Of a stretch of 64,000 bases of DNA, positions 1-64,000 are shown piece by piece. The stretch spans positions 254,588 through 318,587 of the forward strand of contig CAZVUO010000001.1 of NCBI GenBank assembly GCA_964630235.1, in the 5' to 3' direction. Each line of letters starts with the position of its first letter. The first letter of the stretch is position 1. The notes under the pieces are model-generated. The model had not been told where the DNA came from, ran no database searches, and was given only the letters and a program-made list of their open reading frames with translations. Origin of the DNA: an uncultured bacterium. Its GTDB lineage: Bacteria > Oederibacteriota > JAAXVQ01 > JAUVAV01. The position numbers and the translations under genes are program-made.

Positions 1-3000
1 GATGTTCGTGGTCGCCAGGGCGTCGTCCATGTCCACCGTGTTCTTGGCACCCGTGGCGTCCACCTTGGCTTTGACGCCCCGGAGTTCTCCGCCCTTGAAA
101 TAGAAGCCGAACGCATCGTAATTCATATCGCCCTGCCACTGGCCGCCGCCCTTGTCCGTGAAGGTTTCGTGGGCTTTGGTCCAGTAGCCCTTGTTCTGGG
201 CCGTGCCGGTGTAGGTGTGCAGCACGCCCATGCTGTCGGTCCAGGTCTTGACGTTCCACCATTTATCCATGAGCAGCTTACCGTCGCGGGCTGAAGTGCC
301 TTCGATCTTGTCCACCCTGGCTCCGGCGTAGGTATAAGTAAAGGAACCGACACCGCCTGAACTGGTCAGCATCTTCTGCGTGGACTGGTTCCAGGTGGTG
401 ATGCCCTTGTCATCCTCGAAGGTCACGTACTCATTGACGCCGCCGAAAACATAATTGACGCTCTCGCCGTCTTCGCGCGTGCCAGTGCCCGTGGTCACGT
501 ACTGGCCGTCATTCTGGAAAGTGATCGTCTGGTTCATGGTGTCGGTGTTGTTCAGGACCCGCTGGGTCAAAACACCGGTGTCCGTATAGGTTTCGGTGCC
601 CGAGCCGTTGTGCAGGCCCATATAATCCGTGTAGGTGATATTGGCGGAGGTGTGGAAGCGTCCTTCCGGGCTGTCGGTATAGTTCCAGCTTATGGATGAA
701 CCGTCGTTATTCCGGCGGTTGCGGGTGAAGATGGCCGAATTTTCATAGCCCTCATCCATGGTCCAGGATTCCGTGCCCTGATTGTCCGTCACCGTGGCCG
801 CGATCGGACCGCGGGAGTTGAGGGTGTAGGAGAAAGTTGCGGTGGTGATGTACGTGGCCTGGGTGTAGGTGACCCGGGATACGGTCGGCAGATACATGTA
901 CTTGTCCGGATCCGGAGACGGGACAATGCCGGACATCTGCACGCTCATGGTATGCCGGTCGCCGCTGAACTCCTGCGTCCCGGCCGTGGGGTTGCCGTCC
1001 GCGTCGCGTCCGGTGTACTCGGTCACATGGATGACCTCGCCGGTCGGATATTTGTAGTCTTCGGTCCAGTTCTTGTATTCCACGCCGTGGACGTCGTAGT
1101 GGATGACTTTGTTTTCGGAATTCTGGACATTGGTCCGGGTTTCCGTCTGTTTGAAGCCTGTCCAGTCGTTATTGACAAAAGTACTGGTATAGATTTCCGT
1201 CTTTTTCTTCTTCCCGTCCTGCTTGTCACGCTGGGTGCGGGAGGCGGTCTTGCGCCCATGCATGTCATAGGCGGTGTTGTCTTCGCGGTACCCTCCCTCC
1301 CCTGTGCTGACCGTGCTCGTGGTCATGCCCGTGGCGGTATTGAATCCATAGGTGGTGTGCGTGACATTGCCGTCTTTGTCCGTGTCGTCGCTCTCCTTCA
1401 CCACGCCGTAAGTGGCGTCGTATTCATTCTTCGTGCTCCCGCGCCCGTTGCACTTGACCATGTTCGATGAGGTGTTCATGCCCGTCGAGGAATCCACGTT
1501 GTACGTGGATTCTGTATGCTGCATGCCATTGGCGCCGTAGATGCTGTCGGTCACGGAATTGGTGTTGAATCCGTCCGCATCGTAGTTCGTCATGGTCGTG
1601 GAATGGCCGGGGCTCAGGGAACGCGTCTGCGCCGCATTGCCGGTCCAGTGCACGGCTCCTGTGCGGTAGATCTCGGAATAGCGCGCGCCTGCCGCGGATC
1701 CATAGAAATTCTCGTTCTGCTTATGCAATCCGGCGGCCGGCAGGCCGTTTTCGTCCGAATACGTCCAAGTGCGGGACAGGCCGCTGGTGGTGTACTTGGA
1801 ACGGCGGATGCCCGTGTTCTGGTTCCAATCCTTGGTCCAGGTATAGCTGGTGCGGCCGGCAGTGGGGCCGATGGTGCCGTTGCTGACCGAATACATCTCC
1901 ACGCCCATCTGGTTATAATCCGAGGTGCTGTCGCCCAGGCCCGTGGTGGTGTACGTCTGCTTCTTCGATCCCGTGAAGTCGTAAATCGTGGAGACCGTGG
2001 TGGTGGAGGTGCGGGCGCGGGAAGCCCCGTAGGTCGTGTCGGTCGTCATGCTGCGGGCAATGCCGTTGATGTCGTGATTGGTGGTGGTGGTGGACAACAG
2101 CTGGCCGCCCAAACGCGAGTAGGACAGGGCCACGGACCGCTGGGTGAATCCGGTCGCGCTGTTGTAGGTCATGGTCGAGTTCGTGCGGGAAGCCAGTCCG
2201 TAAGAGGAAATATTCTCGCTGCGGATGGCCAGACCGTGCCCGTCGTAATTGGTCATGGTCGTGCCGTTGCTGTTGACGGAGGTGGATTGGATCAGTTTGC
2301 CGGTCGTCTGGTTCACCACGTAGGTAATGTTGTTGTTGACCGAATACCCCAGTGTCCAGGCCGCGTTCATGACCGTTATCGCATCGGTCTGCGTGCCAGT
2401 GTCCGAGGTGTAGTTGGTCCAGGTCTCGGACAGCGTGCCGCCTCCGCCGTAGGACCGGCTGTACGTTTCCATGTTGAGGCCGGTGTTGGTATTGGCGTCA
2501 ACATTTGTTTCCACGTTGCGATTGCCTTCGCCGGTGGCGTATTTATTATAGGTCAGCATGTGCTTGGCCACGCCGTACTTGGCGTCGAAGGCATCGGTGG
2601 TGGTGGTGGACAGGCCGTTGTCAGCCACCGTCCGGATATTCAAGCCCGTATCGTGGCTGGCGGTGATGGTCGTGTTGGTGGTCTGCGCCAGGGTGGGCAG
2701 GAAGTCCGTCACGCTGATGGAGCTGGTCGCCGTTCCATAACTGCCCTCGAAGAAGGTCGTGGTGGTGCGGTGCGATGTAACCGCGATGGTTTTTTCGTTC
2801 AGGCCGGTCTGGCGGTTGGCGGTGATGGTCGTGGTGATATCCCGCTCGCCCAGCACGCCCCACTGATTGTGCGCGACTGAGCGTTCGGCCACGCCGTAGG
2901 TGTCTCTGCTGTAATAGGTGTCGGTGGTCCCATACTGGTTGGTGGCGAAGGTGTGCTCGTTCAAACCGCTGTCGCGGTTGGCGGTAATGGTGGTGTTGGT

Positions 3001-6000
3001 ATCCATGGTGTAACCCAGCCCGAAATTGTTCACACTGTGCGAACGTTCCGCCACGCCATACCCGTCGCCCGAATACCAGGTTTCGGTCAGGCCATAGGTG
3101 TTCCTGCCCGAGGTAAACGTATTCAGACCGCTCCAATTATCGGCCGTGATCGTGGTGTTGGTGTCCCGCGTATACCCCAGGCCGTAGTTGTTGAGGGAGT
3201 GCGAACGCTGGGCCGTGCCATAGGTGTCCTGCTTGAACCAGGTTTCGGTGGTGCCATAGGCGTTGACTGAACTGGTGAAAGTGTTCAAGCCGCTCCACAG
3301 GTCCACCGTGATGGTGGTGTTGGTGTCGCGGGTCGCGCCCAGGCCGTAATTGTTCACGGCATGCGACCGCTGCGCCACGCCGTACGAGTCCCCGGTATAC
3401 CAGGTCTCGGACGTTCCATACCGGTTGACGGCGCTGGTGTAGGTGTTCAGGCCGCTCCACCGGTCCGCCGTGATCGTGGTGTTGGTGTCGCGGGTCGCGC
3501 CCAGGCCGTAATTGTTCACGGCATGCGACCGCTCCGCCACGCCGTAGCTGTCCCGCGAATACCAGGTTTCGTTGGTTCCGTAAGCATTCCGCGCGAACGT
3601 GTACTCATTGAGGCCGTTCCACCGGTTCGCCTGGATGGTGGGTGTGTCCGTGTCACGCGTCGCGCCCAAGCCGAAATTATTCACCGCGTGCGACCGCGTC
3701 GCCACGCCGTACGTGTCCTGCGCGTACCAGGTCTCGGTCCGGCCGTACGCACTGACTGCATGGGTATAGGTATTCAGGCCGTTCCACCGGTCCGCCGTAA
3801 TGGTCGTGTTGGAGTCCCGTCCGGCGCCCACGCCAAAATTGTTCACGGAGTGGGAGCGTTCCGCTACGCCGTACGTGTCCTGGGAGTACCAGGTTTCGGT
3901 GGTGCCATAGGCATTGGTCCCGGTCGTGTAAACGTTCAGGCCGCTCCAGGTGTCGGCGGTGATGGTGCTGTTGGTGTCCCGCGTGGCGCCCAGCCCGAAA
4001 TTGTTCATGCTGTGGGACCGTTGGGCCGTGCCATAGGTGTCCTGTGAATACCAGGTCTCCGTGGTGCTGTAGGCATTGACCGAACTGGTGAAGGTGTTCA
4101 AGCCGCTCCAGCGGTCCACGGTGACGGTGGTGTTGGAATCGCGCGTGGCGCCCAGACCAAAGTTGTTCACACTGTGCGAGCGTTCGGCCACGCCGTAGGA
4201 GTCCGATGCATACCACGTTTCGGTCCGGCCGTAGGCGTTGGTCGCGTTGGTGTAGGTGTTCAGACCGTTCCAGCGGTCCGCCGTAATCGTCGTGTTCGTG
4301 TCGCGGCTGGCGCCCAGCCCGTAGTTATTCACGCTGTGCGACCGTTCCGCCACGGCATACGTATCCTGGCTGTACCACGTTTCCGTCGTGCCATAGGCGT
4401 TGACGCCTACGGTAAACGTGTTCAGGCCGTTCCAGCGGTCCGCGGTGATGGTGGACGTGGTGTCGCGGGTCGCGCCCAGCCCGTAATGGTTGATGCTGTG
4501 CGACCGCTCCGCCACGGCATACGTATCCTGGCTGTACCACGTTTCCGTCGTGCCATACGCATTGCTGGCGATGGTGTAGTCATTGAGGCCGTCCCACCGG
4601 TCCGCGGTGACAGTCGTGTTCGTGTCGCGCGTCGCGCCCAGGCCAAAGTTGCTCAGACTGTGCGACCGTTCCGCCACGCCGTACGTGTCCTGCGAATACC
4701 AGGTCTCGGTCGTGCTATAGGCGTTGACGGCATTGGTGTAGGTGTTCAGGCCGTTCCAGCGGTCCGCCGTGATGGTCGTATTGGTGTCGCGCGTCGCGCC
4801 CAGCCCGAAGTTGTTCAGGCTGTGCGACCGTTCCGCCACGCCGTAGCTGTCCTGCGAATACCAGGTCTCGGTCCGGCCGTAGGCATTGGTCGCGTTGGTG
4901 TAGGTGTTCAGGCCGTTCCAGCGGTCCGCCGTGATCGTCGTATTGGTGTCGCGCGTCGCGCCCAGCCCGAAGTTGTTCAGGCTGTGCGACCGTTCCGCCA
5001 CGCCGTAGCTGTCCTGCGAATACCAGGTCTCGGTCCGGCCGTAGGCATTGGTCGCGTTGGTGTAGGTGTTCAGGCCGTTCCAGCGGTCCGCCGTGATCGT
5101 CGTATTGGTGTCGCGCGTCGCGCCCAGCCCGAAGTTGTTCAGGCTGTGCGACCGTTCCGCCACGCCGTAGCTGTCCTGCGAATACCAGGTCTCGGTCCGG
5201 CCGTAGGCATTGGTCGCGTTGGTGTAGGTGTTCAGGCCGTTCCAGCGGTCCGCCGTGATGGTCGTATTGGTGTCACGCGTCGCGCCCAGCCCGAAGTTGT
5301 TCAGACTGTGCGACCGTTCCGCCACGCCGTAGCTGTCCTGCGAATACCAGGTCTCGGTCACGCCATACGCATTCACGGCATTGGTGTAGGTATTCAGCCC
5401 GTTCCAATTGTCGGCCGTAATGGCCGTGGTGGTGTCGCGGCCGGCGCCGACGCCAAAGTTATTGACGGAATGCGACCGTTCAGCCGTGCCAAAGCTATCC
5501 TGCTTGTACCAGGTCTCGGTCCGTCCGTAGGCGTTGGTGGCCACGGTATAATCGTTCAGTCCGTTCCAGCGGTCCGCCGTGATCGTCGTATTGGTGTCGC
5601 GCGTCGCGCCCAGCCCGAAGTTGTTCAGGCTGTGCGACCGTTCCGCCACGCCGTAGCTGTCCTGGGTGTACCAGGTTTCCGTCGTGCCGTAGGCATTGGT
5701 GGCGAAGGTGTACGTGTTGAGCCCGCTCCAGCGATCCGCTTGGACCGTGGTGTTGGTGTCGCGCGTCGCGCCCAGCCCAAAGTTGTTCAGGCTGTGCGAC
5801 CGTTCCGCCACGCCGTAGCTGTCCTGTGTATACCAGGTTTCCGTCGTGCCATAGGCATTGGTGGCGAAGGTGTAGTCGTTCAAGCCGTTCCAGCGGTCCG
5901 CCGTGATGGTCGTGTTCGTGTCGCGCGTCGCGCCCAGCCCAAAGTTGTTCAGGCTGTGCGACCGCTCGGGAACGCCGTAGGTGTCGCGGGCATACCAGGT

Positions 6001-9000
6001 TTCGGTCATGCCATAGGCGTTGGTGGCCACGGAATATGTATTGAGGCCGTTCCAGGTGTCGGCGGTGACTTGGGTCGTGGTGTCGCGCGTCGCGCCCAGA
6101 CCATAATTATTGACCGTATGGGTGCGTTCCGTGACGCCATATGAATCTTGCGTAAACCAGGTCTCGGTCATGCCGTAGGCGTTGGTGCCGATGGAGTAGT
6201 CGTTCAACCCGTTCCAGCGATCCGCGGTGATGACCGTGTTCGTGTCCCGCGTGGCCCCGATGCCGAAATTGTTCAGGCTGTGGGACCGCTCCGCCACGCC
6301 ATACGTATCGTCCGTGTACCAGGTCTCGGTCATGCCGTACGCGTTCACGGCGTGGGTGTATTCATTCAGGCCGTCCCACCGGTCCGCCTGGATGGTGGTA
6401 TTCGTGTCACGGGATGCGCCGATGCCAAAATTGTTGAGGCTGTGCGACCGCTCCGCCACGCCGTACGTGTCCTCCGAATACCAGGTTTCCGTGATGCCGT
6501 ATGCATTGCTGGCAAAGGTATACTCATTCAGGCCGTCCCACCGGTCCGCCTGGATGGTGGTCGTGGTGTCGCGGGTCGCGCCCAGACCAAAGTTGTTCAA
6601 ACTGTGCGACTGCTCCGCCACGCCGTACGTGTCCTGCGAATACCAGGTCTCCGTCGTACCGTAGGCATTGGTGGCAAACGTGTACTCGTTTAAACCGTCC
6701 CACCGGTCCGCGGTGATGACCGTGTTCGTGTCCCGCGTGGCTCCGATGCCGAAATTGTTCACCGCATGCGACCGCTCCGCCACGCCGTACGTGTCCTGTG
6801 AATACCAGGTCTCGGTCATGCCGTAGACATTGGTCGCGATGGTGTAATCGTTCAGACCGTCCCACCGGTCCGCGGTAATGACCGTGTTGGTGTCCCGCGT
6901 GGCCCCGATGCCGTAGTTGTTCACCGCATGCGACCGCTCCGCCACGCCGTACGTGTCCTGCGAATACCAGGTCTCGGTCACACCGTAGGCGTTTTGAGAG
7001 ATCGTATAATCATTCAGGCCGTCCCACCGGTCCGCGGTAATGACCGTGTTGGTGTCCCGCGTCGCGCCCAATCCGTAGTTATTCATCGCGTGCGACCGTT
7101 CCGCCACGCCGTAGGTGTCGTCGGAGTACCAGGTTTCGGTCGTGCCGTAGGCATTGGTGCCGAAGGTGTATTCGTTCAGCCCGTCCCACCGGTCCGCCTG
7201 AATGGTCGTCAGGTTGTCGCGGGTCGCGCCCAGGCCAAAGTTGTTCAGGCTGTGCGACCGCTCCGCCACGCCGTACGTGTCCTGCGAATACCAGGTCTCC
7301 GTCGTACCGTAGGCATTGGTGGCAAACGTGTACTCGTTTAAACCGTCCCACCGGTCCGCCTGAATGGTGGTCATGGTATCCCGCGTCGCGCCCAAGCCGA
7401 AGTTATTCACCGCGTGGGACCGCTCCGCCACGCCATACGTGTCTTCCGAGAACCACGTCTCGGTCATCCCGTAGGCGTTGGTTGCCAGGGTGTACTCATT
7501 TAAACCATCCCACCGGTCTGCCTGAATGGTCGTAGCGGTATCCCGGGTCGCTCCAATGCCGAAATTGTTCACCGCGTGCGACCGCTCCGCCACGCCGTAG
7601 CTGTCCTGTGAATACCAGGTCTCGGTCACGCCATAGGCATTGGTCCCAATGGTGTAATCATTCAACCCATCCCAGCGGTCCGCCGTGATGATGGTGTTGG
7701 TGTCCCGCGTGGCGCCGATGCCGTAGTTGTTCACCGCATGCGACCGTTCCGCCACGCCGTAGGTGTCGTCCGAGTACCAGGTTTCCGTCATGCCGTACGC
7801 ATTCACGGCATGCGTGTAATTGTTCAACCCATCCCAGCGATCCGCGTCAATGGTCGTGTTCGTGTCCCGCGTCGCGCCCAACCCGAAATTGTTAAGGGAA
7901 TGCGAGCGCACCGCCACCCCGTAGGAATCTTCCGAGAACCAGGTTTCGGTGGTGCCATAGGCATTGGTGCCGAAGGTGTATTCGTTCAGGCCGTCCCACC
8001 GGTCCGCCTGAATCGTGGTTTGGTTGTCGCGGGTCGCACCCAAGCCGAAGTTGTTCACGGCGTGCGACCGTTCGGCCACGCCGTAGGTGTCTTCCGAGAA
8101 CCAGGTTTCGGTCATGCCATAGGCGTTTACGGCCATGGTATACTCGTTCAAACCGTCCCACCGGTCCGCCTGAATGTCCGTGGTGGTGTCCCGCGTCGCG
8201 CCAATACCGAAGTTGTTCATGGCGTGCGACCGTTCCGCCACGCCGTACGTATCCTGCGAGTACCAGGTCTCGGTCGTGCCATAGACGTTCACGGCATACG
8301 TGTAATCATTTAAGCCGTCCCACCGGTCGGCCGTAATGGTGGTATTCGTGTCCCGGGTGGCGCCGATGCCGAAGTTATTCAGGCTGTGAGAACGTTCGGC
8401 CACGCCGTACGTGTCGTCGGAATACCAGGTCTCGGTCGTGCCGTATGCATTGGTGGCCAGGGTATAGTCGTTCAAGCCGTCCCATTGTCCGGCCTGAATG
8501 ATGGTGTTGGTGTCCCGGGTGGCCCCCAGTCCATAGTTATTCACGCTATGGGAACGTTCGGCCACGCCGTAGCTGTCTTGTGTGAACCAGGTTTCAGTCA
8601 TGCCGTACGCATTGACGGCCCGGGTATATTCATTCAGGCCGTTCCAGGTATCCACCTGAATCGTCGTGTTGGTGTCGCGCGTCGCGCCCAGACCATAATT
8701 ATTCAAGCTGTGTGACCGTTCCGCCACGCCGTAGCTGTCCTGGGTATACCAAGTTTCCGTCATGCCATAGGCATTTTCGGCCAGCGTGTGCTCGGTCAAT
8801 CCATCCCACGTGTCGGTATCAATGTCCGTGGTCGTATCCCGCGTGGCGCCAATCCCGTAATTATTCAGGCTATGAGACCGGTCCGCGACGCCATAAGAGT
8901 CCTCCGTGTACCAGGTCTCCGTCATGCCGTAATCATTCGTGGCTTTGGTATAGATGTTCAGACCGTTCCAGCGGTTGGCATCAATCTGCGTCGTGGTATC

Positions 9001-12000
9001 CCGCGTGGCGCCAATGCCGAAGTTATTCAGGCTGTGCGAACGCTCGGCCACGCCGTAGCTGTCCGTGGAATACCAGGTCTCCACGGTGCCGTAGGCGCTC
9101 TCCGAGAACGTCCGGATGTTCAAGCCGTTGAAGGTGTTGACCTCCATATTGCCTTCTTTGATCCAGCTGTGCCGCGTCGCACCCAACCCGAAGTTGTTGT
9201 TCGTATCCGAGGACTTGGCCACGCCGTACGCGGCGTCGTCATACCACGTTTCCACGGTGCCGTACGCGCTTTCCGAGAACGTCCGGATGTTCAGGCCGTT
9301 CCAGGTATTGACCTCCATATTGCCCTTGGAAATCCAGCTGTGCCGCGTCGCGCCCAACCCGAAGAAGTTATTCGTATCCGAAGAGTGGGCCACACCGTAA
9401 TCCTTGTCATCGTACCAGGTTTCGACGGTGCCGTAGGCGCTCTCCGAGAACGTCCGGATGTTCAGGCCGTTCCAGGTGTTGACCTCCATATTGCCCTTGG
9501 AAATCCAGCTGTGCCGCGTCGCGCCCAACCCGTAATTATTGTTGGTGTCCGAGGACTGCGCCACGCCGTACTGCTGATCTTCATACCACGTCTCAACCGT
9601 GCCGTATTCGCTCTCCGAGAACGTCCGGATGTTCAAGCCGTTCCAGGTGTTGACCTCCAGATTGCCGTCGCTGATCCAGCTGTGCCGGGTCGCCCCCAGC
9701 CCGAAGTTGTTGTTCGTATCCGAGGAACGCGCCACGCCGTAAGACACGTCATCGTACCAAGTTTCGACCGTTCCGTACGCGCTCTCCGAGAAGGTGTGCT
9801 GGTTCAAGCCGTTCCAGGTATTGACTTCCATGTTGCCTTCTTCGATCCAGCTGTGCCGCGTCGCGCCCAACCCGAAGTTGTTGTTCGTATCCGAGGACTT
9901 GGCCACGCCATAGGTTTCGTTTTCATATTGGGTTTCCGTCGTGCCGTACGCGCTTTCGGAGAACGTGCGCTTGTTCAATCCGTTATACGGATCGACTTCC
10001 ATTTCCCCTTCCTTGATCCAGCTGTGCCGGGTCGCCCCCAGTCCGAAGTTGTTGACCGTATCCGAGGCCTTGGCAATGCCGTACTGCGCGTCGTCGTACC
10101 AGGTTTCCACCGTGCCGTACGCGCTCTCCGAGAACGTCCGGATGTTCAGGCCGTTCCAGGTGTTGATCTCCATTTTGCCTTCCTTGATCCAGCTGTGCCG
10201 GGTCGCCCCCAGCCCGAAGTTATTGTTCGTATCCGAAGCCTTGGCCACACCGTGCTGTTTATCTTCGTACCAGGTTTCCACCGTGCCGTACGCGCTCTCC
10301 GAGAAGGTGTGCTGGTTCAAGCCGTTCCAGGTATTGACCGCCATATTCCCGCGCTTAATCCAGCTGTGCTGGGTGGCGCCCAGGCCGAAATTATTATTGG
10401 TGTCCGACGCGACCGCCACGCCATATTGGGCGTCCTCATACCAAGTCTCCGTGGTTCCGTACTCACTCTCCGAGAACGTCCTCTGGTTCAGGCCGTTCCA
10501 GGTGTTGACCTGCATGTTGCCTTCTTTGATCCAGCTGTGCCGCGTGGCGATCAATCCGAAATTGTTGTTCGTGTCCGAAGCCTTGGCCACGCCGTACTGG
10601 CCGTCGTCGTACCAGGTCTCGGTCGTGCCGTACGCGCTCTCCGAGAACGTCCGGATATTCAATCCGTTGTAGGTGTTGACCTCCATATTGCCTTCTTTGA
10701 TCCAGCTGTGCCGCGTCGCACCCAGGCCGAAGTTGTTGTTCGTGTCCGAAGCCTTGGCCACGCCGTACTGGCCGTCGTCGTACCAGGTCTCGGTCGTGCC
10801 GTACGCGCTCTCCGAGAACGTCCGGATGTTCAAGCCGTTCCAGGTGTTGACCTGCATATTGCCTTCTTTGATCCAGCTGTGCCGCGTCGCGCCCAACCCG
10901 AAGTTGTTATTCGTGTCCGAGGCGACTGCCACGCCAAACTGGCCGTCTTCGTACCAGGTCTCGGTCGTGCCGTACGCGCTCTCCGAGAACGTCCGGATGT
11001 TCAAGCCGTTCCAGGTGTTGACCTGCATATTGCCTTCTTTGATCCAGCTGTGCCGCGTCGCGCCCAACCCGAAGTTGTTGTTCGTGTCCGAGGCGACTGC
11101 CACGCCGTACTGGCCGTCTTCGTACCAGGTCTCGGTCGTGCCGTACGCGCTCTCCGAGAACGTCCGGATGTTCAGGCCGTTCCAGGTGTTGACCTCCATG
11201 TTCCCGTTTTTGATCCAGCTGTGCCGCGTCGCGCCCAACCCGAAGTTGTTATTCGTGTCCGAGGCCCTGGCCACCCCGTACTGGCCGTCGTCGTACCAGG
11301 TCTCGGTCGTGCCGTACGCGCTCTCCGAGAACGTCCGGATATTGAGGCCGTTGTAGGTGTTGACCTCCATGTTGCCTTCTTTGATCCAGCTGTGCCGCGT
11401 CGCGCCCAACCCGAAGTTGTTGTTCGTGTCCGAGGATTTGGCCACGCCGTACTGGCCGTCTTCGTACCAGGTCTCGGTCGTGCCGTATGCGCTCTCCGAG
11501 AACGTCCGGATATTGAGGCCGTTGTAGGTGTTGACCTCCATGTTGCCTTCTTTGATCCAGCTGTGCCGCGTCGCGCCCAGGCCGAAGTTGTTCTTGGTAT
11601 CCGAGGATTTGGCGACGCCGTGTTCCTCATCGTCGTACCAGGTCTCGGTCGTGCCGTACGCGCTCTCCGAGAAGGTCCGGATATTCAAGCCGTTGAAAGT
11701 GTTGACCTCCATGTTGCCTTCGGAAATCCAGCTGTGCCGTGTCGCGCCCAACCCGAAGTTGTTCTTGGTATCCGAGGATTTGGCGACTCCGTGTTCCTTA
11801 TCGTCGTACCAGGTTTCGGTCGTGCCGTACGCGCTCTCCGAGAAGGTCCGGATGTTCAGGCCGTTCCAGGTGTTGACCTCCATGTCGCCGTCTTTGATCC
11901 AGCTGTGCCGCGTCGCGCCCAGGCCGAAGTTGTTGTTCGTATCCGAAGCCTTGGCCACGCCAAACTGGCCGTCTTCGTACCAGGTCTCGGTCGTGCCGTA

Positions 12001-15000
12001 CGCGCTTTCCGAGAAGGTCCGGATGTTCAAGCCGTTGAAGGTGTTAACTTCCATGTTCCCGTCTTTGATCCAGCTGTGCCGCGTCGCGCCCAGGCCGAAG
12101 TTGTTGTTCGTATCCGAAGCCTTGGCCACGCCAAACTGGCCGTCTTCGTACCAGGTCTCGGTCGTGCCGTACGCGCTTTCCGAGAAGGTCCGGATGTTCA
12201 AGCCGTTGAAGGTGTTAACTTCCATGTTCCCGTCTTTGATCCAGCTGTGCCGCGTCGCGCCCAGGCCGAAGTTGTTGTTCGTATCCGAAGCCTTGGCCAC
12301 GCCAAATTGGCTGTCGTCATACCAGGTTTCAGTCGTGCCGTACGCGCTCTCCGAAAGCGTCCGGATGTTCAGGCCATTGAAGGTGTTGACCTGCAAATTG
12401 CCCTCTGCGATCCAGCTGTGCCGCGTCGCGCCCAGGCCGAAGTTGTTTTTGGTATCCGAGGAGGTGGCCACGCCGTACTGACTGTCTTCGTACTTGGTTT
12501 CGGTCGTGCCGTAGGCGCTCTCGGAAAGGGTGCGCCGGGTCAGACCGTTCCAGGTGTTGACTTCCATATTGCCTTCACTGATCCAGGAATGGCGCGTCGC
12601 GCCCAACCCAAACTTGTTGTTGGTATCCGACCGCTTGGCCACGCCGTACGCCTCATCTTCATACCAGGTCTCGGTCGTGCCGTAGGCGCTTTCCGATAAT
12701 GTCCGCTTGTTCAGTCCGTTGTCGGTATTGACTTCCAGGTTGCCGTCGCCAATCCAGCTGTGCCGCGTCGCGCCCAGGCCGAAGTTGTTGTTCGTGTCCG
12801 AAGATTTGGCCACGCCAAATTGTTTGTCGTCATACTTTGTCTCGGTCGTGCCATAGGCACTCTCCGAGAACGTGCGGATGTTCAGGCCGTTGAAGGTGTT
12901 GACCTGCAGGTTGCCTTCCTTGATCCAGCTGTGCCGGGAAGCACCCAAACCAAAATTGTTCTTTGTGTCCGAGGCTTTGGCGACCCCGTACTGGCCGTCC
13001 TCGTACCAGGTCTCGGTGGTGCCGTATTCGCTGCGCGACAGCGTATGCTGATTCAGTCCATTCCAAAGGTTCACCGTGAGATCGCCCTTGCGGATCTGGC
13101 TCTGGCGGGTGGACCCCAGGCCGAAATAATTTTCGGTTATCGAACTGATGGCCACGCCATAGGTGCCGCCTGCGGTCGTGTCGAATTCAGTCATGGTCAT
13201 GCCGTACTTGTTCGCGGCCTTGGTGCGCTTGTTCAAGCCGGTATTGATATCCGCTTCAATCGCCGTGGCGGTGTCCCGCGTAAAGCCAAGACCGAAATTG
13301 GTCACCGCCCGGCTGGAAACCGCAATGCCGTACACCCCGCCCTGCTCCACGTCGTAGTGGGTCTCGGTCTTGCCGTACTCATTCTTGGCAAGGGTATGGC
13401 GCGTGAGACCGTGGCGGGTATCCATTTCCACTTCGTTTTCGGTATACCGGGTCGCCCCCAAACCGTAGTTGTTGCTGATCTGCTGCAGGCTTTCCAGACC
13501 GGTCACCGGGTCGAAATTGGTGCTGTGCGTGGTGCCATAGTTGCTCTTGGACAGACGGTCCGTGGTCATGCCCGTGTCGGAATTGTAGGTGGCCACCGTA
13601 AACGACTCGCGGGAGGCTCCCAACCCGATGGTCGCGATCCGCAGGCTCTCGACCGCATCGCCGTGAATGTCATAGGTGCTGGTGGTCTGTCCCAGACGGT
13701 CGGTGGTCACGTTGGTCTGCAGGCGGCCGTGGCCGTCGTAGGCGTAGTCCTCCGTCACTTTGTACCGTCCGAAAAGCACGCCATAATTGTCATTCTGCTT
13801 CTGCTCCTGCACCAGCGCGTCCCGGTCCATGGTTTTTTCGACCGTGGTCAGCAGATTTTTACTCTTAGAGACCGTCATAAAGCCCTGGTCGTCAAATTCG
13901 TTAACCGTGAGGGTTTCGCGCGAGAACTCGACGCCGTAGTGGTCGGTGCGGAAGGATTCGATCGGCAGACCATCAATATTAAATTTGGTGACCGTGGAGC
14001 CGCGCAGATCGGTCTCCTTGCTCATGGAAAGGAATCCGTCGTTGTCGTACTCGTTCACGGTCCACTGGTCGCGGGCATGGCCGTAGAGGTTGTGCCGGAA
14101 GGAAACCGCGACCAGTTCGTCAATGTTGAACCAGTTCTGGGTGGTCCCGTTCTCATCCTCGGTTTTGCTGTAGACCATGTACGCGTTGGCGTCGTACTCG
14201 TAGGTGGTGCGCTCTTCCCGCGGGAACCCGTATTTCTTCACGCGGCGGCTTTCCTTCATCAGGCCGTCTTTATCAAAGGTATTGTAGGTTGTGCCCCGAT
14301 CGTCGTCGGTAATGCTGCTGACCAGTTCGCCGTTCAGATAATCATAGGTGGTCTTCTTGCGTTTGGGATAACCGTGAATGTCAACCCGTTCGCTTTCCGT
14401 CATCAGACCGTCGTGGTCGAACTTGTTGATCGTGTAACCGCGGCTGTCCGTCTGCCGGCTCTCGGTGAGATCGCCGCCCGCATCGTAAATGTTCTCCACC
14501 CAGTGTTCCCGGGGGAATCCGTGTTTGTTGATGCGGTGGGTCTTCTTGGCTTGCTCGTTCTGGTCAAATTCAGTGATCGTTTCGCCCTTCACGTCCCGGG
14601 AAACGCTTTTAATTAGAATGCCGTCCTTGTAGGTCCGCTCCTCGTCCGACCGCCGGGGGAATCCGATGGTATTGATGCGCGTGATCTTTTCCGGATCGCC
14701 GTGGCTGTTATAGAAAGTGTGCGTCTCCCCTTTTTTGTCAATCATCAGTGATTGCGACAGCACGCCTTTTTCATACTGGAAATCCGTCTGCTGGGTGCGC
14801 CCCCACTTGTCCGTCTGCAGGGATTGCAGCGGCTTGCCGGCGGCGTTGTACAGGGTCTCGGTCACGCCCATGGGGCCTTCTTCGGTGCTCCTGACCAGGT
14901 GCTCGCCCGCATATTCATAATCCGTGGTGATGACCTTGCCGTTGTACTTGCTGTAAATGACCTTCTCCGGCTGGTCGCTCTGGGAATCCCGGTAAATGGT

Positions 15001-16524
15001 GGTCTTGATCCCGAAGGGGGTAACGGTATAGGACACCCGTTTCCCGTCCTGGGTGGCGCCGTAGGTGGTTACCTCCATCACCCCGCTGTTCTTGATCATG
15101 ACCTTGCGTTCGGCCAGCTTGGTTTTCTGGTCGTACTCGGTCAAGGTGCGGCTTTTGTAATCCCGGGTGACGCTGGAAACCATGTTGTTGTTGTCGTCAT
15201 ACGTATATTCCGTGACTTCGTCCCCAACTTGGCTGCGGATCCGGTTGCCCTTGCCGTCGTAGGCGTAGTCCGTCCGCTGCCCGTTGCTGTCGGTCTTGCT
15301 CAACAGGTGGCCTTTGCCGTCAAAGGTCTTCTTCACCGTATCCGTGAAGACTTTGCCGCCGAAGGAGTACGTGACGTATTCAATCGCCGAAACAACGTTT
15401 CCGTTTTCATCCAAGATATTGCTGATCTTGGTCTTGCGGCCTTCCTCCTCCAGCCCGACGACCCGGCCGGCCTCGTCGTAATACGTCACCTTCTCCTTGG
15501 TTTTTGATCCATCGGCCGGTTTGAGTAATTCACGCCGGGCGGTAATCCGCCCGTCCACGTTGACCTCGTAGGTATAATTGTGCTCGCCGTCCTTGTCCTG
15601 CACCCTGACCACGCGGCCCTGGTCGTCGTAATCCTTGACCGTGATGTCCTCGATCATGCCGCTAGCGGTGGCGACCTGCTTGATCTCCTTCTTTTGCGCC
15701 AGAACGCCCTTTTCGTTCAGGATGTTCTCATAGGTGGTCTTCTGGCCGTTCTCGATCTGTTCCACCATCTGGTCGTTCTCGTATTTCTTGATCGTGATAT
15801 TTCCCGCCGTGTCCCGTTCTGTGGTCTGGATCTTCTCCCCTTGCTGGTTGTACAGCGTTTCAATGTCCGTGCGGATGTTGTTCTCGTCAATGCGGGCGAC
15901 CACTTCGCCGTTCACGGGGTCCAGGATCATGCGGTTGGTTTTATTCGTGGCGAGATCGGTTTCGGTGTAGCCGACGGTCTTGCCCTTGTCGTTCTTGACG
16001 TAGTTGGTGAATATTTTGGTCCCCTGGGAATCCGTGGCTTGGACCGGATTGCCGTCGTCGTCAAAGATCTTCGTGACCACGCCGGCCGCGCTGCGTTTCA
16101 CCATTTTTTGCAGTTTCCCGTTGGCGCCGCGGAAATACTGGTAGCGCGCCAGGACACCGCCGGTGGCGTCCCGCTCCTCCGACGGCATCCCATCTTCGTA
16201 AAGGGTAACTTTGCCGTAGGGATCACGCACTTCCGTTAGCTGTCCCTTCTCGTTATACTTACGCACCTCGCCGCTCAACAGCACGACCGTGATTTGGGGT
16301 TGGCCGCTGACATCCATGACCGTCGTGCTTTTTACTTTTTTGCCTTGCTCATCCAACTGCTCCAGTATCTGAGGCAGGAGGCGCTCCTCGGCGCTACTGG
16401 CGGCAGAGGACATAGAAACCCCTACAAAGAGGAGCAGCGTCCCCAGTAGGGCGAGTGTCCCCAGCCAGGCGGTTTTATTCCACAGTCCAAAATGCATCCG
16501 TTCTTGACCAGTGATGGTAATCAT
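1..16524 (-). CDS. Giant RHS/YD-repeat family surface or secreted protein. The 3' end is cut by the window edge (at least 5508 codons present).
   Basis: Hand translation of the minus frame whose codon first bases fall on coordinates divisible by 3. ATG at 16524 is preceded by AAAGGGGG 8 nt upstream. The N-terminus MITITGQERMHFGLWNKTAWLGTLALLGTLLLFVGVSMSSAASSAEE is a hydrophobic signal/anchor. Classic YD motifs occur, e.g. TDYAYDGKGNRIRSQVGDEVTEYTYDDNNNMVSSV at about 15170-15280. The frame was re-checked at 13983, 11982, 4863 and 1-60 and stays open. No minus ORF in this frame appears in the track, as expected when the stop lies outside the window. Confidence 0.85.
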   Translation of the reverse strand, partial: MITITGQERMHFGLWNKTAWLGTLALLGTLLLFVGVSMSSAASSAEERLLPQILEQLDEQGKKVKSTTVMDVSGQPQITVVLLSGEVRKYNEKGQLTEVRDPYGKVTLYEDGMPSEERDATGGVLARYQYFRGANGKLQKMVKRSAAGVVTKIFDDDGNPVQATDSQGTKIFTNYVKNDKGKTVGYTETDLATNKTNRMILDPVNGEVVARIDENNIRTDIETLYNQQGEKIQTTERDTAGNITIKKYENDQMVEQIENGQKTTYENILNEKGVLAQKKEIKQVATASGMIEDITVKDYDDQGRVVRVQDKDGEHNYTYEVNVDGRITARRELLKPADGSKTKEKVTYYDEAGRVVGLEEEGRKTKISNILDENGNVVSAIEYVTYSFGGKVFTDTVKKTFDGKGHLLSKTDSNGQRTDYAYDGKGNRIRSQVGDEVTEYTYDDNNNMVSSVTRDYKSRTLTEYDQKTKLAERKVMIKNSGVMEVTTYGATQDGKRVSYTVTPFGIKTTIYRDSQSDQPEKVIYSKYNGKVITTDYEYAGEHLVRSTEEGPMGVTETLYNAAGKPLQSLQTDKWGRTQQTDFQYEKGVLSQSLMIDKKGETHTFYNSHGDPEKITRINTIGFPRRSDEERTYKDGILIKSVSRDVKGETITEFDQNEQAKKTHRINKHGFPREHWVENIYDAGGDLTESRQTDSRGYTINKFDHDGLMTESERVDIHGYPKRKKTTYDYLNGELVSSITDDDRGTTYNTFDKDGLMKESRRVKKYGFPREERTTYEYDANAYMVYSKTEDENGTTQNWFNIDELVAVSFRHNLYGHARDQWTVNEYDNDGFLSMSKETDLRGSTVTKFNIDGLPIESFRTDHYGVEFSRETLTVNEFDDQGFMTVSKSKNLLTTVEKTMDRDALVQEQKQNDNYGVLFGRYKVTEDYAYDGHGRLQTNVTTDRLGQTTSTYDIHGDAVESLRIATIGLGASRESFTVATYNSDTGMTTDRLSKSNYGTTHSTNFDPVTGLESLQQISNNYGLGATRYTENEVEMDTRHGLTRHTLAKNEYGKTETHYDVEQGGVYGIAVSSRAVTNFGLGFTRDTATAIEADINTGLNKRTKAANKYGMTMTEFDTTAGGTYGVAISSITENYFGLGSTRQSQIRKGDLTVNLWNGLNQHTLSRSEYGTTETWYEDGQYGVAKASDTKNNFGLGASRHSWIKEGNLQVNTFNGLNIRTFSESAYGTTETKYDDKQFGVAKSSDTNNNFGLGATRHSWIGDGNLEVNTDNGLNKRTLSESAYGTTETWYEDEAYGVAKRSDTNNKFGLGATRHSWISEGNMEVNTWNGLTRRTLSESAYGTTETKYEDSQYGVATSSDTKNNFGLGATRHSWIAEGNLQVNTFNGLNIRTLSESAYGTTETWYDDSQFGVAKASDTNNNFGLGATRHSWIKDGNMEVNTFNGLNIRTFSESAYGTTETWYEDGQFGVAKASDTNNNFGLGATRHSWIKDGNMEVNTFNGLNIRTFSESAYGTTETWYEDGQFGVAKASDTNNNFGLGATRHSWIKDGDMEVNTWNGLNIRTFSESAYGTTETWYDDKEHGVAKSSDTKNNFGLGATRHSWISEGNMEVNTFNGLNIRTFSESAYGTTETWYDDEEHGVAKSSDTKNNFGLGATRHSWIKEGNMEVNTYNGLNIRTFSESAYGTTETWYEDGQYGVAKSSDTNNNFGLGATRHSWIKEGNMEVNTYNGLNIRTFSESAYGTTETWYDDGQYGVARASDTNNNFGLGATRHSWIKNGNMEVNTWNGLNIRTFSESAYGTTETWYEDGQYGVAVASDTNNNFGLGATRHSWIKEGNMQVNTWNGLNIRTFSESAYGTTETWYEDGQFGVAVASDTNNNFGLGATRHSWIKEGNMQVNTWNGLNIRTFSESAYGTTETWYDDGQYGVAKASDTNNNFGLGATRHSWIKEGNMEVNTYNGLNIRTFSESAYGTTETWYDDGQYGVAKASDTNNNFGLIATRHSWIKEGNMQVNTWNGLNQRTFSESEYGTTETWYEDAQYGVAVASDTNNNFGLGATQHSWIKRGNMAVNTWNGLNQHTFSESAYGTVETWYEDKQHGVAKASDTNNNFGLGATRHSWIKEGKMEINTWNGLNIRTFSESAYGTVETWYDDAQYGIAKASDTVNNFGLGATRHSWIKEGEMEVDPYNGLNKRTFSESAYGTTETQYENETYGVAKSSDTNNNFGLGATRHSWIEEGNMEVNTWNGLNQHTFSESAYGTVETWYDDVSYGVARSSDTNNNFGLGATRHSWISDGNLEVNTWNGLNIRTFSESEYGTVETWYEDQQYGVAQSSDTNNNYGLGATRHSWISKGNMEVNTWNGLNIRTFSESAYGTVETWYDDKDYGVAHSSDTNNFFGLGATRHSWISKGNMEVNTWNGLNIRTFSESAYGTVETWYDDAAYGVAKSSDTNNNFGLGATRHSWIKEGNMEVNTFNGLNIRTFSESAYGTVETWYSTDSYGVAERSHSLNNFGIGATRDTTTQIDANRWNGLNIYTKATNDYGMTETWYTEDSYGVADRSHSLNNYGIGATRDTTTDIDTDTWDGLTEHTLAENAYGMTETWYTQDSYGVAERSHSLNNYGLGATRDTNTTIQVDTWNGLNEYTRAVNAYGMTETWFTQDSYGVAERSHSVNNYGLGATRDTNTIIQAGQWDGLNDYTLATNAYGTTETWYSDDTYGVAERSHSLNNFGIGATRDTNTTITADRWDGLNDYTYAVNVYGTTETWYSQDTYGVAERSHAMNNFGIGATRDTTTDIQADRWDGLNEYTMAVNAYGMTETWFSEDTYGVAERSHAVNNFGLGATRDNQTTIQADRWDGLNEYTFGTNAYGTTETWFSEDSYGVAVRSHSLNNFGLGATRDTNTTIDADRWDGLNNYTHAVNAYGMTETWYSDDTYGVAERSHAVNNYGIGATRDTNTIITADRWDGLNDYTIGTNAYGVTETWYSQDSYGVAERSHAVNNFGIGATRDTATTIQADRWDGLNEYTLATNAYGMTETWFSEDTYGVAERSHAVNNFGLGATRDTMTTIQADRWDGLNEYTFATNAYGTTETWYSQDTYGVAERSHSLNNFGLGATRDNLTTIQADRWDGLNEYTFGTNAYGTTETWYSDDTYGVAERSHAMNNYGLGATRDTNTVITADRWDGLNDYTISQNAYGVTETWYSQDTYGVAERSHAVNNYGIGATRDTNTVITADRWDGLNDYTIATNVYGMTETWYSQDTYGVAERSHAVNNFGIGATRDTNTVITADRWDGLNEYTFATNAYGTTETWYSQDTYGVAEQSHSLNNFGLGATRDTTTTIQADRWDGLNEYTFASNAYGITETWYSEDTYGVAERSHSLNNFGIGASRDTNTTIQADRWDGLNEYTHAVNAYGMTETWYTDDTYGVAERSHSLNNFGIGATRDTNTVITADRWNGLNDYSIGTNAYGMTETWFTQDSYGVTERTHTVNNYGLGATRDTTTQVTADTWNGLNTYSVATNAYGMTETWYARDTYGVPERSHSLNNFGLGATRDTNTTITADRWNGLNDYTFATNAYGTTETWYTQDSYGVAERSHSLNNFGLGATRDTNTTVQADRWSGLNTYTFATNAYGTTETWYTQDSYGVAERSHSLNNFGLGATRDTNTTITADRWNGLNDYTVATNAYGRTETWYKQDSFGTAERSHSVNNFGVGAGRDTTTAITADNWNGLNTYTNAVNAYGVTETWYSQDSYGVAERSHSLNNFGLGATRDTNTTITADRWNGLNTYTNATNAYGRTETWYSQDSYGVAERSHSLNNFGLGATRDTNTTITADRWNGLNTYTNATNAYGRTETWYSQDSYGVAERSHSLNNFGLGATRDTNTTITADRWNGLNTYTNATNAYGRTETWYSQDSYGVAERSHSLNNFGLGATRDTNTTITADRWNGLNTYTNAVNAYSTTETWYSQDTYGVAERSHSLSNFGLGATRDTNTTVTADRWDGLNDYTIASNAYGTTETWYSQDTYAVAERSHSINHYGLGATRDTTSTITADRWNGLNTFTVGVNAYGTTETWYSQDTYAVAERSHSVNNYGLGASRDTNTTITADRWNGLNTYTNATNAYGRTETWYASDSYGVAERSHSVNNFGLGATRDSNTTVTVDRWSGLNTFTSSVNAYSTTETWYSQDTYGTAQRSHSMNNFGLGATRDTNSTITADTWSGLNVYTTGTNAYGTTETWYSQDTYGVAERSHSVNNFGVGAGRDSNTTITADRWNGLNTYTHAVSAYGRTETWYAQDTYGVATRSHAVNNFGLGATRDTDTPTIQANRWNGLNEYTFARNAYGTNETWYSRDSYGVAERSHAVNNYGLGATRDTNTTITADRWSGLNTYTSAVNRYGTSETWYTGDSYGVAQRSHAVNNYGLGATRDTNTTITVDLWSGLNTFTSSVNAYGTTETWFKQDTYGTAQRSHSLNNYGLGYTRDTNTTITADNWSGLNTFTSGRNTYGLTETWYSGDGYGVAERSHSVNNFGLGYTMDTNTTITANRDSGLNEHTFATNQYGTTDTYYSRDTYGVAERSVAHNQWGVLGERDITTTITANRQTGLNEKTIAVTSHRTTTTFFEGSYGTATSSISVTDFLPTLAQTTNTTITASHDTGLNIRTVADNGLSTTTTDAFDAKYGVAKHMLTYNKYATGEGNRNVETNVDANTNTGLNMETYSRSYGGGGTLSETWTNYTSDTGTQTDAITVMNAAWTLGYSVNNNITYVVNQTTGKLIQSTSVNSNGTTMTNYDGHGLAIRSENISSYGLASRTNSTMTYNSATGFTQRSVALSYSRLGGQLLSTTTTNHDINGIARSMTTDTTYGASRARTSTTTVSTIYDFTGSKKQTYTTTGLGDSTSDYNQMGVEMYSVSNGTIGPTAGRTSYTWTKDWNQNTGIRRSKYTTSGLSRTWTYSDENGLPAAGLHKQNENFYGSAAGARYSEIYRTGAVHWTGNAAQTRSLSPGHSTTMTNYDADGFNTNSVTDSIYGANGMQHTESTYNVDSSTGMNTSSNMVKCNGRGSTKNEYDATYGVVKESDDTDKDGNVTHTTYGFNTATGMTTSTVSTGEGGYREDNTAYDMHGRKTASRTQRDKQDGKKKKTEIYTSTFVNNDWTGFKQTETRTNVQNSENKVIHYDVHGVEYKNWTEDYKYPTGEVIHVTEYTGRDADGNPTAGTQEFSGDRHTMSVQMSGIVPSPDPDKYMYLPTVSRVTYTQATYITTATFSYTLNSRGPIAATVTDNQGTESWTMDEGYENSAIFTRNRRNNDGSSISWNYTDSPEGRFHTSANITYTDYMGLHNGSGTETYTDTGVLTQRVLNNTDTMNQTITFQNDGQYVTTGTGTREDGESVNYVFGGVNEYVTFEDDKGITTWNQSTQKMLTSSGGVGSFTYTYAGARVDKIEGTSARDGKLLMDKWWNVKTWTDSMGVLHTYTGTAQNKGYWTKAHETFTDKGGGQWQGDMNYDAFGFYFKGGELRGVKAKVDATGAKNTVDMDDALATTNI
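2600..9075 (-). repeat. In-frame tandem array of 162-bp (54-aa) units inside giant gene 1, about 40 copies.
   Basis: The word ggtgtcgcgcgtcgcgcc recurs at 4783 and 4945 (162 bp apart). Unit consensus is YSQDSYGVAERSHSLNNFGLGATRDTNTTITADRWNGLNTYTNATNAYGRTETW. It shares the NNFGLGATR and AYG-TETW cores with the 57-aa unit. The switch between unit types is at about 9070-9080. Confidence 0.9.
9075..13650 (-). repeat. In-frame tandem array of 171-bp (57-aa) units inside giant gene 1. About 23 regular copies (9075-13090) plus degenerate copies up to about 13650.
   Basis: The word cttggccacgcc recurs at 11950 and 12121 (171 bp apart). Unit consensus is YEDGQFGVAKASDTNNNFGLGATRHSWIKDGNMEVNTFNGLNIRTFSESAYGTTETW. 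Older copies (NYGLGATRYTENEVEMDTRHGL...) are visible toward 13650. Confidence 0.9.
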
Positions 16525-16594
16525 GGCCAAAACCCCCTTTAACCAAAAAATATTGAGCAAGGCGCCATTAAGGCGTATTTTTCCGTTTGCCTAA

Positions 16595-16623
16595 AGTATA
16601 TCACACGAAAATAGGCATTACAA
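16595..16623 (-). promoter_or_regulatory. Sigma70-type promoter of giant gene 1 with an extended -10.
   Basis: Minus strand reads TTGTAA - 17 nt (TGCCTATTTTCGTGTGA) - TATACT. The TG of the extended -10 is present. The predicted TSS is about 64 nt upstream of the ATG at 16524. Confidence 0.55.
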
Positions 16624-16946
16624 ATAAGCGGCAGCGATAATAGCCTTATATTTAAAGCTTATTCTGGCCGCCTCCGCGCTAGTGGCCCGGTTGCAAAAAA
16701 CCGGAAGTTATAAATTCCCCTAAAAATGACCGTTCCGCCCCTTTTCCGGGCTGCCTAGGGCTGTTTTTTTTTGTTCTAAAAATCAAGGTTTTCAGCTCCT
16801 CTAGTTTGCAGGAAGAATTCGTTTTTTTACCCTGTGATTTTTGTGAGGAACTGTAAAAAATCCAGGACAGGCGGCGCTGGCCCACCCTCTTCCGGACGAG
16901 CATGCCTAACGCCGGGAGGATGTAAAACCCTGCAAGGGGCATGACC

Positions 16947-16957
16947 TGTGATATACT
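16947..16957 (+). promoter_or_regulatory. Extended -10 element (TGTGATATACT) upstream of lnt copy 1.
   Basis: The same GTGATATACT word as in both giant-gene promoters, here 28 nt upstream of the ATG at 16985. The -35 is weak (CTGCAA). Confidence 0.4.
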
Positions 16958-16984
16958 GAATCATCCTCGCAAAGAGATACGCGC

Positions 16985-18646
16985 ATGACTTACTCCGACA
17001 CTCCATTACAGCCGGGGTGGAGGCCGATTCACGGACTGGGATTGGCCGCCGGCGCCGGAATTCTGCAGGCCCTCTGTTTCCCCAATTTTCTTTATGCTGG
17101 ATATTCCCCCTGGCACAGCGTGCTGGCTTGGATAAGTTTCATACCATATATATATGTCTGGCGGCGTTGCCGCGCGGCCAGCGCTTTTGGGTACGGCTGG
17201 GTGATGGGATTCATCTATTTTACCGGCACGCTCACTTGGATCCGCCTGATCGGCCGCAACACCAACATTGACAATGCCGTTGCCTGGCTGTTTTTCGCTT
17301 TTTGCGGCGGGGTGTATTTCGGTCTCTTCGGCCTGTCAGCGCGGTGGGTGAAAGACCGTCTGCGCTGGCCGGATGCCGTCCTGCTACCCCTGTCATTCGT
17401 CGCCTGGGAATACCTGCGCGGTCATATTCTGACCGGCGGCTGGCCGTGGGGCAGTCTGGGCGCCACCCAATATGCCAGCTGGCCGGTTCGGCAATTGGCC
17501 TCCGTGGTTGGCGTCAGCGGCCTCTCTTTTTTGATTCTCGCGGGAAATGTCTGGCTCCTGGATGGCGGCCAAAGGCTCTGGCGCTTTCTGCGCCGGCGGG
17601 AGCCTCTCGTGCCGCGCGGGAGTTGGCGGGACGAATTGAAGCAGCGGCCTGCGGCAGCGGTCGCGGTCAGCGTACTGGCCCTGCTCTGGAGCGTCGCCGT
17701 GGCCATCGCGGTGATTGAAGCCGCGGCCTTCGCGCGCGTTCCCCGCGGCGAGGTGTCACTGGCGTTGTTGCAAGGCAATCTCAATACCCGCCAGCGGTGG
17801 GACCGCGTCTACCGCGAAGCGGCCATGGACCGCATGCGCGCGCTGCATCTGGAAGCTGCTGCCGGTCAGCCGGACCTGATCGTGTGGGCCGAATCCTGCT
17901 TTCCCGGCATCCTGGAGTACCCTCCCTTGCAGGAGTGGGAAGACCGCCTGCGCGCCTTGATCCGGGAGGCAGGCGTGCCCACGCTGCTCACCAGCAACGA
18001 GTACGCGCGCGAGCAAGACCTGGACAAACCCATGTCCTGGCACCATTACAACAGCGCCTTCTACTTCGGCGTTCAGGGACAGACCCTGGGCCGCTATCGC
18101 AAACTCCGCCTGGTGCCGTTCGGCGAATACATCCCGTACGCGTTCCTCAAGCGTTACCTGCAAACAGTGGTCCAACAGCCCATTCCGGTCGATTTCGAGC
18201 CGGGTGACGACTTTACGGTCTTCCCCTTGGGCGATTGGGGGTTCTCGGTATTGATTTGTTACGAGGACATGTTCGAAGAACTGGGGTACCAGCTGGCCAA
18301 GGCCGGCGCGGATTTCTTCCTGAGCGTCGCCAACAACAGCTGGTCCGGGCAATCGGAGATGAGTTACCAGCACAACGCCATGTCGGTCTTTCTGGCCGTT
18401 GAGCACCGCGCCTACATTGCCAAAGCCGACATGACCGGCCCCACGGTCGTGATCGATCCCTGGGGCCGAATCGGCGACGCCTCGCCGTTCTTCGTTCCGG
18501 CGGTCAAGCAGGAAACGATTTATCCAGCCAAATTCACAACTTTTTTCACGCGCTTCGGGAATGTTTTGCCTTTCGCCTTCACACTCTGGTTTTTCGGCCT
18601 CTGCGCCGCCTGTGTTCCGCGGCGCCGGCTTTCTTCCACAAAATAA
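16985..18646 (+). CDS. lnt: Apolipoprotein N-acyltransferase, copy 1.
   Basis: 553-aa ORF. It has an N-terminal polytopic membrane domain (WEYLRGHILTGGWPWGSLG) and a C-terminal CN-hydrolase domain with Glu/Lys/Cys triad contexts LIVWAESCF, YRKLRLVPFGEYIP and SVLICYED. Confidence 0.9.
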   Translation: MTYSDTPLQPGWRPIHGLGLAAGAGILQALCFPNFLYAGYSPWHSVLAWISFIPYIYVWRRCRAASAFGYGWVMGFIYFTGTLTWIRLIGRNTNIDNAVAWLFFAFCGGVYFGLFGLSARWVKDRLRWPDAVLLPLSFVAWEYLRGHILTGGWPWGSLGATQYASWPVRQLASVVGVSGLSFLILAGNVWLLDGGQRLWRFLRRREPLVPRGSWRDELKQRPAAAVAVSVLALLWSVAVAIAVIEAAAFARVPRGEVSLALLQGNLNTRQRWDRVYREAAMDRMRALHLEAAAGQPDLIVWAESCFPGILEYPPLQEWEDRLRALIREAGVPTLLTSNEYAREQDLDKPMSWHHYNSAFYFGVQGQTLGRYRKLRLVPFGEYIPYAFLKRYLQTVVQQPIPVDFEPGDDFTVFPLGDWGFSVLICYEDMFEELGYQLAKAGADFFLSVANNSWSGQSEMSYQHNAMSVFLAVEHRAYIAKADMTGPTVVIDPWGRIGDASPFFVPAVKQETIYPAKFTTFFTRFGNVLPFAFTLWFFGLCAACVPRRRLSSTK

Positions 18647-18650
18647 GAAA

Positions 18651-18678
18651 CCCGGCTTCCCGTTTCCGGGAAACCGGG
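18651..18678. terminator. GC-rich hairpin between the convergent lnt copy 1 and giant gene 2. It is a canonical intrinsic terminator when read on the minus strand.
   Basis: CCCGGCTTCCCG-TTTC-CGGGAAACCGGG forms an 11-bp stem with one mismatch. On the minus strand the hairpin is followed by TTTCTTATTTT. Confidence 0.6.
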
Positions 18679-18701
18679 CTCCTGTGTTCACTCCGTCCGT
18701 T

Positions 18702-21700
18702 CTAAGCCGCGCTGCCTGTGGTCTTCAGCTTGGGCTGTTTCTGGAGCGGCGTCACGTCCAGCTTAATGCCGATGCCCAGCCCTTCCAGCCGCTTGATGAT
18801 CCGGCCCAGCTTGTAGTCCTGGGTCAGCGCCCGCGGCACCACCTCGGGGGTCAGGGTCACGGCCAGCTCGTCCGCGTACCTTTTGTAGGTCAGACTGATG
18901 TTGAAGCCTAGGAAGCCCAGCACCTGGGCCAGGTCTTTGGTCAGCGCCAGTTTTTGATCCATGCTGGCATCCGATTCGGCCACGGTCAGCAGGTGTTCCA
19001 CCGTCGCCCGGATCGCCCGGTTCCGCATGGTCTCCGACACCATCTGCTCGGTGCCGGCGATCCTCAGCCCCTTGACCGCCTTGGTGAAATACGGATCCGA
19101 CAGCAGGGTGGGTAGCATGATCTTCCGGTAGGTCTCATAGCTGGTCCCATACTGCGCGGCGAAGCTCTTCCTCTGCTCGAACTCCCTGGTTCCCGAGAGC
19201 TGCGCGATCCGCCGCGCGTCCGCTTCCATCCGCGGGTTGGAAGACCCAAACGCGGCGTGCGCGATCTGCTCTTCCACCGCGGCAGACGGGTTCAGGTTGA
19301 ACGCGATGGCTCTGGCCCGCATCCAGGTGGCCGCGCCGGCCAGGGCCAGAATCACACCTGCCCCAATTGCCAGGGCGGGCAGCACGCCGCTGGAAAGACC
19401 GAAGACCAACCCCACGACCACTGCCATGGCGATCCCGGCTCCAACCATCTGCTGGGCCATACTGCGCACCGTGAGCAGCGGCCTCTCGGCCTGCCGCAGG
19501 CGGTCCTCGCCGGCGATCAGGCCCAGAAGTTGCTGCTGCACAGGGGTTTTCTGCAGTTTGCGGTACTCGGCGTAGGAGAGGCCGAACGTCGCCTCGAACG
19601 CCTCCTCCTGCAGCCGCCGCTCGTCCCCCGCCGGCAGGCGCTGGATGTCCACGGCTTTGGCTTTCATCAATCCGAAGCCCGTGTTCTCCAGCTCCCCGGC
19701 CGCTTCAGTCAGGTCCCGCAAATCCCGCTCGCCGTATTCGCGTCCCATAACCCCGCGCACCTGCTGGTAAATAGCACGCAACTTTTCGTCCTGGCTCGCC
19801 AGCGCCTTGAGGTTCTCGCCGTCGGCCACGAATTGACGGAGGAATTCCGTCAGTGCGTTGCTGCCAAATTCCTTGAACAGACGGTGCTGGCTCAAGGACT
19901 CGGTCAGTGAACGCGCGTGCGTATCGTCAAACAAACGCATGGACACCGCCTGCAGCGTTTGCTTCAGCAGGGTGTCGCTGAATTTCTGGTCCAAGAACTG
20001 TATAGATCCCCGATCCACCTTCAATCCCGCTTTATCGGAAACCGTGGGTTTGGCGGCGGTCTGGCCCAATTCCACCCGGTCCATGCTTTCCGTGGCCTTC
20101 GGCACCAGGCTCAGGATCGCGGCCAGCATGTGCATATAGCCGTAGTACCCGGCTGACTTGTCCGCGGCCAGCTCGATCTGGCGCTCGGCCAGCAGATCTT
20201 TCAGCTCGGCCACGGCCTTGGTGTCGTCCAGAGAGCCGGCCATGCGCCCTTTCCACTCCTCCACCAGCGTTCTGCCGGCCCGCACGGCCTGGCTCGCCAC
20301 TTCCGCCTCCCGGGCCTCGGGTTCGTTCACCACCACCCGCTGCTCCAGCGGCACCCGGACGCGCAGCACGTGCGGCACCACCTCGCTGTTGACCATGCCG
20401 ATCGCGCTGCCCACGCCCCCGGCCAGCCCTGCCACCAGGAAGGTCGGCAGCAGGCCCAGCGCCGCGCCGGCCACTTTGCCCAGAGAGGACCTGCCCGGCG
20501 TTTGCGCCTGCACGCGCTCCGCGTTCCCTCTGGCCAGTGCCAGAGGCCCTAGCTTCGTCAGCACGGGCGCCAGGACGGTTCCCAGCACCATGGTCCCCAT
20601 CATGGCGGCCAAGGGCAGACCGGCCAGGCTCATCGCCCCGACCAGGGCCGCGCCCAGCACCAGTTTGGTCGCCGTGGCGGGCACCAGCCAGCCGTTCTCC
20701 ACCTTGAAGAAGGCCACCAGCGCCGACGATCTTTCAATGGTTTGCAGCAGATTTTGCCATCCCCGGCCCATGGATACACCCAGCCGGTGCAAGGGGGTCT
20801 GCTGGCTCAGCTCGGCGCCGGCCATCTGCTTGATCGCGGCAGCCTGCGCGGCGATCTCCGTCCGGGCCAGGGTCTCGGCCGGCATGGCCTGCAGGGCCTT
20901 GAAGCTTTCGCCCGTGACCAGACCATAACGGCTGGCCAGGGACTGCGCGGCCGCCACGTTCTCCTGGATATAAGTCCTCGCCTGTTCCAGATTCATCGTG
21001 CGATCCTGATAGGTGATGGTTTTGGCTTCGTCGGCCGCCAGTTCCGGCAGATAGGCGCTAACGCGTTCCGCGTTCTGCAGGGCCTGGTAGTACTGGGTTT
21101 GGGCCTGAGCTGGCTGACGCCAGATCAAAGCGGCTTTTTGTATTGAGGTGCTGGCCTGATCATACGCCTGCAGGAAGGTGACATCGGGTCCAAAGGTCGC
21201 GGCCAGGGCTGGTTGTACCCAGTTATCCCCATATTGTTTAATATAGCCGGACACTTGCTCCGTGTGGACTTGACGCCAGGCCTCACTGTTGAAGTTGGCC
21301 TGCATTTCCCGCAGATTCATAACCGCCTGCTGGGTCAGCATGGACCTGGCGTCGAACTGCGACCACACCGGAATTTGGCGCAGGAAAGCGCTGCCCGCGT
21401 TCAGACCCGCCAGTTGGATCGGCTTCGAGACCTGGGGCAGCTGGTCCGTGGCGAACACGACACCGCTCCCGGCCGCAACGTTGTTCTGGCTGGGCATGAA
21501 CGCCAGGTTGTATTGCAGTAATTTAACAGCTTCCGTGTAGGTGGGCGCCATAGCGATCCGCGCCGTAGCCTGATCCACGCCCAGGTTAGAGGCCGCCATG
21601 GCCATTGCCGCGGTGTCATAGGATTTTATTTCGCCCAGGAAGCGGTGGCTTTCCTGCCAGGCCTGCTGGAAGGACTTGACCTCGGCCCGGCTGGGCACGC

Positions 21701-24700
21701 GGTTGTTCACCACCGCTTCCTGGATCGCGACCGCCTGGTTTTGCAGCTTGGCCGCCTCGATGCCGCCAGGATTCTGGGACAGCACATTTTCCATTAGGTG
21801 CAGGCCCACGGAGTACATCTGTTTATACTTCAGGGTCCCGCCTTGGGTGATATCGGCAAAACTGTAATTTTCCATGGCCACGGGGCTGGCTCGCACCACA
21901 CTGGAGGCCCGCGCGAGTTCATAGTAGTTCCCCATGCTTTGCAGGACGAGCCGGAACCCTCCCCGGAAGAAATTCTGCGGCAGGATGGATTGCATCAGCA
22001 CGCCGCGCCACACGCTCCGCGCCTGGCTCAAACTGCTCAGGAAAGTGCTCTGCACGTAATTCCGGTTGACGATTTGTGGATCCAGGGTGCTCTGGAGCTT
22101 CAGCGCCAGATCCACATTGCCGCTGTGGTCATTTAGAATTCGGCTGAGTTGCCCGTCCAGGATGCGTTGGACGATTTTGTTATCAAACCGCGGGTCCTGC
22201 ATCATGTTTTTCAGGGGCTCAATCACGATTTTGTCCTTGAAGGTGTCCTGCACGGCGAAGCGCGTGGAATTGCCCACCAGTTCGGACTGCCGGTATTCAC
22301 CGTTCAGTTTGAGGGCGAGACCGAGCTGGTGCTGTTGCGTCAAATCCAGCTTGGACAGATCGAGGGAGGATAAAATCTTGGTCAAGTTCCCGAGGTCTGC
22401 GCGGCCGTTGGCTGCGGCTTCCCGGCCCCACAAGGTGGTGACTTCGTTAGCACGCGCCGGGTTTTTCATGGTTTCCAAAGTCGCTTTCACCGCGCTCAAG
22501 TCCACCACCGCATACCGCTGGGTGGCCCAGGTGCCCTGAGGACCACCCGGCCTTCCGGAGCGGAGCAGGAGCTGGGTGAACATATCAGCCGTGAGGCGGT
22601 GCGCGCCCCGGGCCACCAGGGTCAGATCAGCCTGGAAATTCTTGCCCACCGCGGCCTGCTCGTTGAAAATGCAGACCTGCCCCCGGATCTTGCCGATGCT
22701 CTCCACGATGGTCTGAATACCGGCTTTGTCAATCTGCACGTAATCCAGGCCCCTGACCCTGCCATTGAAGGTCTCGGAGGGCATGATCCTGGCGCTCACG
22801 GGAGTGCTGCGGCCGCTGTTGAGCAGCTTGATGAATTCCGCGCCCATGTTCTTCGGCACGAAATAGCCCGCACTGCTGGCGCTGATTACGCTGACCGTGG
22901 GGATGCCGCTCACCTTGCCGGTCATGGCTTTTATATACTGCGATACAAGCTGCATCTGGGCCGTGGGGTCGGCTTCAAAGACCAGAGCGTTGCGCCTCAT
23001 CTCGATCACGGACTTCAGGACCACGGCGTCGGCCGCGGCGAGGTCGGTCAGGATCTTTCCGCCCGTGTTGTAGATATCGCGCTGCAGGTCCAGAAGCGAG
23101 GTGCTGAGGTGGCGGGACCCGGACCCCACCTTGCTCTTCATGAGGTTTTCCAGGCCCGCGATGGTACCCGAAGCGCCCACAATCTGCGCCCCGAAGTTGC
23201 CGGCATACATGGCCGAGAGCGAGGTCTGCATGGTGGTCTGGTTGACCCGCACCGCGGCGTAGGGATCCAGGCCGGCCTTGCGCGCGGCCACCACCTGGCC
23301 CACGATGTCATTGCTGATCTGGTCGAATTGGATTTTGCCCAGATGGTCCACCGGATAGATGTAGTCGCCCTTGACCGCATAGGCGTTGAGCTCCCCGGCC
23401 TTGCCTTGCTGGCTAAAGAGGGTTTTAATGGCCGACGACACGTCCGCACCCTTGAACGTCTTGAACGCCCGCTGCGCCGCGCTGTTTAAGAACACCCCCT
23501 GCTCCGTGATCACGATGGTCTTGGCGGCGCGGAGATTGAGTTCGGTCACGCGGGCATTGCTCAGGTCGTTGACGCGCACCACATCAAACTCACCCAGCCG
23601 GGCTTTACCGGTCTGGCGGAAGGTTTCCGCGATTTGCCGGAACCCAGCCTGGTCGAATTTCAGGGTCTTGAGAATCCCATCCACGGACTTGACCTGGGCC
23701 TCGGTAACCGCTGAAATCTTGCCGCCATGGATGGCATTGGTCTGGCTGGTGGTGGGCATATGCACCTCATCAATGCCCACCAGATTGGAGCGCTTCAGCG
23801 CCAGGTTCAGGTCCGCGTTACGGATGGCATCGTTGCGCAAATGAGCGCGCGTGGTATGGTCAAAGACCAGGGTCCTGCCGGGGTCGTTCAAGGCTTTGAT
23901 CAGTTCGCCGAAATTTCCGGTTTTTTTAGCCTGCGAGTAGAGTGTGTTGCCGTCTACCAATTCCATGCCCATGGCTTTGGCCAGATCCTGATGCGTCATC
24001 TTGGTCTTAAAGGCTTCGTTTAAATATTTATTAATGGCCGGACCATCGTCCACCAGCAGTTCGGCGCGCATGGACTGGCCTTTCAGGATATTCATCATTC
24101 CCGGGAAAAGAATGAAGGCCAGGGTTTTTCCGCCGCCGGCCCTCAAGCCCACGTTGTTGCCCTGCAGGAACTCGGCGATCATCATTTTTTGCGAGAGCCG
24201 CAGGTCCGAGTAGCCGGTCACCCGCTCCACGACCTGTTTCATGTAGCGTTCCACCAGGGTGATGTCCGCGGCTGAGCCCTTGACGAGCTTGCCATCGCTG
24301 ACCAGGCTTTCCCGCAACTTCATGAAAGCGTCAAAGAGCGCCTTGCCGCCCTGCCGGGTCAGGTCGGCTTTGGGAATTTGATCCAGAACCGACTTCAGCT
24401 GGCCGTCATATTGTTTCGCCAGGTTGTTGTATTCAGCCAGCCTGCCGTTTTTGGCCGCGTCGTTGTACACTTTCTCGTAATGCTCCTTCCAAGCCTGTTC
24501 GATGGTCTGCGTCAGGTCCGCGTTGCCCAAGGCCCGCTCGTAACGCTGCAAGTTCTGCACGTCACTGGCGTTGAGCTTCAGCTGCTGCAGCTTGGCCTGG
24601 TAGGAGGCCTCGGCCTGGCGGGCGTGGGTCCCCGCCTCGGTTACGGCCCGACCGCTGGCTTTGAGCTGGGTTTCGGAAGCCCCCTGGCGTTTGAGCAAAG

Positions 24701-27700
24701 TATGGTTGTTACGAAGTTCGATCTGCACGTCCCTCAACTTCAGCATGTTTTCGCGCAGGGTCAGCAGGTTGTTGACCTCCTGCTTCGCGGACTCGGCATC
24801 GAGCCGGTTGTTTTCCCGCACCTTGTTCTCCACCCGTTGTTTCAAATCCATGATCTGTTTAATGTCCTGCGCCCGGCCGATCTCGATCTGCTGGCTGGTC
24901 TCGGCTAGGCCTTTCCTCAGAAGAATGGTTTCGGGCAGCATGGAGGTGACCAGACCCTTGACTCCGCCGCGAGCCTGCCAGCGGGCCGCCAATTCGCCCA
25001 CCCCGCGGCTAGCCGCGGGTTTGATCTCAGCCAAGCGTTCCACCCGCGCCAGTCGGTTGGTTGCCGCCTCCAGAGCCCGGGCCGCGGAACGCTGGGCACG
25101 CAGGGACGTGGCCTCGTTGTACTTGACCACTGCCTGGCTATGGGCCTGTTTGGCCGTCAGGAGCTGATGGGTGCGCTGGAGCAAGGCCTTGACATTAGCC
25201 ACGGACCCCTGGGACAGTTGCTCGCTCAAGGCGAGGGGCTTGGCTGGGGTTTCCGCACCGGATGCGGTCTTGGCCTGGCCCTGAATCTCGGCGAGCGGCT
25301 GGCCGGCCTTGGCCTTGCGCAGGTTCAAGAGCATCTCGGCCGGGTTTTGGGATGTCAAAAGCTGCTGCAGTTCCTGTAATGATAAATTCCGGGACAACTC
25401 ACGGAAGGTTTGGTTCCGTGCGCGGCCGTCGCGCATGCCGCCGTCCCGCAGGGCCTGATCAAAACGTTCGCGCAGTAGGGATTCCAAACCCTTTGCGACA
25501 TCCTGGCTCGACCGTCCCTGCAGTTCAGCGACCTTGTTCAAGGTGCGTTGATTGGCCTGGTATTCGGCCTGGGCCCCCTGACGATTCAACAGCTTGCTGC
25601 TGCCGCCGCGCTGCAGGTCAAATATCGTATCCAGGGCCGTTTCCAATTGGCCGGGTGTTATCTTTCCGGAAATCGGCTGGACCTGGCCTTTCAAGCCCAA
25701 CCGCTCGGCCACCGCATTGTGCATCTCCTTGCCGAGGTTGATGCCGTTGTGCTCGGCCAATTGATTGAAGAATTTTTGCGCCTGCGCCTGCATGCCGTTC
25801 TTGGCCAGTGACTGCAGGCGTTTCATGCCCTTTTCTCCCTGGAAGAGTTGGCGTACCAATTCGATGGCCGGCGCCTTGCTGGTCATGGCATCCACAATGG
25901 CCTGCTTGAGCATGGCCCGGTCGCCCCTGCCCGCCATTTCTTTCAGCGCTCTGTTCAAATTCCGCTCCAGGGTTCCGCTCCCATCCTCTTTGAGCAGGAG
26001 GTCTTTAATCCTGGCCTGGGTTTCCTGATTCCTGGCTTTTGCCAGGCTTTCCTGGGCCTGTTTGAAGCTCTCCTCCGCTGCCGCCATGCGGCGCTGGACC
26101 AAGCCCTTATTCCGAAGCATGCTGCGCACATCGCCGTCCGAGGTCAGCTTCTCGATCTGCGCGTCCAGATCCGCCAGCTCCCGTTGCGCCCGGACAGCGT
26201 CCACCCTGGCGTCCACCTGCCGCAATTGCTGTTCCAAACGTTCGGCCCGGGCTTTCAGCTCGGCGCGCTGGGGCTTGTTCAGGGTTTTTCGGGCCAGGGC
26301 TTCGGTGGTCTGGGCCAGTTCGGCTCGCACATTCACGCCTTCCAGTTCGGCCTTGGCAATCATGGCTTCAGCCCGCAGGTTGCGGGCCTCGGCCTGGAGG
26401 GACTCCAATTTGCTATCCAAAGCCTTGCGCAGGTCTGCGTTGGCCTTGGTCTTGGCCAAATCTTTGATGGCTTGCCGGGTTTCGGCCATTTGTCCCCGGT
26501 TTTGCTGGGTCCGTGTCTGGGTGTCCTGAATTTTAGCCTCTGCTTTCAAGCGCGCCACCTCGGCCTCGGCCTGTAAGCGGCCAGGCTGCGTCGTCTGGGC
26601 GCTCGCTTTTTGCACGGCGAGTTGAACTCGTACTTCGGCCAAGGAGACGCCCAGGTTCTGGGCCAGGGCCTGCTGGGCTTTGGTGACTTCGCCTCTCAGC
26701 GCGGAAATCGAGCCGCGCGTGGCCTTGGGATTGTTCATTGCCTGCTGCAATTTCGCCTCGGCTTGTGCCACCCGGCTCTCTAAATTCCTGACCGCGGCGT
26801 CTTTTCCGCCCACAGTCCGGCTTTCCGCGCTCCGCGGCACACCTTGGCGCGTTTGCGGCCTCGCCTCGCTTTGCGGCGCTCGAGAAGATTCTGCCGCGGA
26901 CCGTTGCGCGGTCTCGGGCTTGGCAACCGCCGTCTCTCCCATGCCGGTCCGGTAGGCGCCTTCCATCGCCGGCCTGCCGATCACCGCTGAAGTCGTGAAC
27001 CTGGCCGTGGTTGTGCCGGTCAGAACAGTTTTTACCGTCTGCACAGCGCCTTTCACGAATTCGCTGGTGGCTTTAAACACCCGGGTGTTACGAATGTCCG
27101 CGGTCTTAGCCACCCCGGCCTTGGTGGTGTAGTGCACCCGTCCCTGCGCTAAATTAAGCATGGCTTTTCCCGCGTTCCGGAAAATATCAATCTGGTGGAT
27201 GAAGAAGGCCTTGGCAAAAGCCAGGGCAAAGGTGGCCGCGCGAGCGGCCATACTGGACATGACCTTGCCGGGCTGAATGGCCTTATTGAGCGTCTGGGTC
27301 GGGACTTGGCCCGAACCTCTGGCGGTTAAATCGCTGAGGCGGAACTGCCTGGATTGCAGGAGATTCGCGACCTTGGCTGCGCCGCCTGTTTGGCGCAGCA
27401 TGCTATTGAGCGTGCCGTGGTGATTCTGGAATTTAAGTTCCCCGAATTTCATATTATTGATATGCTGTCCCAGTTCCCGCGCCGTGAAACCCGGCTTATT
27501 CAGCGCCGCATCAATGACATCCCCAATCTTCTGTTTGGCTAATTCGCGGGGATTGGCCGCCTGCCGCTGGATATGCTCCGTGATCTTCTTGAACACCATG
27601 TCCTCGAAGAACCGCTGGGCCTTGGCCCACATAGAGCGCATCATCTGGAAAGCAAAGACCACGCCGATCACGCCGCCCGCGATCACGGACACGTTCTCCA

Positions 27701-30700
27701 CCACCACCCGGGTGCGCGAAATGTCCGCATCCAGACTGCTGATGTTCGCCAGACGGTTGATGCCGTCCGCGATCTTGTTGAAGGGTTCAATGAAGAATGT
27801 ACGGAACATGTTGCCCAGGCCGTTGAGGATGGCGTCCTTGGCCAGGAGCACCATGCCAAAGACCGCGAAAGCCGGGCAGACGGCCGTAAGGGCAACCAGC
27901 ACCACCAAAGCCAGATTTTCGCCCAGGGTCTTGAACAGGACGGCATACCCTATGGCCAGGCCGCCCATGATCCGGCCGAAGGTGCTGTCCAGGGCGAAAT
28001 AGTCCTCTGCCATCTGGGTGTATTGTTCGGCTAGCCACAAAATGCCCATGCTGGCGTATTTCAATATGAAGTCCACCGGGATAAATATTTTTTCCACCAC
28101 CCATTTAAACCCGGCCAGGGCCTGTTCGCCGATGGACTCCCCATTGTACAAGTAGAGCCCGACCGCGGCCGGCCAGACCAGGTAATTGACGGACCAGACA
28201 AAAATAAATTCCACGGCCTGCCAAGCTGCGGTCAGGATAAATTCCGCCGCGTAGACCACGGTCTGGATCACCGCCCAAGCGGCCAAGACCAGCGCGCCCA
28301 CCGAATAGACCATGCCCTTAAATTCATTCCACAGCTGGTTTAATAAGCCGCCGGTATAGTGAATATTCATGGCATCGTAAAGGCCGTTTTGGGTGTCCCA
28401 GAAAGAGACCCAGGCTGTGGCCACGCTGTCCGTGAACTTGTGCCAGCCGTTCTTGACCTGTTGCCAGCGTCCAGTCTCGCGCTCACCGGCCGGTGTGTAA
28501 ATTTCCTTCACACCCCGGCTGTCCAGCATGACCACTTTTCCGTCCACCAAACTCACCTGGACATCCTTGCCCAACTGCACTTGGCTCGCGCCGACCACCA
28601 CCGTATTGTTTCCCTCCAGCCGGCCGCCGGCCGTGACCACGGTGGAGATGTTCACGTTGACCTCTTCGCTCAATGCTTTCGTCCGCGTATAGGTATACAC
28701 GCCCGTGTCCGTGCGGCTGAGGGAAACGTTCTCGCCGGCCGCGTTTTTACCCTGCAAGGTGAAGTTCCGCTCGCTCTGCGCCACAGTGAAGACGCCGCCC
28801 TCGCCGGGCTGAATGCGGTTGCCGGCGTCGAGTTGCCGATTTTGGGCGTTGAGGTACTGCTCCTTCATACCCAGTTCGTTCAACTGCCGTGGCGTACCCG
28901 TGGCTACAAAAGTAAAGTTGTTGTCCTTGTCCAGCGTGGCCACGCCCATGGCGCCGTTGCGGGTCTTGCCCTGCATAGACATAACGCCATTACTCTCAAC
29001 AACTGTATATTTCCCATCCGAACCCATAATCTCCTTGCTGGCCGAAGCTCCTTGGTTGTAGCGCTCTGTCAGGTTGTGCTCGCGGATAACCGTGGCCTTG
29101 AGCCCGAGCGCGTCCAGTTTTTTTAGATCCGCCGTGGCCCCGAAGCTGTAGCTCCCGTCTTGGGCCAGGGTGGCAAAAGCCGTGACACCGTCATTTAGCA
29201 CGCCCTGAAGCGTGCGGGAACCGTCCGCGCCCTCCACAATCGTATAGGTATTCCCCTCCCCGGCCTGGATGGTCCGGTCGCTGCCGGGCGCCGGCCCCTG
29301 ATCGGCGCCAAAGAGCCGGGCCAGGAATCCGGGCGTGGCCTCTTCCTTCCAGCGCGCCGCGTCTTTTTGGTTCTGCTCCGTGAGCTTGGTGCCGTCCAGC
29401 CCCAGGGCATCCAACTGAACCTTGGTCCCCGTCGCACCGTAAGTGACCTTGCCATCATTGGACAAGGTCACAAAGGCCGAGGCGCCGTTGGCAGTGGCGC
29501 CCTGTAGGGTCATGGCATCGGTGCTTTCTACCACCGTGTATTCGTTGTCCTTGGCCAGGATGGTGCGCCGGCCGTCATATCCTTGACGCGAATGATTGCG
29601 CAACTCGGTGGCATGCAGACCCAGACGGTCCAGCTTGACCAGACTGGCCGTGGCGCCGAAACTGAACTTGCCGGCCGCGTCCAGGCTGGCGAAAGCCACA
29701 GTGCCGTCAGCCAGCTTACCCTGGAGTGTATCCGCGCCGTCGCTCTCCACCACGGTATAGCGCCCCTCGCTGTCTGCCTGGATCCGACGGGAGTCGGTCC
29801 CGGCCCGGTCATTGCGGTTGGTGGTCACCAGTTCGGTTCCCCGCAGGCCCAGCCGGTCCAGCTTGCCTTCCTGAGCCGTGGCGCCAAAGCTGTATTTGCC
29901 TGTCTTCTTGTCCACCGTGGCGAAGGCCGCGGTGCCATCGTCAAGCATTCCTTGCAGCACGAGGGATTGGCCGCTGTCCACGACGGTCCATTTTCCCTGC
30001 CGCCCCTGAATGGCCCGCGAATCCGTGCCGGCCCGGTCCGCGGCGTTGGTGTTCACCAGGTAACTGCCCCGCAGCCCCAGGGCATCGAGCTGGGCCCTGG
30101 TGCCCGTGGCGCCGAAGGTATATTTGCCGTCCGCGCCCAGGGAGACGAAGGCGTCCGCGCCGTTGGCTGTCTTCCCCTGCAGGGTATACGTCCCATCGCT
30201 GTGGATGACCGTGTATTTACCGTCAACCGTGGATTGGATCCGGCGCGAAACCGTGGCCCCGCCCCGGTCCGCGCTGTTTTGGCGGACCAGCTCTCCTGCC
30301 CTCAAGCCGAGCTCGTTCAGTTGCGAGACAGTGCCCGTGGCGCCATAGGTCAGGCGTCCCTCGGCCGAGAGGGTGGCGAAGGCATCTGCGCCGTTAGCCG
30401 TCCTGCCCTGCAGGGTGTAGACGTCCTGGCTCTCCACGGCCGTGTACTTGCCGTCCTTATCCTGGATGAGACGCGCCCCGGCCTGGCCCTCGGCTGTACT
30501 GTTCCGGAGGTCCGTAGCCCGCAATCCCAGGGCGTCCAGTTTCTCCAGGGAGGCTGTGGCGCCGAAGGTAAAGTGCCCCTCGTTGTTCAGGGTCAGGAAG
30601 GCTAGCGTACCGTCGGCCAGCTTGCCCTGGAGCGTCCGGGTTTCACCCGTATCCAGCACAGTATATTTGCCCTGGTCCGCGGCGATGAGCCGGGAATCAG

Positions 30701-33700
30701 AGCCTTTCCGATCGCTCTGGTTGTAGCGGATCAATCGCGTGGCATCCAGCCCTAAGGCGTCCAGGGTGGCTGCGTCGGCCGTGGCGCCGAAAGTGAATCG
30801 GCTGTCGCTCAAGCTCAAGAAAGCCACCGTGCCGTCCGCCAGTTTTCCCTGCAGGGTCTGGGTGTCGCCGCTATCCACCACCGTATATTTGCCCTCCACG
30901 GGCAAGATTACGCGGGACAAAGTGCCCTTGCGGTCCGCCTGGTTGTGGGCCACCAACTGGCTGGCATTCAGTCCCAGCGCGTCAAGCTGTGCCTGTGTAC
31001 CCGTGGCGCCGTAGGTAAATTTTCCGTCAGGTCCAAAGGTGGCGAAGGCCTCGGCGCCGTTGGCTGTCTTGCCGCGCAGGGTGTGAGCGCCGTCGCTTTC
31101 GATGGCCGTGTAGGCACCGTCCTTACCCGGCTGAATCGCGCGCTGGCCCAGGTGGCCTTTCTGGGTCTCCGTACGCAGTCGGGAAGCATTCAGGCCCAAC
31201 TGGTCCAGTTGCGCCAGGGTGCCGGCGGCGCCGAAACTAAATTTTCCCTCCTGGCCCAGGGTAACGAAGGCCGCGGCGCCGTTGGCCGTCTTGCCCTGTA
31301 GCGTCAGCGTCTCCTCGCCGTGAACCACGGTAAAGAGCATGCCCTGCTCGCTCTCCTTGCCCAGAATCTGCCGCACTGGGCTGTCCTGTTGGTTCTGTTC
31401 CAGAAGATCCTGACAGCGCAGGCCCAGCTGGTCCAATTGCTCAACCGTGCCCGTGGCGCCAAAAGTGAATTTGCCGTCCCTGCCCTGGGTCACGAAGCCC
31501 ATCGCCTCGTTGGCGGTCTTGCCTTGCAGCGTAAAGCTGCCATCGCTATCAACTACCGTGTAGTTCCCCTCGGCATTGGCCTGGATAGTCCGCTGGCCGT
31601 TGTACCCTTGCCGGGACTGGGCCAGCAGGGCCTCGGCCCGCAAGCCAAGCGCGTTGAGCTGAGCCACTGTTCCCGTGGCACCGAAAATCATCTGATTATC
31701 CTGACCCAGGGTGGCAAAAGCGGTGGCGCCGTTGGCGGTCTTGCCCTGCAGTGTGAAGCTGCCATCGCTGGACACAATGGTATACTTGCCGTCCGGACTG
31801 AGAATGCGGCGCGCTGACTCGTCGGCCTGATTGAACTGTATCATCTTGGTTGCCTGAAGCCCGAGTTGGTTGAGTTGTCCTTCCGTGCCCGTGGCCCCAT
31901 AACTGAACTTGCCTTCCTCGTTGAGGGTCGCAAAAGCCGTGGCGCCATTGGCCGTCTTGCCCTGCAGCGTCAAACTGCCCTTGGTCTCCACCACCGTGTA
32001 CTTGTCATCTTTTCCGGGCTGGATGGTCCGCTGAGCGTCATACCCCAGCTGGGTTTGGCGCAGTAAACCGGAGGCCTGCAAGCCCAGCTCATCCAATTGG
32101 GCGAGCGTGCCCGTGGCACCAAAGAGGAAGTCACCGTCCTTCCCCAGGGTGACGAAAGCCGTGGCGCCATTGGCCGTGAGCCCCTGAAGCGTATAGCTGC
32201 CCTCGGACAGCACGACCGTGAATTGCTCTCCCTCCTTGGCCAGGATCTCCTTAACCGCGGCCTGGGATTGGTTCCAGGTTCTTAGTTCTCCGGCCCGCAA
32301 TCCGAGCTGGTTTAATTGCTGTACCGTGCCGGTGGCGCCGTAGCTGAATTTTCCTTCCGCCGAGATGGTGGCGAAGGCCTTGGCGCCGTTGGCGGTTTCG
32401 CCCTGCAAGGTTAAGTTGCCGGCACTGTCCACGGCCGTGTAATTCCCTTCGTCGGCCAGAATGAGCTGTGCGGGGTTGTTGCCGGCCTTGTTCTGGTCCA
32501 ATAAATCGCTGGCCCGCAAGCCCAGAGCGTCAAGCTGAATCAAGGATCCTGAGGCGCCGAAGGAATAGGCCCCCTCCTTGTCCAGCGTGGCGAAGGCCTT
32601 CGCGCCGTTGGCGGTATTACCCTGAAGCGTAAAGCTGTCCTCCGCCTGCACTGCCGTGAATTTTCCTTTCACGGTCTGGATTTCACGCGATACGGTCAAG
32701 CCGCCGTTATCGGCGAGGTTCTGTGTGCGGATCTCAGTGGCCCGCAGGCCCAGGGCGTCCAACTGCTCAACCGTTCCCGTGGCACCAAAGCTGTACTTGT
32801 CTCCATTGAGACTGGCAAAAGCCTGGGCCCCATTGGCTGTATATCCCTGTAAAGTGAAGGTTGTGCCGCTTTGGACGACAGTAAACTTCCCGTCCTTGCC
32901 GTAGATGTTCCGGTCCGCCGTAACACCATCCGCATCGCTATAATTCCGGGCGATGAGCGTATCCACCCTTAACGCCAGAGGCCGCAATTGCTCCTGCGTA
33001 CCCGTGGCGCCGAAGGTGAAGGCACCCTTTGCGCTCCTCGTCAGGAATGCGTCCGCGCCGCTCTCGGTCTTGCCCTGCAGCGTCCAAGCCATTTCGGATT
33101 CAATGATGGTGTATTGATCGCCGTTCACGGGCTGTATCAAGCGCCCCGCCGCATCCCGCGCATTCTGCCGGAGAAGTTCGCTGCCAAACAGGCCGAGCTG
33201 GTTGAGCTGGACCTCGGTGCCCGTGGCGCCAAAGGTGTACTTACCGTCCGCGCCCAGGGTGAGAAAAGCCTTGGCGCCATTGGCCGTATAGCCCTGAAGA
33301 GTTAGTGCCCCCTCGGATTGAATGACCGTGTATTGGTTTTGGTCAACGGCCAGAATCGTCCGATCGGCCAGATCCGCCCGGTTGTGACTCTGCAGCTCGG
33401 AAGCCCGGAGATGGATTTCATCCAGTTGTTCCCGAGTACCCGTGGCGCCGTAAGTGTACTTGCCGTCCCGTCCGAGCGTGGCAAACGCCTGTGCGCCGTT
33501 GGCTGTCCTGCCCTGCAGGGTCCGGGCGCCTTCGCTCTCGACGGCTGTAAATTTTCCATCCTTAGGCTGGATCGCCTGTTTCCCGTCGCCCGCCTGCGTC
33601 TTGGTCAGGATCTCGGTCGCGGCCAATCCCAGAGCGTCAAGTTTTTCCAAAGTTCCGGTGGCGCCGAAAGCATATTTCCCTTCAGCGTCCAAGCTGGCAA

Positions 33701-36700
33701 AGGCCTGGGTTTTGCCATCGTCCAGCAACCCCTGGAGCGTATCCGTGGTGCCGGACTCGACGACCGTATAATTCCCTTCTTTTTCCTGGATCTGCCGCGA
33801 ATCCTGGCCTGTCTGGTCCTGGCGGTTCAATCTGACCAATTCCGATGCCCGCAACCCCAGCGCATCCAGCTTTTCCGCCCTGCCGGTGGCGCCGAACGAA
33901 AACTTGCCGTCCTTGTCGCGGGTCACAAAAGCCTGGGTGGTTCCGTCGTCCAATTTTCCCTGGAGGGTATACGACCCGTCGCTTTCGATCACGGTATAAT
34001 TGCCTTTGGCGTCCTGGATCTGGCGCGAATCCGTTCCGGCCTGGTCCGCGCGGTTGTGGTCGAGCAGCTCACTGGCTTTCAGTTTAAGTTCGTTAAGCTG
34101 GGCTTCAGTCCCCGTCGCACCGAAGGAACCCTTTCCGTTCTCGTCAAGGCGCACGAACGCCTGCGCGCCGTTGGCGGTTTTGCCTTGCAGGGTATAAGAG
34201 CCGTCCGACATGACGACCGTATACTTCCCGCGTTCCGCCAAAATCTCGCGGGCCGGATCGCCCGCGACGTTCTCCTTGCGCAACTGGTCAATTTTCATGC
34301 CCAGTTCCCGAAGCTGGGCCTCGGTGCCCGTCGCCCCGTAGGTGTAGATGCCTTGCTGATCCACGCTGGCGAACGCCTGCGCGCCGTTGGCGGTTTTGCC
34401 GATCAAGGTCAAGCCCTCGGGTTTCACGCCTACGGTATAAAGCCCGAAACGATCCGCGAGGATTAACCGGGCCTGGTTGGCATCCTGCTGGTTCCGGGCG
34501 TACGCGTCAGCCGCCCAATATCCGCGTGCCTGCAGCACTTCCTGGGTGGCCCGGATCTGCTGCAGGTTCCAGGTAGAATGATTCGTGGCTGGATCTGTAA
34601 CATAATTCTCAATTGTTTGGACTAAATGCTGCTTCTGCATCAGCAAATCGCTGGTCGTGACCGTCCTGGAGATTTCGCCCTCCACCCGCCGCATCACGAC
34701 ATTCCAGTGTACGGCTGACTGAATCCTGACGCCGATCCCGGCAGGTTTATCATAAGCCGCGATCTTGAGGTTCAGCTCCTGAACCACATCGAAATCCATG
34801 TTTTCCATCAGCCCGGTGCTCTTTTCTTTGTCCTGCTCCGGCGTGGACCGGTCGTCCGTGTCGCTGGTCAGGAGCACCCGTCCGTTCATGCTGAACCGTT
34901 CTTCCTTGCCGGTCTGCTTGTCGGTCAGGCTGAATCCCTGCCCGGGTAAAAGCTTGAACACGACGTTCGGGAACTTCCCTTCCTGCAGGGCGCGCAATGA
35001 CTCGGGCTTCAGGTTGCCCTGATGGTCGTACAGCAGTGCCGCCCCGCCTGTGTCCTTGAAGATCACCTTGGTGCCGGTCAGCTTTCCATCCTGATAAAGC
35101 GACACGCTGACGCGTTCGCCGGTTTCGCTGTACTGGGTGAGGGAGTAGTTCTGAGCCTTTTCATCCAGGAAGGTGACAATGCGGTCATCCGACAGGTCCA
35201 CCCGCCGCAAGACACTGTCCTGGTACTGTGCAAAATAGCCCAGGGTTTCACCGCCGGCCTGGAACTGGTTCCTGCCGATCACGCTGTAGTTGCCGCTTTG
35301 GAAGTCCGCCTCTCTTCCCACGAACACCGTGCCATCCGGGGCAATATAGGCGGATTTTCCGGCCAGGAGGTCCGCGATGACCTGCGCGGTTTGGGGATTC
35401 ATGCCCAGATTGGTCAGGGTCTCCAACTTCACCGCAGGCAGAAGTTCGGCCGCGATCATGACGCCATCCTGCTTGATAAAGGCCTGTCCCTGCTGGAACA
35501 CCAGGGTAACCACCGGCAGAGCGAACTGCGCCGCTGGATCCCCGGGACGGCTGAAGAGGGTTTCCTGATCCAGCCCGCGCGTGCTGAGATCCAGGTCCAC
35601 TTTGTACAGCACGCCATTTTCCTGGTGGAAGGCCACGGCCTTGTTGTCCGCCGTGATCTGGTCCGACTGAACCATAACGCTCCGCAAGCCCTTCTGGCCG
35701 CCGATCTCCATCTGCACGGTCACGCGCTGATGGAAGCGGGAAAAATTATCCTCTCGCGTGAAAGTGGACAGCAGGCCTTGTTTGTCAGAAACCGCGAGCT
35801 GGTCCAGGGTGATCGCGCCGTCCGGCCGGTTTTCGTCCGCCGGTTTAAAGGAAAGCGTGACCGTCACGTCGCCTTCCTTCTGCTGCACGGTCACCCGGCC
35901 ATCCAGACCGCGGGACACCGTGCCCACACCCTCCAGGTACAGCGTCTGACCGGACCGCAGTTTGCCCAGGCGGTCATTGATTTTGGCGGTCAGGTTTTCG
36001 CTCAGTTGGTTGACCGCCGCGGCGTTGATCATCCCCTGTTCCACGGCATTCAGCCGCACCAAGAGGGCGAGATTAGCGGTTGAAACCGCGGCCACGCTGG
36101 CATAACTCAAGGCAATGGCAAAGGCTTTCGTTGTCAGCGCTTTGTCGGTCGCGCCGCTGGTTTGCAGGATCTCGAGCACCCGCAAAGCAGTTTCCATTTT
36201 CACGGGCCCGTCGGGAAGTTTTCCCAACGCATCCATGCTCAAGGCCAGGGTTTGCAGGCCGCCATCCGTGGCGCCAAGCGCCAGTTGATAATCAGCGGCC
36301 CGCACCATGACCGGCGCGTCCTGGCTGAGCCGCGCGTGTGCAACCGCACTGTCGAGGCTGGCTTTGGATTGATCGAGATTAAAGACGTTGAGTTCGGCCG
36401 TGGCCAATGTCTTATAGGCCAGTTCGATCACGGTGGCGGATTCGCCCTTGGCGGTGACTACGTTGACATAGGCTTGCGCCTGCTGCATCGCGGTCAGGCC
36501 GAGGTTCAGGGCGAGCTCTTTCAGTTTGGCCTCGTAGGCAGGCGTGCCGGCAACCAGGCCCATCCCGGTGAGATAGTCCTGGTAGCTGCGGTTTTGGGCC
36601 AGGACCGAGGGATCGGCATTTTCAGCCATTATCCGGATCTTGAGTTGCTCTCCGCTCAACTGCGCGGATTCCTTCACGTCAAACAGGAAGCCGATGACCC

Positions 36701-39700
36701 GCCCGGCGGCGTCCTTGGTGTAGCGGCTTTCCTTGGTCAGGGTCCACTGCCCATCCGAACCCTTGGTATACACACCGCCCAGTTCGCCCAAGCGGTTGAA
36801 AACAAAAGCCTCATTGCTACCGGCCGGCCGCAGGGCAATGATGCTGTTCCAGAAATTGCCGACCTGCACGTACTCCATAGCACCCGTCACCTGACCGTCC
36901 TTGGACAAGGTGACCTGATAGGTCTTCCCGTCGCTGCCCTTGACATCCATCGTGGTGACCGGGCGGCCCAGGTCGTCTGTTTGAATCGGAGCCTGCAACG
37001 TCACGGTTTTGCCGTCAACCTCAAAGGAATAGGTTGCGGCCGCGGTTTTGCCCGGTTCAAAGGCGCCGAGCGTCATGATTTTCGTCAGCAACGTCGAGAC
37101 TTTCGGAATTTCCGCGCCGGGTTCATACGCCCCCAGCGAGAATAGTTCCGCCAGAATGGTCTGGAAAAGATTGTGCTTGATCGGCACCTCCACCTTGCCG
37201 CCGGAGGCGTCCTTGGTCTGGTCGGGAGTCAGTCCGCGCGGCTGGCCTTGGTCAGCTGCTTCCTCAACCGCGCGCTGGGTGGGATCCACGTTTTGGCTGG
37301 GGCTGATCAGGCTGGTGCCCTCCCCAACTTGTTTATCGCTGTAGTCTTCGGGAGGGACGTCCAGTTTCCCGGTGGGATCGGTCACCGTGCTCTTGCCGGC
37401 CTGCTGGTTGGACGCACTTGGCCGGAATGACCCCAAATCCAATTGGTTTTGATTTCCCACGGCCCGCTCCAACGCTTCGGGCGTTCCGGTAATTTCCACG
37501 CCCTCCGGGCCCTGCAACTTCACCATGCCGTCGGGCATGGTCTGCTCTTTAAACTGCTTCAGGTCGAGCTGGCCGGCGGCGTCGGTCAGTTTTTCCAAAG
37601 CTTGCGGGCTTCCACGGATGGATAAGCCTTCGCCGTTCGTCTGGGTAACTGGAAGCTGGTCGCCCTCGACTGCCTGCAAGCGGCTCACGTCCAAGTTGTT
37701 GCCGCCGGCCATTGCCTCGCTCAGACCCGCAGGCGTCGCCGTGATCTGCACGCCCGGCGCTTCATAGGTCACTGTGCCGTCCGCATTCTGCCGGGCGGAC
37801 ATTTTACCCAGATCCACCTGACCGTTGGCGTCCATGACCTGGTTCAGGGCGGCCATGGTACCCTTGACTTCGATCCCGCCGTTCTCCCCTTTATATAATG
37901 TAGCGTCTTGGCCACCGAACGGGTCCCCGCCCTGGCCGGTGCCGTCGTCCGCTGCGCCCGCCGCCACATCGTCCTTATTTCTATCCTGCCCGGTTTGGCT
38001 GCCCGCCTCTCCCTCGGTCACCGTCTTCCCGTCCTCATTCAGTTCCAGACGGTCGCCCTCCTTTAAGGCCTCCGCGCCGCTCCGTGTTTTTCCGTCCAGT
38101 CCACCGGCCTTGCTCAGTCCCTCGAACCCCTTGCTGATATCAAGGTCCGGGATGCTGAAATCGCCGGCCATCAGTGCATCGCCCATTTGGTCGCCAGCGT
38201 AAATGTTGGCCGTGACCCCATCCCCAGCTGGATTATCCCGGAAGGTCGTGGTGATATGCTCGTTCCCGATCTGTTCGGTCACGGCCAGCATCTGGGTTTG
38301 TCCGGTTTGCGGATCAACCACTTGGCTCACAGCCATAACCTGGTTGCCGTCCAGGTTTTGGAAGGTTTCCACTTTTAACTCATAATCCCCACCCGCCGGC
38401 AGACTGCCTTCACGGGTCAGATTCTCAACGGTTTTGCCCAGGAGTGACTCCGCGGGGATCATATCCGCTTTTACCGTTGTGCCCCTAACCGCCGATCCTT
38501 CAGCCGGCGTATACTTGTCCGGCAACGCGCCGGTTTGTTTCATTTCCTCGATCTGCTGGCGGTGTTCGGCCAGGTTCATGCCGATCTCCTCGGACAACCC
38601 TTGGAAATCCGACATGGCGCCTTCCCCCGCGCCGCCGCCCTGGCCTTCGCCGCCCTCTCCGCCTTCGCCTTCGCCGCCGCCTTGCCCGCCGCTTCCAGCC
38701 GAAGCGTCCTTGCTTTCGATTTTAATCTCGTCATCCCTGCGTTCGATCTGCGTGCCCTCCTTGCGCAAGCCTTCCTGCGAAATGGTGGTGCCCGGCAGCC
38801 CCAGGTCCTTGACCGCGGCGTCCTGGGGTTGGTCCGGCACCTCCATTTCGTTGTCCCGGTTCTGGTTGTCCAGGCTGGGGCTGCCCAGATCTTCGCGCAC
38901 GGTGTCGGACTGGACTAGCGGTTCGTTTTGCACGTCCGGCATCTGGTCCGGAAGCATCAGGTTGTCGGGCTGCTTCTCCGGCTGGGGTATGGGCTGTTTG
39001 TTGTCCGGCCTGACCTGCTGGTCAGTCCGCGCCGGCGACTCGTTTTTCTGCTCTTCGGTTCTGCTGGGAATGCCGCTGGCCGTCCTTCTTTGTTCCTGGT
39101 TGGATTGCTGTTGATTCTGCTGGTTGGGATTCTGCACCGAGGACTGGCCCGCATCCAACTGTTGATCCAATTCAGAGGTTGGCGATTCAGTCTTGGTCAT
39201 TTCGGTCTCTTCATTGATCTGAGCGCTCTGATCCGTGGTCATGGCGAGAAGCGCTTCGCCGCGAGCCGGAGACTCGGTTTTGGATTGGCCGGTAGCCGGA
39301 CCCAGCTTTGGGGCCTCGATCAGTCCTTCAAGCCCGCGGACATTCCCTGCTGCCGCGCCCAGCACATCCTTGGCCTGGGCCAAATTGTTCACGGTCACGA
39401 GCGACTTGCCGCCGGGAACGGTGACGCCACCGGTGGGAGAGATCGCGGTCGTGAATTCCGATGGCAGCCAGGTCCACTGCCCGCTCTCCAGGGAGAATCC
39501 CGGAACCATCTTTTCCGCGAATGTGCCCCACGTGTTGGCCACGTGGTATTTTTGCATGTCGCCCCATTCCTTGCCGCTCTTGGTCTCGGCCGGAGCGTAC
39601 TGCATGACTACCGTGGAAACGGTCTTGGCCACCACCGGCCGCACGAAGGTCATCATAAAGAGTCCCACATTGTCCATGGGGGTCATCAGGTCGCGGATGG

Positions 39701-42700
39701 AATTGTCGTTGAGCACCTGGTTCACGGCCCCGAGCCAACCAACCAGACCGCTGGCCATGGCCCCCCAAATGGCCCCGGCCCGGCGGTCCTGCGCAGCCTT
39801 GTACCCGTTTTCTTCCTTGCTGTTGATGAACAGGGACTGCACCAGAAAAGCGAGACCGGCACGCATGGCGGTCGAGGTCATAAACTGCACCAAGCCGAAC
39901 CCCTTGGCCACCCCAAAGGACTCCTTCACGGAATCCCAGAGACCCCCGAAAAACCCTTTTTTATTATCTCCCATGATCATTTCCGTGAGGCCAGCGGCCA
40001 GCCAGTCCGCCACAATGCCGATCAGCGGCATGTAGAACAAGAGATCCTCGGGCAGGATTTCGTTCAAGACCTGTATGATGCTTTCCCGCAGAACCGCCTT
40101 GAGAATCGCTTTGAGCACGTTGGTGGTCAGGCTTTTAATTAGATCTGATATGGTGGTAATCACCAACTTGACGCCTTGTTTGATCAATTCCTTGGCCACG
40201 TCCTTGATGGCGCTCGCCCAGCCGCCCAGCGCGGCCTTGACAATAGAAAATAAGACGTCGAGCGCCGGTGGCAGGGGGAGGAAGGTTTGGATGAGTTCGA
40301 TCAGGATGATGATAGCCAGCAAAATTGGCGCGGCCGAACCGAAGCTCACGATGGTGAGCACGATGGAGATGATGAACATGAAGATCTTGCCGAAGGTGGA
40401 ATTGGCCAGTTCGCCGTACTCCTGCATGGTGTCCCAGCTGAAATTCAGCAGCGCGTCCACGATCTTGTAAATATAATAGGCGGGGTTGGCGAAAATCATG
40501 AACATTTCCATGAAGCTTTCCAGGCTGGGGTTCTCGAAGAAATCCAGGATGGCCTGCGGTCCCTGGAAAATGAACATGACGATGGCCAGGCTCAGGTAGT
40601 CCGTGCACTCCGGGTCCGGCGGCTCCTGTTCCGGCGGTTCGGGGTGGCCGTACATGCGCGCGATGTCCCAGGCCGAGCCGGAAGCGACGTAGTCCGGCGT
40701 CCGGTCTCCGCCTTCCTGGCTGATCTCCACTTCCGGCATGGCAGGCACGCGCGACTCCTCGGCCGGCAGTTCCAGCAAGGCCGCGAGCGAGCCGAGGCGG
40801 GTGCCGCGGACTTGATCCATTTGGGCTTTGAGCCCCTCTCTTTCTAACTGGACGGCGGGAACAGCCTGGTTCGCGCTGATCTGTTCGGGCATGACCAGCG
40901 GCACTGAGCCGATATCCGCCGGCAAAGCCACGTCCGCCAGCCCGGCCGGCTGCAGCCCGTTGTCCGGCAGGCTCAGGGAATCCGGCAGTTCCGCGTCCGG
41001 TCCCACAATCATCGCCAGGCCGCGTTTGAACGCTTCGCTCAATTCGCCGGCGAGATTCGTTTCGCGCGCCGGGGACGCATCCGTACCTGGCAGCACATTC
41101 ACCAGGAGGGCTTCCTGGCGCAGCTGCGTCACATCCGGCAGCGTCCGCACGCCGGCCGCTTCCACCCCGCCGGTCTCGTCCGCTTCGTTGGCGTCCGGTG
41201 CGGCGGTCTCGGTCTCCTTCGGTTCTGCATCCTCCTCCACCATCCCCGCTTCCGGGCCGACCAGGGCGATTTCAGCATCCTCCGTCAGCACGGTGTCCGT
41301 GTTTTCCACCGGCCGTTCGCCTTCCGGCAGAAGCTCCGTCTCAGGCCCCTCGGTCTGGGGCTGTTCAATCAAGTCCGTCAAGATCACCGAAGGGGTTTCG
41401 ATCTCCTCCGGCGTTTCCACTCCCGCGTTATGGAGCACGTCCAGGAGCGCCGACACGTCCACGTCCTCTTCTTCCACCGCTCCGCTTTCGCCCGCATCCT
41501 CCCGGTCCTCACCCAGCAGCGCGAAGAAGTCCTCCAGGCTGGGGCCTTCGGCCTCCGCCCCTTGGTCGGTCTCTTTCTCCTGGTCACCCAGCCCCAGCAG
41601 CCGCAGTACTTGCTCTGGCAGCTCGACCGTGCTCTCGTCCCCCTCGTTGGCTGTTTCCTCAACCGCCTGCTCGCCGCCTTCCTCAGGCTCCTCTGTGACC
41701 ACTGTCTCCCCGCCCTCAGGCTCTTCTTCCTCGGGTTGAATCCCTTCCGGCGGTTCTATGGCCTCTTCCCCGGCCACCTGCGTCTCGGTCGCGTCCGTCC
41801 CGGGCCGGGCGTCCTCCGGCAACGCCGTCTCCCCGGGTTCCGGTTGGGCCGCCGCTTCTCTCGGCAACTCTGTCTCGCCGGTCTTCGCGGTGGTTTCCTC
41901 CTTCAACTGCTCATTCATCCCCAGCAGGGCCAGAAATTGCTTGGTCAGGTCAGCCAGCGTGGTCTCGGCGTTGCTTTTGCGGTCCGCCTGCTCCGCGTCC
42001 TGGACCTGTGTCTCCCCGCCCTGCTCCGCGGGCTGTTCCACCGGCTGCGTCTCGGGCAGCCTGCTTTCCGCCGGCTGTTCCGGCGGGGTCACGCCTTCGG
42101 CGCCCGGTTCCACTTCAGTCTCCGCCGGCTGCGCGTCTGGCATGGTCTCCTGCGCCACCACTGTCGTTTCCGCGGTCTCGGGCTGCTGCGCGGGCGCGAT
42201 TTCCCTGGGCAGCATTTCCGCCGGGATCGGCAGGCGGGCCAAGTCCGCCGTTTCCGTCAAGCGGCCTTTGCCGCTCAAACCATCCAGACTCAAGCTCAGA
42301 CTCAACGGCCCCTGGCTGCTGGTGGCCACGTCGGCCAGCAGGCTGGGATCAGCGGCCGGCTGGTCGGCGGACTGTTCCTCGGGCTGGGTGCCGGCCGGTT
42401 GCCCGCCTTGCGGCAAGGCAACGTCCACCCACTGCAGGGCGGTTTCCACGCCCACGCCGGACATGGTTTTTTCGGCAATGGTTTGCAGCGAAACCGTGGA
42501 CAGCAGATCGCCGTATTCCGCCTTGAGCACATTCAGGCGGGTGGTCGCCACATCGGTTTTCAGGCTTTCAGGCGAAGCGACGGGCAGGAACGCATCCGGC
42601 TGATTTTGATCCAGGGGATTGGCGGGCCGCAGCAGATCGTTCTGCTGGTTGTAAATGTCCTGGCGGTTGTTGTCAAAACCGTAAGCCAGGATGGTGTCCA

Positions 42701-42839
42701 TGCCGGTCATCGTGAAGACGAAAAGCACGGCCAGCACCAGGGAAATGACTTTGCGGTGCTGTTCTCTTACCAGCCGCCAGGCTTTCCGGCTCAGGATGAC
42801 TGCTTGCGACCACGCTTGGATGGGGTTCATATGCCTCAC
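18702..42839 (-). CDS. Giant (8045-aa) multi-domain membrane protein with an embedded SecA-like ATPase.
   Basis: A single uninterrupted ORF of 24138 nt in the supplied track. The track start is GTG at 42839. ATG at 42830 (M4) lies behind AGAGGTGAGG and is the more likely start. Domain evidence is given in the findings. Confidence 0.9.
   Translation of the reverse strand: [8045 protein letters not shown]
22500..24230 (-). other. SecA-like motor domain (NBD1, PPXD-like insert, NBD2) inside giant gene 2 (aa ~6204-6780).
   Basis: [17 protein letters not shown] (Walker A) compares with SecA [30 protein letters not shown] compares with SecA [42 protein letters not shown]...[22 protein letters not shown] compares with SecA YIVKDGEVIIVDEHTGR...[39 protein letters not shown] compares with SecA NQLRGRSGRQGDPG. 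Confidence 0.75.
28690..34470 (-). repeat. 26 in-frame tandem ~74-aa (about 222-bp) units inside giant gene 2 (aa ~2791-4717).
   Basis: I counted 26 occurrences of the core x-[22 protein letters not shown][ST]-F-G-A-T-G-T-x-x-Q-L-[DN]-x-L-G-L in the translation. Spacing measured on one unit is 75 aa. Units are diverged, roughly half of positions being conserved. Confidence 0.9.
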
Positions 42840-42990
42840 CTCTGAACCAAGCAGCCCGTTTGGCCTGCTCGGTTATGATAAAAACTTTCCAACCGCAGTC
42901 AGCGGGCCGCGGCATTTCGCGCGCGCACAAATATATGAAATAATGCGATATTCGGGCGCGTGGTTATCCAGCATAATAAATTTCAGCTTA

Positions 42991-43019
42991 AGTATATCAC
43001 TGGTTTTTAGCCGAGTCAA
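42991..43019 (-). promoter_or_regulatory. Sigma70-type promoter of giant gene 2 with an extended -10.
   Basis: Minus strand reads TTGACT - 17 nt (CGGCTAAAAACCAGTGA) - TATACT. The predicted 5' UTR to the ATG at 42830 is about 150 nt. Confidence 0.6.
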
Positions 43020-43182
43020 AAAACGGACTTGGTTTTTATGCTTTTTTTACAAGGGTTTTCCGCGAGAGTCAGGAGGTTGTGCAAAAAACCGTTTCCTGCC
43101 GGACCCGGTTCGTTAAAATCCCTTTGAAAATAGTATTAATTCCTGCGGAAGGCGTTTTGCGGTGAATTTTTCCATGCGGCGA

Positions 43183-44802
43183 TTAATTTTTTACCAGCAG
43201 ATGCTTGGGCAGCAAGCAGGCCGCGAGCATCGAAGCAAACATCAGCAGCATCAAATAAGGCACCACATTTCCATGGCAGGTAAAAAACGTCTTGAAATCG
43301 GATGGATAGATCGTGGCAAATTTCACGCCCGGTTCAAAGTAAGGCAGCGCCTCGCTCAACCTGCCCCAAGGGTCAATGACCAGCGTTGGACCGGTCATGG
43401 ATGCCTTGGGCATGTACGCCCGATGCTCAATGGCCAGGAAAACCGCCATGGCCGTATGCTGGCTGCTCATGGCTGATCGGCCGGCCCAGCCGTCGTTGGA
43501 CACGGAGGCGAAAAAACGCGCTCCGTTCTTCGCGAGCATGAATCCCAGTTCCTCGAAATGGTCCTCATAGCAGATCAGCGGAGCGAACAGCCTGCCGTTC
43601 AGCGCCAGCGGCGTATAATCGGTCCCGGGCTCGAAGTCCACGGGAATGGGTTCGCGCACCACGGATTGCATGAAGCGTTTCATCCATTCCCAGGGAATAT
43701 ATTCGCCGCCCGGCACCAGCTTGATTTTGCGGTAACGCCCCAGGGTTTCTCCCTGGCCGCCGAGGAGGAACGCGCTGTTGTAGTGATGGTAGCGGGCGCC
43801 TTCGAGCAGATAGGTCGGCTGGTACTCATTGCTGGTCAGAAGGGTCGGTACGCCGCTGGTCCGGATCAGGAAACGCAGGCGTTCTTCCCAGGCGGACTCC
43901 GGCTCATATTCCAAAATGCCCGGAAAACAAGACTCGGCCCAGAGGATCAGGTCCGGATCGCCGGCCGCCGCCTGCTGGTGCAGCGGTTCCATGCGTTCGA
44001 AGGCCTTCCGCTTGTAGGTCTCGTCCCAGCGCTGATCCGTGTTGAGGTTTCCCTGCACGAGGGCCAGCCGCAGCGGCGAACCCGTCTGCCGGGCGAACGC
44101 CCGCGCCTCTGCGGCGCACCGGCCCAGCAGATAGAGCCATCCCGCGGCGAGCAGAAGAACCACTGCCAGCCGGACCGGCCGCCGCGTGGCCGCGCGCAGG
44201 TCGAAGCGCAGGGACGCGTTCCAGTCCCGGGACCAGGCCGCGGCCAGGACCGCGCCGGCTGTCATGATCCAATACGACACCCCGCCCACGCCCGCCACCG
44301 CGGCCACCTGCCGGACCACCGCGTTGGCATACTGCGTATGCCCCAGGCTCGCCCAAGGCCAGCCGCCGGTGATGAAATGGCCCCGGACATATTCCCAGGC
44401 TGCCCAGGCCAGGGGCAGCACCAGCACCGAAGGCCACCTCAGGCGGTCGCACACCACACGGGCCGTGAAGCTGAAGAGGCCGAAGTACACGCCTCCCAAA
44501 AAGGAATAGATCACCCAGCCGATGGCGTTGTCCACGTTGGTGTCCTTGTTGATCAGGCGGAGCCAGGAAAGGACCACGAGGAAATACACGAACCCGAACA
44601 TCCAGCCGAACCCGAAGCTGCGCGGCCAGTTCGCGGCGCGCCAAGCGAGCAGAAACGGCACGAGCGCCAGCCATGCCAGCCAGCCCGGCGCCTGCTCCAG
44701 GCGGGGCATCCAGCCGTTGGGAAAAGACAGAGCCAGCAGGCCGCCCGCGGCCGCGGACGCAGCCAGACCGGACCAAAAACTTCGGGGCACGGGAAGAACC
44801 AT
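43183..44802 (-). CDS. lnt: Apolipoprotein N-acyltransferase, copy 2 (paralog of 16985..18646).
   Basis: Start chosen at ATG 44802 (MVLPVPRSFWSGLAASAAAGGLLALSFPNGW...). Motifs are WEYVRGHFITGGWPWASLG, LILWAESCF, YRKIKLVPGGEYIP and APLICYED. The track ORF 43183..47034 extends 744 further codons that are antisense to the transketolase genes, and I treat that extension as spurious. Confidence 0.88.
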   Translation of the reverse strand: MVLPVPRSFWSGLAASAAAGGLLALSFPNGWMPRLEQAPGWLAWLALVPFLLAWRAANWPRSFGFGWMFGFVYFLVVLSWLRLINKDTNVDNAIGWVIYSFLGGVYFGLFSFTARVVCDRLRWPSVLVLPLAWAAWEYVRGHFITGGWPWASLGHTQYANAVVRQVAAVAGVGGVSYWIMTAGAVLAAAWSRDWNASLRFDLRAATRRPVRLAVVLLLAAGWLYLLGRCAAEARAFARQTGSPLRLALVQGNLNTDQRWDETYKRKAFERMEPLHQQAAAGDPDLILWAESCFPGILEYEPESAWEERLRFLIRTSGVPTLLTSNEYQPTYLLEGARYHHYNSAFLLGGQGETLGRYRKIKLVPGGEYIPWEWMKRFMQSVVREPIPVDFEPGTDYTPLALNGRLFAPLICYEDHFEELGFMLAKNGARFFASVSNDGWAGRSAMSSQHTAMAVFLAIEHRAYMPKASMTGPTLVIDPWGRLSEALPYFEPGVKFATIYPSDFKTFFTCHGNVVPYLMLLMFASMLAACLLPKHLLVKN

Positions 44803-44872
44803 GGGAGAATTATAGCACAAGGGTCCGTGTTTGGTGGAGGCCGACCCGGACTTAAGTTCCTCCCAGGGGCCC

Positions 44873-44995
44873 CATGGAGCCCCCCGGGCAAAGCCCGGGG
44901 TACCAACTGCACCTCTCGTTACCTCCTCTGGGCGACATCCCCGGAGCAACCATTCCGCATTCACCCCCAAGGCAAGGGGTGCCCTGCGGAGAGGA
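44873..44995. repeat. Conserved intergenic element, copy A (paired with 50014..50119).
   Basis: 83 of 94 aligned nt are identical to copy B. It contains the hairpin CCCCGGGC-AAA-GCCCGGGG. It lies between the divergent lnt copy 2 and the transketolase N-subunit gene. Confidence 0.7.
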
Positions 44996-45210
44996 TGGCC
45001 GGGGTTCCCTCCCGCAGCAAAAATCATATCCCGCAATTCCATCCCTGGAGCGGTCTTTGGGGTCGCTGAAGCCCGGGGAATTGTGCGGTGGGATCGTTTT
45101 TGGACTCCCTCCGCTTTTCGTTGGGGCGTCCCCGGCCAGGGGCTTTTAACGCTTGACAAAGCCCGGAGGGGTCTAGTACGATTCTCCGCATATTTTCCGG
45201 AGGTTTTTCC

Positions 45211-46044
45211 TTGGCTTTTTCCCTGCAACGCAACCCCGCGCATATCGCCAAACAGGCCATGGTCCTGCGCCGCGACATCGTGTCCATGCTGGGCGCGGCC
45301 GGATCCGGCCATACCGGCGGCTCGCTGTCGTGCGTGGACATCCTCGCCACCCTGTACCTGGCCGAATTGCGGCATGACCCCGCCAATCCCAAATGGCCCG
45401 GGCGCGACCGCTTCATCCTGTCCAAGGGGCATGCCGCGCCGGCTCTGTATTCCGTCCTGGCGCGCACCGGCTATTTTTCGGCTGACCACCTCCCCACGCT
45501 GCGCAGGCTCAACTCCATTTTGCAGGGGCATCCGGACATGAACAAGACGCCGGGCGTGGAAATGTCCACCGGCTCCCTGGGACAGGGCCTCTCCGTGGGC
45601 TGCGGCATGGCGGCCATGGCCTTCGACGCCGCGCGCCGTCCGGCGTACCGGGTGTACGTGCTCCTGGGTGACGGCGAGCTTGAAGAAGGCCAGGTCTGGG
45701 AAGCGGCCATGAGCGCCGCTCATTACCAGCTGGGAAACCTCTGCGCCGTCGTGGACAAGAACGGTCTGCAGATTGACGGCGCGACCTGTTCGGTGATGAA
45801 CTCGGACCCGGTGGATGACAAATGGCGCGCGTTCGGCTGGAACGTGATCGCCGCGAACGGGCATGACTACGGGCAACTGCTGGAAGCCCTGGCCGGCGCC
45901 CGCGCGGAGACCCGGCGCCCCACCGTGATCATCGCGCACACGGTGAAAGGGAAAGGCGTCTCGTTCACGGAGAACCAAGTATGCTGGCATGGCATCGCCC
46001 CGGACAGCGAACAGGTCTGCCAGATGCTGGACGAATTGAAATAA
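45211..46044 (+). CDS. Transketolase, N-terminal (thiamine-diphosphate-binding) subunit.
   Basis: TTG start with GGAGG 7 nt upstream. Motifs are SKGHAAPALY, GSLGQGLSVGCGMA and LLGDGELEEGQVWEA. Confidence 0.9.
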   Translation: MAFSLQRNPAHIAKQAMVLRRDIVSMLGAAGSGHTGGSLSCVDILATLYLAELRHDPANPKWPGRDRFILSKGHAAPALYSVLARTGYFSADHLPTLRRLNSILQGHPDMNKTPGVEMSTGSLGQGLSVGCGMAAMAFDAARRPAYRVYVLLGDGELEEGQVWEAAMSAAHYQLGNLCAVVDKNGLQIDGATCSVMNSDPVDDKWRAFGWNVIAANGHDYGQLLEALAGARAETRRPTVIIAHTVKGKGVSFTENQVCWHGIAPDSEQVCQMLDELK

Positions 46045-46065
46045 TTTTCGGCGAGGAATTGTTCC

Positions 46066-47001
46066 ATGGGTGAGAAGATCGCGACGCGCGAAGCTTACGG
46101 GAAGGCGCTGGTTGAGCTGGGCGCCCAGCACGACGACCTGATCGTGCTGGACGCGGACCTCTCCTGCTCGACCAAAACCAACCTGTTCGCGGCTCAATAT
46201 CCCGAACGTTTCTATAACCTGGGCGTGGCCGAGCAGAACCTCATCGGCTGGGCGGCCGGCATGGCCACCTGCGGAAAAAAGCCCTTCGCCTCCTCCTTCG
46301 CGGTGTTCGCCACGGCCCGGACCTATGACCAGATCCGGAGTTCCGTCGCCTTCCCCAACCTCAACGTCAAAATCGCGGCCAGCCACGCCGGCCTGTCGGT
46401 GGGCGCGGACGGCGCTTCCCACCAGGCGATCGAGGACATGGCGCTGATGCGCATCATGCCCAATTTCATCGTGGTGGTGCCGGCTGACGGCCCCCAGACC
46501 ATCGCCGCGACCAAGGCCCTGTACGAACACGTGGGTCCAGCCTATTTGCGCCTGGGCCGCCCCAAGGTGGACACCATCGTCCACGACCAGCCCTTCGTGC
46601 TCGGCCGCGCCCAAGTGCTGCGGCCCGGCCGCGACGCGGCCGTCATCGCCTGCGGTACCACGGTCAGGGAAGCCCTGCTCGCGGCTGACCTGCTGGCCAA
46701 GGAAGGCGTGTCCACGCGGGTCATCAATCTGCACACGGTCAAGCCCGTGGACCGCGACGCCGTGCTGGCCGCGGCCAGGGAGACCCGGGCGCTGGTCACG
46801 GTCGAGGAGCACACCGTCATCGGCGGCCTGGGCAGCGCCGTGGCCGAGGTCCTGGCCGAAGCCGGGGCGGCGGTGCCCTTCCGCCGGCTCGGCGTGCAGG
46901 ATGTGTTCGGGGAATCGGGCGAACCGGAAGAATTGTTCGCCAAGTACGGTCTGGACGCGGCCAGCGTGGCCTCCACGCTCCGCGGCCTGCTGAAACGGTA
47001 G
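46066..47001 (+). CDS. Transketolase, C-terminal (pyrimidine-binding) subunit.
   Basis: Motifs are FYNLGVAEQNLIGWAAGMA, SHAGLSVGADGASHQAIEDMALMR and VTVEEHTVIGGLGSAV. It starts 21 nt after the N-subunit gene. Confidence 0.9.
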   Translation: MGEKIATREAYGKALVELGAQHDDLIVLDADLSCSTKTNLFAAQYPERFYNLGVAEQNLIGWAAGMATCGKKPFASSFAVFATARTYDQIRSSVAFPNLNVKIAASHAGLSVGADGASHQAIEDMALMRIMPNFIVVVPADGPQTIAATKALYEHVGPAYLRLGRPKVDTIVHDQPFVLGRAQVLRPGRDAAVIACGTTVREALLAADLLAKEGVSTRVINLHTVKPVDRDAVLAAARETRALVTVEEHTVIGGLGSAVAEVLAEAGAAVPFRRLGVQDVFGESGEPEELFAKYGLDAASVASTLRGLLKR

Positions 47002-47040
47002 GATTTTCCAGCCTGCTGCTTTCCTGCTAAACACCCGCCA

Positions 47041-48606
47041 TCATTTTTCGCCACGTCCCAAGCGCGCGCGCAGCTGCGCGTTCTGGATCACCACCGCGAC
47101 CTCCGAAGCCAGGGTCCTGAACAGGCGCACGTCGTTGCCGTCAAAAAGCGTCTCGCCCCGTTTATTGGCGGCGAGAAACACGCCCAGGTTGGCATCCTGG
47201 TGGCGCATCCCCACGGCCAGTAAATTTCGCACGGCGAACGTCCGGCCGAACTCCGCCTGAACCAAGGCTTCCTCCTGGGCGGTATTGAAAACCGCGGTCT
47301 GTCCCGAACGGTAGACCTGGGCGGAGACCCCCGGCGCCTCGGGCGCCAGGCGCAGGCCAGCGAGCTGCTCCTCGTCCAAGCCGACCGCGGCGGGGTGGGC
47401 CACCAGCGCTCCAGCCGCTTCGTCCCAGAGCAGGAACCAGCATTTTTCCACGTTCAGGACTTCGCTCGCCCGCTCCACGATCTGCCCCATCGCTTCCCCG
47501 ACATCAGTATGCTCGCTCAGCGCCTGGGCCACATCGTACAGAACCAGCAGTTCCTGGGCGCGGCGTTTCGTCTCCTCGAACAGGCGCGCGTTCTCGATGG
47601 CCAGCGCGGCCTGGCTGCTCAGCGTCTTGATCAGCTGGCGTTCGGCCGGGATGAAATACCGCTGCTGCCGGGCGAAAAGATGCAGAATGCCGATGACCTT
47701 GCTCTTCACTTTCAGGGGAATCACGGCCAGGCTCGCGACCCCCTCCTGCCGGAGCAGGTCCCGGTTCAGGTCCGAACGTCCGGAAGCGTCCTCGATCCAG
47801 ACTGGCTCGCCGGTCTCGATCGCCTGCTGGGTATACCGCCCGGCCAGGAGCTGTTCCCGGCCCGCGGGGCTTATTCCCAATCCCGTGCGGAATACCGGAT
47901 GCGGCTGTTTGTCCGGCTTGAGCCAAATGTCGCCGGCCTGGCACTGCAGGGCTTTGGTGATCTCCAAGATGATCAACCGCAACAGGATGCTCAGCTCCAG
48001 CGTGGCTCCCAAGTTCTGGGCGATCTCGGAAACAGCCGCGGTCTGGTGCCAGTGCTGCTCGAGCTGGCGCCGGCGCTCCAGCATCACCCAGGCCAGGCGC
48101 CCCAGCTTCAGCGCGGGCTCCAATGCGGCCAGGTCGGCGTCCGTCCACGCGCTCCGGCACAGCAGCAGCAGCGCGTTCGGGGCCACGGGCAGCCAGAGCA
48201 GCGCTTGGGAGCGGCAGACCGGCCCCATCCAGGCCAGGTCCTGTTGCAGGCGCCTCTGGCACTGGGAAAGCGAACGGCAGACGCGAAAGGCCGGCCGCGG
48301 GCGCCGGGTGTATTCCCAAAATGCCTGTTTGGACCGGGGCTGATACCTCAAGCTCAGTTGTTTCTCCAGGACCCAGGCCGCGATGCCAGCCGGCAGGATT
48401 GGCGGCGTCTCCAGCTTGCGGGGACCGCCGACGATCACCGGCGTGGGATCGTTCTCCGGAAGGAAAACGCACCAGGCGCCCCGGGCGCGCGCGGCACGGC
48501 GGCATTCTCCGGCCAGCACCCACCCGATCTGCGGAAGTTCCGAGGCCGCCTGCAAAGCTTGGGTGAATGACTGGCGGCGCGGGGAGGAAGCGGGACGGAA
48601 TGTCAC
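47041..48606 (-). CDS. Multi-GAF-domain protein with no recognisable output domain.
   Basis: Repeated GAF-like segments occur, e.g. SLAVIPLKVKSKVIGILHLFARQQRYFIPAERQLIKTLSSQAALAIENARLFEE and LLAVGMRHQDANLGVFLAANKRGETLFDGNDVRLFRTLASEVAVVIQNAQL. Start set at GTG 48606, which overlaps the cutA stop as GTGA. The track start at 48651 would overlap cutA by 49 nt. Confidence 0.72.
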   Translation of the reverse strand: MTFRPASSPRRQSFTQALQAASELPQIGWVLAGECRRAARARGAWCVFLPENDPTPVIVGGPRKLETPPILPAGIAAWVLEKQLSLRYQPRSKQAFWEYTRRPRPAFRVCRSLSQCQRRLQQDLAWMGPVCRSQALLWLPVAPNALLLLCRSAWTDADLAALEPALKLGRLAWVMLERRRQLEQHWHQTAAVSEIAQNLGATLELSILLRLIILEITKALQCQAGDIWLKPDKQPHPVFRTGLGISPAGREQLLAGRYTQQAIETGEPVWIEDASGRSDLNRDLLRQEGVASLAVIPLKVKSKVIGILHLFARQQRYFIPAERQLIKTLSSQAALAIENARLFEETKRRAQELLVLYDVAQALSEHTDVGEAMGQIVERASEVLNVEKCWFLLWDEAAGALVAHPAAVGLDEEQLAGLRLAPEAPGVSAQVYRSGQTAVFNTAQEEALVQAEFGRTFAVRNLLAVGMRHQDANLGVFLAANKRGETLFDGNDVRLFRTLASEVAVVIQNAQLRARLGRGEK

Positions 48607-48941
48607 GCGGTTTCCTTTCCGCCGCCGGCGCGGGTCTCGGCCCCCACCCATTCCAAATAGTCCGGGATGCCGTCCACGATCGGCAAGGCAATGACTTCAG
48701 GCACTTGGTAAGGATGGAGGGTTTTCACGCGCGCCGCCACCGCCGGCACCAGCGCCCGCCGGGTCTTGACGATCAGCAGTTCCTCGGGATCGCGTTCGAC
48801 TTTTCCCTGCCAGCGGTAAATGGAGGTCAGCCCGGGAACGCGGTTGACGCACGCCGCAAGCTGTTCCTCGACCAGGACGCGGGCCAGGTGTTCCCCGGTC
48901 TCGGCAGTGGGCACGGTGATCAAGATCACGCACAGTTCCAT
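48603..48941 (-). CDS. cutA: CutA1 divalent-cation tolerance family protein.
   Basis: 112 aa. Motifs are SIYRWQGKVERDPEELLIVKT and HPYQVPEVIALPI. AGGAGG lies 5 nt upstream of the ATG. Confidence 0.85.
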   Translation of the reverse strand: MELCVILITVPTAETGEHLARVLVEEQLAACVNRVPGLTSIYRWQGKVERDPEELLIVKTRRALVPAVAARVKTLHPYQVPEVIALPIVDGIPDYLEWVGAETRAGGGKETA

Positions 48942-49047
48942 AACCGCCTCCTAACAGGCTGCTGAATGCCCCTGATTGATTCATTTAGCAGTCCGTACTG
49001 GCCCTCTAGATCAGAACACCCGACGGGTTCCCCTTGAAAAGCTCTGC

Positions 49048-49076
49048 GGAAAAAGGCCGCTCAGCGGACTTTTTCC
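49048..49076 (-). terminator. Intrinsic terminator downstream of the MEMO-family gene.
   Basis: GGAAAAAGGCCGC-TCA-GCGGACTTTTTCC forms a 12-position stem with one mismatch. The T-tract forms the 3' side on both strands. Confidence 0.6.
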
Positions 49077-49084
49077 TGAGCCTA

Positions 49085-49891
49085 CTAGCTGACGATGACA
49101 CCCGCGTATCCCACCACCCGCCGCGTGTCCCCGGAGGTTTCCGCGGAGGTCGTGTGGTCCACCAGTTCGGAGCGGGTGGCGCCCAGTTCCCCGGCGGCCA
49201 CCAGCATGGCCGCCGCCGCCACCGCGCCGCACATCGAGATTCTCTCCTGTTCCACGGTTTCCAGGAGGCTGCGCGGATTGCGGTCCAGAACCTGCCGCAG
49301 CGCCTTCTGGTCCTGTTCCTGGGTTTGCGCGAGATCCGCGAAATGGTTCATGTCCGAGGAAGCCAGCAGCAGACAGCGCTTGGGCGTGGACCGGATCAAC
49401 CCGGCCAGGGCCAGCCCCACTTCCCGGAGCAAGTCGAACGCGTCGGTGCTCAGGGATAAGGCCACGATCGAGAAGGGCGGGAACGCATACTGCAAAAACG
49501 GCAATTGGACCTCCAGCGCGTGCTCGCGCTCATGCGCGGTCGCGTCGGCCCGCACCAGCCGAAGGTCCCGGAGCAGGGCCCGGGTCAGTTCCTGGTCAAC
49601 CGGCACCCTCCCGAGCGGCGTCACCCAGGCCTCGGCGTCCGAGACCGCGACCGGCCAGCCCCGGCCGGTGTGGTTTGGCCCCAGCAGGAACACCACCTCG
49701 GCCGGTTCCAGCCGGGCGTACACCTTGGCCGCCGTGCGGCCGGAATAAATATATCCCGCGTGCGGCACCATCGCGCCTTTGGCGCTGATCCGGTCAGGTT
49801 CCGGCGAAGGCCACAGCTCTTGGAGGCTGGCGCGCAGCATTTCCGGATTCTTCTCGTAAAACAAACCCGCCACCGCAGGCTGTCTGAGCAT
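49085..49891 (-). CDS. AmmeMemoRadiSam system protein B (MEMO1 family).
   Basis: Motifs are MLRQPAVAGLFYEKNPEML, VPHAGYIYSG, LLGPNHTG and EHALEVQLPFLQ. Confidence 0.85.
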   Translation of the reverse strand: MLRQPAVAGLFYEKNPEMLRASLQELWPSPEPDRISAKGAMVPHAGYIYSGRTAAKVYARLEPAEVVFLLGPNHTGRGWPVAVSDAEAWVTPLGRVPVDQELTRALLRDLRLVRADATAHEREHALEVQLPFLQYAFPPFSIVALSLSTDAFDLLREVGLALAGLIRSTPKRCLLLASSDMNHFADLAQTQEQDQKALRQVLDRNPRSLLETVEQERISMCGAVAAAAMLVAAGELGATRSELVDHTTSAETSGDTRRVVGYAGVIVS

Positions 49892-50013
49892 CGTCCTCGC
49901 CTCCTACCGGCCTATCACCCTTAGCGCGCGTCACAACACTCTCGTCATCAAGATCATATATCCTTTACCCCTCCCCCGCACGAACGGGGCGAGGGGACAA
50001 AGACTGGCAAGCG

Positions 50014-50119
50014 CATGGAGCCCCCCGGCCAAAGCCCGGGGTACCAACTTCAGTCCTCGCTACCCCCTCGTGGCGACATCCCCGGAGCAGCGATTCCGCA
50101 TTCACCCCTGCGGAGGGGA
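50014..50119. repeat. Conserved intergenic element, copy B (paired with 44873..44995).
   Basis: See copy A. It lies between the divergent MEMO-family and NHL-repeat genes, directly followed by a TTGACA -35 box. Confidence 0.7.
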
Positions 50120-50148
50120 TTGACAGCCGTGGAGCCGCGTGATACCAA
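50120..50148 (+). promoter_or_regulatory. Candidate promoter of the NHL-repeat gene.
   Basis: TTGACA - 17 nt ending in GTGA - TACCAA. The -10 ends only 6 nt before the ATG at 50155, which could give a leaderless or very short-leader mRNA. Confidence 0.35.
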
Positions 50149-50154
50149 GGAAAC

Positions 50155-51507
50155 ATGCGTCCCTGGTTCCGGTTTGCCCTGCTGTGCTGTCTTTGCCCTG
50201 GTCTGGCCGCGGCGGAACCGGAGTTGATCGACAACCGGCCCACCACCCTGGTGTATCCGCCCTTCTGGCACACCCCGTTCGGCATTCACCGCGGCACGCC
50301 CGAATTGCTGGCCTTGTTTATCGGCCAGCGAACCACCCTGGATGCCCCCGAAGACTTGGCGTGTCATCTCCTGCTCACGCGCGGTTCGGACGCGGAAGCC
50401 GGGCCGGAGTTTCTGCTCTCCGTGGTCGGCGCCAACACCGGCCGCGGCAATCTCATTTATAATCCCGACCTCCTGCGTCTGGACGTCGTAGGCGACCCGC
50501 GCCCCCTGGGCGCTCCCACGGGCGTGGCCATGCGTCTGGATGGCCTGGTGCTGGCCGCGGACCCGTCCCGGGGCCAGGTATTCTTGTTTTCCGCGAGCAA
50601 CCGCCGCCTGATCCCGGCGGGCCAGCTTTCACCTCCGCCCGGCGGCTGGGGCCGGCCCTGGGGCCTGGCTCTCGATTCCCAAGATCGGCTGTACGTGACC
50701 GACCGCGGGCTGGACCGGATCGCGGTCTATGCTCCGGAGGGGCACTGGCTGCGAACCATCGGCCCGGAACTTCCCGGCGGCGAGCGCCTGCAAGACCCAA
50801 CCACCGTGGCTGTGGCGGACAGCCGGGAACCCTGGTCGTTCTACCGCGATGATTTTCTTTTTGTCTGCGACCGCACGGGCACGCGCCTGCTGCGCCTGGA
50901 CCCTTCTTCCGGCCGCGTCCAGCGTTCGCTCGCGCTCGACCAGCTGCCGCCGGAAACCCGGCCGGTTGCCCTGGCCTGGATGGACCTGGACTTTTACGAG
51001 AACCTCTGGGCCACTGACCCGGCCGGTTCCCAGGTACACAAATTCGACCGCCACCTGCGCTACCTGACGGCGTTCGGACAACCGGGTCGGGGCGACGGCC
51101 GCTTCACCCGCCCCACGGGCATCGCGATCCACCGCCACTTCGGCCAGGTCTTCATCGCCGAAGCGGGCGGCGCGCATTATTTTTGGATCGGAGCGGATAT
51201 CCAGCGGGCGCAGGCCTGGCGCCCCCCCGCGTTTCCGGAGCAGGTGGAGGTGTCCTTCTGGTTGACCGAACCGGCGTGGATGACCATCACCGCCCAGCCG
51301 GAACGCGCCGCCAAACCCACGGACCTGTGCCGGCGGCAATGGTTTGATTCGGGAGCGCACCAAATTTCCTGGAGATCTCCGGACGCAGGCGCCGGCCTCC
51401 GGCTGGAATTGACCGCCGAAGCCACGTACTCCTCGGCCACTTACTTCGCCAAGCGGACGCGCCTGGATGTGCCGCCGCTGGATCCACCCGCTACTTCCGC
51501 CCCCTGA
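50155..51507 (+). CDS. Secreted NHL-repeat (beta-propeller) protein.
   Basis: Signal peptide MRPWFRFALLCCLCPGLAAAEPE. NHL-like blades include PWGLALDSQDRLYVTDRGLDRIAVYAPEG and PTGIAIHRHFGQVFIAEAGG. Confidence 0.7.
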   Translation: MRPWFRFALLCCLCPGLAAAEPELIDNRPTTLVYPPFWHTPFGIHRGTPELLALFIGQRTTLDAPEDLACHLLLTRGSDAEAGPEFLLSVVGANTGRGNLIYNPDLLRLDVVGDPRPLGAPTGVAMRLDGLVLAADPSRGQVFLFSASNRRLIPAGQLSPPPGGWGRPWGLALDSQDRLYVTDRGLDRIAVYAPEGHWLRTIGPELPGGERLQDPTTVAVADSREPWSFYRDDFLFVCDRTGTRLLRLDPSSGRVQRSLALDQLPPETRPVALAWMDLDFYENLWATDPAGSQVHKFDRHLRYLTAFGQPGRGDGRFTRPTGIAIHRHFGQVFIAEAGGAHYFWIGADIQRAQAWRPPAFPEQVEVSFWLTEPAWMTITAQPERAAKPTDLCRRQWFDSGAHQISWRSPDAGAGLRLELTAEATYSSATYFAKRTRLDVPPLDPPATSAP

Positions 51508-53320
51508 CCGTGATCACCACCCGCCGGTTGCGGTAGCGCTCGTCCGGATTGAGGCTGTCGGCCTCGGGGTCCTTGTCGCCCCGTCCGCGGACCAGGATCT
51601 GGGAGATGGGCACTTTATGATAGGCCGTCAGGTAGCGCGCCACGGCTTCTGCCCGGTTCTTGGACAGCAGAAGTTTCTGCTGGCCTTCGTCCACGGTATC
51701 CGCGTACCCGGCGATGAAGACCTTGCTGCTCGGGTGCGCTTTGATGAATTTGGCCGCCTCGGTGATGAGCTTCGAGGCGGAGCCGGAAATTTCCGACCGG
51801 CCGCGTTCGAACAGGATCGGCCCGAACTCGCGGGTTTCCACCAGGTCTTCGCTGGCCGGCGCCTTGCCCTTGGCCACCGGCAGCGTGCCCTCGGAACTCA
51901 CGCCGATGCGCCCGCTCTGCGTCTCCCGCTGGTTGTTCACGTCCGTCAGGAGAAGTTCGTAGCGGACGCCCTTGAGGTCCTCGACGGGCTGGTCCTTGTC
52001 GTTCTTGCAGTCCCATCCGATTTTTTCCGGCAGGCCTTCCCCGCCCAGGCTCCGGAGGGGTTTGCCGCCCGAGTCGGAAAGCGTGAGCGTCCATTTAAGA
52101 ATGCGCGGTCCGGACGCGCGCCGCACGACGAAGGTGACTTCCCGCTGGGTATCCTTCCCGCCGGGCACCCGCACGATCTTGGCTTCCACGCGCAGATTTT
52201 CCTTCAGCAGGGACCGCATGGCCGCCTCTTCCTGGGTCAGCGAGGTTTCCTGGCGGGGGGTGAAGGAGGGCATCACCGGATAGTTCATATCCGGGGCTGT
52301 CAAGGTTCGCTCGCCGGGTTCGGCTTTGCGCGTTTTGGATTTGGCCTTGGCTTTGGAAGGCTCTGGGCCGCCGGTAAATCGCAGGCCGATGGACAGGCGG
52401 TGGGATAATCCCAAATCGCCCTGCGGCGCGGCGGTATAGCCCAGGGACCAGGTGCCGAGCTCGAGGCCTAAGCCCGCGGTCAGTCCGGTCAATCCGGAAG
52501 GTCCCGGCGCAGCCGTGAACTGATAACCGAGGCGCACGAGGAACACCTCATACATTTGGTATTCCAGGCCCGCATGCACCCACGACTGCTCGGGCGCGGC
52601 CAGCAACAGTTCGAGATCGAAGGCAGGACGCAGCAGGTGGTCTTTCTGCAGCTTCCAGGCGTACGCACCGCCCAGGCGCACGGTGGTGGGCAGCGCGTAG
52701 CCGGCGACGCCCAGGCCGAGCTGGGAAGCGGTCAACCCCAGGGTGAGCTCGGGCGACACCTCATAGACGCCGCCCAGATCCGCCAAAACGGTCATGGGCT
52801 GGGCATCGCCCAATTCCTGCATGCAGAAGCGCAGCACCGCGCCCGCGGCCACTTGAGGCGTGATCCGCCAGCCCGACCCCAGGCTCACGCTGAACAGGCT
52901 CAGGGCGATCTGCCCGCTTTCCTGGACCAACTCGCCGGCCGCGGTCATGCCGGTGGGTTCGAGCGTTCCCAGTCCGAGGTAATTGATCCCCGCGGCCAGA
53001 CCCAGTTGCTTGGAGAGCGGCAGGCCGAAAAGCAAGCTTTCCTGGTTGATCTCCTGGATCCAGCTGTTGTGAATGAATTCCGCTTGGGCCACGGTCAGGT
53101 ACCCCAGGCCGGCCGGGTTGCCGTGCAAGCTCTCCACGCCCGAGAACAGCGCGGCGGTTGCGCCGCCCAAGGCTGGGCCCCGGGTGCCGACCCCGATCTG
53201 CAGTTCTGGCAGGGCGAACTGGGCGTAGGGATAGACTTCCTCCACTTCGGCCGCGCGCAGCCCCGCGGGCAGAAGGCAGAGGGCAAGACCGGCGATCCTC
53301 GCAATGCGTTTCAATTGCAT
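51491..53320 (-). CDS. Outer-membrane protein that fuses a PorV-like beta-barrel to a C-terminal OmpA peptidoglycan-binding domain.
   Basis: Signal peptide MQLKRIARIAGLALCLLPAGLRAAE. PorV-family signature GTRGPALGGATAALFSGVESLHGNPAGLG. C-terminal OmpA-like KVFIAGYADTVDEGQQKLLLSKNRAEAVARYL...RYRNRRVVITV. Confidence 0.72.
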   Translation of the reverse strand: MQLKRIARIAGLALCLLPAGLRAAEVEEVYPYAQFALPELQIGVGTRGPALGGATAALFSGVESLHGNPAGLGYLTVAQAEFIHNSWIQEINQESLLFGLPLSKQLGLAAGINYLGLGTLEPTGMTAAGELVQESGQIALSLFSVSLGSGWRITPQVAAGAVLRFCMQELGDAQPMTVLADLGGVYEVSPELTLGLTASQLGLGVAGYALPTTVRLGGAYAWKLQKDHLLRPAFDLELLLAAPEQSWVHAGLEYQMYEVFLVRLGYQFTAAPGPSGLTGLTAGLGLELGTWSLGYTAAPQGDLGLSHRLSIGLRFTGGPEPSKAKAKSKTRKAEPGERTLTAPDMNYPVMPSFTPRQETSLTQEEAAMRSLLKENLRVEAKIVRVPGGKDTQREVTFVVRRASGPRILKWTLTLSDSGGKPLRSLGGEGLPEKIGWDCKNDKDQPVEDLKGVRYELLLTDVNNQRETQSGRIGVSSEGTLPVAKGKAPASEDLVETREFGPILFERGRSEISGSASKLITEAAKFIKAHPSSKVFIAGYADTVDEGQQKLLLSKNRAEAVARYLTAYHKVPISQILVRGRGDKDPEADSLNPDERYRNRRVVITVRGRK

Positions 53321-53335
53321 ATCCTTGGGTGTGCG

Positions 53336-54361
53336 TTATTTGGTGATGACCAGGCGTTTCATCTTCAGCCGGGTCATCTGGCCGCTCAGGGTTTTGATGG
53401 TGACCTGGTATAGATAAACGCCTGGCGCCACGCCGCTGATATCCCAGGTGGTCCGGCGGTTGATCAGGCCGGCCTGGTTCTTGTCCTCCAGATGGGCCAC
53501 TTTCCGGCCCAGCACGTTATAGACGTCCACGTCAATGTCCGCGGGCTCGCCCAGGGAATACATGAAGGTCACGCTGTCGCCGGCCGCGGGATTGGGGAAC
53601 GCCACGGCCTCGCCGCCCGGCACCGCGTAGGGCGTGATCGTGGGCGTGGGCGAGATCGTGGGCGAGATCGTGGAGGTCATCGTGATGGTGGGGGAAATGG
53701 TGCGCGTGGGCGTGATGGTGGGCGTCCGCGTGACCGTGCGGGTGGGGGTAATGGTCGGCGTCGCGGTCTTGGTGGCCGTGATCACGTTCAGCGTCACGTC
53801 GTCCAGGCGGATGAACGTGGCATCGGAAATGCCGTCGTCCGTGGCGCGGAACACCAGCTGCACGTTCTGGCCGCCGAACGTGCTGAGCTCGAGGTACTTG
53901 TCCACGCGCGTCCAGCCCGGCGTGGGCGTGGGCTGGATCAACATACCGTTCCCTTGCTCCCGGAACAGCTGGATGCCGCCGAAGGTCCCTTCGGCGTAGA
54001 GTTGACTCCCAAATATATAGGAGATATACCAGTCATAATAGACCGTGAGCGTGGCGCCCAGCGCGTCGCGCGGAACCGCCACGCTCTGGGAGATCACGGA
54101 ATTGTTGTACCCGCCCAGACTGTTCCCAGGCGCGACCACGACCACGCCCGTGCCGCCGCCGTGCTGCAGCACGCCGGAGTGCTGGGTCGGGTTGTAAGGG
54201 GAGGGATTGGCGCTGGTGACCCAGGCCGGGATGTGGCCGGCGCCCGTGGTCTCGAAGTTGCCGTTGACGATCAGCTCCAGGGCGGACGCTGATCCGGCAC
54301 AGAAACAACCCAACAGGAGTCCGGCGAAAATGAAACGGCAACGACAACGCCAAGCGGCCAT
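53336..54361 (-). CDS. Secreted protein with a T9SS-type C-terminal sorting domain and a Thr/Pro-rich linker.
   Basis: Signal peptide. N-terminal LELIVNGNFE, resembling carbohydrate-binding modules. Linker TPTITPTRTVTRTPTITPTRTISPTITMTSTISPTISPTPTITP. C-terminus VAFPNPAAGDSVTFMYSL...IDVDVYNVLGRKV...GVYLYQVTIKT, resembling the Por/T9SS type A sorting domain. Confidence 0.72.
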   Translation of the reverse strand: MAAWRCRCRFIFAGLLLGCFCAGSASALELIVNGNFETTGAGHIPAWVTSANPSPYNPTQHSGVLQHGGGTGVVVVAPGNSLGGYNNSVISQSVAVPRDALGATLTVYYDWYISYIFGSQLYAEGTFGGIQLFREQGNGMLIQPTPTPGWTRVDKYLELSTFGGQNVQLVFRATDDGISDATFIRLDDVTLNVITATKTATPTITPTRTVTRTPTITPTRTISPTITMTSTISPTISPTPTITPYAVPGGEAVAFPNPAAGDSVTFMYSLGEPADIDVDVYNVLGRKVAHLEDKNQAGLINRRTTWDISGVAPGVYLYQVTIKTLSGQMTRLKMKRLVITK

Positions 54362-54456
54362 GCAGCGCCTCGGTGAGGGTGAATGGCCATAGTATAGCTC
54401 ATTTTTCAGGCAGGCTCAAGGTCAATAGCCCCCAGGACGGCGGGGGGAAAGAAAAG

Positions 54457-55395
54457 TCATTTGAACCGCAACATTAACGTAACGCGGTGCTGGTGGCGGC
54501 TCATTTCGGAGAGGTCGTAGAGGAAGGCGTAGTCCACTTCGTAGTATTCCGGCCGGTAGGAGGCGCCGAAGCTGACCTCCTGGCCCGAGAACCCAGCCCG
54601 CAGGCCCAGGCTGGCCTGGTACCAGTACTCCGCGCCCAGGCGGTAACCGAGCCGGTAGTATTCGCTGAACTCCAGGTCCACGGCCGTGATCAGGTGGTTG
54701 AAATAGACCTCCTGCTGGGAGGGGAAGAATTTCAGCGCCACGCCCACTTTGCCGTTCACCAAGGAGGGGTCCAGGGTTCCTTCGCCGGTCTGCCAGTATA
54801 CGCGCTGAAAGAGGTTCTGCACGTTGAGACCGATGGTGTGGTCCCACTGCAGGAAAGGCTGCCACAGCACGCCCACGTCCAGTCCGTGGCCCACGGCCTG
54901 ATACTCGCCCACGCCCTGGTGCAGGAACTTGAGGCTGGCGCCCAGGGACAAACCCTTCACCCATTCGTACATTTTGCGTCCGTAACTCACCCAGATCGTA
55001 TTCTCGCTGCTGCCGAAATTTTGGGTGACCAGCCCCAGGTCGTCACGTCCCTCGAGGCCGGCAATGGAGAAATTGATCCACGAGACCGAGAAGGCGCCGA
55101 TCTCCGGCAGCTGGAAGGAATAGGAGAGGTAGCTGGAACTCATTTGGTCTTGCAGGAAGACATACTGCAAGGCCGCTTGGTAGAGGTAGAGGTCCATCTG
55201 CCCGAGGCCGGCCGGGTTCCAGTACCCGGCCGTGGCGTCGTCCGCCAGGGCCACGAACGCGCCGCCCATGCCGGCCGCCCGGCTGCCCGCGCCCTGGGTC
55301 CAGTACGCGGCCGAGCCGTAGTTGTTGCCGTCCGCTTGCGCGAGGGCGGCAGTGATCAAGGTGATTCCAACAACCAACCAAGTTTTGCGAATCAT
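54457..55395 (-). CDS. PorV/PorQ-family outer-membrane beta-barrel protein.
   Basis: Signal peptide MIRKTWLVVGITLITAALAQA. Signature GAGSRAAGMGGAFVALADDATAGYWNPAGLG. Alternating beta-strand pattern ending in ...HRVTLMLRFK. Confidence 0.75.
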   Translation of the reverse strand: MIRKTWLVVGITLITAALAQADGNNYGSAAYWTQGAGSRAAGMGGAFVALADDATAGYWNPAGLGQMDLYLYQAALQYVFLQDQMSSSYLSYSFQLPEIGAFSVSWINFSIAGLEGRDDLGLVTQNFGSSENTIWVSYGRKMYEWVKGLSLGASLKFLHQGVGEYQAVGHGLDVGVLWQPFLQWDHTIGLNVQNLFQRVYWQTGEGTLDPSLVNGKVGVALKFFPSQQEVYFNHLITAVDLEFSEYYRLGYRLGAEYWYQASLGLRAGFSGQEVSFGASYRPEYYEVDYAFLYDLSEMSRHQHRVTLMLRFK

Positions 55396-55470
55396 GTCAG
55401 GTACCCCTCTCTCCTGAAGTGGTTAACCTATTAGACCATGTGCCGCGGATTTTCATGCGCCTATTTTAAT

Positions 55471-56196
55471 TCATTCCACTTCCCCGGGTTTGACCGCGCG
55501 GTGGAGCGTGGCCACCCCGCCGCCCAGACGCTGGTATTCCACGCTGTCGAAGCCCGCCCGGACCAGCATGCGGCTCAACTTGTCCGGATCCGGATAATGC
55601 CGGAGGCTGTCGTGCAGGGGATGCAGCAGCGCTTTCGGGGCCTTGGTCCGCCATCGCCCCAGCAGGGGGAACAGGTATTCACGGTAGAACTGGACCGGCC
55701 ACCGCAGGGGATGGCGCGGCACGGCCAGCTCCAGGATCACGAGCGGATGGCGCCGGCGCAGCACGCGCTGGCATTCCCTCAGCACCGTGCGAATGTCGGA
55801 AACAAACCGCAGGCCGAAGGTAATAAACACCGCGTCAAAGAATTCATCCGGAAAGGGCATGATCTCGACGTTCTCGGTCTTGAATTCCACGCGGCGGTGC
55901 AGGTGCTGGACGCGCAGTTTTTGCTTGGCCACGGCCACCATGGCCGGGCAGAAATCCGCGGCCACGATGTGGGTCTGGGGGCCGTAACTGTTGGCCAGCT
56001 GTTGCGACAGGTGCCCGATCCCCGAACAGGCGTCCAAAATCCGGTGCGGCTTGGCGAGCAGGGTCTGCTGGACCGCCCGCCTGCGCCAGACCTCGCCCCG
56101 GCCGAAGGTCAGGGCCGGCTCGACCTGGTCATAGACTTCGGCCAGCTGGGTGAAAATGTTCCGTACCAGGCGGTTCTTGGAAATGGAACGGACCAT
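55471..56196 (-). CDS. Class I SAM-dependent methyltransferase, UbiE/MenG-like.
   Basis: YDQVEPALTFGRGEVWRR (UbiE-like N-terminus), SAM motif ILDACSGIGHLS, FDAVFITFGLRFVSD. Confidence 0.78.
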   Translation of the reverse strand: MVRSISKNRLVRNIFTQLAEVYDQVEPALTFGRGEVWRRRAVQQTLLAKPHRILDACSGIGHLSQQLANSYGPQTHIVAADFCPAMVAVAKQKLRVQHLHRRVEFKTENVEIMPFPDEFFDAVFITFGLRFVSDIRTVLRECQRVLRRRHPLVILELAVPRHPLRWPVQFYREYLFPLLGRWRTKAPKALLHPLHDSLRHYPDPDKLSRMLVRAGFDSVEYQRLGGGVATLHRAVKPGEVE

Positions 56197-56216
56197 GGCT
56201 GTTCCTCGGATCTCCT

Positions 56217-56942
56217 CTATGTCAGCTCGCGGTACAGTTTGAACAGTTCGCGGAACGCGCGGGCGATCACGCCGAGCTTGGCCCCGGTCTGGGTGCCGGC
56301 CGTGCGGGGGTAGTGGTGCACGCCCACCTGGGCGAAGCGGTATCCCGCTTTTTTCGCGCGCGCCAGCAGCTCGGTGGAGATCATGGCGCCGCTGGCCTTG
56401 AATTCACACTGGTCCACCACGCGCCGCCGGAACAGCTTGAACGCGCAGTCAATGTCGCGGATGGACAGCCCGAAGAGAAAACGCACCAGGGTCCCCCACG
56501 CCCAGGCGTTGAGCAGGCGGACCAGCGGGTCGCGCCGCTTCAGGCGGAAACCGGCCACGAAATCCGCCGCCGCAGCGGCCGGAAGCAGCAGTTCCAGCTC
56601 CCGGGTGTCGAACTGGCCGTCCCCGTCCGTGAAAAAGATCCATTCGAGCTTGGCCTCCCGCAGCCCGGTCTTGACCGCGCCGCCGTAGCCCTGATTGCGT
56701 TCGTGGCGGATGTAGCGAACCTGCGGGATCTCCCGGGCCAGCTGGCGGGCCACTTCGGGCGTGCGGTCGCGCGAGCCGTCGTCCACGATGATGATCTCCC
56801 ACTTGGCGGCCAGCCGGGCCAGCGTCTCGGCCGTGCGGCGGGTCAGGCGGTCCAAGTTGTCGGCCTCGTTGTAGGCCGGAAAGAAAGCGGAGATCTCCAG
56901 CCGCGGCAAAGGCATCGGCGTTTTAGCGCTTGCGGTCTGCAC
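56217..56942 (-). CDS. Family 2 glycosyltransferase (polyprenol-phosphate glycosyltransferase-like).
   Basis: ISAFFPAYNEADNL, IIIVDDGSRDRT, NQGYGGAVKTG, FFTDGDGQFD. The alternative start M10 at 56915 would remove the 20-nt overlap with the upstream gene. Confidence 0.85.
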   Translation of the reverse strand: MQTASAKTPMPLPRLEISAFFPAYNEADNLDRLTRRTAETLARLAAKWEIIIVDDGSRDRTPEVARQLAREIPQVRYIRHERNQGYGGAVKTGLREAKLEWIFFTDGDGQFDTRELELLLPAAAAADFVAGFRLKRRDPLVRLLNAWAWGTLVRFLFGLSIRDIDCAFKLFRRRVVDQCEFKASGAMISTELLARAKKAGYRFAQVGVHHYPRTAGTQTGAKLGVIARAFRELFKLYRELT

Positions 56943-58320
56943 GGACGTTTCCTCCTCGGGATCTCAGATTGATCTGGATGCGCGCCGGACGGGCCCTCCG
57001 GCGAGCGGGCGCGGGCGGCTGGTATTCCAGTACGGCCTGCGCCGCCTGGCGGCCGAGGCGCAGGCTGTAGCTCATGCCCCGGTCCTCGGGATAAATTTGG
57101 GCCATGTTGGCCAAGAACAGGCCGGCCAGCGGCGCCGGGTGCGGCACCAGCCGCGCGCCATAGCCGGTCCGGATCACGGGCTGGGCATACGGCGCGCGGA
57201 ACACGCGGGTCTCGGCGACGTCGGAGGGGTCGAACCCCGGCGCCACGCGGGACAAGTAGGCGTAGAACTCGTGCAGCACGGCCGTGTCGTTCGCCCGGTA
57301 GCGCGGGTGGCGGGTCGGCACATAGCTGGACAGATAGAGCGTGTGGCGGCCGCCGTAGGTTTCGGGCGGCACGAAATTGGTATGCTCGATCACCGCGATG
57401 AAGGGGCTGGCCAGGTCCGGAACGTTCATCCAGTAGATGGGCGAGAGCGAGCGCTTCAGGGTCAGGACCGCGCAGACATTGCCCAGGTATTCCACCTGGC
57501 GCAGGCGGTCCCAGTATTCGCCCCCGAGGTTCGGGGGGAGCATGGCCCACAGCGCCGGCGGCGCCTGGGTGGCCAGCACCGCGTCCAGCCGCTCCCGGCG
57601 CCGGGAGGTACGCCAGCCCGCGACCCGGCCCTGCTCGAGGATCAGGCCGCGCACGGTTTCCCCGCAGCGGACGCGGCCGCCCAGGGCCGTGATCCGCGCC
57701 GCGAGCGCGTCGTGCAGGACCTGGAAACTTCCGTTCAGATAACCCAGGCTCTCCTTCAGCATGCCCCGCTCCCGGCTCCCGGCCCGGGTGTGGATGCGCG
57801 AATAGAACCAGGGCATGCCGATGTCGTCGGCGTACTCGCCGAACTTGCCGTGTAGCAGGGGCCCCCAGACCGCGTCCCAGGCCTGCCGGCCGAAGGCTTT
57901 CAGCATCCAGTCCTTGGCGCGCACCTGCTCGTACTTCTGCCAGCGCTTCACGCGGGAGAGGTAGAGGATGCAGAGGCCGAACCGGATGCGGTTGGGAAAG
58001 GACAACGGGGTAAACCGCAGGAGGTCCAGGGGCGTGGCGAATTTTTGCAGGCGCCCGCCGGAATAGATGCCCATGGGCGTTTCGCGCCACACCAGCCGGT
58101 CCGCAAGACCCAGGTCGCGGATGGTCTGGATGGTCTCCAGGTCCGTCGTGAAGATGTGGTGGTAGAACATTTCCAGCCGCGTGCCGCCGTAGGCGAAGGT
58201 CCCGGCCAGCCCGCCGGGCTGCGGCGCCTGCTCCGCCACCACCACTTCGTGCCCGGCTTGCGCCAGGGCCTGCCCCGCTGCCAGTCCCGCCAGCCCGGCG
58301 CCCACGATGCCGACGCGCAT
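56923..58320 (-). CDS. FAD/NAD(P)-binding oxidoreductase (amine oxidase / phytoene desaturase superfamily).
   Basis: N-terminal Rossmann motif MRVGIVGAGLAGLAAGQALAQAGHEVVVAEQAPQPGG. The ATG directly abuts the upstream stop (TAGATG). Confidence 0.8.
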   Translation of the reverse strand: MRVGIVGAGLAGLAAGQALAQAGHEVVVAEQAPQPGGLAGTFAYGGTRLEMFYHHIFTTDLETIQTIRDLGLADRLVWRETPMGIYSGGRLQKFATPLDLLRFTPLSFPNRIRFGLCILYLSRVKRWQKYEQVRAKDWMLKAFGRQAWDAVWGPLLHGKFGEYADDIGMPWFYSRIHTRAGSRERGMLKESLGYLNGSFQVLHDALAARITALGGRVRCGETVRGLILEQGRVAGWRTSRRRERLDAVLATQAPPALWAMLPPNLGGEYWDRLRQVEYLGNVCAVLTLKRSLSPIYWMNVPDLASPFIAVIEHTNFVPPETYGGRHTLYLSSYVPTRHPRYRANDTAVLHEFYAYLSRVAPGFDPSDVAETRVFRAPYAQPVIRTGYGARLVPHPAPLAGLFLANMAQIYPEDRGMSYSLRLGRQAAQAVLEYQPPAPARRRARPARIQINLRSRGGNVRADRKR

Positions 58321-59361
58321 CTAGTTGGCCCCCGTCTCGGGCGCGGTCTGCGTCGCGGCCGTGTCTTCGATCTCGTGGAAGCTGAGCTTCCAGGTCCACA
58401 TGTAATACAGGCCCCAGAGCGTGATGGGCAGCCAGATCAGGGCGTGGATCACCAGCACGCACGGGAGGGAGACGCTCTTCTCCACGCCGAAGAAGCGCAG
58501 GGTGCTCACCCCGAAGAATTCGAACGGCCCGACATAACCGGGCGAGGACGGCAGCATGATGCCCAGGTTGACCACGGCCATGAGCATCACGGCCGCATAC
58601 ACGGGCAGCTGCAGGCCGAAGGCCAGCAGCACGAAGTAATAGGCCGCGCTCTCGCACAGCCACGCGAGCAGCGAGAAGCAGAAGGCCAGCAAGCTGTCCT
58701 TGCGGTTCCGGAGGCCGGCCAGGCCGGAGATGAACGAATCCACGAGCCGGGCCGCTTTCGGCCGCAGGCCCTCGGGCAGGATCCGCATGAGCGTGGTGAG
58801 CACGGCCTTGGCCCGCTCCTTCCAGGTAATGAGCGCGAACAGGACCGCGAACAGCACGATGAACAGCAGGGTGGTGAGGTCCACCACGGTGTTGACCAGG
58901 TCCACGAAGTGGGCGTTGGCGGCCGTGCGCGGCACCTGGAACAGGGCCAGGACCACGCCGGCGAGGAGCACCATGACCAGGCCGTCGAACGCGCGCTGCA
59001 TGATCATGGTCGCGAACACCGCGGCCTTGGACACGCCTTCGCGCTTGCCCACCACGTAGGCCGGAACGAACTCGCCCGCGCGGGCGGGCAGCACGTTGTT
59101 GGCCATGAAGCCCAGGATCAGCGGCGGGAACAGGCTCTGCCAGGGCAGGGGCTTGACCGCGTTGAGCAGATAGCTCCAGCGCACGGCCCGCAGCCAGTAG
59201 CCGAGCAGGTAGACGGCCAGCGCGGGGACCATCCAGCCGTACTGCGCGCCCAGCAAGGCCTGGATCAGCTCGGCCCAGTCCACCTGGCGGAACACCAGGT
59301 AGAGCAGGACCGCGGTGACCGCCAGCCCCAGCCAAAATCTTTTCTTTTTGATCAGGCTCAT
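58321..59361 (-). CDS. Flippase-like membrane protein (UPF0104 / lysylphosphatidylglycerol-synthase transmembrane-region family).
   Basis: Polytopic 346-aa protein. Motifs are LRAVRWSYLL and GFMANNVLPARAGEFVPAYVVGKREG. Confidence 0.72.
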   Translation of the reverse strand: MSLIKKKRFWLGLAVTAVLLYLVFRQVDWAELIQALLGAQYGWMVPALAVYLLGYWLRAVRWSYLLNAVKPLPWQSLFPPLILGFMANNVLPARAGEFVPAYVVGKREGVSKAAVFATMIMQRAFDGLVMVLLAGVVLALFQVPRTAANAHFVDLVNTVVDLTTLLFIVLFAVLFALITWKERAKAVLTTLMRILPEGLRPKAARLVDSFISGLAGLRNRKDSLLAFCFSLLAWLCESAAYYFVLLAFGLQLPVYAAVMLMAVVNLGIMLPSSPGYVGPFEFFGVSTLRFFGVEKSVSLPCVLVIHALIWLPITLWGLYYMWTWKLSFHEIEDTAATQTAPETGAN

Positions 59362-59403
59362 CCGAATGATCCCCTTCTATCCACTTGCCGGACTCGACTA
59401 GAG

Positions 59404-59485
59404 GTCATTGCGAGCGATTTTCCGCGAAGCAATCTCGTTCTGGCTGTCTCCCAGATTGCTTCGTCCCTCTGGTCCTCGCAATGAC
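59404..59485. repeat. Nested perfect inverted repeats (palindromic, REP/MITE-like element).
   Basis: The outer arms GTCATTGCGAG (59404-59414) and CTCGCAATGAC (59475-59485) are perfect complements. So are the inner arms CGAAGCAATCT (59425-59435) and AGATTGCTTCG (59453-59463). Confidence 0.85.
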
Positions 59486-59518
59486 TGCCAATACCAGACC
59501 ATAAAGCACCTGTTGCCG

Positions 59519-60238
59519 CTACAGCTTGAACCCCGCGGCTTTGGCGTCTTGGTCGAACATCTTCACCGTATCCAGGGAAACATTCTCCAGGTCCCGTCCC
59601 ACGAGGCCCAGTTTCTTCTGGATGTCCGGGGTCAGGGTGATAATATCGCAACCGCACGCCTCGGCCTGGAAAATATTGAGCACTTCCCGCGGACTCGCCC
59701 ACAACAGCCGGCAGGCAGGGCGGGCGCGCAGGGCCTGCTTGGCCGCGCGCATGACCGGCTCGGGGTCGCGGCCCGTGTCCGCGATCCGGCCGGCGAAGAC
59801 CGACACGATGCACTTGGTGCCCGGGGCCAGACACGGCGCCACGGCCTTGACCTGTTCCAGGGAGGCGCAGGCCGTGACATTGACGCTCACGCCGTCCCCC
59901 GTCAGCCGGCTCAGCAGGGGCCCGGAAAATCCGCCCCGCGTGTCGGTGACCGGAATCTTCACGTTGACGTTCGGCCCCCAGCCCGCGATGAGGCGCGCCT
60001 GGCGCTCCATGTCCGCAAAGTCGTCGGAAAAAACCTCGAAGGAAATCGGCAGGTCCGGGATCAGGGCCAGGACCTGGCGAGCGAACTCCATGTAATCCGT
60101 CACCCCGGCCTTGCGCATGAGCGTCGGGTTGGTGGTGAATCCCCGGATCAGGCCCGACCGGTACGCCTCGGCCATGGCCGCAAGCTCCGCGCCGTCCGCG
60201 AAGAGCTGGATGCGGAGCTTCCGCAGGTCTGGGATCAT
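59519..60238 (-). CDS. Transaldolase / fructose-6-phosphate aldolase family protein (short form).
   Basis: MIPDLRKLRIQLFADGAELAAMAEAYRSGLIRGFTTNPTLMRKAG, NVNVKIPVT, VNVTACASLEQ. Start at ATG 60238 overlaps the upstream stop as ATGA. The 81-codon N-terminal extension in the track is rejected. Confidence 0.85.
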   Translation of the reverse strand: MIPDLRKLRIQLFADGAELAAMAEAYRSGLIRGFTTNPTLMRKAGVTDYMEFARQVLALIPDLPISFEVFSDDFADMERQARLIAGWGPNVNVKIPVTDTRGGFSGPLLSRLTGDGVSVNVTACASLEQVKAVAPCLAPGTKCIVSVFAGRIADTGRDPEPVMRAAKQALRARPACRLLWASPREVLNIFQAEACGCDIITLTPDIQKKLGLVGRDLENVSLDTVKMFDQDAKAAGFKL

Positions 60239-60837
60239 GGTTTGCCTCCGGCTCCGAGGATCAGGTCCACGGCCTGGCGCAGGTTCGGAACGCGAAAGTC
60301 CGGCCGGCTCCCGCCCCGCCGCCCGGCGGACGCGGGCTCGTCCACCAGAATGGTTCTGACCCCCGCGGCCAGGCCGCAGAAGATGTCCGAATCCTGATCG
60401 CCGATCAGCCAGGACCGGGCGAGGTCCAGTTGGAACGCGTCCCGCGCTTTCAGAAGGAAATAAGGTTTGGGCTTGCGGCATTCACACTCTCCCGTGTAAT
60501 CCGGCACCACGCCCTCTGGATGGTGGAAGCAGTAATAGTACTCCGTGAACTGGACGCCCTGGAGCTGGAAGGCCGCGTCCAGCTGCTGGTGGATGGCGCG
60601 GATGTTCTCCAGGCTGGTCTTGCCCAGCGCGTAGCTGGGCTGGTTGGAGACCAGGAACAGCAGAAACCCCGCGGCCTGCAGGCGCAGAAGTTCCTGGGAG
60701 ACTCCGGGCAGGAGCGCGAAATCGCCAGGCAGGTGCGGGGACTCGTGCTGCCGGGTCTCGGGATTGTAGACCAGCCGGTTCAACACGCCATCGCGGTCGA
60801 GAAAAACTGCCGTGGCCATCAGTGCAGGGACTCCCAT
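60235..60837 (-). CDS. gmhB: D-glycero-D-manno-heptose 1,7-bisphosphate phosphatase (HAD-IIIA).
   Basis: AVFLDRDGVLN, FLVSNQPSYALG, CECRKPKPY, WLIGDQDSDIFCG. The alternative start M7 at 60819 overlaps the gmhA stop as TGATG. Confidence 0.8.
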   Translation of the reverse strand: MGVPALMATAVFLDRDGVLNRLVYNPETRQHESPHLPGDFALLPGVSQELLRLQAAGFLLFLVSNQPSYALGKTSLENIRAIHQQLDAAFQLQGVQFTEYYYCFHHPEGVVPDYTGECECRKPKPYFLLKARDAFQLDLARSWLIGDQDSDIFCGLAAGVRTILVDEPASAGRRGGSRPDFRVPNLRQAVDLILGAGGKP

Positions 60838-61424
60838 TTCATTTCGTGGGCCTTGAGGTCCGGGTGCGAGACCAGCAGGTGCCAGACCACGGCCTGCATG
60901 GCCTCGGTATGCGGCGTGACGGTGTCCGCGTTCACGGTGGGGATGAGGATGACCGCATCCGCCGCTTCGGCGGTAAAACCGCCGTCCCGGCCCACGATGC
61001 CGAGAATGCGCGCGCCCCGCACCTGGGCCAGGCGCAGGGCTTGAACAAGATTCGTGCTCACGTGCCGCTCGAGGCTGCCGCCGCCCACGGAAAACACCAG
61101 GATCGCGTCCTGGGGCCCCAGCCGGCTGCCCTCCAGCCAGCGCAGGAACACATTCTCCCAGCCTTCGTCGTTGATGCGGGCGGTCAGCTCGGAAACATTG
61201 TCCGTCGGCGTATAGGCCTCGATGCCGGCGATCTTGCGGAAATCGTTGACCGCGTGCGAGGCATGCCCCGCACCGCCGCCCACGCCCAGGATGAACAGCC
61301 GCCCCTGGCGCTGCTTCAGCTGGACCAGCAGGTCCAAGGCCCGGCGCACGGCCTTGCGGTCGAGCCGGATGATGATCTCCTGCGCGTCCTGGAGATACTG
61401 GTCCACATAGTCATGGTTTTCCAC
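60819..61424 (-). CDS. gmhA: Phosphoheptose (sedoheptulose-7-phosphate) isomerase, SIS domain.
   Basis: RLFILGVGGGAGHASHAVNDF, AILVFSVGGGS, ILGIVGRDGG, TPHTEAMQAVVWHLL. Confidence 0.85.
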   Translation of the reverse strand: MENHDYVDQYLQDAQEIIIRLDRKAVRRALDLLVQLKQRQGRLFILGVGGGAGHASHAVNDFRKIAGIEAYTPTDNVSELTARINDEGWENVFLRWLEGSRLGPQDAILVFSVGGGSLERHVSTNLVQALRLAQVRGARILGIVGRDGGFTAEAADAVILIPTVNADTVTPHTEAMQAVVWHLLVSHPDLKAHEMKWESLH

Positions 61425-62145
61425 CGGACACCTCCTCCGGACCCTTCCGGCCTTCCAGGTACGCGCGGGTTTCAGCCAGTCCCTGGGGCGATCCGATCTC
61501 GTAAAAACGCTTCTTCACGGCGTATCCCAGAAGCTCTCCCCGCGCGACCAGACGCCGGAACACGTCGGTCAGATCTTCGCTGCCCTGCTCCGGCACCTCG
61601 GCCAGGGCCTCCCGCTTGAGCAGACTCAGTCCGTAATCAATATAGGTCATCTCCGGATCGGGGTTCTGCTTGTCGTAGCGGATCACAAACCCGACCCGGA
61701 CCACCGCATTGCTGCGGTCCCAGCGGTTCTGGTTCTCGTGGACGGTCATCAGGCCCAGCTTGTTCTGCGCCTGAAAAAAATGGTGCGCCGCGGACAGGTC
61801 CACGTCGAGATAGGAGTCGCCGTAGAGCACAAAAAATTGCCTGCCCAGCAGGGGCAGGGCTTTGCGCAGCGCGCCGGCCGTTCCCAGCAGGCGTTCCCCG
61901 TCCCGCGAGTACGTCACGGACAGGCCGAACGCGCTGCCGTCGCCCACATGGCGTTCAATGGCCTCGCCCAGATGCCCCGTGCACAGCACCACCTGTTCCA
62001 CGCCCTGGCCGCGCAGGCTCTCGAGCTGGTGATCAATGAAGGGGCGCCCCGCGACCAGAAGCATGGATTTCGGAGTCTGCCGGGTTTCGTCCTGCAGGCG
62101 GGTGGCCAGGCCTCCGGCCAGGATCGCGAGCGGCGGCAGGGTCAT
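61411..62145 (-). CDS. Sugar-phosphate nucleotidyltransferase (heptose-1-phosphate guanylyl/cytidylyl-transferase-like).
   Basis: N-terminal LAILAGGLATRL, PKSMLLVAGRPFIDHQLESL, GTAGALRKA, VLYGDSY. Confidence 0.78.
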   Translation of the reverse strand: MTLPPLAILAGGLATRLQDETRQTPKSMLLVAGRPFIDHQLESLRGQGVEQVVLCTGHLGEAIERHVGDGSAFGLSVTYSRDGERLLGTAGALRKALPLLGRQFFVLYGDSYLDVDLSAAHHFFQAQNKLGLMTVHENQNRWDRSNAVVRVGFVIRYDKQNPDPEMTYIDYGLSLLKREALAEVPEQGSEDLTDVFRRLVARGELLGYAVKKRFYEIGSPQGLAETRAYLEGRKGPEEVSGGKP

Positions 62146-63314
62146 GACCGTTTCCCCGCGGCCGGAGGCGAAAGCTTGGCGGCCAGGAGCTGCAACACCA
62201 GGGTGAACGTGAAGGTCTGGAACCCCAGGATCAAACTCAGCAGCCCGACCAGCGCGCTCTTGGAGATCGCCTGGAGCGTGAAGCCGGCCTCGACGTACTG
62301 CCAGCTGAACCCCACGAGCAGGGCCAGGCCCACGGCCAGCAGCAACAGGCCGGCCACCACGCCGCGGTCATACGCGAACCGGCGCACGTAGCGCCGGGTG
62401 CGTTCGGGATCCACTTGCAGGATCATTTCCGCCAGCACGCTCATTTGAAAGGCCGCGTACCCCACCACCCCCAGCGTAATGCCCAGAAACATGGCGTGCA
62501 CGGACAAAGCCAGGGGGCCCAGGCGCAGGGGATCCGGGCCCAGGGCGAGCAGCAGCACCAGCAGCAGTCCCAGGGCCATGGCCGCGATGCCCGGCCGCTT
62601 TAAAAAGAACCCCGGGAAATACAGGAACATCACCTTCACGTTGATCCATCCGGCCAGCCACGGCGACAGCCAGCCCGCGCGTTTATGGTGGCTGGCCCGC
62701 CCCTGCCGGTCCTTGTAGAACGCGATCGGGATCTCGGCGATCCGGAGCTTGAGCTGGGCCGCCTTGAGCACCATTTCCGAGGCGTATTCCCACGAGCTGG
62801 ATTCGAGATGCAGGCGCCGCAGGGCGTCGGTCCGGATCGCCCGCATGCCGCAGTGAATGTCGCTGTAGCGCGAACCGTACATATAGTTGAGGATCCAGGT
62901 GGTCAGCGGCGTGCCGAAATAGCGGTGCAGACCCGGCATGGCGCCGGGTTCAATGCGGCCGCGCAGGCGGCTGCCGATCACGAAGTCATGGCCCTCATCC
63001 AGCTTGCGGACAAACGCGCCAAGCTCGCGGAAGTCGTAGGTCAGGTCGGCGTCGCCCATGATCACGTACTCGCCGCGGATGTGCGGCAGGGCGTCAATGT
63101 ACGCCTGTCCCAGCCCGCGCTTGGGCACCTTGATGACCCTGGCGCCGTGCGCGGCGGCGATGCGCGGCGTGCGGTCCGTGGAGCTGTCCACGATCAGGAT
63201 CTCGCCCGTCACCCGGGCGCGGCGCAGGCCCTCCCGGCACCAGTCAACGAACTCGCCGATGGTGATCTCCTCGTTCAGGGCCGGCACCACGATGGACACG
63301 CGGGGTTTGCTCAT
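62142..63314 (-). CDS. Family 2 glycosyltransferase with a C-terminal multi-pass membrane domain.
   Basis: VSIVVPALNEE, ILIVDSSTDRT, GLGQAYIDA, IMGDADLTYD, followed by four or more hydrophobic helices. ATGA overlap with the downstream gene. Confidence 0.8.
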   Translation of the reverse strand: MSKPRVSIVVPALNEEITIGEFVDWCREGLRRARVTGEILIVDSSTDRTPRIAAAHGARVIKVPKRGLGQAYIDALPHIRGEYVIMGDADLTYDFRELGAFVRKLDEGHDFVIGSRLRGRIEPGAMPGLHRYFGTPLTTWILNYMYGSRYSDIHCGMRAIRTDALRRLHLESSSWEYASEMVLKAAQLKLRIAEIPIAFYKDRQGRASHHKRAGWLSPWLAGWINVKVMFLYFPGFFLKRPGIAAMALGLLLVLLLALGPDPLRLGPLALSVHAMFLGITLGVVGYAAFQMSVLAEMILQVDPERTRRYVRRFAYDRGVVAGLLLLAVGLALLVGFSWQYVEAGFTLQAISKSALVGLLSLILGFQTFTFTLVLQLLAAKLSPPAAGKRS

Positions 63315-63425
63315 GCAATCATCCTATCTTTGGTAATCACAAAGATTATCATCGTCTCCAGCGGCAGAGCGCACTCACCCTGTCACATCACGGGTCTGTT
63401 TGGTGCCGTTTGTTAATTTGCCGTC

Positions 63426-63520
63426 ATACCGGCCCAGTCCTGGCGGACTTGGGCCAGGGCGAAGGCCGGTATCCAGGAAGGTACCTTCGCGTTCTTTCTG
63501 GACCCCGGCTTTCGCCGGGG
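63426..63520. repeat. Two palindromic elements in the 235-bp gap between the methyltransferase and GT2 genes.
   Basis: ATACCGGCC (63426-63434) pairs with GGCCGGTAT (63464-63472) and has an inner imperfect stem. CCCCGGC-TTTC-GCCGGGG lies at 63503-63520. Confidence 0.7.
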
Positions 63521-63549
63521 TGACGAAAAATCAAAATATTCTGAAACAC

Positions 63550-64000
63550 CTACCCGCCTTCACTTGCGGCTCTTTTTTCTCTCTCGGCGAGCAGCAGCAA
63601 CTGCTGCCCCCAGGGGAACAGGTCGTTCACGAAGAACAGCCCGTACAACAACTGCGACGCGGCCTTCTGCGCCCAGCCGTAGCGGGACGCGCCGAAGCTT
63701 TGGTACATGCGCTCCGGCGCCACGCTGTTGATCAGCCGTTTGTACAGCGAGTGCAGGGGAAAACCCCAGCGCCGCAGGCGCTTCACCTGGAAACCGCGGC
63801 GCGCGAGTTCCGCCGCCAGCTCCGTCCCGGCGAAATGCCGCTGGTGCCCCACCATCCGGTCAATGGCGTAGCGCGGCCCGCACGGCACGGTGACAACCAC
63901 ATAGCGCCGCGCGGAGGCGCAGCAATGGCGCAGGCCCGCGCGCCAGTCGTTCAGGTGCTCCAGCACTTCGCTCGCCACCACCAGATCGAATTGACGGCCG
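63550..64000 (-). CDS. Class I SAM-dependent methyltransferase. The 5' end lies outside the window.
   Basis: The frame stays open to the window edge. The edge codons read ...FDLVVASEVLEHL, a typical methyltransferase post-II motif. The stop is at 63550. Confidence 0.7.
   Translation of the reverse strand, partial: GRQFDLVVASEVLEHLNDWRAGLRHCCASARRYVVVTVPCGPRYAIDRMVGHQRHFAGTELAAELARRGFQVKRLRRWGFPLHSLYKRLINSVAPERMYQSFGASRYGWAQKAASQLLYGLFFVNDLFPWGQQLLLLAEREKRAASEGG

Follow-up and report, generated by a model that had tools for sequence, protein, structure and literature searches.

How bacteria manage to make, insert and export proteins that run to many thousands of residues is still a puzzle, for which a built-in motor of the SecA type is the main clue so far. 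Embedded SecA-like motors devoid of scaffold and wing have been on record since 2023, and the one considered here is a more divergent variant. The questions raised by the locus are how firmly such a motor can be tied to SecA, how much of SecA it has kept and what it might still move.

The giant protein and its surroundings

The window, by which we mean the whole stretch of 64,000 nucleotides analysed, contains a giant ORF of 8045 aa with a GTG start (18702..42839, minus strand; all features given below lie on the same strand). A Pfam scan of this protein returned zero domains anywhere along its length, no internal repeats were found at E<=1e-5, and only four cysteines occur in the entire sequence, one of them in the motor domain. 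The ORF has at least five hydrophobic blocks, and the motor domain, present as a single copy at 77-85% of the length, is situated between two hydrophobic (transmembrane) blocks, one upstream (27630..28322; aa 4840-5070) and one downstream (20418..20687; aa 7385-7474), in keeping with an earlier reading of this DNA made from its letters alone (the sequence-only reading). The very long coiled coil which that reading placed ahead of the motor is compatible with a helix-rich, Pro/Gly-poor stretch (24390..26642; aa ~5400-6150), as judged by a crude heptad score only.

Among close relatives of the giant protein the C-terminal ~2,000 aa are conserved as one unit, and among related giant proteins the motor is the best-conserved part. 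Neither secY/E/G nor the accessory Sec genes asp, gtf and secY2 were found within the window. On contig Ga0101938_1000412, which carries a homologue, the neighbouring genes are without similarity to those in the window.

Architecture and motifs of the motor core

The putative motor core (22437..24230; aa 6204-6801) provided both the first sequence of the family alignment and the segment that was modelled. The sequence-only reading had picked out SecA-like strings in this region, and the five quoted are all exact and in order on the minus strand, namely RAGGGKTLAFILFPG at aa 6233 (24143-24099), GIDEVHMPTTSQTNAIHGG at aa 6355 (23777-23721), VKGDYIYPVDHLGKIQ at aa 6489 (23375-23328), VRVNQ...GASGT at aa 6530 (23252-23163) and QLLLRSGRPGGPQG at aa 6756 (22574-22533). 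Its comparison strings for E. coli SecA were essentially right, save for one residue (real SecA has QGDAG, where QGDPG was given), and all the proposed pairings, including VKDGEVIIVDEHTGR with VKGDYIYPVDHLGK and QTLASIT with TTMQTSL, are reproduced by profile-profile alignment.

The first part of NBD1 (23754..24230; aa 6204-6362) comprises motifs I, Ia, Ib and II, and a conserved Gln precedes the Walker A Lys by 21 residues, a spacing identical to that in SecA. In motif I (Walker A, LRAGGGKT; 24123..24146; aa 6232-6239), K6238 corresponds to K108 of E. coli SecA and G-K-T is kept in at least 90% of the 32 family sequences, while in motif II (Walker B, DEVH; 23760..23771; aa 6357-6360) the D and E (D6357/E6358, equivalent to SecA D209/E210) are invariant across the 32; the Walker A Lys and the Walker B Asp-Glu, the loss of which the sequence-only reading had named as telling against itself, are retained. 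An insert of ~187 aa between motifs II and III (23193..23753; aa 6363-6549) occupies the position of the SecA PPXD. It is followed by the end of NBD1 together with NBD2 (22506..23192; aa 6550-6778), the source of the significant HMM matches to SecA/SecA2 chains. Here motif III, SGT (23163..23171; aa 6557-6559), aligns with TGT 391-393 of SecA, its Thr (T6559, SecA T393) being at least 90% conserved in the family, and in motif VI (QLLLRSGR; 22551..22574; aa 6756-6763) the Q, R and R (Q6756/R6760/R6763, SecA Q570/R574/R577) are invariant across the 32 sequences. The motif V region, VCIFNEQAAVGKNF as against VTIATNMAGRGTDI in SecA (22635..22676; aa 6722-6735), keeps the conserved N6726 and G6732 and reads V-G-K-N where SecA has R-G-T-D; the position of SecA R509 is taken by V6731, and by Thr in the family consensus, such that the motif V arginine is lost. 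This arginine (E. coli R509) is required for the ATPase activity of SecA. Since the residues of ATP binding and hydrolysis are conserved, the motor core is probably an active ATPase.

A family beyond the reach of curated models

An exhaustive search of representatives yielded at least 54 homologue clusters at 50% identity, and the proteins that carry the domain are almost without exception thousands of residues long; 31 of the 54 homologues exceed 2,000 aa and none is a canonical SecA. The family profile was built from 32 homologous segments, nearly all out of giant proteins, with pairwise identities of 18-55%. Other searches proved far less productive: a word-indexed protein search, with either the domain or the family alignment as query, returned nothing even at E<=10, scans of genome and metagenome contigs with the domain found no relatives, and a 5-sequence alignment used against contigs matched one fragmentary contig.

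The curated models are silent on SecA. Those of Pfam and NCBIfam (PF07517 SecA_DEAD, PF01043 SecA_PP_bind, PF07516 SecA_SW and secA) gave nothing at E<=1 against the giant protein and no matches in 42 relatives (32 aligned segments and 10 full-length proteins). The giant protein itself has no DEAD or Helicase_C match in Pfam, and what the libraries return for the 32 relatives is weak, generic and sub-threshold (DEAD in 8, best 9e-5; Helicase_C in 6; ResIII in 3), with sporadic weak matches to RecG, Mfd and Cas3. At the Pfam level, then, there is no match to SecA and the best matches belong to other helicase families, both of them outcomes which the sequence-only reading had named as telling against itself. 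A defence-helicase reading (PADLOC) was rejected, the 32 sequences giving only three weak Cas3/DpdE matches. Single sequences fare no better, as the best PDB match by phmmer is DDX18 at E=0.5, BLASTP of the domain against E. coli SecA gives E=0.11 and an AlphaFold model from the single sequence is unusable (pLDDT 39.6).

Evidence for kinship with SecA

The picture changes at the level of the family. When the family HMM was run against all PDB sequences, the best matches were SecA2 (4uaq, E=2e-6) and T. maritima SecA (E~4e-6), and the first other SF2 helicase to follow was Hel308 at 1.6e-3; in a local hmmsearch the same HMM gave 28.9 bits for a Paenibacillus SecA and 25.4 bits for a Virgibacillus SecA2. 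Significant matches of this HMM are confined to SecAs with a short NBD2, E. coli SecA scoring about 0 bits, and the reciprocal search of individual family members with a 13-sequence SecA HMM gave nothing significant. The 13 diverse SecA/SecA2 sequences were assembled from tblastn matches in records wrongly labelled 'plasmid', E. coli SecA as query having produced only sequences at least 89% identical and unfit for a profile. Compared with this set by hhalign, the family alignment gave a probability of 97.2% and E=3.8e-11 over 365 columns, the local alignment pairing query positions 4-437 with SecA 78-473 and passing straight through the insert, and in global mode 99.0% and E=2.5e-17.

Structural comparison, which the sequence-only reading had proposed as a check, bears it out: an AlphaFold2 model built with the family alignment (pLDDT 83.8, pTM 0.68) found SecA as its top five Foldseek matches in the PDB (1.9e-11 to 6.8e-8), followed by MDA5, LGP2 and Dicer at about 1e-6 (best 9e-7), with TM-scores that are modest throughout (0.37-0.46). 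In three independent tests, those of profile, fold and hhalign, no other SF2 family comes as close as SecA, and the match is far beyond chance in each (HMM against PDB 2e-6, Foldseek 1.9e-11, hhalign 3.8e-11). Signatures specific to SecA are also conserved, namely T..T.AIIGG, the D..YQ..A helix, T.MQT and, in place of SAT, SGT. Profiles and predicted structure thus support the assignment of the segment as homologous to the motor core of SecA (NBD1, PPXD-positioned insert and NBD2), an identification that holds because of evidence at the family-profile and structural levels only, the curated models having failed.

The insert and the region downstream

The insert is joined to NBD1 by strands resembling those of SecA. 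Its exit strand TSQTNAIHGG aligns with ARTPLIISG, its return strand with the SecA counterpart quoted above, and its last hairpin and helix, YIYPVD..G...ND..GQ..A, with IIVDE.TGR..SDGLHQA.EA, the secondary structure being taken from the AlphaFold model. By hhalign, query positions 150-375 matched SecA (330-397) at E=4.8e-4, compared to 0.097 for DEAD-box, and in a subregion search positions 150-200 and 270-375 fell, both collinearly, on SecA 206-248 and 330-398 (the latter at E=0.0066). The insert alone, or its middle, had no match to SecA by hhalign (E~0.4), and its core has zero detectable sequence similarity to the PPXD.

Past the motor, no counterpart of the helical scaffold, the wing, the two-helix finger (IRA1) or the C-terminal tail of SecA could be detected: the 600 aa downstream (34 sequences), compared to the SecA alignment by hhalign, gave only E=0.3 at a non-collinear place. 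This region instead contains a family-specific conserved module of ~150 aa (21870..22322; aa ~6840-6990; consensus S..F.V.DT.RD..VI.PLK ... VLN ... AD), which accompanies the motor even in distant relatives and whose profile matched neither the SecA scaffold/wing nor anything in the PDB or Pfam. The description of the domain as a complete SecA ATPase is not supported, given the undetected parts, the lost motif V Arg and an insert core without sequence similarity to the PPXD; and with neither a scaffold nor a two-helix finger to be detected, the canonical pushing mechanism cannot apply as such.

What the motor might do

We consider it likely that aa 6204-6801 constitute a very divergent SF2 motor core of the SecA lineage, which would act as an ATP-driven, membrane-tethered mover of polypeptides. 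In this proposal the motor would be retained as a core only, consisting of NBD1, the insert attached at the PPXD position through SecA-like strands, and NBD2, with the ~150-aa module standing in place of scaffold, wing, two-helix finger and tail. It would lie in the cytoplasm, tethered between the two transmembrane blocks, where opening and closing of a clamp formed by NBD2 and the insert, driven by ATP, could grip an extended polypeptide and move it, and the giant protein's own membrane segments may supply the anchorage that SecA obtains from SecYEG and from binding to lipids. The self-contained export machine envisaged by the sequence-only reading would be plausible; a self-export hypothesis has already been proposed by others for giant proteins with embedded SecA-like domains (West-Roberts et al. 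2023, bioRxiv 10.1101/2023.11.21.568195).

A bolder version, which we regard as rather unlikely, would make the motor an ancient offshoot of SecA, invisible to curated models, in which scaffold, wing and finger were swapped for the new module, such that a SecYEG-independent motor acting in cis would thread or insert segments of its own chain through its own membrane blocks, a self-translocating polypeptide present in several uncultivated phyla.

Of the competing explanations, the one that survives best accepts the descent from SecA and doubts the substrate. A motor descended from SecA could have ceased to translocate polypeptides and might serve as an ATP-driven conformational switch or mechanical device, moving or tensioning the adjacent helical region and the membrane blocks, or remodelling or extracting a partner. 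The disappearance of the SecA translocation domains, the new conserved module beside the motor, the loss of the motif V Arg, the long helix-rich stretch directly upstream and the conservation of the C-terminal ~2,000 aa as a unit would all fit such a device. The insert, however, is the substrate clamp in SecA and has been kept with conserved stems, which is most easily explained if a polypeptide is still gripped, and no positive evidence points to another substrate; we accordingly hold this explanation to be possible and the less probable course.

It is, by comparison, improbable that the segment is an ordinary SF2 nucleic-acid helicase or translocase (DExH/DEAD-type) with a chance insertion and no specific relation to SecA. 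The DEVH of Walker B, the generic library matches of the relatives, the place of DDX18 as best single-sequence match and a DEAD-box hhalign value that is itself significant would all agree with such an enzyme. Yet SecA outranks all PDB helicases by profile and by fold, and the signatures that are conserved are those of SecA. With 4 sequences on either side, hhalign gave 2.7e-8 for SecA as against 4.5e-6 for DEAD-box, a difference of only ~2 orders of magnitude at this equal alignment depth, and the DEAD-box alignment terminates at motif II, whereas that of SecA runs through the insert and motif III; the break follows from the lack of an insert between motifs II and III in DEAD-box proteins. 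Since DEAD-box and SecA profiles also match each other, at 2e-7, the DEAD match is no argument against SecA. A helicase acting on nucleic acids would, moreover, be out of place in a giant protein embedded in the membrane.

Less probable still is a decayed, catalytically dead remnant serving as a structural spacer, a state with which the degenerate motif V and the extreme sequence divergence would be consistent, since in 32 sequences of only 18-55% identity GKT, DE, the motif III Thr and the Q/R/R of motif VI either never vary or are kept in at least 90%, and the motor is better conserved than any other part of these proteins. As for an XPD/DinG- or UvrB-like SF2 enzyme with a large insertion in its first RecA domain, the Arch domain of XPD/DinG is also situated between motifs II and III and such enzymes are among the Foldseek matches (6e-6 to 5e-5, TMq up to 0.43), but these matches are at least 5 orders of magnitude weaker than SecA, none of these enzymes is among the sequence-profile PDB matches, hhalign against E. 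coli DinG reached only 6.5e-3, at motif VI, and the single Cys of the domain leaves no possibility of an Fe-S cluster, so that this reading is already effectively refuted.

The case shows that domain annotation underestimates how widely motors of this type occur in giant proteins: the Pfam and NCBIfam SecA models miss a family of at least 54 clusters at 50% identity, almost all of them in giant proteins, and the family extends beyond Omnitrophota, to a relative of candidate division FCPU426. It also marks the scaffold, wing, two-helix finger and motif V Arg as dispensable parts of SecA, the catalytic core and the insert stems being those kept. A new conserved partner module is also indicated, and motor and module together would offer a compact construct of ~800 aa suited to biochemistry.

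Comparison with known systems

The present motor has a pair of RecA-like domains and the motifs Q, I, Ia, Ib, II, V and VI in common with DEAD-box/DExH helicases (hhalign 4.5e-6 and 3.4e-3), but these have SAT in motif III where SecA and this family have (S/T)GT, and they rank below SecA by fold and profile. The features of DEAD-box membership are lacking here, as motifs II and III are 187 aa apart, motif III reads SGT and no DEAD or Helicase_C match is above threshold.

Canonical SecA (E. coli, B. subtilis, T. maritima; PDB 5EUL, 3DIN, 2IBM) is the best match by fold and profile, and has the same order of NBD1, insert, NBD1 and NBD2, the same helicase motifs and catalytic residues (the motif V Arg excepted), the same Gln-to-Lys spacing, a TGT-type motif III and the strands through which the insert leaves and re-enters NBD1. 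Identity is, however, only ~14-19%, the HSD, HWD, two-helix finger and tail are undetected here, the motif V Arg is missing and the sequence of the insert core cannot be recognised; canonical SecA is also a soluble protein of ~900 aa, whereas the present motor is fused within a multi-pass membrane protein. SecA2, of which the M. tuberculosis structure 4UAQ is the best match, resembles it as a reduced and specialised SecA paralogue for particular, often very large substrates, but is free-standing, keeps the scaffold and is detected by the SecA models of Pfam and NCBIfam.

Also comparable are short SecA-like proteins (~620-650 aa) of alphaproteobacterial plasmids, consisting of the NBD1-PPXD-NBD2 core alone, and a Legionella geestiana plasmid protein of 2,947 aa with a SecA core inside a large protein, both without the C-terminal SecA domains. 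These are found by BLAST with E. coli SecA (25-43% identity), whereas the present family is not, and the family HMM gives only 18.7 bits for a Mesorhizobium short SecA-like protein and no match to the Legionella one.

The nearest known counterparts are the giant proteins of Omnitrophota and some Actinobacteriota, in which SecA_DEAD and SecA_PP_bind domains without scaffold/wing are found near membrane anchors (bioRxiv 10.1101/2023.11.21.568195); a PF07517 cluster in giant proteins has also been described (Nielsen & Lui 2026, bioRxiv 10.64898/2026.06.07.730766). Both they and the protein described here have a motor core with an insert of the preprotein-binding type and no scaffold/wing, placed C-terminally near the transmembrane anchors of a huge protein, and both have very long branches. 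Their motors are, however, recognised by PF07517/PF01043, whereas the present protein and its 42 relatives are not; the present host is related to candidate division FCPU426 and not to Omnitrophota, its protein has 8 kaa as against more than 30 kaa, and it combines the DEVH of Walker B with the loss of the motif V Arg and a conserved ~150-aa module of its own that always follows the motor. The Pfam-negative status of the family suggests, on the basis of sequence, that it is at least a subfamily separate from the SecA_DEAD domains of the Omnitrophota giant proteins.

A single ATPase embedded in a giant protein

The minus-strand ORF at 18702..42839 encodes a protein of 8,045 aa, in which hmmscan finds no Pfam domain over the whole length, blastp detects no internal repeats at E<=1e-5 and only four cysteines occur. 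Hydrophobic blocks lie at aa 34-52, 829-951, 4840-5070, 7385-7474 and ~7798-7840. The segment 22500-24230 (aa ~6203-6779 of the minus-strand translation), for which a sequence-only reading had claimed a complete SecA, is present in one copy between the third and fourth of these five blocks, downstream of a stretch (aa ~5400-6150) that is helix-rich and low in Pro and Gly by a crude score. The peptides of the giant protein quoted in that reading match exactly and in the order stated; the E. coli SecA strings given there agree with the secA gene of NC_000913 (locus L001) but for one residue (QGDPG for the real QGDAG), and a residue map reproduces each pairing proposed between the two proteins.

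The single sequence yields no significant signal. The hmmscan suggested as a check returned no SecA match in Pfam or NCBIfam and nothing significant of another kind, phmmer against PDB sequences gave DDX18 only (E=0.5), BLASTP against E. coli SecA reached E=0.11 in the Walker A region, and AlphaFold from the single sequence was uninformative (pLDDT 39.6). The reading had named the lack of a SecA profile match, or a best match to an unrelated SF2 protein, as counting against it, and at the single-sequence level this is literally what is found. Because standard annotation overlooks the domain entirely, the recognition of its motifs was non-trivial.

When 1.84 billion cluster representatives were searched exhaustively with phmmer, 54 relatives emerged (34 at E<=1e-10), with no canonical SecA among them; 31 exceed 2,000 aa, the longest having 7,195 aa, and several of the shorter ones, such as P0002, are contig-truncated fragments. 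Close relatives (P0001-P0005, ~35-55% identity) have in common only the C-terminal ~2,000 aa (aa ~5963 to 8045), while in distant relatives homology is limited to aa ~6200-6950, that is, the ATPase and the ~150-aa module behind it, a two-tier pattern which points to the ATPase as the conserved heart of otherwise fast-diverging giant proteins. In an alignment of 32 motor segments (A1), which are 18-55% identical to the query, the D-E of Walker B, one Pro, one Gly and the Q, R and R of motif VI are invariant, and an upstream Gln, the G-K-T, the H of DEVH and the Thr of motif III are at least 90% conserved. Judged by its sequence, this conserved SF2 ATPase is probably catalytically competent.

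SecA ancestry of the motor core

Three independent rankings, by sequence profile, by profile-profile comparison and by fold, favour SecA over a plain SF2 protein. Of all 177,635 distinct PDB sequences, those of M. tuberculosis SecA2 (E=2e-6) and of T. maritima SecA (E~4e-6) take the first four ranks with the A1 profile, in matches spanning motif III through the second nucleotide-binding domain (NBD2) to motif VI with a weaker stretch at motif I, and the next SF2 proteins (Hel308, XPB, RapA, Mfd, Mss116) followed at 1.6e-3 and worse. Local matches of the profile reached 28.9 bits for Paenibacillus SecA and 25.4 bits for Virgibacillus SecA2; SecAs whose NBD2 includes a long variable region, that of E. 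coli among them, were not matched.

The profile-profile comparison used 13 diverse SecA/SecA2 sequences from tblastn matches in PLSDB records. Locally, A1 aligned over 365 columns (probability 97.2%, E=3.8e-11), placing query residues 4-437, counted from aa 6204, on E. coli 78-473 through the insert; globally, residues 1-598 fell on E. coli 75-632 (probability 99.0%, E=2.5e-17). With four SecA sequences the same span gave E=2.7e-8, against 4.5e-6 for four E. coli DEAD-box proteins, so that at equal alignment depth the numerical margin of SecA is modest; the DEAD-box alignment covers only 134 columns and stops at motif II, with a separate motif V-VI match at 3.4e-3. The qualitative difference is clear, because SecA alone can be aligned across the insert. 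E. coli Rep and DinG reached 2.8e-3 and 6.5e-3, respectively, and, for reference, DEAD-box and SecA profiles match each other at 2e-7.

The fold ranking also favours SecA. An AlphaFold2 model predicted from A1 as sole alignment and without templates (pLDDT 83.8, pTM 0.68) has as its top five Foldseek matches in PDB 5EUL, 3IQY, 2IBM, 4YS0 and 6GOX, all SecA (E=1.9e-11 to 6.8e-8), and the model places MDA5, LGP2, Dicer, DinG, UvrB, RecQ and XPD below them, from 9e-7 downward. TM-scores are only 0.37-0.46; such values are to be expected where three domains can move relative to one another, but the fit is not tight.

The family also carries SecA-specific signatures that generic helicases lack. Its upstream Gln lies 21 residues ahead of the Walker A Lys, the same spacing as in SecA, against 23 residues in DEAD-box and RecQ proteins. 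The consensus T..T.AIIGG aligns with SecA ARTPLIISG, the strand leaving NBD1, I.P..G....D..YQ..A with IVDE.TGR...SDGLHQA.EA, and VS.T.MQT.L with ENQT.A.IT.Q, the returning strand, and motif III reads (S/T)GT rather than SAT.

Departures from SecA

By sequence, the central part of the insert does not resemble the preprotein cross-linking domain (PPXD): taken by themselves, model residues 158-347 reach E~0.4, in the wrong place, and sub-alignments of the insert reach the collinear SecA position only with motif II or III included (150-200 onto SecA 206-248, E=0.016; 270-375 onto SecA 330-398, E=0.0066). Residues 150-375 score E=4.8e-4 against SecA and 0.097 against DEAD-box. The insert is thus a candidate PPXD on the strength of three features: where it lies, the conservation of its stems and the margin by which SecA outscores other helicases in Foldseek. 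In the 600 aa past motif VI, nothing resembles the scaffold, wing or two-helix finger of SecA (E=0.3). The arginine position of motif V (E. coli R509) holds Val in the giant protein and Thr in the family consensus, and the motif V Asp is replaced by Asn in the giant protein's subclade. The SecA models of Pfam and NCBIfam matched none of 42 relatives scanned (the 32 aligned segments and 10 full-length proteins), which gave only weak generic matches, to DEAD (8 of 32), Helicase_C (6 of 32) and ResIII (3 of 32), and single ones to RecG, Mfd or Cas3; nor did a reciprocal search with a SecA HMM find individual family members. Given these departures, "SecA-type motor core" is the right description and "complete SecA" is wrong.

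Behind the motor lies a family-specific module of ~150 aa (21870-22322, minus strand; aa ~6840-6990), with the consensus S..F.V.DT.RD..VI.PLK ... VLN ... AD ... SFA.A, which is conserved in nearly all members, distant ones included. Its profile (A2) has no match in PDB or Pfam and none to SecA; the module might be a functional stand-in for the SecA scaffold.

Gene neighbourhood and organism

Directly upstream of the giant gene, a minus-strand gene (43183-47034) encodes a 1,283-aa fusion with apolipoprotein N-acyltransferase (Lnt) in its C-terminal part, whose N-terminal ~760 residues are unannotated; 343 bp separate the end of this gene from the giant gene's start, and a gene for a GAF-domain protein (47041-48651, minus) precedes it. 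A second Lnt gene (16985-18646, plus) converges on the giant gene's 3' end. The GAF, Lnt fusion and giant genes may form an operon that ties the giant protein to the acylation of lipoproteins. An OmpA-family protein (51491-53320, minus) adjoins one with a T9SS C-terminal sorting domain (Por_Secre_tail; 53336-54361, minus), which hints at an organism with T9SS, and heptose/LPS-type enzymes are also encoded in the window; no sec gene, tRNA or Rfam match lies within it. Large ORFs at 4174-6144, 8788-12699, 12760-14616 and 14752-16239 (plus) and 56843-59335 (minus), with products of 656, 1,303, 618, 251, 219 and 830 aa, belong to no Pfam or NCBIfam family. These ORFs resemble none of the genes beside a related giant gene on a different contig, and no conserved neighbourhood emerged from the comparisons made.

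The transaldolase (59519-60205, minus; locus L021) is 86% identical to that of the candidate division FCPU426 MAG JBFLYH010000002.1, all other matches being at <=65%, which argues for FCPU426 kinship: the source most likely belongs to this uncultivated phylum or is closely related to it, and is not one of the Omnitrophota. Plus-strand AT skew is negative throughout 1-42000 (-0.1 to -0.35); since it is negative over both the plus-strand genes (1-18.6 kb) and the minus-strand giant gene, the coding strand does not simply account for it.

Proposed mechanism

SecA holds its polypeptide in a clamp of PPXD and NBD2, as seen in SecA-SecY structures such as 3DIN and 5EUL. In the giant protein, an SF2 ATPase that descends from SecA and has its insert at the SecA position is fused between membrane-spanning blocks. 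By analogy with SecA, this motor would grip and move an extended polypeptide in an ATP-dependent cycle through a clamp of the PPXD/NBD2 type. The most economical substrate would be either the giant protein or a partner, and the membrane blocks of the giant protein would stand in for SecA's membrane and SecYEG anchoring. The location would be cytoplasmic, crude transmembrane counts leaving the sidedness parity ambiguous. A motor that has no two-helix finger cannot push in the canonical way without some change, and this same absence favours a serious rival, which we nevertheless judge rather unlikely, namely that the motor has been repurposed to drive conformational change. We prefer the polypeptide-moving motor.

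Comparison with other embedded SecA-like motors

Other short or embedded SecA homologues occur on plasmids. A 2,947-aa hypothetical protein of the Legionella geestiana plasmid NZ_CP041715.1 (13.8 kb; locus L016; CDS 453-9296) has a SecA-like region (25% identity to residues 98-602 of E. coli SecA) and is a further case of a SecA motor within a very large protein; the giant-protein family HMM does not match it. Alphaproteobacterial and clostridial plasmids (including locus L014) encode SecA homologues of ~620-650 aa comprising NBD1-PPXD-NBD2 only, some annotated 'DEAD/DEAH box helicase' or located beside HlyD-family or prepilin-peptidase genes.

The concept of a SecA-like motor embedded in a giant protein is not new. 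For SecA-like domains in giant Omnitrophota proteins, West-Roberts et al. advanced the mechanism proposed above, a hypothesis of the self-export type, and SecA_DEAD with PP_bind, lacking scaffold and wing and near membrane anchors, has already been described in giant proteins (bioRxiv 10.1101/2023.11.21.568195), as has a PF07517 architecture cluster (bioRxiv 10.64898/2026.06.07.730766). The present motor differs from these described domains in several respects: the SecA models of Pfam and NCBIfam do not see it, its Walker B reads DEVH, its motif V has no Arg, and it carries its own conserved downstream module. Its host most likely represents a candidate phylum other than that of the Omnitrophota giant proteins.
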